Part shown: positions 1 to 30,952 of the stretch, one piece after another
Layout of the letters: each line of letters starts with the position of its first letter
Position numbering within the stretch: the first letter of the stretch is position 1
Virus genome (UHGV): UHGV-0110025
Source of the DNA: a virus
DNA: 30,952 bases
Direction: 5' to 3' (one strand)
Position numbers and translations under genes: made by a program
The notes under the pieces: generated by a model
What the model was told of the DNA's origin: nothing
The model's input: only the letters and a program-made list of their open reading frames with translations
Database searches by the model: none

Positions 1-49
1 CATATAAAACAATTAGTTAATGCAATTTTTAATGCAGTGAATTGCAGCG

Positions 50-1099
50 TTACGCAACCTCTGCCGCCACGTTGTCGCCAATACACAGTGACAACGGATT
101 CAAGGTGACAGCTTGTTCAAGATGGTCAGGAGCAAAGTGCGCATACTTCATTGTTTCACGAATATTTGCGTGACCGAGTATCTTCTGGAGTACAAGGATA
201 TTGCCGCCATTCATCATAAAATGCGCGCCAAAGGTGTGACGTAAAACGTGCGTTTTCTGCCCTTCAGTCAATTCAATGTTTGTGAGTTTGAGCATCTTCT
301 TAAAGTCCTGATAGCAGGGCTTGAACATTCTTCCCTGACGTTCGGACAACTCGTCATACAGCCATTTAGGAATCGGAACCGTGCGATTCTTCTTACCTTT
401 GGTTTTGGTGAAAGTCAGCTTGCAGGGGGAAAGTTGGGGACGTGTAAGTCTCTCAGCTTCTCCCCATCGTGCGCCAGTAGCCAGGCACACCTTAACAATC
501 ATAGTAAGATTTTCTTTGCCATATTGTTCACAGGCTCGGAACAGCTCCGGGAGCTGAGACAAAGTTAGCCAGGACATTTCTTTCTCAGCTTCTTTGAATA
601 CACGAATCCCGTCCAGTGGATTGGGTAAACTCCATTCACCTAATCGCCGCAGTTCATTGAACACAGCTTCGAGGTATTGCTGTTCGCGATTGACAGTTAT
701 AGGTTTGGCGATCCATTTCGCCGGGTCTTTGTGATAGCCGTTGTCTATTTCGCCACGTAATCGACGGTCACGGTAATGAGCCCAATCTTTAGCGGTAAGA
801 CGAGATGCAATAGGGTCGCCCAACCCGTTACATACAATTTGAAGCTTAGCTAACCGCGACTTACTGGCGACCAACGCCTGTCCATGTAAATTATGCCAAA
901 GCTGGATAATCTCACTTAAGCGTCGGCGGTCTTCTTTCTTGCCGAGCCACGGCTTATCTTCACTCTCGCTTTTCGTAAATGCTTCGAATGCCTCGGCCTC
1001 ACCTTTGGTATTGAATTGCCGACGTATTCGCCGCCCTTCTCGCCCATTAGGATAAAGCTCACATAACCATTTGCCATTTTTTTGCTTACTTATAGTCAT
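50..1099 (-). CDS. int: Tyrosine site-specific integrase (P2/186-type)
   Basis: ORF 50..1147; start taken at the second Met (ATG 1099, MTISKQKNGKW...). C-terminal catalytic region LRHTFGAHF...GHANIRETMKYAH carries the R/H-x-x-R-H...Y tyrosine-recombinase signature. Lies at the prophage edge downstream of cI as in P2. Confidence 0.9.
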   Translation of the reverse strand: MTISKQKNGKWLCELYPNGREGRRIRRQFNTKGEAEAFEAFTKSESEDKPWLGKKEDRRRLSEIIQLWHNLHGQALVASKSRLAKLQIVCNGLGDPIASRLTAKDWAHYRDRRLRGEIDNGYHKDPAKWIAKPITVNREQQYLEAVFNELRRLGEWSLPNPLDGIRVFKEAEKEMSWLTLSQLPELFRACEQYGKENLTMIVKVCLATGARWGEAERLTRPQLSPCKLTFTKTKGKKNRTVPIPKWLYDELSERQGRMFKPCYQDFKKMLKLTNIELTEGQKTHVLRHTFGAHFMMNGGNILVLQKILGHANIRETMKYAHFAPDHLEQAVTLNPLSLCIGDNVAAEVA

Positions 1100-1121
1100 A
1101 ATGTCACCGAGGCAACTCTTA

Positions 1122-1460
1122 TCATTCGCAAAGTGCTGTCGCAGCATCCATTACGGGATCCAAAGGAATTTTTACTCCTTCATAATCCGGGCTATCTTTC
1201 CAAACAGTATCAATATCGCTCCCCTCAAGCTTTCCAGACTTTACACCATCAATAGCAAACCCATTTAATGGGTATCGGTCATCTGTTGCTTTGTCGTACA
1301 CAAAGGCATATCTACCATTAACACAAGACACCGTAGCTTTTTCAAAAGTTAACGGCCAATCATCACCAAACTTAGCACCGTCTAAATCCTGTGTTTTTTC
1401 AGCGGCTGATGCACCGAAAGAAAGTGAAAGAAATAAAGCTAAAAAAAGCTTACGTTTCAT
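1122..1460 (-). CDS. Small exported protein with cleavable signal peptide (moron between cI and int)
   Basis: Start at ATG 1460 (MKRKLFLALFLSLSFGASA|AEK...), AAGGGA Shine-Dalgarno 4 nt upstream. N-terminal basic-hydrophobic-AxA signal peptide and two Cys in the mature part. Sits 8 nt after the cI stop and 22 nt before the int start, lower GC than neighbours. Confidence 0.6.
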   Translation of the reverse strand: MKRKLFLALFLSLSFGASAAEKTQDLDGAKFGDDWPLTFEKATVSCVNGRYAFVYDKATDDRYPLNGFAIDGVKSGKLEGSDIDTVWKDSPDYEGVKIPLDPVMDAATALCE

Positions 1461-1468
1461 AATGTCCC

Positions 1469-2305
1469 TTATACGTGTTTTTCCAATGTGAAAATTACAG
1501 CACCTACTGGTGTGATATCTGTAATGCTGCATTCAAACTCGGCAGACTTATTTGACAACCTGACTTTTCCGCCGGGAAGACGAATTACATCAAAAACATC
1601 AAGAGCGCCGTCAATATCAATTAACCAACGCCCATTACTTATGTTCGAAGCAGAACGGTTGACAAGCCAAGAGGCTCCAACACCTTCAACAAAAATCAAC
1701 TCCTCTGAGTCAGAGGGTATCATCGAGGGGTCTGGATGCCATTCGCCAGCGTCCTTAAGCTCACCCGCTTCAAGGCGAAATTTTTTAATTGAAAAACTTG
1801 ATGTGACCATTTCTCTGTTAGTTCGCATTTGCCCCTTGCCGGTTGCTAACCATTCCAGCGAAACACCAGTATCAAGGGCACAAGTAACAACTACATCGCC
1901 TGGGAAAAAATCACGCCGAACCCATGTGCTAATTGTTCCAGATGATATACCGAGTAAATCACCCAGCTCCTTTTGCATAGAAAAACCGTAAGCATCAAGG
2001 ATGCGTCTCAGAACAGGTTTACCACCTGAAGCCATGACCTTTTCATAAAGCTCTTTGCCCTTCAGGGTCGCACGTGAAGAGTTTGCTTTTGCAAGCTCCC
2101 CTGTCACTAACCATCCGATATCTGCGCCCGTTTCAATAGCACATTCAACAAATACATTGCCCGGAACGCTATCTCTGGCAAGCCAACTGCTTATGTTGTT
2201 GGCATAAATACCAAGTTTTTCGCCAAGTTCTTTTTGCGAGCTAAGTCCATAAGCCGAAAGGATTCTTTCGATAGCCGGAGCCGCACCATCTCCAAATTTA
2301 GCCAT
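1469..2305 (-). CDS. cI: CI-type immunity repressor (186 CI-like) with tandemly duplicated N-terminal HTH domain
   Basis: Two internal repeats: ...ERILSAYGLSSQKELGEKLGIYANNISSWLARDSVPGNVFVECAIETGADIGWLVTGE and ...RRILDAYGFSMQKELGDLLGISSGTISTWVRRDFFPGDVVVTCALDTGVSLEWLATGK, each matching the phage CI-repressor HTH pattern. Divergent from the early lytic operon, upstream of int. Confidence 0.8.
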   Translation of the reverse strand: MAKFGDGAAPAIERILSAYGLSSQKELGEKLGIYANNISSWLARDSVPGNVFVECAIETGADIGWLVTGELAKANSSRATLKGKELYEKVMASGGKPVLRRILDAYGFSMQKELGDLLGISSGTISTWVRRDFFPGDVVVTCALDTGVSLEWLATGKGQMRTNREMVTSSFSIKKFRLEAGELKDAGEWHPDPSMIPSDSEELIFVEGVGASWLVNRSASNISNGRWLIDIDGALDVFDVIRLPGGKVRLSNKSAEFECSITDITPVGAVIFTLEKHV

Positions 2306-2425
2306 GTATCGCCACCAAAATTAATTTTCGCCATTGCAAAATTAAATTTCGCGAACTAAAGTGATGATTATCAACCACGATGCACATCAATGCAGTTCAC
2401 TACAAACAACAGGAGATAATGCGAT
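2306..2425. promoter_or_regulatory. Lysis/lysogeny switch region: divergent cI / early-lytic promoters and operators
   Basis: 120-bp intergenic region between divergent cI and the apl/cox-like gene. Candidate rightward promoter: -35 TTGCAA (2334-2339), 17-nt spacer, -10 TAAAGT (2357-2362). AGGAG Shine-Dalgarno at 2412-2416 precedes ATG 2426. Confidence 0.5.
2317..2352. repeat. Two direct-repeat candidate operator sites AAAATTAA(T/A)TTTCGC spaced 21 bp
   Basis: AAAATTAATTTTCGC at 2317-2331 and AAAATTAAATTTCGC at 2338-2352. The first contains a perfect 12-bp palindrome AAAATTAATTTT. The second overlaps the spacer of the candidate rightward promoter. Confidence 0.5.
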
Positions 2426-2797
2426 ATGTCAGATGCAAAATCAATCTCGACGCATGATTCGCAAAACTCACAAAATCAAACTGTGCTGTTAGATCCGGCT
2501 CAGTTTGATGCCATCGTTACCGCTATGCTGCCAGCTCTGCAGACAATGATCCGCTCCGCTATGTCAGACACAATGACAGTGAAAGACTTTGCCGCCACTC
2601 GCGGTGTAAGCGAGCGTCTGGTCTGGCAATGGCTTGATGAGGGAATCCTCCTCAAAGCTCCAACTAAAGACTTTTCCAACAAGGAAGAGGCTGGAAAACG
2701 AAGCCGCACCCTCGTAAACGTGAAAGCATGGCGCGACAAACTAACCCAGCAAGCGATTGATTGTCGCTACATCGACCACCGCATCGCTCTTAACTGA
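2426..2797 (+). CDS. Apl/Cox-like early regulator / excisionase candidate (HTH protein)
   Basis: First gene of the rightward early operon, divergent from cI, the position of 186 apl / P2 cox. Central HTH-like segment MTVKDFAATRGVSERLVWQWLDEG. Good SD. At 123 aa it is longer than Apl/Cox, so the N-terminus or identity is uncertain. Confidence 0.55.
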   Translation: MSDAKSISTHDSQNSQNQTVLLDPAQFDAIVTAMLPALQTMIRSAMSDTMTVKDFAATRGVSERLVWQWLDEGILLKAPTKDFSNKEEAGKRSRTLVNVKAWRDKLTQQAIDCRYIDHRIALN

Positions 2798-2829
2798 ATT
2801 TGATTATGCAAGTTAGAGGGAATTTAACC

Positions 2830-3339
2830 ATGTTTGATTTTCAGATTTCTAAACATCCTCACTATGACGAAGCGTGCCGGGCTTTTGCGCAGCGTCACAA
2901 CATGGCGAAGCTGGCCGAGCGTGCGGGTATGAACGTTCAAACGTTACGTAACAAGCTCAACCCAGAACAGCCTCACCAATTCACACCGCCTGAATTGTGG
3001 CTGCTGACTGACCTGACCGAAGACTCAACCCTCGTTGATGGCTTTCTGGCGCAAATACATTGTCTGCCATGCGTGCCGGTTAATGAGCTGGCTAAAGAGA
3101 AATTGCAGTCTTATGTGATGCGCGCAATGAGTGAACTCGGCGAACTGGCGAGCGGTGCGGTATCAAATGAACGTATGACCTCTGACCGCAAACACAGCAT
3201 GGTTGAGAGTGTTAATGCAGGCATCCGCATGTTGTCTCTGTCGGCGCTGGCGTTACAGGCGCGTCTACAGGCTAACCCGGCAATGTCGAGCGTGGTTGAT
3301 ACCATGACCGGCATCGGCGCAACATTTGGTTTGGTATGA
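2830..3339 (+). CDS. cII: CII-like lysogeny establishment regulator (186 CII family)
   Basis: MFDFQISKHPHYDEACRAFAQRHNMAKLAERAGMNVQTLRNKLNPEQPHQFTPPELWLLTDL... matches my recollection of the 186 CII family. Start placed at the internal Met (ATG 2830); the six-frame ORF begins at 2800. Confidence 0.8.
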   Translation: MFDFQISKHPHYDEACRAFAQRHNMAKLAERAGMNVQTLRNKLNPEQPHQFTPPELWLLTDLTEDSTLVDGFLAQIHCLPCVPVNELAKEKLQSYVMRAMSELGELASGAVSNERMTSDRKHSMVESVNAGIRMLSLSALALQARLQANPAMSSVVDTMTGIGATFGLV

Positions 3340-3346
3340 GGTGTTT

Positions 3347-3547
3347 ATGCTGAAAAATGAACCCTCATTCGCATCTCTGCTCGTTAAACAAAATCCAGGT
3401 ATGCATTACGGTCACGGCTGGATCGCGGGTAAAGATGGTAAGCGCTGGCACCCGTGCCGCTCTCAGTCTGATTTACTGGCTGGCCTCTCTACTCAAAAGC
3501 TGGGGGAATCATGGCTATCGAAGCTGTTTCCGCGACTATTCCGCTAA
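3347..3547 (+). CDS. fil: Fil-like small protein (phage 186 Fil family, cell-division inhibitor)
   Basis: MLKNEPSFASLLVKQNPGMHYGHGWIAGKDGKRWHPC... follows cII as in 186. Start ATG 3347 preceded by GAGGTG. Confidence 0.6.
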   Translation: MLKNEPSFASLLVKQNPGMHYGHGWIAGKDGKRWHPCRSQSDLLAGLSTQKLGESWLSKLFPRLFR

Positions 3548-3849
3548 AAGCGGGTGAACGTCTGGCCGGTCTCAATCATGTAGCTGAATTGCGCGCGAGA
3601 TATTGGGGCGATAGTTGGAAAGAGGTTGAGCGCTTTGTCGATGATATGCGCGATAAACGTGACTCTCAATTTGAAGAAAATAATCGGGCGCTGGCCGCTA
3701 TTTTCTTTCTGGCAAAAATACCGGCGGCTCGTCATGAGCTCGAATTAAGTGAGCTGACTACTGACGAGAAAAAAGCGCTTATTACAGCGATGAATCATTT
3801 TCGTGCAGTAGTGAGCTTATTTCCCAAACGGCTAACCATGCCGAATTAA
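3511..3849 (+). CDS. Hypothetical early-operon protein
   Basis: 112-aa ORF in the early operon between fil and the DUF2732-like gene. No motif I recognise. Overlaps the fil 3' end, so the start is uncertain. Confidence 0.45.
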   Translation: MAIEAVSATIPLKAGERLAGLNHVAELRARYWGDSWKEVERFVDDMRDKRDSQFEENNRALAAIFFLAKIPAARHELELSELTTDEKKALITAMNHFRAVVSLFPKRLTMPN

Positions 3850-3915
3850 CCAAAACAGAAATTAATGGCGTAAACCCGCCGGGCATTTTATTGCCCAAAA
3901 TCAGGAGAGTTAGTT

Positions 3916-4143
3916 ATGCGTAATACCGAACCCCGTAGTTTTAATACTGATAGTGACACGCTGGCCGTGCTGCTGACAGATGCAAAAAAAGAAGAACGCA
4001 AAGACCGCGCACTCGCCGTTTCAATCCGTCTTGAGGCGCTGGCTATCCATATCACTAAAGAGGGCATGAACGGCACCGAAGCCGCTGAACTGCTGCGCCG
4101 TGAGGCCACCCGCTACGAAAACGAATCACAGGAGCTGCACTAA
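3916..4143 (+). CDS. Small acidic early protein (DUF2732-like, P2-family)
   Basis: 75-aa ORF with strong SD (AGGAGAG) upstream. Composition and position resemble the small conserved ORFs preceding gene A in P2-like phages. Family assignment is from memory only. Confidence 0.5.
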   Translation: MRNTEPRSFNTDSDTLAVLLTDAKKEERKDRALAVSIRLEALAIHITKEGMNGTEAAELLRREATRYENESQELH

Positions 4144-4364
4144 TGGCCGACGCAATGGATTTAGCACAACTGCGCGAGCAGGAAGACCGCGAGCGCCACA
4201 TCAGCAACGCGCGCAGCCGTATAGCAGCGTCCTCTCCTTTCCTCTGCGAAGAATGTGACTCACCAATCCCGGAAGCTCGCCGTGCTGCAATTCAGGGGGT
4301 GGCATTTTGCGTGACTTGTCAGCAAATCGCAGAGCTAAAAAACAAACACTATCGGGGGGTATAA
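4143..4364 (+). CDS. TraR/DksA-family C4 zinc-finger protein
   Basis: Four Cys in a C-x2-C ... C-x2-C arrangement (CEECDSP...CVTCQQ) in a 73-aa protein. ATGA start/stop overlap with the upstream ORF. Confidence 0.7.
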   Translation: MADAMDLAQLREQEDRERHISNARSRIAASSPFLCEECDSPIPEARRAAIQGVAFCVTCQQIAELKNKHYRGV

Positions 4365-4365
4365 A

Positions 4366-6588
4366 TTGGCTGTTCAATTCGCTTATCCGTGGAATGCTCC
4401 ACGATCGGCTATAGCCAGCCCATACCTTACTTATAAGCAACAGCATCGCCGCGACCGTATGTTCGCGGCGATGCTGCATGCTAAAAAGGTGCTTTCTCTC
4501 CAGCCCGACTGCGTGCGGTTAGATGTTTATCGCACTGCGGCAGTGCTGGAGCAAAATCAGGGCATTCAACGAGCCAATGCCTTTTTGATCAGCTTCTGCA
4601 AAAAGGCATTGCCGCGTCTTGAATTGGTCGCAAAAAAATACGAATGCGCGGGTATCAACAGCAAGGTATCAACCTCTGTTTTTGGAAGTCATTTTGATAC
4701 CCAGCTTATGCAATATCTGGCGTCACGCATGGTTAATATGGTCGCCCGATATAACCGCCTCCCGGATATGTCGCGCGCTGATGTTGACCTGTTGGCCGCC
4801 GATATTGCTAATTTCATTCGTGGTGAACTTGCCAACATTAATGACCACGGATTCGGCGAGCTTAAAACGCTGTACACCTGGTATAATCGTGCTGGCTTTA
4901 TTTCCCTCCAGTTCAACGTTATCCCCCCCCATTGGGATCGGGTTGCAAAAAAATATGTTGGCGCGGATGAAATCGCACCGGCTATCGCCAAGATGTTTAA
5001 CGATGGGTGGTGGCGTGGTCGTTTGCGCCGGGTTGCAGCTACGTGGCGCGAACACCTGCAAATTGCAGTCGGCAACGTCAGCAAGAAAAAAAACACCTAT
5101 GCGAGTAAAAACTGCGTGACTGACTGGCGTGAACAAAAGCGCCGAACTCGTGAATTTCTCAAAGGTCTGGATCTCGAAGACGAAGACGGCAACCGTATCA
5201 GCCTGATTGAAAAATATGATGGCTCAGTTGCTAACCCTGCGATTCGCCGCTGTGAGCTCATGACTCGCATTCGTGGGTTTGAAAACATCTGTAATGAGCT
5301 CGGTTATGTCGGTGAGTTTTACACTCTGACCGCGCCGTCGAAATATCACGCCACGACTAAAGCCGGTTACCGTAACAGCAAATGGAGCGGTGCCTGCCCG
5401 GCTGACACGCAAAACTATCTAACTGATATCTGGGCGCGTATCCGTGCCAAACTGCATCGGGAAGATGTCCGTATTTTCGGTATTCGTGTCGCCGAGCCCC
5501 ATCACGACGGTACTCCACACTGGCACATGCTGATGTTCATGCTGCCGGAAGATGTTGAATATGTTCGCTCCATCGTCCGTAAATACGCGTGGAAAGAAGA
5601 CCGCCGCGAACTGAAAAGCGATAAGGCAAAAAAAGCACGTTTCCACGCCGAGTCCATTGACCCGGAGAAAGGCAGCGCAACCGGCTATGTTGCTAAATAC
5701 ATATCAAAAAATATCGACGGTTATGCTCTCGATGGTGAAACCGATAATGAAAGCGGTGAACTGCTGAAAGAGACAGCCCCCGCCGTTTCAGCATGGGCTT
5801 CGCGCTGGCACATCCGTCAGTTTCAGTTTATCGGTGGTGCGCCGGTGACGGTTTACCGTGAGTTGCGTCGCCTCGCTGATACCGAAACCGCGCACGGACT
5901 GAGCGTTGAGTTTGCCGCCGTCCATGATGCCGCCGACGCTGGTGACTGGGCTGGTTATGTTAATGCGCAGGGTGGACCGTTTGTCCGTCGCGATGATTTA
6001 CAGGTGCGCACACTGTATGAACCACGTACCGAGCTTAATCAGTACGGTGAGGAAACGGTATGTATTAAGGGGGTCTACGATTCCTCCATAGGTGCAGGTA
6101 GCCCGATTTTAACCCGGCTCACTCAGTGGAAGATTGTTCCGAAGCATGCTGTTGATTTGGCCGTTGACCTTCAGGACGGCAAAGCCGTCCCTCGGAGTTC
6201 TGTCAATAACTGTACGGGAAGTGAAAGCGATCCACCGATACTGGATTTAACAAAACCACAGAGTCGGCGCGAAAGACGAGAGCTGACCAACCGACTCAGG
6301 AAGCAAAAACCAGCAATACGGCGAAAATTCGTCCACGGAATGGATGAGCAAAACGCAGCTATAGCGAAAACTATCGACGAGATACATCTGACAACCAGCA
6401 TCACAATCAGCCGGGGCGAAGCCCTGCACCTGATGGCAGGTGGGAAAAGCTGTTTTGATGGCAAATGGCTAAGGGGAACATCCAAAGGGGAGATATTTTC
6501 CACTGTCCCATCGAACCAAGCTAAAGCTAGTAAAATCCTCAATCGTGTTGCAGCGTTGGTAGAAGCATCAAAGTTAATAGATGATTAA
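4366..6588 (+). CDS. A: Replication initiation endonuclease (P2 gpA family, rolling-circle HUH nickase)
   Basis: 740-aa ORF with a histidine-rich metal-binding region EPHHDGTPHWHMLMF and a downstream tyrosine motif GYVAKYISKN, typical of gpA initiators. Apparent TTG start at 4366 after a G-rich SD; an in-frame ATG lies at 4459. Confidence 0.9.
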   Translation: MAVQFAYPWNAPRSAIASPYLTYKQQHRRDRMFAAMLHAKKVLSLQPDCVRLDVYRTAAVLEQNQGIQRANAFLISFCKKALPRLELVAKKYECAGINSKVSTSVFGSHFDTQLMQYLASRMVNMVARYNRLPDMSRADVDLLAADIANFIRGELANINDHGFGELKTLYTWYNRAGFISLQFNVIPPHWDRVAKKYVGADEIAPAIAKMFNDGWWRGRLRRVAATWREHLQIAVGNVSKKKNTYASKNCVTDWREQKRRTREFLKGLDLEDEDGNRISLIEKYDGSVANPAIRRCELMTRIRGFENICNELGYVGEFYTLTAPSKYHATTKAGYRNSKWSGACPADTQNYLTDIWARIRAKLHREDVRIFGIRVAEPHHDGTPHWHMLMFMLPEDVEYVRSIVRKYAWKEDRRELKSDKAKKARFHAESIDPEKGSATGYVAKYISKNIDGYALDGETDNESGELLKETAPAVSAWASRWHIRQFQFIGGAPVTVYRELRRLADTETAHGLSVEFAAVHDAADAGDWAGYVNAQGGPFVRRDDLQVRTLYEPRTELNQYGEETVCIKGVYDSSIGAGSPILTRLTQWKIVPKHAVDLAVDLQDGKAVPRSSVNNCTGSESDPPILDLTKPQSRRERRELTNRLRKQKPAIRRKFVHGMDEQNAAIAKTIDEIHLTTSITISRGEALHLMAGGKSCFDGKWLRGTSKGEIFSTVPSNQAKASKILNRVAALVEASKLIDD

Positions 6589-6662
6589 TTTACATCCATA
6601 TCATGCACATACAATACCTGCATGATTCACTTTTTCTCTTCCCATCATTTGCTAATACGTGA

Positions 6663-6682
6663 TACTGTACAAATATACAGTT
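6663..6682. promoter_or_regulatory. LexA (SOS) box TACTGTACAAATATACAGTT
   Basis: CTGT-N8-ACAG with an AT-rich spacer, close to the E. coli LexA consensus TACTGTATATATATACAGTA. Lies about 20 bp upstream of the ATG at 6703, with a candidate -35 TTGCTA at 6649-6654. Confidence 0.7.
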
Positions 6683-6702
6683 ATCATATTGGGAGGGATT
6701 TC

Positions 6703-6888
6703 ATGGTTGGGGAACATTTCAGCCGAACGCAGCAAAAGTGGGCTTGTGTGCAATTCATTGCCGAGATATCTCTGGTTGCAAACTGCAAGCCAGCAGACTT
6801 AAAGCTTGCGCTTACTCTCATTGCTGATCTGGCAAACAGCGAAAACAACGAAGAACCAGAAAATGAAGTCTTTTATAAGGCTGAATAG
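6703..6888 (+). CDS. Small SOS-controlled protein, candidate Tum-like antirepressor
   Basis: 61-aa ORF with SD GGGAGGGA (6691-6698), immediately downstream of the LexA box. It is downstream of gene A, where 186 carries the LexA-regulated tum gene. The protein has an acidic C-terminus; sequence identity to Tum is not verified. Confidence 0.45.
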   Translation: MVGEHFSRTQQKWACVQFIAEISLVANCKPADLKLALTLIADLANSENNEEPENEVFYKAE

Positions 6889-6891
6889 GTT

Positions 6892-7026
6892 ATGAAAATT
6901 AATCTCACATTGGATAAGAAACAAAAACTAGGCCGACCGGTTATTGATGCCTTTCAATGCGAATTGACCAAGAGGACACTGTCTATTTTTCCGTCAACAT
7001 GTGGTGCCGTCAAGAGAGCACTATGA
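6892..7026 (+). CDS. Small basic hypothetical ORF (44 aa)
   Basis: MKINLTLDKKQKLGRPVIDAFQCELTKRTLSIFPSTCGAVKRAL. Starts 3 nt after the stop of the Tum-like ORF, in the same frame. Below the 60-aa cutoff of the supplied track; translated by hand. Confidence 0.3.
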   Translation: MKINLTLDKKQKLGRPVIDAFQCELTKRTLSIFPSTCGAVKRAL

Positions 7027-7148
7027 GTGGTGCTGAGTTGATGGAGTTTGATATAGATTCAGATCGCGAGGCGCTTGATGGTATTCTCCAAGAAATCTGG
7101 GAAGACGAGCAGTTGGCGGTAGTTAATGACAGAATGTGCAGACCATAA
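7023..7148 (+). CDS. Small acidic hypothetical ORF (41 aa)
   Basis: MSGAELMEFDIDSDREALDGILQEIWEDEQLAVVNDRMCRP. Its ATG overlaps the TGA of the preceding 44-aa ORF (ATGA), suggesting translational coupling. Confidence 0.35.
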   Translation: MSGAELMEFDIDSDREALDGILQEIWEDEQLAVVNDRMCRP

Positions 7149-7193
7149 CCCTATGTCTAGTTGCACGGAGGTTAGAAAAAATGCTGTCCGAAT

Positions 7194-7214
7194 TAGCCCT
7201 CTCTCAGAGGGCTA
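7194..7214 (+). terminator. Perfect 9-bp-stem hairpin TAGCCCTCT-CTC-AGAGGGCTA
   Basis: Inverted repeat read from the sequence, downstream of the small-ORF cluster and upstream of the 7347 operon. A T-run (tgctgttttt) follows only after about 15 nt, so intrinsic-terminator function is uncertain. Confidence 0.35.
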
Positions 7215-7271
7215 TGAATTAAAAATGCTGTTTTTGATATGTTAACCTCTTAACAGTTTCATCTTTAAATC

Positions 7272-7299
7272 TTGTAAAGTAAAACTTTGCGTTTATGAT
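7272..7299 (+). promoter_or_regulatory. Candidate sigma70 promoter for the 7347-8947 operon
   Basis: -35 TTGTAA (7272-7277), 16-nt spacer, -10 TATGAT (7294-7299), in an AT-rich intergenic region. AAGGAG Shine-Dalgarno at 7333-7338 precedes ATG 7347. Confidence 0.35.
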
Positions 7300-7346
7300 T
7301 GATAAAAATTAAAAAAGTATGAAGAGGCTGTAAAGGAGTTTTATCA

Positions 7347-7862
7347 ATGCCTGGATTCCAAAATGCACAGCAAAATCAATTTGATGATCATGCTCCAGAA
7401 ATGGAGATAAACTTAATCGTAGATGTTGCTGAGCAGCCCGTAGCCTTTACCTATCAATATAGTGAGCAAATTAGCCACCTTGCACCGCAATGTCCGCCAG
7501 CAGAAGCGATTGAATGTGACAAAGAATGCTGGCGCTTCACTCTCAATCCGATAACGGACAGTTGCTTTTGGCCTCCAAAAAGAAGGGTTCCTGAGAGGGT
7601 TGCCTCAGACAGTCAGCAGGAGTGCTCTATGTGGGCGTTGTCTATGTATGAATCAGAGCGACAAGCTGTAGTCGCTTATTCTGGGCTTTCTAAGTCAGTG
7701 AGAAATATTAAGAAAACAATTGGAGATCACCTTGCAAGAGGCACGGTAGCTTGTGGTGATGGTAGATGTATGCCTCCAAATAGAAAAGGCCATTTTGACT
7801 TTCATCCATATTTAGATACTGAGTTCCCTGATGGCTTTCAGGTAATAAGAGCATTACCATGA
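7347..7862 (+). CDS. Hypothetical Cys-rich protein, gene 1 of an accessory two-gene operon
   Basis: 171-aa ORF with strong SD, AT-rich codon usage unlike the phage backbone, several Cys pairs (CPPAEAIECDKEC ... CGDGRC). No motif I recognise. Stop overlaps the next start (ATGA at 7859-7862). Confidence 0.6.
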   Translation: MPGFQNAQQNQFDDHAPEMEINLIVDVAEQPVAFTYQYSEQISHLAPQCPPAEAIECDKECWRFTLNPITDSCFWPPKRRVPERVASDSQQECSMWALSMYESERQAVVAYSGLSKSVRNIKKTIGDHLARGTVACGDGRCMPPNRKGHFDFHPYLDTEFPDGFQVIRALP

Positions 7863-8947
7863 TAAAATTAGATGCTAAAAGAATCACTGCACCGGAGGTC
7901 GGAGATTACTCGTGGTATTCTGACTTGGTGTATTTTGATGGACCACTGATTTGTTTATTTCGAGGAAGTGGCTATAAGGATGCTCTTTATGTTTGGCTTG
8001 ATAATTCAACCAGAGCCAACCGCTGGTGTTTAATACCTGTATCAAGGTCAACTTTAGATTCCTATCTTAATCAAAGAATGAGTCTAAGAGAAATCATACA
8101 ATCAAACGAATATGTTTATATTTGCAATCACTTTGCAGAAACAGGACGAAAAAATTATAGCCGTCTGAGCGTAGATGATTTCCCTGAGGAATATATGCCT
8201 GATGCTGACTCATATTTATATGAAGAAATATGCACCGATGACGCACTATTGTTAAAGCAAGAACGCACATCTAGCTATATGCTAGGACTGGACAACCAGT
8301 TGTTTATAAATGATTTATCAGAAATTCCAAAAATTTTCGAACAATTGTATTCTTTCCACTATGGACTTGCCCACTTGGGCAGAATTTCCATTAGAAATAC
8401 CATGCTGCGATTGATGGGTAGTTGGACTGGTGGATTCTCAGCAGTAAATATTTTCACTGGTTTAAAGAATGTCATTCCTGTCCTGCACCGCCCAGAAGTT
8501 AGCTCACTTCAATATAACTCCCCCGGACATATTGAATTGAACTTGCTTCCTGACTTGGCGCAGAGCGTTCAGGATGTATCTGTTCGTGTTGAAAATGAAT
8601 TTATTTATGACCGTTTAGAGAAAATCTATAAAAACAATTACACATACTTTAAAGATAAAGATCTATCAGGTTTTGATGAGGGTGGAGGAATTGAGTTAAG
8701 GAACATCGACTCTGAAACCACAGAAAATCTTCGTAAGCGTGTTAGAATTTTCTTTAGGTGTTTAGGTTGGAAAACCTATCAAGCGCAGTTTGATATGATC
8801 GGTGCCCATCCCTTGCAGCAGTTACGCGCAGTTATGGCGTATTACAGACGCCTGAAAACATTACGAGAATATATTGTGGCAGATAAATTATTCATTGGTC
8901 ATTCGCGAGTGCCGGTAGAGCAAATTACTGTGAATACTGAAAATTAG
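7859..8947 (+). CDS. Hypothetical protein, gene 2 of an accessory two-gene operon
   Basis: 362-aa ORF translationally coupled to the upstream gene, AT-rich. No P-loop, HExxH, HIT or other motif recognised. Located between gene A and cos. Confidence 0.65.
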   Translation: MIKLDAKRITAPEVGDYSWYSDLVYFDGPLICLFRGSGYKDALYVWLDNSTRANRWCLIPVSRSTLDSYLNQRMSLREIIQSNEYVYICNHFAETGRKNYSRLSVDDFPEEYMPDADSYLYEEICTDDALLLKQERTSSYMLGLDNQLFINDLSEIPKIFEQLYSFHYGLAHLGRISIRNTMLRLMGSWTGGFSAVNIFTGLKNVIPVLHRPEVSSLQYNSPGHIELNLLPDLAQSVQDVSVRVENEFIYDRLEKIYKNNYTYFKDKDLSGFDEGGGIELRNIDSETTENLRKRVRIFFRCLGWKTYQAQFDMIGAHPLQQLRAVMAYYRRLKTLREYIVADKLFIGHSRVPVEQITVNTEN

Positions 8948-9073
8948 CTTTCTGCATGAGGATGCGTGAATCTGCATTATTTATTAATTCAACCCATAGA
9001 TACTGTAGGACGCAATAGGCATGGGCTTGAGACCAAAATGCAACTGCATTAAAACCGCCCCATTAAGCGGGTA

Positions 9074-9092
9074 GGCGTGGCGGGGAAAGCAT
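9074..9092. other. cos: cos site (19-nt cohesive end) GGCGTGGCGGGGAAAGCAT
   Basis: Differs at two positions from the P2 cohesive end as I recall it (GGCGAGGCGGGGAAAGCAC). Lies in a GC-rich non-coding stretch between the A-side accessory genes and portal gene Q, where cos sits in an integrated P2-type prophage. Confidence 0.7.
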
Positions 9093-9311
9093 TGCGCGCC
9101 AGCAGTGATGCGTAATAATAAAAATTATCCTCTGAGCGCGTCGTGATGGCGCTGTCGTGGTCGCTGCTGGTTCGTTGGTGGTCGGGTGTGTTCGTGCGCG
9201 TGAGACGCATCTGATGCGTGATGGTGGTGTGCATGGAAAAGCCACCAGGAGCAGCGGCTTTACAGGAGTGGCAGGATTCAAACTGCTAATTATGTTTCTA
9301 CTATGATTAAA

Positions 9312-10316
9312 CTAATTTACATGTATGTAGAGTTCACCGTCGCCAGACCAATCGGGACACTCTAAAACAAGCCCAAACTGCTTGAATATTTCATCAATGA
9401 TTATTGTTATCTCCCGAAAATCACCAAAACCTGTAATGTGCTGGTCATTAAACTTCCCATAAAGATTCTGAAAAGCAATGCCTAATTCTGATAATTGATA
9501 TCTTATCTTTGAGTTGGATAGTGTAAGGGATAGCTTTGGATCGTATTCTTTAATATTGATGTTTAGAGAATGGACATAACCCATCGCATAAGCATAAGAG
9601 TTGATGATTAGCCTGATACGTTTTTTTACTTCGAGATACATGTCATTCAGAGAAATATTACCGTACTTATAACCCCAGATGAGTTTTTCAATCTCGTCAG
9701 ATACTTCATTTACAACAGTGTCAAGATTCTCTAAAAATAAATCAATAGTTTCTTGAGGGGCAGACCCCGAAGACATGTAATTAGCGAGATATTCAGACCA
9801 TGCACGCGTGGCTGAGATAAGAAGCGCGCTACCATACTCGTTGACTGTAAAATTTTGGGCTAAGCATGTTAGTAAGTTTTTTTCATGTACGTGCACTAAT
9901 TCATGGTGAATGCGATGGATGACTGCGAGGTATCCTTCTTCTTTCAGTTTTAAGAAGCTACCATCATTGAAAAGCTCAACAAAAAAATCAATCGATAGCA
10001 CAAGGGTATATTCTTCACATAGCCCATCATTGCCAATTTTTGTTACTAACTGCCCGACGGCTGCGCCCTGTTTGCTATTGGTAAATGAACTAGGGGATTT
10101 GTGTTGGTAAGAGGATGTTACCTTTTGAAGAGCTTCACTGAAGTTATAGGAAACAATCACGCATTTTAATTTGGAGATATCAAGATTGAGATTTTTTGTT
10201 AAAGCTCGGATAGCTTCTAGTGTGAAATTACCGATATTATTTGCTTCTTGCTCAGTAGCGAAACCTTCGAGGGTTATTTTAAAATCAGTTTCCAAAATAT
10301 TAATCTCCGCGCCCAT
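9312..10316 (-). CDS. Hypothetical protein with HExxH zinc-metallopeptidase-like motif
   Basis: 334-aa ORF, AT-rich, containing IHRIHHELVHVHEKN (HELVH = HExxH, with a second HE just downstream). Inserted between cos and Q. No strong SD at ATG 10316. Confidence 0.65.
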   Translation of the reverse strand: MGAEINILETDFKITLEGFATEQEANNIGNFTLEAIRALTKNLNLDISKLKCVIVSYNFSEALQKVTSSYQHKSPSSFTNSKQGAAVGQLVTKIGNDGLCEEYTLVLSIDFFVELFNDGSFLKLKEEGYLAVIHRIHHELVHVHEKNLLTCLAQNFTVNEYGSALLISATRAWSEYLANYMSSGSAPQETIDLFLENLDTVVNEVSDEIEKLIWGYKYGNISLNDMYLEVKKRIRLIINSYAYAMGYVHSLNINIKEYDPKLSLTLSNSKIRYQLSELGIAFQNLYGKFNDQHITGFGDFREITIIIDEIFKQFGLVLECPDWSGDGELYIHVN

Positions 10317-10393
10317 TGTTTTGATATTCGATGCACTATAGCTTTCGCAGATTGCATCTTCAATAATGAGCGCAGAGATTGTGGCGGCCTAAG

Positions 10394-11440
10394 TTATTCT
10401 GGGTTGTCGAGGGTGTACTCTTTGAACCTGATGACCTCCATACCGAGCCAGTCGTTTACCTCCCTGAACCTATCCTGCAGGGGTGACAGCTCATTACGCA
10501 CAAATACCTTTGCCACCTTCTCAACGTCACCGAGTGAACCGATATTCTCGGGCTTGCCGCCCATGAGCTGGAACGGTACGCGGTGCGCGTCCATCAGATC
10601 GGCGGCACTGGCCTTCTTGATGTTGAAAAAGTCATCCTTTGTGGCGACCTCGCTCAGTGGCACGATTTTGATGCCGTCCGGTTTTCCGCCGGGAGCGTAG
10701 AAAAACAGGTTCTTAAAGTTGCCGAGCCCTTTTGAGTTGCGCATCGCCTCGCGCAGCGATTCGACGTCGGTCGCGCTCTGCGCCGGGTCAGTCACATACA
10801 TGATGTAACCCGCGTGCGCGCCGTTCTGATAATACTTGCGGCGGAACAGCGTCGCGGATTCATTCAGCCAGGCGGAATTTAGCGCGCTGAGATATTCGGG
10901 CAGGCCGTAAATCTCCTGATTAATGTCGGGCTCCAGCAGGTGAAACACGGTATCAGGCGCGAACTCGTGCGGCTGGGTGAAGTTTTCCACAAACCAGAAA
11001 ATCGAATCGTCGACTCCGCGTCGGGTGTATTTGGCTGGCGAGGCCAGCAGTTTGATTAACTGGCCGGTGACGCTGTGGCGCTGCTCAAGAAAGGCGTTAC
11101 CGAACACCAGATAATCGAGCGCAAAGCGGCTGAAATCCTGACGGGATAACAACGGGTGCGGAATGTAGGTGCTCGCGAGCACGTTACGCTTAACATAAAT
11201 TGGCGAGCTGTGATGCACGGCAGAGCGCAGGCTCTTTGCCAGCCCTGAGAAGCTGACCGGCGGCTCGTACCATTTGCCGTTACTGATGCACTCGACGTAA
11301 TCCAGAATGTCGCGCTTATCGAGTACCGGCACCGGCTCGCCGAAGGTGAACGCTGTCGTTTTTGGCGGTGCGCTGGCGGTCAGTTGTTGTGGTTTGCTGG
11401 CCTTTTGTGCGTTGGCTTTACGGGATTTTTGTTTACCCAT
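10394..11440 (-). CDS. Q: Portal protein (P2 gpQ family)
   Basis: 348-aa ORF on the minus strand immediately upstream of terminase P, the P2 Q-P arrangement next to cos. N-terminal basic region and overall length fit gpQ. Confidence 0.9.
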   Translation of the reverse strand: MGKQKSRKANAQKASKPQQLTASAPPKTTAFTFGEPVPVLDKRDILDYVECISNGKWYEPPVSFSGLAKSLRSAVHHSSPIYVKRNVLASTYIPHPLLSRQDFSRFALDYLVFGNAFLEQRHSVTGQLIKLLASPAKYTRRGVDDSIFWFVENFTQPHEFAPDTVFHLLEPDINQEIYGLPEYLSALNSAWLNESATLFRRKYYQNGAHAGYIMYVTDPAQSATDVESLREAMRNSKGLGNFKNLFFYAPGGKPDGIKIVPLSEVATKDDFFNIKKASAADLMDAHRVPFQLMGGKPENIGSLGDVEKVAKVFVRNELSPLQDRFREVNDWLGMEVIRFKEYTLDNPE

Positions 11441-11441
11441 T

Positions 11442-13211
11442 TTAGTTGAACTCCAGAATAGATTTAGGCTGCATGCCGCTACCGGCAGAAAGCGGTTCGT
11501 TTAACAGGGCGTGCATGGTCGCCCATGCGATATCGGCGTGGCTGGCTTCCTCGGTGCGGCTGGCCTCATAGGTGGCGCTGCGCCCGCTGCTGGTCATGGT
11601 TTTGCGGATGGACATAAACGACTGCGTGACGTCGGTTGCTCCGGCGTCGTACTCCAGACAGCCACGGCGAATGGTGTCTTTCGCCTTGAGTACCATTGCG
11701 GTTTTCATTTCAGGTGTGTAACGGATGCCGCGTGCCGCCGGGTAAAATGAGCGCACCAGCTGGAACACGCCGAGACCGAGGCCGGTTGCGTCAATGCCGA
11801 TGTATTCGACGTTGTATTTCTCGGTCAGCTTGCGGATGCCCTCTGCCTGTGCTGCAAAATCCATGCCCTTCCACTGGTGGCGCTCCAGCATGCGGAACTT
11901 GCCACCAGAGACCACCGGCGGCGCGAGCACGACGCACCCGGCACTGTCGCCGGTGTGTGACGGGTCGTAGCCAATCCAGACAGGACGAGAGCCGAACGGA
12001 TGGTCGGCGAACGGGGCAAAGTCCTCCCATTCCTCCATCACATCGACCATGCAGCGCTGCAGCTCCTCGAACGGGAATACCGACGCTTTATCGTCGACAA
12101 ACTCGCACATAAACAGGTTCTTAAAGTCCTCATCACTGTTTTCGCGTTTGAGCTGGTCGAGGTCGAACAGGGTGCAGCCACCCGCAAGGGCGTCCTCAAT
12201 GGTGACAATCTGCCGCCACTGGCCATCGTCGCAGAGCTGGCCACCGGCGAGCGCGCTGTGACTGATGTCGATTTCGATGCGGTCGGCAATCCGGCTGCGC
12301 CCCTTGTTGAACAGCTCGCCAGACCAGAAGGGGTAAGCGCCGTGCGCCAGCGTGGAAGGTGTCGAAAAATAGGTCGAGCGCAGGTGCTTTTGCGAGGCCA
12401 TGCCCGAGGCGACTTTGCGCAGTTTCTGAAAATTCGGGATCCAGAATATTTCATCGACATACAGATCGCCGTTATGGCTCTGCGCGGTGTTGGAATTGGT
12501 ACCGAGAAAAATCAGTTTTGCGCCGTTGTTACCGATGACAATCGGGTCGCCAGTCAGGTCAACGTCGACCAGTCGCGCAAACTGGATGATGTATTCGCGG
12601 AACACGTAAGCCTGCGTTTTACTGGCTGATAAAAATATCTGGTTATGGCCGGTTTTGAGTGCGCGCAGCAGTGCCTCGCGGGAGAAATAGAATGTCGCGC
12701 CAATCTGGCGGGATTTGAGAATGTCACGAATACGGTGCTCCAGTCCTGCGCGGTACCACTGCAACTGGTACTCGAAAGACTGGTCGAAAAATAATTCCTC
12801 TAGTTTATCGATAGCCTCGTCGCTGAAAAAATTCTTTTTCGGCTTTTTGCGCTCCCCTTTGTTGCGGTTGGCGACGTTGGGGTTAAGGTCGGCTTCGTTG
12901 CCGGTCTGGCTGTAGCGGTTGACTCGCGCCAACCGTTCAATCTGCCGTCCGAGCAGGTCAATCTCTTTGAAATCACCCCCTGTCTTTTGCGGCTTGGCGA
13001 TGAGCTGAATCAGCCTAGCCTCAAGGCTGCTTTCAACGCGGGAAATCGGCGCGATGCCGTCCCAGCCGTCGCGCTGCTTCCAGCTCTGCACGGTCGGGCG
13101 CTTGACCTGCAGCATTTCGGCAATCTGTGGCACGGAAAAACCCTGCCAGTAAAGCAGCGATGCCTGCCGTCGCGGGTCATGCAACAAGGTTGTATCGGTG
13201 GAAATGGTCAT
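11442..13211 (-). CDS. P: Terminase large (ATPase) subunit (P2 gpP family)
   Basis: 589-aa ORF; stop is 1 nt from the Q start. Divergent from O-N-M-L as in P2. Confidence 0.9.
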   Translation of the reverse strand: MTISTDTTLLHDPRRQASLLYWQGFSVPQIAEMLQVKRPTVQSWKQRDGWDGIAPISRVESSLEARLIQLIAKPQKTGGDFKEIDLLGRQIERLARVNRYSQTGNEADLNPNVANRNKGERKKPKKNFFSDEAIDKLEELFFDQSFEYQLQWYRAGLEHRIRDILKSRQIGATFYFSREALLRALKTGHNQIFLSASKTQAYVFREYIIQFARLVDVDLTGDPIVIGNNGAKLIFLGTNSNTAQSHNGDLYVDEIFWIPNFQKLRKVASGMASQKHLRSTYFSTPSTLAHGAYPFWSGELFNKGRSRIADRIEIDISHSALAGGQLCDDGQWRQIVTIEDALAGGCTLFDLDQLKRENSDEDFKNLFMCEFVDDKASVFPFEELQRCMVDVMEEWEDFAPFADHPFGSRPVWIGYDPSHTGDSAGCVVLAPPVVSGGKFRMLERHQWKGMDFAAQAEGIRKLTEKYNVEYIGIDATGLGLGVFQLVRSFYPAARGIRYTPEMKTAMVLKAKDTIRRGCLEYDAGATDVTQSFMSIRKTMTSSGRSATYEASRTEEASHADIAWATMHALLNEPLSAGSGMQPKSILEFN

Positions 13212-13376
13212 TGATGCCTCGCCGTAGTGGATTCAGGGCAAGGCTACTTAATGGCCGTCAGTGATTCGCTAAGGTGCTGTTGTGTGGGCGGTTGTCCAGT
13301 CGTCATTGGTGGTCTGGCGTGTCCTGAGTCTGGAAACTGGCGGTGACCAGTAACCTCAACCTCAGGACTCCTGACA

Positions 13377-14231
13377 ATGGCAAAAAAAGTCTCAAAATTC
13401 TTTCGCATCGGCGTCGAGGGTGACACCTGCGACGGCCGCATTATCAGCGGCAACGATATTCAGGAAATGGCCGAATCGTTTGACCCTCGCGTCTACGGTT
13501 GCCGCATTAACCTTGAGCATATTCGCGGTCTCTTTCCTGATGGCGACTTCAAACGCTTAGGCGATGTGGTTGAACTGAAAGCTGAAATAATTGACGACGA
13601 TTCTGCGCTTAACGGCAAATGGGCGTTGTTCGCCAGAATCACCCCAACCGACGACCTGATTGCGATGAATAAAAAATTGCAGAAGGTCTACACCTCAATG
13701 GAAATTCAGCCGAATTTTGCCAATACCGGCAAATGCTACCTCGTCGGCCTTGCTGTCACCGATGACCCGGCGAGCCTCGGCACTGAATACCTCGAATTCT
13801 GCCGCAACGCGAAGCACAACCCTCTGCAGCGCTTTAAGGCCAACCCTGAAAACGTTTTTTCCGCTGCCACGCTGGCCGAACTGGAATTTGAAGACGTTCC
13901 CGATACGGTGCTAAACAGCCTGGCAGATAAGGTGAAAGCCATTTTCAGCCGTAAGCAGGTCAGCGACGATGCGCGCCTGAATGATGTGCATGAAGCGGTG
14001 AGCACCGTCAGCGAGCATGTGCAGACCAACCTCACTGCGCAGGATAAGCGTCTTTCCGCTATGGAAGCCGCGCTTACCACCTTTAAACAGGAACTGACCG
14101 GCAAGATTGAAGAAACCAGCCAGGCATTTTCCGCCCTGAAAGCCACCCTCGACAAAACCGAAAGTTTCAGCCAGCCGCGACGCACGAAAGCCAGCGGCGG
14201 TGGTGGCGATGAGCTGCTGACCGACTGCTGA
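13377..14231 (+). CDS. O: Capsid scaffolding protein (P2 gpO family)
   Basis: 284-aa ORF, first gene of the rightward capsid operon, with an acidic coiled-coil-like C-terminal half. N-terminus MAKKVSKFFRIGVEGDTCDGR... matches gpO as I recall it. Confidence 0.9.
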   Translation: MAKKVSKFFRIGVEGDTCDGRIISGNDIQEMAESFDPRVYGCRINLEHIRGLFPDGDFKRLGDVVELKAEIIDDDSALNGKWALFARITPTDDLIAMNKKLQKVYTSMEIQPNFANTGKCYLVGLAVTDDPASLGTEYLEFCRNAKHNPLQRFKANPENVFSAATLAELEFEDVPDTVLNSLADKVKAIFSRKQVSDDARLNDVHEAVSTVSEHVQTNLTAQDKRLSAMEAALTTFKQELTGKIEETSQAFSALKATLDKTESFSQPRRTKASGGGGDELLTDC

Positions 14232-14307
14232 TAAACCGCAGACCAGAAACCGGGCGGTAACTCCGCCCGATGCAGTGACTAACCGATAAATTCAAACAGG
14301 AAATACT

Positions 14308-15375
14308 ATGCGCCCGGAAACCCGTTTTAAGTTCAATGCCTATCTGACCCGCGTCGCTGAGCTGAACGGCATCAGCACTGATGACGTCAGTAAAAAATTC
14401 ACCGTCGAGCCGTCCGTCACGCAAACGCTGATGAACAAAGTGCAGGAGTCATCCGCGTTTCTGCAGACGATTAACATTCTGCCGGTTGCAGAAATGAAGG
14501 GTGAGAAAATCGGCGTCGGTGTGACCGGTACTATCGCCAGCACGACCGACACCTCGGGCGATGATGAGCGTAAGACCGCAGACTTCACCGCGCTTGAGTC
14601 CAACAAGTACGAGTGCGACCAGATTAACTTTGACTTCCATCTGAAATATAAAACCCTCGACCTGTGGGCGCGTTTTCAGGACTTTCAGCGCCGCATCCGT
14701 GACGCCATTGTTAAGCGTCAGGCGCTCGATTTCATCATGGCCGGTTTTAACGGTACCACCCGCGCCGCCACCTCTGACCGCACCAAAAATCCGATGCTGC
14801 AGGATGTAGCCGTCGGCTGGCTGCAGAAATACCGCAACGAAGCCCCGACGCGTGTGATGAGCAATATCACCGATGCTGACGGTAAGGTCGTTTCGGCAGT
14901 GATTCGCGTCGGTAAAAACGGCGACTATGAGAACCTCGACGCGCTGGTGATGGATGCTACCAACAACCTGATTGACGAGGTTTATCAGGATGACCCGAAA
15001 CTCGTTGCCATCGTTGGCCGTAAGCTGCTGGCCGACAAATATTTCCCGCTGGTGAACAAGCCGCAAGAAAACAGCGAAGCGCTCGCGGCAGATATCATCA
15101 TCAGCCAGAAGCGAATCGGCAACCTGCCTGCTGTGCGTGTGCCGTACTTCCCGGCGAATGCCGTGTTAGTGACAACGCTGGAAAACCTCTCTATCTATTT
15201 CATGGATGAGAGCCACCGCCGCAGCATTGATGAAAACCCGAAAAAAGACCGCGTGGAAAACTACGAGTCAATGAATATCGACTATGTGGTCGAGGCGTAT
15301 GCCGCCGGGTGTCTGCTGGAAAACATCACCCTGGGCGATTTCACCGCACCTGCAGCACCGGAAAGCGGAGAGTAA
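14308..15375 (+). CDS. N: Major capsid protein (P2 gpN family)
   Basis: 355-aa ORF following O; length, position and high GC backbone composition fit gpN. Confidence 0.9.
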   Translation: MRPETRFKFNAYLTRVAELNGISTDDVSKKFTVEPSVTQTLMNKVQESSAFLQTINILPVAEMKGEKIGVGVTGTIASTTDTSGDDERKTADFTALESNKYECDQINFDFHLKYKTLDLWARFQDFQRRIRDAIVKRQALDFIMAGFNGTTRAATSDRTKNPMLQDVAVGWLQKYRNEAPTRVMSNITDADGKVVSAVIRVGKNGDYENLDALVMDATNNLIDEVYQDDPKLVAIVGRKLLADKYFPLVNKPQENSEALAADIIISQKRIGNLPAVRVPYFPANAVLVTTLENLSIYFMDESHRRSIDENPKKDRVENYESMNIDYVVEAYAAGCLLENITLGDFTAPAAPESGE

Positions 15376-15379
15376 GCCC

Positions 15380-16129
15380 ATGACGAGCCCCGCACAGCGT
15401 CACATGATGCGGGTCTCGGCCTCTCAAGCCGCGCAGCGGGAACAAGCCCCGCTGCGCCATGCAACCGCCTACGAGCAGATGCTGGTAAAGCTGGCCGATG
15501 ACCGCCGCACGTTGAAAACCATCCGTTCAAACGAACTGAAAGCCGCGAAAAAGCGTGAGCTGCTGCCGTTCTATGCGCCGTGGGTCGCCGGTGTGCTGGC
15601 TGATGGCCGTGGTGCGCAGGATGACATTCTGATGACAGTCATGCTGTGGCGTCTCGATGCCGGTGATATCGCTGGCGCGCTGGAAATTGCGCCATACGCG
15701 CTGAAGTACGGCCTCACCTCTGACTATCGCCGCACGACACCTTACATGCTGGTTGAGGAGGTGGCGCTTGCCGCGCTGCGCCTGCGCGATGCCGGTGAGC
15801 CTGTCGACCTCGCATTACTGCTGACCACCCTTAGCCTGACCGACGGCGCTGACGTTCCCGATATGGTGCGCGCTCGACTGCATAAGGTGACCGGTCTAAC
15901 CCTGCGCGATGCCGGTCAGAGCGCCGAAGCACTGGCACAGTTTCAGCGCGCGATGCAGCTCGACCGCAATGCCGGTGTGCGCAAAGAGATTGAGCGACTG
16001 GAGCGGGCATTGAAGCCTAAGCCCGATGCCGCGCCCCGTAAAACGACTAAACCGCGCACGCGCAAACCTGCCACCAAACCGGCGGCAAAGCGCGGGCGTC
16101 CACCAAAGGCGGTAAAAACCGCCGGTTAA
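15380..16129 (+). CDS. M: Terminase small (endonuclease) subunit (P2 gpM family)
   Basis: Start placed at ATG 15380 (MTSPAQRHMMR...), 4 nt after the N stop with GGAG upstream; the six-frame ORF extends upstream into N. Basic Pro/Lys/Arg-rich C-terminus. Confidence 0.85.
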   Translation: MTSPAQRHMMRVSASQAAQREQAPLRHATAYEQMLVKLADDRRTLKTIRSNELKAAKKRELLPFYAPWVAGVLADGRGAQDDILMTVMLWRLDAGDIAGALEIAPYALKYGLTSDYRRTTPYMLVEEVALAALRLRDAGEPVDLALLLTTLSLTDGADVPDMVRARLHKVTGLTLRDAGQSAEALAQFQRAMQLDRNAGVRKEIERLERALKPKPDAAPRKTTKPRTRKPATKPAAKRGRPPKAVKTAG

Positions 16130-16222
16130 CTGAACGCTCCCCGAGCCGGGCGGCACGCCGGTCAAAGCGGGTTTTGACCCTGACGGCGACCGGCGTCCAC
16201 CGCCCAACCTAATGAGGTTGTC

Positions 16223-16732
16223 ATGACGACAGTAATACTGAATCAGCCCGACGAACCGCAGGACGTACCGGGCGTGGTGATTCCCGCACCGGAGACGGGC
16301 GACGCAGTGATTAAAAACACGTTCTTTTTCCCTGATGTGGATCCGAAGCGGGTGCGCGAGCTGATGCGCCTTGAGCAGACGGTTTCCGATGCGCGCCTGC
16401 GCAACGCCATCAAGACCGGCATGGCGGAAACCAATGCGGAGCTTTACGACTACCGGCTGCGCCAGATTGCCGCAGGGTTTAAGACACTGGCCGACGTGCC
16501 TGACGCCGAGGAAATCGACGGCGAGAATGTGCGCGTTTTCCACTACCTCAGCGCCGTGACGGCGATGGCGACCGCCACCCTGTATGAGCGTTATCGCGGG
16601 GTTGAGGCCACCGGCAAGGGTGACAAAAAAGCCGACAGCGTCGAAACCACCATTGATGACCTGTGGCGGGATATGCGCTGGTCGGTCTCGCGCCTGCAGG
16701 ATAAGCCGCGCTGCATCGTGGGTCAGCTCTGA
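16223..16732 (+). CDS. L: Head completion/stabilisation protein (P2 gpL family)
   Basis: 169-aa ORF after M, in the conserved position and of the expected size. Confidence 0.85.
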   Translation: MTTVILNQPDEPQDVPGVVIPAPETGDAVIKNTFFFPDVDPKRVRELMRLEQTVSDARLRNAIKTGMAETNAELYDYRLRQIAAGFKTLADVPDAEEIDGENVRVFHYLSAVTAMATATLYERYRGVEATGKGDKKADSVETTIDDLWRDMRWSVSRLQDKPRCIVGQL

Positions 16733-16935
16733 TGAAAGTCTACGCGATGCAGGGCGACACCATCGACGCGCTTTGCGCCCGGTATTACGGGCGCACTGAG
16801 GGCGTGGTCGAGGCTGTGCTGCAGGCTAATCCCGGTCTGTCTGAGCTGGGCGTCATTCTGCCGCATGGCACGGCAATTGACCTGCCCGACGTGGCATCGT
16901 CACCCGTAACAGAAACTATCAACCTTTGGGAGTAA
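16732..16935 (+). CDS. X: Tail protein X (P2 gpX family)
   Basis: 67-aa ORF overlapping the L stop, in the conserved position preceding the lysis genes. Confidence 0.8.
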   Translation: MKVYAMQGDTIDALCARYYGRTEGVVEAVLQANPGLSELGVILPHGTAIDLPDVASSPVTETINLWE

Positions 16936-16938
16936 ACC

Positions 16939-17235
16939 ATGACAGAAGGGGAAAAAGGCGTCCTGTCACTGTTTGTGATTGGCGTGATGATTGTTGTCGG
17001 AAAAGTGCTGGCGGGTGGTGAGCCCATTACCCCGCGCCTGTTTATCGGCCGCATGCTGCTCGGCGGTTTTGTTTCAATGGTCGCCGGTGTTGTTCTGGTG
17101 CAGTTTCCAGATATGTCACTGCCTGCCGTTTGTGGGATTGGATCCATGCTCGGCATTGCAGGTTATCAGGTGGTGGAAATCGCCATTCAGCGCCGCTTTA
17201 AGTCACAACAGGGGGATAGCGATGCCGGTCATTAA
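16939..17235 (+). CDS. Y: Holin (P2 gpY-like)
   Basis: 98-aa protein with hydrophobic transmembrane segments (VLSLFVIGVMIVVGKVL..., LLGGFVSMVAGVVLV...) and a charged C-terminus, immediately upstream of the endolysin. Confidence 0.7.
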   Translation: MTEGEKGVLSLFVIGVMIVVGKVLAGGEPITPRLFIGRMLLGGFVSMVAGVVLVQFPDMSLPAVCGIGSMLGIAGYQVVEIAIQRRFKSQQGDSDAGH

Positions 17236-17719
17236 TACTCACCAGAATATCGCCGCGTTTCTGGACATGCTGGCCTATTCCGAAGGGACGGCGATGCATC
17301 CGCTGACGAAAAATCGTGGTTACGACGTCATTGTCACTGGCATTGATGGCAAGCCGGAAATTTTCACCGACTACACCGACCACCCTTTCGCACATGGCAG
17401 ACCAGCGAAAGTGTTTAATCGACGCGGCGAAAAATCCACGGCATCAGGGCGTTACCAGCAGCTTTATCTCTACTGGCCGCACTATCAGAAACAGCTCGCA
17501 TTGCCTGATTTCAGCCCGTTGTCGCAGGACAAACTTGCGATTCAGTTAATCCGGGAGCGCGGTGCCATTGAGGATATTAAAGCGGGGCGTATTGAGCGAG
17601 CAATTTCACGTTGCCGCAATATATGGGCGTCGCTGCCGGGTGCAGGTTACGGCCAGCGTGAGCACAGCCTCGACAAACTGGTCACTGTGTGGCGCACGGC
17701 TGGCGGGGTGATGGCATGA
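17222..17719 (+). CDS. K: Endolysin (P2 gpK / lambda R-like lytic transglycosylase)
   Basis: Start at ATG 17222 (MPVINTHQNIAAFLDMLAYSEGT...), overlapping the holin 3' end. Lysozyme-like sequence. Confidence 0.85.
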   Translation: MPVINTHQNIAAFLDMLAYSEGTAMHPLTKNRGYDVIVTGIDGKPEIFTDYTDHPFAHGRPAKVFNRRGEKSTASGRYQQLYLYWPHYQKQLALPDFSPLSQDKLAIQLIRERGAIEDIKAGRIERAISRCRNIWASLPGAGYGQREHSLDKLVTVWRTAGGVMA

Positions 17720-18129
17720 AAATCCTGATAACGCTGCTGGTGCTGGCCGTGCTCGGGCTGCTGTGGTTGCGCCATGAGAACGGCAATTTATCCCGCTCCT
17801 TTGAGACGGCAAACCGCGTCGCAAGCGAACAAAAGACGACGATTGGCATGCTGAAAAATCAGCTCAGTGTTGCCGGTCAGCTTGCCCGACGTAATGAATC
17901 CGCGCAGGTGGAACTGCGCGAACAGCTCGCAAAGGCCAGCGCAGAGGCCAGCCGCCGTGAGCAGACGATAACGAGGTTACTTAATGAAAATGAAGCCTTT
18001 CGCCGCTGGTATAACGCTGCTTTGCCTGATGTTGTGCGTCGGCTGCACACCCGCACCGCCTGCGCCAGTGCCGGTGATTGTGGTCAGCGGATGCCCGAGG
18101 GTGAGCCTTTGTCCGATGCCGGGAAGTGA
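17716..18129 (+). CDS. lysB: Inner-membrane spanin (LysB / Rz-like)
   Basis: Start at ATG 17716 (MKILITLLVLAVLGLLWL...): N-terminal TM anchor followed by a coiled-coil-like periplasmic region. Confidence 0.7.
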   Translation: MKILITLLVLAVLGLLWLRHENGNLSRSFETANRVASEQKTTIGMLKNQLSVAGQLARRNESAQVELREQLAKASAEASRREQTITRLLNENEAFRRWYNAALPDVVRRLHTRTACASAGDCGQRMPEGEPLSDAGK

Positions 18130-18274
18130 CCCGAAAACCAATGGTGACCTGAGCGCAGATATCCGCCGTCTTGAGGGCGCGCTGACCGCCTGCGCGCTGC
18201 AGGTTAAAACCGTCAAACACTGTCAGGATGAACTCGATGCAGAAGCACAAAAGCCTGCGCAAAGCGCTGATTAA
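17984..18274 (+). CDS. lysC: Outer-membrane lipoprotein spanin (LysC / Rz1-like), overlapping lysB in another frame
   Basis: ORF begins inside lysB in a different frame and extends past its stop. N-terminus MKMKPFAAGITLLCLMLCVGC has signal-peptide and lipobox-like features; mature part is Pro-rich. The LCVGC lipobox is non-canonical. Confidence 0.5.
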   Translation: MKMKPFAAGITLLCLMLCVGCTPAPPAPVPVIVVSGCPRVSLCPMPGSDPKTNGDLSADIRRLEGALTACALQVKTVKHCQDELDAEAQKPAQSAD

Positions 18275-18704
18275 CGCCGTGCCGCAGCTCCGAAATAATC
18301 CCGATATGCTGCGCCTTTTTGCCGACAACGGCCATACCGATTCCCGACTGGCGAGCTCGCTGTCGTTTGAAAAGGTGTACGTGCTTAACGTGGTGGTTAC
18401 CGACTTCACCGGTGACCTTGATTTGATATTCGTGCCGGTGCAGGCGTGGCTGCGTGAACATCAGCCGGACATTATGACCACCGACGACGGGCGGGAAAAA
18501 AGATTCACCTGGATTATTGATATCAATAACGACGATTCGCTCGATATCAGTATCAGCCTGAGGCTCACCGAGCGCACGCTCGTCAAAGAGGTCGACGGCG
18601 CGCTGCACGTCAGCTATGCCCCTGAGCCGCCACTGCCTGAGCCGGTGACGCGCCCGGTCGAGCTGTACGTTAACGGCGAACTGGTGAGTAAGTGGGATGA
18701 GTGA
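18237..18704 (+). CDS. R: Tail completion protein R (P2 gpR family)
   Basis: Start at ATG 18237 (MQKHKSLRKAL...) with AGGA 8 nt upstream; the six-frame ORF begins at 18228. Confidence 0.8.
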   Translation: MQKHKSLRKALINAVPQLRNNPDMLRLFADNGHTDSRLASSLSFEKVYVLNVVVTDFTGDLDLIFVPVQAWLREHQPDIMTTDDGREKRFTWIIDINNDDSLDISISLRLTERTLVKEVDGALHVSYAPEPPLPEPVTRPVELYVNGELVSKWDE

Positions 18705-19143
18705 ATTAACCGCGCTGCAGGAACGCCTTGCCGGTCTGATTGCCAGCCTGTCACCGGCGGCACGTCGGCAAATGGCGGCTGAGATTGCGAAAAAGCTGCG
18801 TACCAGTCAGCAACAGCGTATCAAGCGCCAGCAGGCACCCGACGGCACCCCGTATGCGGCACGAAAGCGCCAGCCGGTGCGGAGCAAGAAAGGTCGGATT
18901 AAACGTGAAATGTTCGCCAAACTGCGCACCAGTCGCTTTATGAAAGCCAAAGGCAGCGACAGTGCGGCGGTGGTGGAGTTTACCGGCAAGGTGCAGCGCA
19001 TGGCGCGGGTTCATCAGTACGGCCTCAAAGACCGGCCAAACCGTAACAGCCGGGATGTGCAGTACGAGGCGCGCCCGTTGCTCGGTTTCAATAGTATAGA
19101 TATGAGAATTATTGAGCGGTTAATAATTGGGGCTTTGGATTAA
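18697..19143 (+). CDS. S: Tail completion / virion morphogenesis protein S (P2 gpS family)
   Basis: 148-aa ORF overlapping the R stop, last gene of the capsid-lysis late operon. Confidence 0.8.
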   Translation: MSELTALQERLAGLIASLSPAARRQMAAEIAKKLRTSQQQRIKRQQAPDGTPYAARKRQPVRSKKGRIKREMFAKLRTSRFMKAKGSDSAAVVEFTGKVQRMARVHQYGLKDRPNRNSRDVQYEARPLLGFNSIDMRIIERLIIGALD

Positions 19144-19171
19144 TTATGATCTAATATATTATTTTGTGATG

Positions 19172-19200
19172 AGGCTGGATAAACACCAGCCTTGATTTTA
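19172..19200 (+). terminator. Rho-independent terminator after gene S
   Basis: Perfect 7-bp stem AGGCTGG / CCAGCCT with a 7-nt loop (19172-19192) followed by TGATTTTAT. Sits between the convergent S and HIT-like gene 3' ends. Confidence 0.45.
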
Positions 19201-19842
19201 TAGTTTGAAATCTGCGTAATTATCAATAACCTCTAGAACACCGCTGATATTGTTATCTCTGCGCCAATTCCAATTGCCATGTATCAAATTTGCATTAGAA
19301 TAAAGATATCTAAGGAACTGAGATGGTAAGAGTGGTTTGTTGCATAAAAATTCATCATAACTATTACTCATATACCACACATATCCATTTTTAATGTCAA
19401 AACTTAAATTCTCACCTTCAATTTTCTTAAAGTTAATTTCTTTATTTAGAGCATTTTCAAACTCTTGTGTATAATAAACACAGTGTATATGAGCGTGAGA
19501 AATGCACCCTCCTGAACGATCTATATTTTCACCTGCTCCGCTTTCAAAGAAAATTAGAGATCTACCAGATTGGTGGATTATAAATTCATTAAGTTCTCGC
19601 AGAATCTCCTTGCCATTACTCCGGGTATCTCGATCAAGAGCAGCAAAGGAGTTGATATGCCGCTTAGGAATCAGCATCACATGCGAATTATTTAGCGGGC
19701 CAATACTAGGTACAATTAGAAAATCATTTGTTTCTGCAATGATATTTTTCTTGTCATTTACGATTTCATCGTATCCTTTGATAAGGCTAATGCCATTTAT
19801 TTCATCGCATATTCCACAGAACGAATTACAAGAATTATTCAC
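19198..19842 (-). CDS. HIT (histidine-triad) superfamily nucleotide hydrolase/transferase-like protein with C-terminal extension
   Basis: N-terminal CNSFCGIC, then FLIVPSIGPLNNSHVMLIPKRHI and the histidine triad SGGCISHAHIHCV, matching the Hint/HIT pattern (C-x-F-C ... H-x-L-V-I-P-K-x-H-I ... H-x-H-x-H). About 90 aa follow the triad. Apparent GTG start; AT-rich island. Confidence 0.75.
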   Translation of the reverse strand: MNNSCNSFCGICDEINGISLIKGYDEIVNDKKNIIAETNDFLIVPSIGPLNNSHVMLIPKRHINSFAALDRDTRSNGKEILRELNEFIIHQSGRSLIFFESGAGENIDRSGGCISHAHIHCVYYTQEFENALNKEINFKKIEGENLSFDIKNGYVWYMSNSYDEFLCNKPLLPSQFLRYLYSNANLIHGNWNWRRDNNISGVLEVIDNYADFKL

Positions 19843-20356
19843 GTTTATTGTCTCCTGGTTTTTTAGGGAGCAATTTTTCAGCCCAAGATGCGAGTCGGCT
19901 TAGAACTAAGTCTGAAAAATATCCTAATATAAAACAAATCGAGAATGCAATTTTGGTCTTACCATGCCCTTTAATGGAGGATACAAACGTATCCGGAGAT
20001 AATATCGTATAAGAACAAAAAGCCACTAAAGCAGCTAAGAACGGAATAAAAATCCTCCAGTAGAACTTATGGGATTCCCAAGGAAAATTATACTGATTGT
20101 TTTTCCCTCTAGCAGTTACTCTATAAAACCATTTTGCATTATACACCCACCCTCCAAAAAAACCGCCAAGAATAGAAAACAAAGATATTTTATTATTATA
20201 TGACAGCTCAAAAACAAATTGGAAAAGAAAGGCGAGAATGCAACCTATTACAAAAAGAACTATTAAATAAGCAAATTCGAATTTTATTTGTTCACAATCG
20301 TTATTAAAATAAGGCACAACCTCATCATCGCCTAAGGTTTTTTTTCTTTCAGTCAT
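19835..20356 (-). CDS. Multi-pass membrane protein, upstream partner of the HIT-like gene
   Basis: About four hydrophobic helices (FAYLIVLFVIGCILAFLFQFVF, ISLFSILGGFFGGWVY, IFIPFLAALVAFCSYTIL, IAFSICFILGYFSDLVL). Its stop overlaps the HIT-like start by 8 nt. Start taken at ATG 20356 (SD GAAGGTG 8 nt upstream); the six-frame ORF extends to 20407 (TTG), with another ATG at 20401. Confidence 0.6.
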   Translation of the reverse strand: MTERKKTLGDDEVVPYFNNDCEQIKFEFAYLIVLFVIGCILAFLFQFVFELSYNNKISLFSILGGFFGGWVYNAKWFYRVTARGKNNQYNFPWESHKFYWRIFIPFLAALVAFCSYTILSPDTFVSSIKGHGKTKIAFSICFILGYFSDLVLSRLASWAEKLLPKKPGDNKRE

Positions 20357-20532
20357 TTGCCAAACACCTTCATTTTTTACTGTGAGCCAGGGTAATTGCA
20401 TATTCAACTTGGCTATTCTAATTAATTCTCACAAGATTTCATAGATGTTGAGTAGACCTCTCAGAAGTTGTTTCATTCCTCACAGAATCCATCTCGATTG
20501 CCACTAATCTTGCCGGGCGTCATCCTTCCCAT

Positions 20533-21168
20533 ATGAAAAATCTAAATTCTTTGCAAGAAATCGCACGCGCGATCCGAAATCTCATCCGTACCGGCATCGT
20601 TAGCGACGTAGACCTCAAGGAGGGGCTATGTCGTATCCAGACCGGGGGGATGCAAACCACTTGGCTGAACTGGCTGACCACCCGAGCCGGTCGTTCGCGG
20701 ACGTGGTGGGCTCCCTCGGTCGGTGAGCAGGTTCTGCTGCTGGCAATCGGTGGCGAGCTTGATACCGCTTTCGTGCTGCCGGGTATTTTCTCCGACGATA
20801 ACCCCGCCCCGTCTGCCTCGGCGGATGCGTGGCATGTGGCTTTCCCTGATGGTGCGGTCATTGAGTACGAGCCCGAAACCGGCGCGCTGACGGTCAGCGG
20901 CATAAAAACGGCCGACGTGACGGCATCGGAGTCCATCACCGCAACCGTACCGCTGGTACTGGTGAAAGCCTCGACCAGTATCACCCTCGACACCCCGGAG
21001 GTGATTTGCACCAATAAGCTAACGACGGCGACGCTTGAGGTGCAGAAAGGCGGCAAGATGAGCGGCAATATCGAACATACCGGCGGGTCACTGTCGTCTA
21101 ATGGCAAGGTACTCCACACCCATAAACACCCGGGCGACAGCGGCGGGCAAACGGGGGCACCGTTATGA
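20533..21168 (+). CDS. V: Baseplate assembly protein V / spike (P2 gpV family)
   Basis: 211-aa ORF, first gene of the baseplate/fibre operon, with a Gly-rich C-terminus (HTHKHPGDSGGQTGAP). Confidence 0.85.
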   Translation: MKNLNSLQEIARAIRNLIRTGIVSDVDLKEGLCRIQTGGMQTTWLNWLTTRAGRSRTWWAPSVGEQVLLLAIGGELDTAFVLPGIFSDDNPAPSASADAWHVAFPDGAVIEYEPETGALTVSGIKTADVTASESITATVPLVLVKASTSITLDTPEVICTNKLTTATLEVQKGGKMSGNIEHTGGSLSSNGKVLHTHKHPGDSGGQTGAPL

Positions 21169-21512
21169 CGGCGCGCTATCAGGGGATGAACCGAAATACC
21201 GGCCTTGGCATCAGCGATACCGAGCATATCAGCCAGAGCATGCGCGATATTCTGCTGACGCCGGTCGGCTCGCGGGTGATGCGTCGTGAATATGGCTCGC
21301 TTCTGTCGGCGCTGATTGATATGCCGCAAAACCCGGCGCTCAGGCTGCAAATTATGGTGGCGTGCTATTCGGCTATCCAGAAGTGGGAGCCGCGCATCAG
21401 GCTTACATCCATCAGCTTTGAGGCCGGCGACGCTGGCGAGATGTATGTCGATATTACCGGGATGCGTACCGATACCGGTGCGTCAGTTTCAACCACTGTT
21501 TCACTGAGTTAA
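21165..21512 (+). CDS. W: Baseplate protein W (P2 gpW family)
   Basis: 115-aa ORF overlapping the V stop, in the conserved position. Confidence 0.85.
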   Translation: MTARYQGMNRNTGLGISDTEHISQSMRDILLTPVGSRVMRREYGSLLSALIDMPQNPALRLQIMVACYSAIQKWEPRIRLTSISFEAGDAGEMYVDITGMRTDTGASVSTTVSLS

Positions 21513-21518
21513 ATAACT

Positions 21519-22427
21519 ATGCCAACCGTTGACCTGAGTCAGTTACCCGTTCCCGATGTGGTTGAGGAACTGGACTATGAAACCATCCTTGCGGAACGCA
21601 AAGCGACGCTGATATCGCTCTATCCAGAAGACCAGCAGGAGGCCATTGCCCGGACGCTCACACTTGAGTCAGAGCCGGTTGTTAAGCTGCTGCAGGAAAA
21701 CGCCTACCGTGAAGTTATCTGGCGTCAGCGGGTGAACGAAGCCGCGCAGGCGGTGACGCTGGCCTACTCCGCCGGTAACGACCTCGACGTCGTAGCCGGG
21801 AACAATAATACCGAACGCCTGACCATCACCCCGGCGGATGATATCACCATCCCGCCGATACCTGCCGTTATGGAATCTGATACCGACCTGCGACTGCGCA
21901 CGCAACAGGCGTTTGAGGGATTGAGCGTGGCGGGTCCGGTCGGTGCATATGAGTATCACGGTCGCAGCGCCGACGGGCGGGTCGCTGACGTTTCGGTCGC
22001 CAGCCCGTCGCCAGCCTGCGTGACGATTACCGTGCTATCGCGTGAGGGTGACGGCACTGCCAGCCCTGAGCTACTGGCGATTGTTGATAAAGCGCTGAAC
22101 GCCGAAGATGTGCGCCCGGTGGCTGACCGGGTGACCGTCCAGTCAGCCGAGATTGTACCGTACCAGATTGACGCGACGATCTACGTTTACCCCGGCCCCG
22201 AATCTGAACCCATCAGGCAGGCGTCAGAGCAGAAGCTGCAGAGCTACATCAGCGCGCAGCACCGCCTCGGGCGTGATATCCGTCTGTCAGCCATTTATGC
22301 GGCGCTGCATGTTGAGGGGGTGCAGCGTGTCGAGCTGACATCACCGCAGGCCGACATAGTGCTGAGTAAGTCGCAGGCGTCGAACTGTACCGAGTACCAG
22401 ATAACTATCGGGGGCTCGGATGAATGA
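21519..22427 (+). CDS. J: Baseplate protein J (P2 gpJ family)
   Basis: 302-aa ORF following W, in the conserved position and size. Confidence 0.9.
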   Translation: MPTVDLSQLPVPDVVEELDYETILAERKATLISLYPEDQQEAIARTLTLESEPVVKLLQENAYREVIWRQRVNEAAQAVTLAYSAGNDLDVVAGNNNTERLTITPADDITIPPIPAVMESDTDLRLRTQQAFEGLSVAGPVGAYEYHGRSADGRVADVSVASPSPACVTITVLSREGDGTASPELLAIVDKALNAEDVRPVADRVTVQSAEIVPYQIDATIYVYPGPESEPIRQASEQKLQSYISAQHRLGRDIRLSAIYAALHVEGVQRVELTSPQADIVLSKSQASNCTEYQITIGGSDE

Positions 22428-23028
22428 CCGGCTATTACCCGTTGGCTCGTCGCCGCTGGAGGTCGCCGCCGCCGCTGCGTTCTCTGAGATTCAGCGCGTG
22501 CCGGTACCGCTACGCACCCTGTGGAACTGGCGCACCTGCCCGGTAAAGCTGCTGCCGTATCTGGCGTGGGCGCTGTCGGTCGACAGGTGGGATGAGAAAT
22601 GGCCGGAGGCGACAAAGCGCAGCGTCTGCGCGTCCTCGTTTTTCGTCCATCAGCACAAAGGCACCATCAGCGCATTGCGTCGGGTCGTCGAGCCGCTCGG
22701 CTTTCTGATTGAGGTGCGCGAGTGGTGGCAACTCGACGAGGAGCCAGGCACATTCCGCCTCGTTGTTGGCGTCCTCGACAGCGGCATCACTGACGAAATG
22801 TATCAGGAGCTTGAGCGCCTGATTGAAGACGCCAAACCGGCAAGTCGCCACCTGACCGGGCTGGCTATCAGTCTGAGCTCGACCGGCGAACTGTATGTCG
22901 GCGCGGGATGCTATCACGGCGACGCACTGACTGTTTACCCCTACACCCCCGAGGAGATTGTCGTCGGCGGTGAATATTACCCGGCCTCGGCCATCCATTT
23001 GATTGATAACCTGAGAGTAAACGCATGA
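22420..23028 (+). CDS. I: Tail/baseplate protein I (P2 gpI family)
   Basis: 202-aa ORF overlapping the J stop, preceding the tail fibre gene. Confidence 0.85.
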   Translation: MNDRLLPVGSSPLEVAAAAAFSEIQRVPVPLRTLWNWRTCPVKLLPYLAWALSVDRWDEKWPEATKRSVCASSFFVHQHKGTISALRRVVEPLGFLIEVREWWQLDEEPGTFRLVVGVLDSGITDEMYQELERLIEDAKPASRHLTGLAISLSSTGELYVGAGCYHGDALTVYPYTPEEIVVGGEYYPASAIHLIDNLRVNA

Positions 23029-23990
23029 CCGCAAAATATTTTGCCATTCTGACCAATCAGGGCGCGGCGCGGCTGGCGAACGCGGCGGCACTCGGTACCA
23101 AACTCAACCTGACGCAGATGGCCGTCGGTGATGCGAATGGTACGTTGCCGACCCCTGACCCGGCGCAGACGAAGCTCATTAACCAGAAACGCATCGCGCC
23201 GCTGAACCTGCTGACCGTTGACCCGGCCAATACCAGTCAGATTATCGCGGAACAGATTATTCCCGAGAATGAAGGTGGTTTCTGGATCCGCGAGATTGGT
23301 CTCTATGACGATGATGGTATTCTGATTGCCGTGGCGAACTGTCCGGAGACCTACAAGCCACAACTGCAGGAGGGAAGCGGTCGCACGCAGACCATTCGCA
23401 TGATTCTGATTGTGTCGAGCACATCGGCAATCACCCTGAAAATCGACCCGGCAGTCGTGCTGGCAACGCGCCAGTATGTCGACGATAAGGTTATCGAGGT
23501 GAAAGCTTATGCTGATGACCTGATGAAAAAGCATGTTGAAGCCGTAAATCCGCATAAGCAGTACCCGCTGATTGCCAACGCGCTTAAAGAAATGGTTGAT
23601 GCCGGACTGGTTGATGAGATTTTTGCAAATTTAGGGTTGGGAACAGCCGCAAAAAAAGACATTGGTACGGGGGCTAATCAGATTCCAGATATGAATAGCT
23701 TCAATGGGAGTCTTGGTACAAATGGTTACTCGAAACTGCCAAATGGGCTAATTTTTCAATGGGGATGGTTTAGTATGAAATCCACATCAGGTGCGGTTGG
23801 GACAAGCACAGTTACGCTTCCAATTGCATTCCCTGTAGCATTTTTAACGCTTACAGCTTTGTTTAGTACACAGGATCCATCAACGCGTTCAGTTGGCTTT
23901 AATACAGCACTATCGGGGAAAACAGCAATTAACTTTACATATGTTTCACCAACTGACAATTCTATTTTTTGGTTTGCGGTGGGGTGCTGA
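23025..23990 (+). CDS. H: Tail fibre protein (P2 gpH-like conserved N-terminus, short divergent C-terminal tip)
   Basis: N-terminus MTAKYFAILTNQGAARLANA... resembles gpH. At 321 aa it is much shorter than P2 H, and the last ~130 codons drop sharply in GC. Confidence 0.8.
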   Translation: MTAKYFAILTNQGAARLANAAALGTKLNLTQMAVGDANGTLPTPDPAQTKLINQKRIAPLNLLTVDPANTSQIIAEQIIPENEGGFWIREIGLYDDDGILIAVANCPETYKPQLQEGSGRTQTIRMILIVSSTSAITLKIDPAVVLATRQYVDDKVIEVKAYADDLMKKHVEAVNPHKQYPLIANALKEMVDAGLVDEIFANLGLGTAAKKDIGTGANQIPDMNSFNGSLGTNGYSKLPNGLIFQWGWFSMKSTSGAVGTSTVTLPIAFPVAFLTLTALFSTQDPSTRSVGFNTALSGKTAINFTYVSPTDNSIFWFAVGC

Positions 23991-23991
23991 G

Positions 23992-24405
23992 ATGGAAAAA
24001 ATATACTACTTTGACCCTGCAAGTCCTGGTTTCTACATCTCACCTGATAGCCCGTTAATTCCTGAAGGTTCTGTAGAAATTAGAGTCGAACAATATATGC
24101 AATATGCCGGGATTGCGTGGCCGGAAAATAAAGTATTGGGTGCTGATTCTTCGGGGCTACCTGCATGGCTGGATGCGCCACCGAAGACAAAACAAGAGAT
24201 GATTGACGAGGCAAAAGGTCGCCGGGTAAATCTGATTACCGAGGCTAAAGACGCCATTAGCCTGTGGCAGACCGAGCTGCAACTCGGCATCGTCAGCGAC
24301 GATGACAAGGCCAACCTGATTGCATGGATGAAATACATTCAGGCGCTGAACGCGGTCGACACCTCAACAGCACCGGATATCGAGTGGCCGGTAAAACCGG
24401 AATAA
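23992..24405 (+). CDS. G: Tail fibre assembly chaperone (P2 gpG / Tfa family)
   Basis: Start ATG 23992 immediately after the H stop (MEKIYYFDPASPGFY...). 137 aa. The 5' part shares the low GC of the H tip. Confidence 0.75.
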   Translation: MEKIYYFDPASPGFYISPDSPLIPEGSVEIRVEQYMQYAGIAWPENKVLGADSSGLPAWLDAPPKTKQEMIDEAKGRRVNLITEAKDAISLWQTELQLGIVSDDDKANLIAWMKYIQALNAVDTSTAPDIEWPVKPE

Positions 24406-24410
24406 CGCAA

Positions 24411-24436
24411 GGCGGGCTGATGCCCGTCTTTTTTAT
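24411..24436 (+). terminator. Rho-independent terminator after the tail fibre operon
   Basis: GGCGGGC-tgat-GCCCGTC hairpin (7 bp with one G-U pair) followed by TTTTTTAT, 6 nt after the G stop. Confidence 0.5.
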
Positions 24437-24536
24437 GATTTGTTTATGTGCCATCCCCTACCCATCGCCGATAAATAGCCCCTCAACAGACCAGCCAGGA
24501 CAATAACACTTGCCCACTAACCACGGAGTTAACCGG

Positions 24537-25715
24537 ATGAGTGATTTTCACCACGGCGTGCAGGTGCTTGAGATTAACGACGGCACCCGCGTCATTTCCA
24601 CTGTTGCAACCGCAATCGTCGGCATGGTCTGTACAGCCAGCGATGCGGATGCGGCAACCTTTCCCCTCAACGAGCCGGTACTGATTACCAATGTGCAAAG
24701 CGCCATTGCGAAAGCCGGTAAAAAAGGCACTCTGGCCGCGTCCCTGCAGGCCATCGCCGACCAGTCAAAACCTGTCACAGTTGTCGTGCGTGTTGCCGAA
24801 GGTACCGGAGAAGACGCCGAAGCGCAGACCATTTCCAATATCATCGGCGGCACGGATGAGAACGGTAAATATACCGGCATCAAGGCGCTGTTGACTGCCG
24901 AAGCAGTCACCGGCGTTAAGCCGCGCATTCTCGGCGTGCCGGGTCTCGATACCAAAGAGGTCGCAGTCGCACTTGCTTCGGTCTGTATCAGCCTGCGCGC
25001 GTTTGGTTATGTCAGCGCATGGGGTTGTAAAACCATTTCCGAGGCGATGGTCTATCGCGAGAATTTCAGCCAGCGCGAGCTGATGGTCATCTGGCCTGAT
25101 TTCCTTGCATGGGATACCACCACAAACGCCACCGCACCGGCATACGCAACTGCGCGCGCACTCGGCCTGCGTGCCTATATCGACCAGACCGTCGGCTGGC
25201 ACAAAACCCTGTCTAACGTCGGCGTGCAGGGTGTCACCGGCATCAGTGCGTCAGTGTTTTGGGATTTGCAGGCATCCGGCACCGATGCTGATCTGCTCAA
25301 CGAGGCCGGGGTCACGACACTGGTGCGTAAGGATGGCTTCCGCTTTTGGGGTAACCGCACCTGCTCTGATGACCCGCTTTTCCTGTTTGAGAACTACACC
25401 CGCACCGCGCAGGTGCTGGCCGACACGATGGCCGAGGCGCACATGTGGGCGGTCGATAAGCCCATCACCGCATCACTTATCCGTGACATTGTCGACGGCA
25501 TTAACGCCAAATTCCGCGAGCTGAAATCAAACGGCTACATCGTGGACGGTGAATGCTGGTTCGACGAGGAATCGAACGATAAGGAAACCCTCAAGGCCGG
25601 GAAACTGTATATCGACTACGACTATACACCGGTTCCACCACTGGAAAGCCTAACCCTGCGCCAGCGTATCACCGATAAATATCTGGTGGATCTGGCCGAA
25701 TCGGTCAACAGCTAA
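24537..25715 (+). CDS. FI: Contractile tail sheath protein (P2 gpFI family)
   Basis: Start at ATG 24537 (MSDFHHGVQVLEINDGTRVISTVATAIVG...) with GGAG upstream; the six-frame ORF begins at 24510. Confidence 0.9.
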   Translation: MSDFHHGVQVLEINDGTRVISTVATAIVGMVCTASDADAATFPLNEPVLITNVQSAIAKAGKKGTLAASLQAIADQSKPVTVVVRVAEGTGEDAEAQTISNIIGGTDENGKYTGIKALLTAEAVTGVKPRILGVPGLDTKEVAVALASVCISLRAFGYVSAWGCKTISEAMVYRENFSQRELMVIWPDFLAWDTTTNATAPAYATARALGLRAYIDQTVGWHKTLSNVGVQGVTGISASVFWDLQASGTDADLLNEAGVTTLVRKDGFRFWGNRTCSDDPLFLFENYTRTAQVLADTMAEAHMWAVDKPITASLIRDIVDGINAKFRELKSNGYIVDGECWFDEESNDKETLKAGKLYIDYDYTPVPPLESLTLRQRITDKYLVDLAESVNS

Positions 25716-25730
25716 GGAGCCTGAAACAAC

Positions 25731-26249
25731 ATGGCACTACCCCGCAAACTTAAATATCTGAACATGTTCAATGACGGCCTTAGCTACATGGGCGTTGTGG
25801 AATCCGTGACGCTGCCGAAGCTGACCCGCAAGCTCGAAAACTATCGCGGCGGCGGCATGAATGGCGCGGCGGCGATTGACCTTGGTCTCGACGATGATGC
25901 GCTCACCGTCGAATGGTCTGTCGGTGGCCTGCCTGATGTGGCGCTGTGGGCGCAGTACGCCGCGCCGGGTGCTGACGCAGTGCCGTTGCGTTTTGCTGGC
26001 TCTTACCAACGTGACGACACTGGCGAAATCGTGGCGGTCGAGGTGGTCATGCGTGGCCGTCATAAAGAAATCGACGGCGGCGAGAATAAGCAGGGTGAAA
26101 ACACCTCGACCAAACTGTCGACCGTATGCACCTATTACCGCCTCACGATTGATGGTAGCGACGTCATCGAAATCGACACCGTCAACATGGTTGAGAAGGT
26201 GAACGGCGTCGACCGTCTGGAACAGCACCGCCGCGCAATCGGGCTGTAA
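25731..26249 (+). CDS. FII: Tail tube protein (P2 gpFII family)
   Basis: 172-aa ORF directly after the sheath gene, in the conserved position and size. Confidence 0.9.
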   Translation: MALPRKLKYLNMFNDGLSYMGVVESVTLPKLTRKLENYRGGGMNGAAAIDLGLDDDALTVEWSVGGLPDVALWAQYAAPGADAVPLRFAGSYQRDDTGEIVAVEVVMRGRHKEIDGGENKQGENTSTKLSTVCTYYRLTIDGSDVIEIDTVNMVEKVNGVDRLEQHRRAIGL

Positions 26250-26312
26250 TTCCCTGGCCGGTCAGCACTGCTGGCCGGTTATTAATCCCCATTCAGAGCA
26301 GAGAAAAACATC

Positions 26313-26648
26313 ATGGCAAAAGCACCACGTAAAACCGCTGAATTTGTTGATATGGCTGGCAATGAAATTGACACCGTAAACCCGAACGTCGTGACCCTCG
26401 ACAAGCCGATTAAGCGCGCCGGTCAGACGATTGATAAAGTCACACTGATTGAGCCGAACGCCGGTACCCTGCGCGGTGTCAGTCTGGCAGCGGTGGCGCA
26501 GTCCGAAGTCGATGCGCTGATTAAGGTATTGCCACGCATGACCTACCCCGCGCTTACGGCGCAGGAGCTTACCGCAATGAACCTGCCCGATATGCTGTCG
26601 CTGGCCGCTAAGGTGATTAGTTTTTTGTCACCGGCTTCGGCGGAGTAG
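26313..26648 (+). CDS. E: Tail assembly chaperone E (P2 gpE family)
   Basis: 111-aa ORF between the tube and tape-measure genes, ending just after a slippery heptamer. Confidence 0.8.
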   Translation: MAKAPRKTAEFVDMAGNEIDTVNPNVVTLDKPIKRAGQTIDKVTLIEPNAGTLRGVSLAAVAQSEVDALIKVLPRMTYPALTAQELTAMNLPDMLSLAAKVISFLSPASAE

Positions 26649-26800
26649 ATTTCCCGCCCGACCTGTCGACCGATGACCTGATGGCGGATATCGCGGTGAT
26701 ATTCCACTGGCCGCTATCAGATCTCTATTCCCTGAGCCTGACCGAGCTCATCACATGGCGCGAAAAGGCGCTGCAGCGTAGCGGACACCACAATGAGTAA
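26621..26800 (+). other. E': Programmed -1 frameshift site (T_TTT_TTG) and E' extension giving the E+E' fusion chaperone
   Basis: Slippery heptamer TTTTTTG at 26621-26627 in the X_XXY_YYZ register of the E frame. The -1 frame is open from the slip site to TAA 26798-26800 (...DFPPDLSTDDLMADIAVIFHWPLSDLYSLSLTELITWREKALQRSGHHNE), ending at the T start. Confidence 0.65.
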
Positions 26801-29237
26801 TAACCTGAGACTTGAGGTTTTGCTGAAAGCGGTCGACCAGGCGACCCGACCGCTTAAATCCATCCAGACCGCGAGTAAAACCCTGTCGGGCGATATTCGC
26901 GACACACAAAAAGGGCTGCGTGACCTGAACGGGCAGGCCGCGAAAATCGACGGCTTTCGCAAAACCAGCGCTCAACTGGCCGTAACCGGCCAGTCGCTGG
27001 AGAAGGCAAAGCGCGAGGCTGAAGCGCTTGCCACGCAATTCAAAAATACTGAGCGCCCGACGCGAGCGCAGGCACAGGTGCTCGAATCCGCAAAACGTGC
27101 CGCCGAGGGGCTGCAGGTTAAATACAACAGCCTCACCGAGTCGGTTAAACGCCAGCAACGCGAGCTGGGTGCCGCCGGTATCAATACCCGCAATCTGGCA
27201 AACGATGAGCGGGGGCTTAAAACACGTATCAGCGAGACGACGGCGCAGCTCAACCGGCAGCGTGAAGCATTGGCGAAGGTCAGCGCACAGCAGGCGCACC
27301 TAAACCGAGTGAAAGAGCGATATAAATCGGGTAAGGAGCTTGCCGGTAACATGGCCGCTGCAGGTGCTGCCGGGGTCGGTATTGCGACAGCGGGAACGAT
27401 GGCCGGGGTTAAATTGCTGATGCCCGGTTATGACTTTGCGCAAAAAAACTCCGAGCTGCAGGCTGTGCTCGGGGTCGATAAGCAGTCGCCAGAAATGCAG
27501 GCGTTACGCAAACAGGCGCGCCAGCTCGGTGACAATACAGCCGCTTCTGCTGATGATGCAGCCAGTGCGCAGATTATCATTGCAAAAGGTGGTGGTGATG
27601 CGGCGGCTATAGCGGCCATGACACCTGTGACTCTCAACCTGTCGCTTGCAAACAAAAAAACAATGGAGGAAAACGCGCAACTGTTGATGGGGACAAAAGC
27701 CGCCTTTCAACTTTCTAATGACGCGGCTGCACATATCGGTGATGTTCTTTCAACCACGATGAACAAAACCACCGCTGATTTTCAGGGACTAAGTGACTCA
27801 TTAAGTTACCTTGCCCCTGTTGCGAAAAATGCTGGGGTGAGTCTTGAACAGGCGGCGGCGATTACCGGCACACTTCATGATAATAACATCAGGGGGTCAA
27901 TGGCTGGGACTGGCGGCGCTGCTGTTATAACGAGACTACAGGCACCCACAGGCAAAGCATACGATGCTCTCAAAGAGCTGGGAGTTAAAACCTCAGACAG
28001 CAAAGGCAATACGCGCCCGCTATTTACCATCCTGAAAGAAATGCAGGCCAGTTTTAAGCGCAACAATCTTGGTACCTCACAAAAGGCCGAGTACGTGAAA
28101 ACGATATTCGGCGAGGAGGCTATGAAGTCTGCAAGTGTCCTTATGGCGGCAGCGGCAAGCGGAAAACTCGATAAGCTAACTGCCACGATAAAGGATTCAG
28201 ACGGTAAAACAGAGGAGCTGGTCAAGGTTATGCAGGATAACCTCGGCGGCGACTTCAAGGAGTTCCAGTCAGCATATGAGGCGGTCGGCACTGACCTCTA
28301 TGACCAGCAAGATAGCTCATTGCGTCAGCTAACTCAGACAGCAACACGGTATGTGCTAAGGCTTGATGACTGGATCAAAGACAACAAGGAGTTAGCGGAA
28401 ACTATCGGCATCATCGCCGGTGGTGCGCTGGCGCTGATTGGTATCATCGGCGGCATTGGTCTCGTTGCGTGGCCGGTTGTCATGGGGATTAATGCAATTA
28501 TCGCCGCTGCTGGCGTGCTGGGTACGGTCTTTACTGTCGTCGGTAGTGCCATTGCGACAGCGCTCGGTGCGATTACCTGGCCGATAGTGGCCGTCGGTGC
28601 GGCGATTGTGGCGGGGGCGCTACTCATCCGTAAATATTGGGAGCCCATCAGCGCATTTTTCTCGGGAGTGATTGAAGGCATCATGAGTGCCTTTGCCCCA
28701 GTCGGGGAAATGTTAGCTCCACTGGCTCCCATTTTTGATGGTCTCGGCGAGAAACTGCGCGGCGTCTGGCAGTGGTTTAAAGACCTGATAGCACCGGTTA
28801 AGGCCACGCAGGAAACGCTTGATAGCTGCAAAAATGTCGGCGTCATATTTGGTCAGGCACTGGCCTCTGCCTTGATGGCTCCGCTCAATGTTTTTAACAA
28901 GCTGCGCAGCGGTGTCGACTGGCTTCTCGAAAAGCTCGGCATCATCAACAAAGAGTCGGACAGCCTCGACCAGACCGCCGCCAAAACCAATGCCGCCACA
29001 CAGGGTAATTCCTACATCCCGGCAACCAGCACATATGGCGGCTATCAGGCTTATCAGCCAGTTACCGCACCGGCGGGGCGCTCTTACATTGACCAGAGCA
29101 AAAGCGAATACAACATCAATCTGCCGGGAGGTGTTGCGCCGGGGCATCAGCTTGACAGACAACTACGCGACACGCTCGAACAGATTGAGCGCGATAAACG
29201 CGCCCGCCAGCGTGCCAACATGACCCACGACTATTGA
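26793..29237 (+). CDS. T: Tail tape measure protein (P2 gpT family)
   Basis: 814-aa ORF with a coiled-coil N-terminal part and a Gly/Ala-rich hydrophobic central region, after the E/E' chaperone pair. Confidence 0.9.
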   Translation: MSNNLRLEVLLKAVDQATRPLKSIQTASKTLSGDIRDTQKGLRDLNGQAAKIDGFRKTSAQLAVTGQSLEKAKREAEALATQFKNTERPTRAQAQVLESAKRAAEGLQVKYNSLTESVKRQQRELGAAGINTRNLANDERGLKTRISETTAQLNRQREALAKVSAQQAHLNRVKERYKSGKELAGNMAAAGAAGVGIATAGTMAGVKLLMPGYDFAQKNSELQAVLGVDKQSPEMQALRKQARQLGDNTAASADDAASAQIIIAKGGGDAAAIAAMTPVTLNLSLANKKTMEENAQLLMGTKAAFQLSNDAAAHIGDVLSTTMNKTTADFQGLSDSLSYLAPVAKNAGVSLEQAAAITGTLHDNNIRGSMAGTGGAAVITRLQAPTGKAYDALKELGVKTSDSKGNTRPLFTILKEMQASFKRNNLGTSQKAEYVKTIFGEEAMKSASVLMAAAASGKLDKLTATIKDSDGKTEELVKVMQDNLGGDFKEFQSAYEAVGTDLYDQQDSSLRQLTQTATRYVLRLDDWIKDNKELAETIGIIAGGALALIGIIGGIGLVAWPVVMGINAIIAAAGVLGTVFTVVGSAIATALGAITWPIVAVGAAIVAGALLIRKYWEPISAFFSGVIEGIMSAFAPVGEMLAPLAPIFDGLGEKLRGVWQWFKDLIAPVKATQETLDSCKNVGVIFGQALASALMAPLNVFNKLRSGVDWLLEKLGIINKESDSLDQTAAKTNAATQGNSYIPATSTYGGYQAYQPVTAPAGRSYIDQSKSEYNINLPGGVAPGHQLDRQLRDTLEQIERDKRARQRANMTHDY

Positions 29238-29250
29238 GGGGGATTAAACG

Positions 29251-29736
29251 ATGATGCTTGCTCTCGGAATGTTTGTGTTTGAACTTCGCACCCTGCCTTA
29301 CCAGTCGATGCAGCATTCGAAAGATTATCGCTGGATGTCCAATGACCGGGTGGGTAAACCACCTGCCTATCAGTTTCTTGGCGAGGGGGAAACCTCTATA
29401 CAGCTTGCTGGTACGCTATACCCCGCTATCACTGGCGGTTGGATCTCACTAAAGGCTGTAGAGGTGATGGCCAATGAAGGCAGAGCGTGGCCGTTGATAG
29501 AGGGAACCGGAAATATCCTCGGGATGTATATCGTCGATAAAGTATCGACTACACGCACCGAGTTTTTCAGTGATGGTGCGGCCAGAAAGATTGATTTCAC
29601 GCTTTCGCTAAAACGGGTTGATGAATCGCTGACAGAGATGTTTGGTGACCTGAATAAACAGGCCAGTGAGCTTCTCGGCTCTGCCGGTAATTTGACAGAT
29701 AAACTGCAGGGTATGCCCGGAGGTTTCACTGCATGA
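29251..29736 (+). CDS. U: Tail protein U (P2 gpU family)
   Basis: 161-aa ORF following T, in the conserved position. Confidence 0.85.
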   Translation: MMLALGMFVFELRTLPYQSMQHSKDYRWMSNDRVGKPPAYQFLGEGETSIQLAGTLYPAITGGWISLKAVEVMANEGRAWPLIEGTGNILGMYIVDKVSTTRTEFFSDGAARKIDFTLSLKRVDESLTEMFGDLNKQASELLGSAGNLTDKLQGMPGGFTA

Positions 29737-30902
29737 TAACGGGGATGGCAATTGACGCCGGTGCCAGCCTTGCACCGGCATTTATGTTGACGCTGAACAG
29801 CCAGGACATTACCAGCAATTTTAGTGACCGATTGATTTCTCTCACCATGACCGATAACCGGGGTTTTGAGGCTGACCAGCTCGATATTGAGCTTGATGAT
29901 ACCGACGGGAAAGTTGAGTTACCCCTGCGCGGGGCAGTGCTGACGCTGTGGCTTGGCTGGCAGGGCTCGGCGTTGCTGAATAAGGGGGATTTTACGGTCG
30001 ATGAGATTGAGCACCGGGGAGCGCCTGACACCCTGACCATCCGGGCGCGCAGCGCGGACTTTCGCGGCACGCTAAATTCCAGGCGTGAAGAGTCATGGCA
30101 TGACACCACCATCGGAGAACTGGTCAGCACCATCGCAAAACGCAATAAACTGACGGCCAGTGTCGCTGATTCACTGAAAAAAATCCCGGTACCGCATATC
30201 GACCAGTCGCAGGAGTCCGACGCGGTGTTTCTGACCCGGCTAGCTGACCGAAACGGAGCTGCGGTGTCAGTGAAAGCGGGGAAATTGCTGTTTCTGAAAG
30301 CCGGTAGTGCGATGACGGCCAGCGGCAGAGCCATCCCGCAAATGACGCTGACCCGTAGCAATGGTGACCGTCATCAATTTGCTATTGCCGACCGTGGGGC
30401 TTATACCGGCGTAACGGCAAAATGGTTGCACACTAAAGACCCGAAGCCGCAAAAGCAAAAAGTGACGCTGAAACGCCAGCCAAAAGAGAAACACCTACGC
30501 GCACTGGAGCACCCGAAAGCAAAGCCTGTCAGCAAAAAGACAAAGGCCAAAAAAGAGCAGGAGGCTCGCGAGGGTGAGTATATGGCCGGTGAAGCCGATA
30601 ACGTGCTGGCGCTGACAACGGTCTACGCATCAAAGGCGCAGGCGATGCGTGCCGCTCAGGCTAAGTGGGATAAACTGCAGCGAGGCGTTGCGGAGTTTTC
30701 AATCACACTGGCGCTAGGGCGAGCGGATTTATTTCCTGAGACGCCTGTACGTGTGTCGGGCTTTAAGCGCGTAATAGACGAACAGGTATGGTTAATCAGT
30801 AAAGTAACTCACATTCTGAATAATAGTGGCTTCACGACGGGGTTAGAGCTTGAGGTTAAGCTATCTGATATAGAGTACAGCTCAGAGGAAAGCGAAATAT
30901 AA
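29733..30902 (+). CDS. D: Tail protein D (P2 gpD family)
   Basis: 389-aa ORF overlapping the U stop, last gene of the tail operon within the window. Confidence 0.85.
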   Translation: MITGMAIDAGASLAPAFMLTLNSQDITSNFSDRLISLTMTDNRGFEADQLDIELDDTDGKVELPLRGAVLTLWLGWQGSALLNKGDFTVDEIEHRGAPDTLTIRARSADFRGTLNSRREESWHDTTIGELVSTIAKRNKLTASVADSLKKIPVPHIDQSQESDAVFLTRLADRNGAAVSVKAGKLLFLKAGSAMTASGRAIPQMTLTRSNGDRHQFAIADRGAYTGVTAKWLHTKDPKPQKQKVTLKRQPKEKHLRALEHPKAKPVSKKTKAKKEQEAREGEYMAGEADNVLALTTVYASKAQAMRAAQAKWDKLQRGVAEFSITLALGRADLFPETPVRVSGFKRVIDEQVWLISKVTHILNNSGFTTGLELEVKLSDIEYSSEESEI

Positions 30903-30952
30903 AAAAGCAAATCATAACTTGCAAATGCAATTTTAGAGTTTATTATTCCCTC

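Follow-up and report, generated by a model that had tools for sequence, protein, structure and literature searches.

As the initial annotation stated, phage P2 carries the accessory gene fun(Z) between its tail-fibre genes and its tail sheath gene FI, in an interval that measures 2377 bp. What, then, occupies the same G–FI junction in a related prophage in which the fibre genes and the sheath gene lie almost next to each other? We addressed this question in a window (the whole stretch of viral DNA that was analysed) of 30,952 nt. The interval is very probably an unoccupied junction of two late operons in a prophage of the phage 186 type, nearly filled by regulatory signals.

The prophage and the limits of its G–FI junction

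The window represents a P2-family prophage, complete or almost so, that belongs to the phage 186 type (Eganvirus-like). According to blastn, its structural genes are 77–94% identical to those of phage 186 (U32222), and the tail-gene block at 24382–30879 aligns with 186 positions 14031–20519 at 87.4%. The genes that frame the junction, the ends of the prophage and the accessory genes are as follows.

50–1147, minus strand: integrase.
7347–8947, plus strand: PD-T4-10 A and B, two overlapping genes (E = 6.5e-69 for A, 3.3e-169 for B).
9312–10316, minus strand: 334-aa gene, phrog_11743.
19198–20407, minus strand: two overlapping genes between S and V, at the position of P2 orf30.
23992–24405, plus strand: tail-fibre assembly (chaperone) gene, equivalent of P2 G and 186 orf45, 137 aa (Pfam PF02413 Caudo_TAP, E = 3.7e-32).
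24537–25715, plus strand: tail sheath gene FI (J in phage 186), 392 aa (Pfam PF04984, PF17482, PF22671).
30902: end of gene D; the window ends 50 nt later, at 30952.

The interval between the stop codon of the fibre-assembly gene and the FI ATG measured 131 bp (24406–24536), in agreement with the earlier estimate of about 130 bp. The chaperone gene is the final gene of the V operon; its ATG at 23992 lies 1 nt past the fibre gene stop, and it ends with a TAA at 24403–24405. FI opens the F operon (FI–FII–E–T–U–D) and shares about 93% DNA identity with 186 J. A mechanically called TTG at 24510 was rejected as the FI start and the ATG at 24537 was taken, because this ATG and the N-terminus MSDFHHGV, which is common to relatives, align with 186 J, Midge and P2 FI. 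At the other end of the operon, the B/Ogr homologue, present in 126 of the 167 sequences searched, starts 6430–6445 nt past the FI start in relatives. At this spacing, the B/Ogr activator gene would start here at about 30970, some 20 nt beyond the window end at 30952, so that the right end of the prophage and attR would also fall outside the window.

The segment 22864–24381 had no blastn match to phage 186. This fibre module takes in the end of gene I, the gene for the tail fibre (321 aa, Gp53-like C-terminus) and the chaperone gene, and it matches phages Midge, EtG and Klebsiella phage RCIP0057 at 92–93%. DNA homology to 186 picks up again at 24382, with 24 nt of the chaperone gene left, which places the boundary of the host-range module just within this gene.

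Other segments without blastn homology to 186 include 7157–9037, 9248–10393 and 19091–20560. They bear out the earlier proposal that the accessory load of the prophage lies at the A–cos–Q and S–V sites, where PD-T4-10, phrog_11743 and the S–V pair are all unmatched in 186. The "therefore" of the initial annotation would further imply that the sites trade off against one another, a hypothesis that goes beyond this distribution. The PD-T4-10 pair, within 7157–9037, occupies the A-to-cos hotspot in place of orf97 of phage 186; PD-T4-10 is an experimentally validated toxin–antitoxin abortive-infection defence system (PMC9519451). The phrog_11743 gene is located between cos (about 9074) and the portal gene, is absent from 186, and gave no Pfam or PADLOC match. 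Phage 186 has only 69 bp between S and V, whereas the prophage has two genes there, within 19091–20560: one of 214 aa, HIT/DcpS_C-like (PF01230, PF11969; phrog_23000), and one of 190 aa, phrog_22917, with no assigned function. Neither of them had a PADLOC match. The remaining 186-unmatched segments are the left-end immunity and early regions, 6682–6892, the window ends and the fibre module described above. The stretch 6893–7156, upstream of the PD-T4-10 cargo, shares 75% identity with part of the tum (SOS antirepressor) region of 186 and overlaps a 63-aa ORF (6957–7148), pointing to a tum-like gene or its remnant.

Regulatory content of the 131-bp interval

The initial annotation held that the interval contains just a terminator and the FI ribosome-binding site. 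Both are present, the former as a hairpin at 24409–24430 followed by T6 and the latter as GGAG at 24525–24528, but "just" does not hold, as a predicted late promoter with its activator site lies between them at 24445–24513. The inventory was incomplete because most of the interval is late promoter. The following elements were assigned.

24409–24436, plus strand: predicted intrinsic (Rho-independent) terminator of the V operon, from a terminator scan; it maps onto 186 t45.
24445–24464, plus strand: predicted late-activator site of the 186 B/P2 Ogr type; it aligns without gaps to the B site of 186 pJ, and the activator site annotated for P2 pF encloses it.
24476–24513, plus strand: predicted core late promoter, homologue of 186 pJ and P2 pF, from mapping of the annotated pJ with its initiation point and of the P2 F-operon start.
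24476–24481, plus strand: −35 element TAGCCC, weak, with a 17-nt spacer to the −10.
24499–24504, plus strand: −10 element GACAAT.
About 24511–24513, plus strand: probable transcription start, transferred from the 186 and P2 annotation.
24514–24536, plus strand: 5′ leader of the FI operon, about 24 nt, with the Shine–Dalgarno GGAG 8 nt before the ATG.

The terminator hairpin has a 9-bp stem (AAGGCGGGC/GCCCGTCTT, six G–C pairs) and a 4-nt loop (TGAT), and only 3 nt (24406–24408) separate the stem from the stop codon. It thus has the form of an intrinsic terminator, a G+C-rich hairpin with a T run 3′ of the operon's last gene. The terminator scan alone was not above chance, with one terminator found in a 1.1-kb region versus a shuffle expectation of 1.4. 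Among relatives, a hairpin with a T-run, strictly defined, lay at most 70 nt from the chaperone stop in 49 of 57 distinct compact junctions, versus none of 570 equal-sized control windows within FI. In an alignment of 49 junctions, 84.4% of cells were paired in the window's register compared with 35–57% when the 3′ arm was slid, and both-sided (compensatory) changes affected four of the nine stem pairs (27 cells); none of 500 shuffles reached the observed value. Unrelated stems were found at the same place in eight further junctions (e.g., GCCCTCC/GGAGGGC and GACGCCCTC/GAGGGCGT), with at least eight different stem sequences there in all, so that structure rather than sequence is conserved among relatives. 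RNAalifold returned no consensus structure for the 49 terminator regions because MAFFT had put a minority of unrelated hairpins in other columns; it was replaced by explicit pair counts in the majority register and by the position-independent hairpin census. A bidirectional terminator was rejected, as the hairpin lacks a T-run on its minus-strand side. If the element acts like its annotated counterpart t45 in phage 186, it would end V-operon transcription at 24409–24436.

P2-family late promoters carry a partial dyad upstream of the −35, centred at about −55 to −58, and are served by a late activator that is a C4 zinc-finger protein (Ogr/B/Delta). In the window, the half-sites TGT (24447–24449) and CCA (24462–24464) are separated by N12, with ten nt between the T-run and TGT, and the TGT-N12-CCA is centred 57–58 nt upstream of the probable start. 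The published Ogr/B-type consensus, described with the four Ogr-dependent P2 late promoters, is TGT-N12-ACA (PMC3931495). The distal half-site here is CCA rather than the consensus ACA, and 186 pJ and P2 pF carry the same CCA. From the activator site through the ATG (24445–24539), the window aligns without gaps to both 186 and P2.

The same elements recur at fixed distances from the FI ATG in the 149 distinct upstream sequences of relatives: TGT-N12-[AC]CA at −90 ± 3 in 118 of them (1 after shuffling), GA[AC]AAT at −38 ± 3 in 111 (2 after shuffling), and GGAG at −12 ± 3 in 148 (0 after shuffling). The place directly 5′ of FI, the dyad and the homology to mapped promoters all point to an Ogr/B-dependent late promoter. 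This promoter takes up about two thirds of the 131-bp gap, more than the terminator and ribosome-binding site combined. The leader is the most conserved block of the interval, and approximately 25 of the 131 nt fall outside the named elements, part of them a highly conserved GAYAAATAG block that runs into the −35. The alignments and counts establish the anatomy, homology and conservation of these predicted elements at the level of sequence.

Taken together, the layout suggests how expression would pass from one operon to the next. The V-operon transcript, with the baseplate, fibre and fibre chaperone genes, would end at the intrinsic terminator. Late in infection, a zinc-finger activator of the B/Ogr type would bind TGT-N12-CCA and, from about −58, recruit RNA polymerase to a promoter whose −35 is poor and whose −10 reads GACAAT. 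The FI–FII–E–T–U–D transcript would then begin about 24 nt before the FI ATG, and GGAG would drive its translation. Activator binding and the start site are predicted here from homology to experimentally annotated elements of 186 and P2.

A composite pattern (TGT-N12-CCA-N9-AATAG) gave six matches over the whole window versus seven expected, and was exact only at the pJ site. Being no better than chance, it is of no use for locating other late promoters, which were therefore read by eye. Two candidate sites were noted where the other late promoters are expected: a TGT-N12-CCA at 13281–13298, between the terminase and scaffold genes, in a position like that of the single shared B site of 186 pV/p12, and a less perfect TGT-N12-AGA (or TGT-N10-ACA) at 20469–20486, 64 nt before the V ATG.

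Two readings of the interval compete with an unoccupied junction that carries its own promoter. If only a terminator and a ribosome-binding site were present, the sheath operon would be read through from the V operon, and the sigma-70 consensus scan, which called no promoter on the plus strand of the interval, agrees with this. We discount that miss, since a poor −35 is typical of late promoters that depend on an activator, and the matter is settled by homology to promoters that have been mapped. Read-through is also hard to reconcile with a strong, conserved terminator directly upstream, with the gap-free homology of 24445–24513 to the annotated B-dependent pJ of 186 and pF of P2, whose starts are mapped, and with an activator site and −10 kept at fixed offsets in 111–118 of 149 relatives. 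Moreover, the block remains beside FI in cargo-bearing relatives, 1–4 kb from the fibre genes. We consider read-through very improbable.

We give equally little credence to a functional small gene or small RNA hidden in the interval. Three mechanical ORFs of 53–71 aa overlap it, at 24324–24506 (plus strand), 24293–24454 (minus strand) and 24483–24698 (minus strand), and an RNA derived from the 3′-UTR and ending at the terminator is compatible with the sequence. However, no ORF of at least 20 aa lies wholly within 24406–24536, and the three overlapping ORFs were rejected as genes since stops or a lost start break each of them in most or all of eight relatives whose junctions are 86–95% identical. 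Rfam gave nothing at gathering score in the whole window and only chance-level hits around the interval in a search up to E = 10 (best 15.2 bits, E = 6.8). On both strands, folding was no stronger than in shuffled controls (z = −0.09 and −0.35), and the terminator hairpin was the only stable fold. Neither covariance models nor folding thus pointed to a small regulatory RNA or a cis-regulatory RNA family, and a hidden small ORF and an antisense RNA were both rejected; every conserved block is accounted for by the terminator, the promoter or the ribosome-binding site. With no inner ORF, no conserved overlapping ORF, and no conserved small RNA by the ORF, Rfam and folding tests, the description of the junction as free of cargo stands, and no non-structural gene precedes FI there as in an occupied fun(Z)-type hotspot.

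Occupied and vacant junctions among relatives

The initial annotation had proposed a comparison of this junction across related prophages. We fetched 160 relatives via the FI protein, 80 from viral contigs and 80 from bacterial genomes, which gave the 149 distinct upstream sequences used above. The last plus-strand fibre-assembly gene was found with an iterated profile, and the length distribution covers the 116 of 160 loci in which it was recognised. The other 44 were left out of the length counts; on inspection, they showed other fibre architectures, many of which stop approximately 110 nt short of FI, and invertase genes directly adjacent to FI. Junction lengths were distributed as follows.

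All 116 loci: 59 of at most 170 bp, 27 of 171–500 bp, 30 above 500 bp; mode 129–131 bp.
FI identity at least 92%: 24 of at most 170 bp, 1 of 171–500 bp, 2 above 500 bp.
FI identity 85–92%: 23 of at most 170 bp, 12 of 171–500 bp, 28 above 500 bp.
FI identity below 85%: 12 of at most 170 bp, 14 of 171–500 bp, 0 above 500 bp.

Junctions of about 130 bp, the compact form, are more frequent than any other state; of the 27 closest relatives in which the assembly gene was recognisable, 24 have one. Others carry cargo. Among reference phages, the junction measures 128 bp in 186, 131 bp in Midge, 1038 bp in EtG and 2377 bp in P2. The empty slot is therefore the default in the 186 lineage and is common across the whole family. 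In P2-like phages, the fun locus has been described as the second locus enriched in defence genes (Vassallo et al, 2022, PMC9519451), and accessory hotspots have been described within P2 tail genes (PMC13586616). In line with these descriptions, the cargo that we found at the G–FI junction of other relatives includes toxin–antitoxin pairs, retrons and invertase modules, with the following examples.

L083, 2019–5501, minus strand: type I-B retron-like pair in a P2-type viral contig (RT_I-B, E = 2.7e-106; ATPase-Toprim, E = 1.6e-210).
L072: PDC-S15.
L082: DpdB-like protein.
L119: HicAB.
L113: acyltransferase-3 and S24 peptidase.
Phage EtG: DUF1493 pair.

A Hin/Gin-type serine invertase gene (PF00239 and PF02796) lies directly 5′ of FI in L032, L039, L060, L064, L079 and L098 (also in L104, L158 and L159). 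These relatives have alternative fibre tips and chaperones on the minus strand, that is, an invertible host-range switch at the junction.

In P2-type relatives that carry cargo, the plus-strand terminator lies 103–125 nt before the FI ATG, the spacing seen in the window, and the cargo is inserted between the chaperone stop and this terminator, so that terminator and late promoter stay beside FI (L074, L063, L081, L056, L071–L073, L076, L077, L082, L083 and others). The promoter block of cargo-bearing relatives adjoins FI at 1–4 kb from the fibre genes. In L129, L131, L133, L143 and L147, the terminator follows the stop codon, and an extra 100–280 bp lie downstream of it.

These relatives bear on two further readings of how the junction came to be empty and how it is filled. 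The vacancy could be secondary, owing to a recent deletion of cargo and not to an ancestral compact state. EtG, L004 and L005, whose FI is 96–99% identical, have 1.0–1.5 kb at the junction, and since such close relatives carry cargo, gain and loss at this site must be frequent. Against a deletion here, the 131 bp contain no leftover sequence and can be aligned over their full length with 186, Midge and further compact junctions, the stop codon is only 3 nt from the terminator stem, and 24 of the 27 closest relatives are compact as well; without a dated phylogeny, a clean deletion looks identical to ancestral emptiness. We regard secondary loss as improbable. A different proposal concerns the way in which cargo arrives: because P2-type cargo-bearing relatives keep the terminator 103–125 nt before FI with the cargo upstream of it, terminator and late promoter might form a fixed insulating cassette of approximately 125 bp that moves with FI and marks the place where cargo lands. 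The 3 nt at 24406–24408 would then be a vacant landing point, with recombination at terminator hairpins driving turnover of the cargo. This proposal is unlikely in our judgement and would be of modest interest if true. The preferred reading remains that of an unoccupied junction between two late operons.

Comparison with phage 186 and P2

P2 was the wrong yardstick for this junction, because the prophage is of the 186 type, the 186 junction is itself 128 bp long, and 24 of the 27 closest relatives are compact. Emptiness is the default state and not a departure from it. The layout was already known from the published 186 genome, and both the empty and the filled states of the site are documented; the absence of cargo is a correct but ordinary negative observation, which came with an incomplete inventory. 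Annotation should give the interval two labels, V-operon terminator and late promoter of the sheath operon (B/Ogr-dependent), in place of empty spacer, and phage 186, not P2, is the proper reference for the prophage. For surveys of defence hotspots, it adds one more instance of a fun locus left empty, as is common in the 186 lineage. The prophage has nothing in the second P2-family cargo hotspot, PD-T4-10 in the cos-proximal hotspot, and two genes without assigned function at the S–V site.

By every sequence-level criterion, the junction corresponds to t45/pJ of phage 186 (the pF promoter of P2). The annotated positions used for the two phages were as follows, those of 186 being taken from GenBank record U32222.

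Phage 186, orf45–J interval: t45 at 14058–14081; B-protein site at 14091–14110; pJ at 14122–14159; initiation at 14159; J ATG at 14183.
P2, before FI (NC_001895): activator-binding site at 17555–17583; F-operon start at 17626–17628; FI ATG at 17652.

The orf45–J interval of phage 186 has the same order and spacing of stop codon, terminator, activator site, promoter, 24-nt leader and ATG as the window. It measures 128 bp compared with 131 bp, and neither interval has cargo. The differences lie in the terminator stem (GGCGGGC/GCCCGTC in the window, GGCGGC/GCCCGC in 186) and in the base 5′ of TGT, which is A in the window and T in 186. Upstream, the two diverge, as the fibre and chaperone genes of the window form a host-range module unlike that of 186 and like that of Midge, EtG and RCIP0057.

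The G–FI junction of P2 has the same flanking genes and, directly before FI, a homologous activator site (TGT-N12-CCA), −10, start, leader and ribosome-binding site. Unlike the 131-bp, gene-free interval of the window, it spans 2377 bp, carries the 1.6-kb fun(Z) on the opposite strand, and has its terminator 365 nt after G. The fun-locus hotspot of P2 occupies the same genomic position, which is filled in relatives and vacant in this prophage. The recognisable defence system of the prophage, PD-T4-10, is located at the other hotspot, which extends from A to the portal gene.
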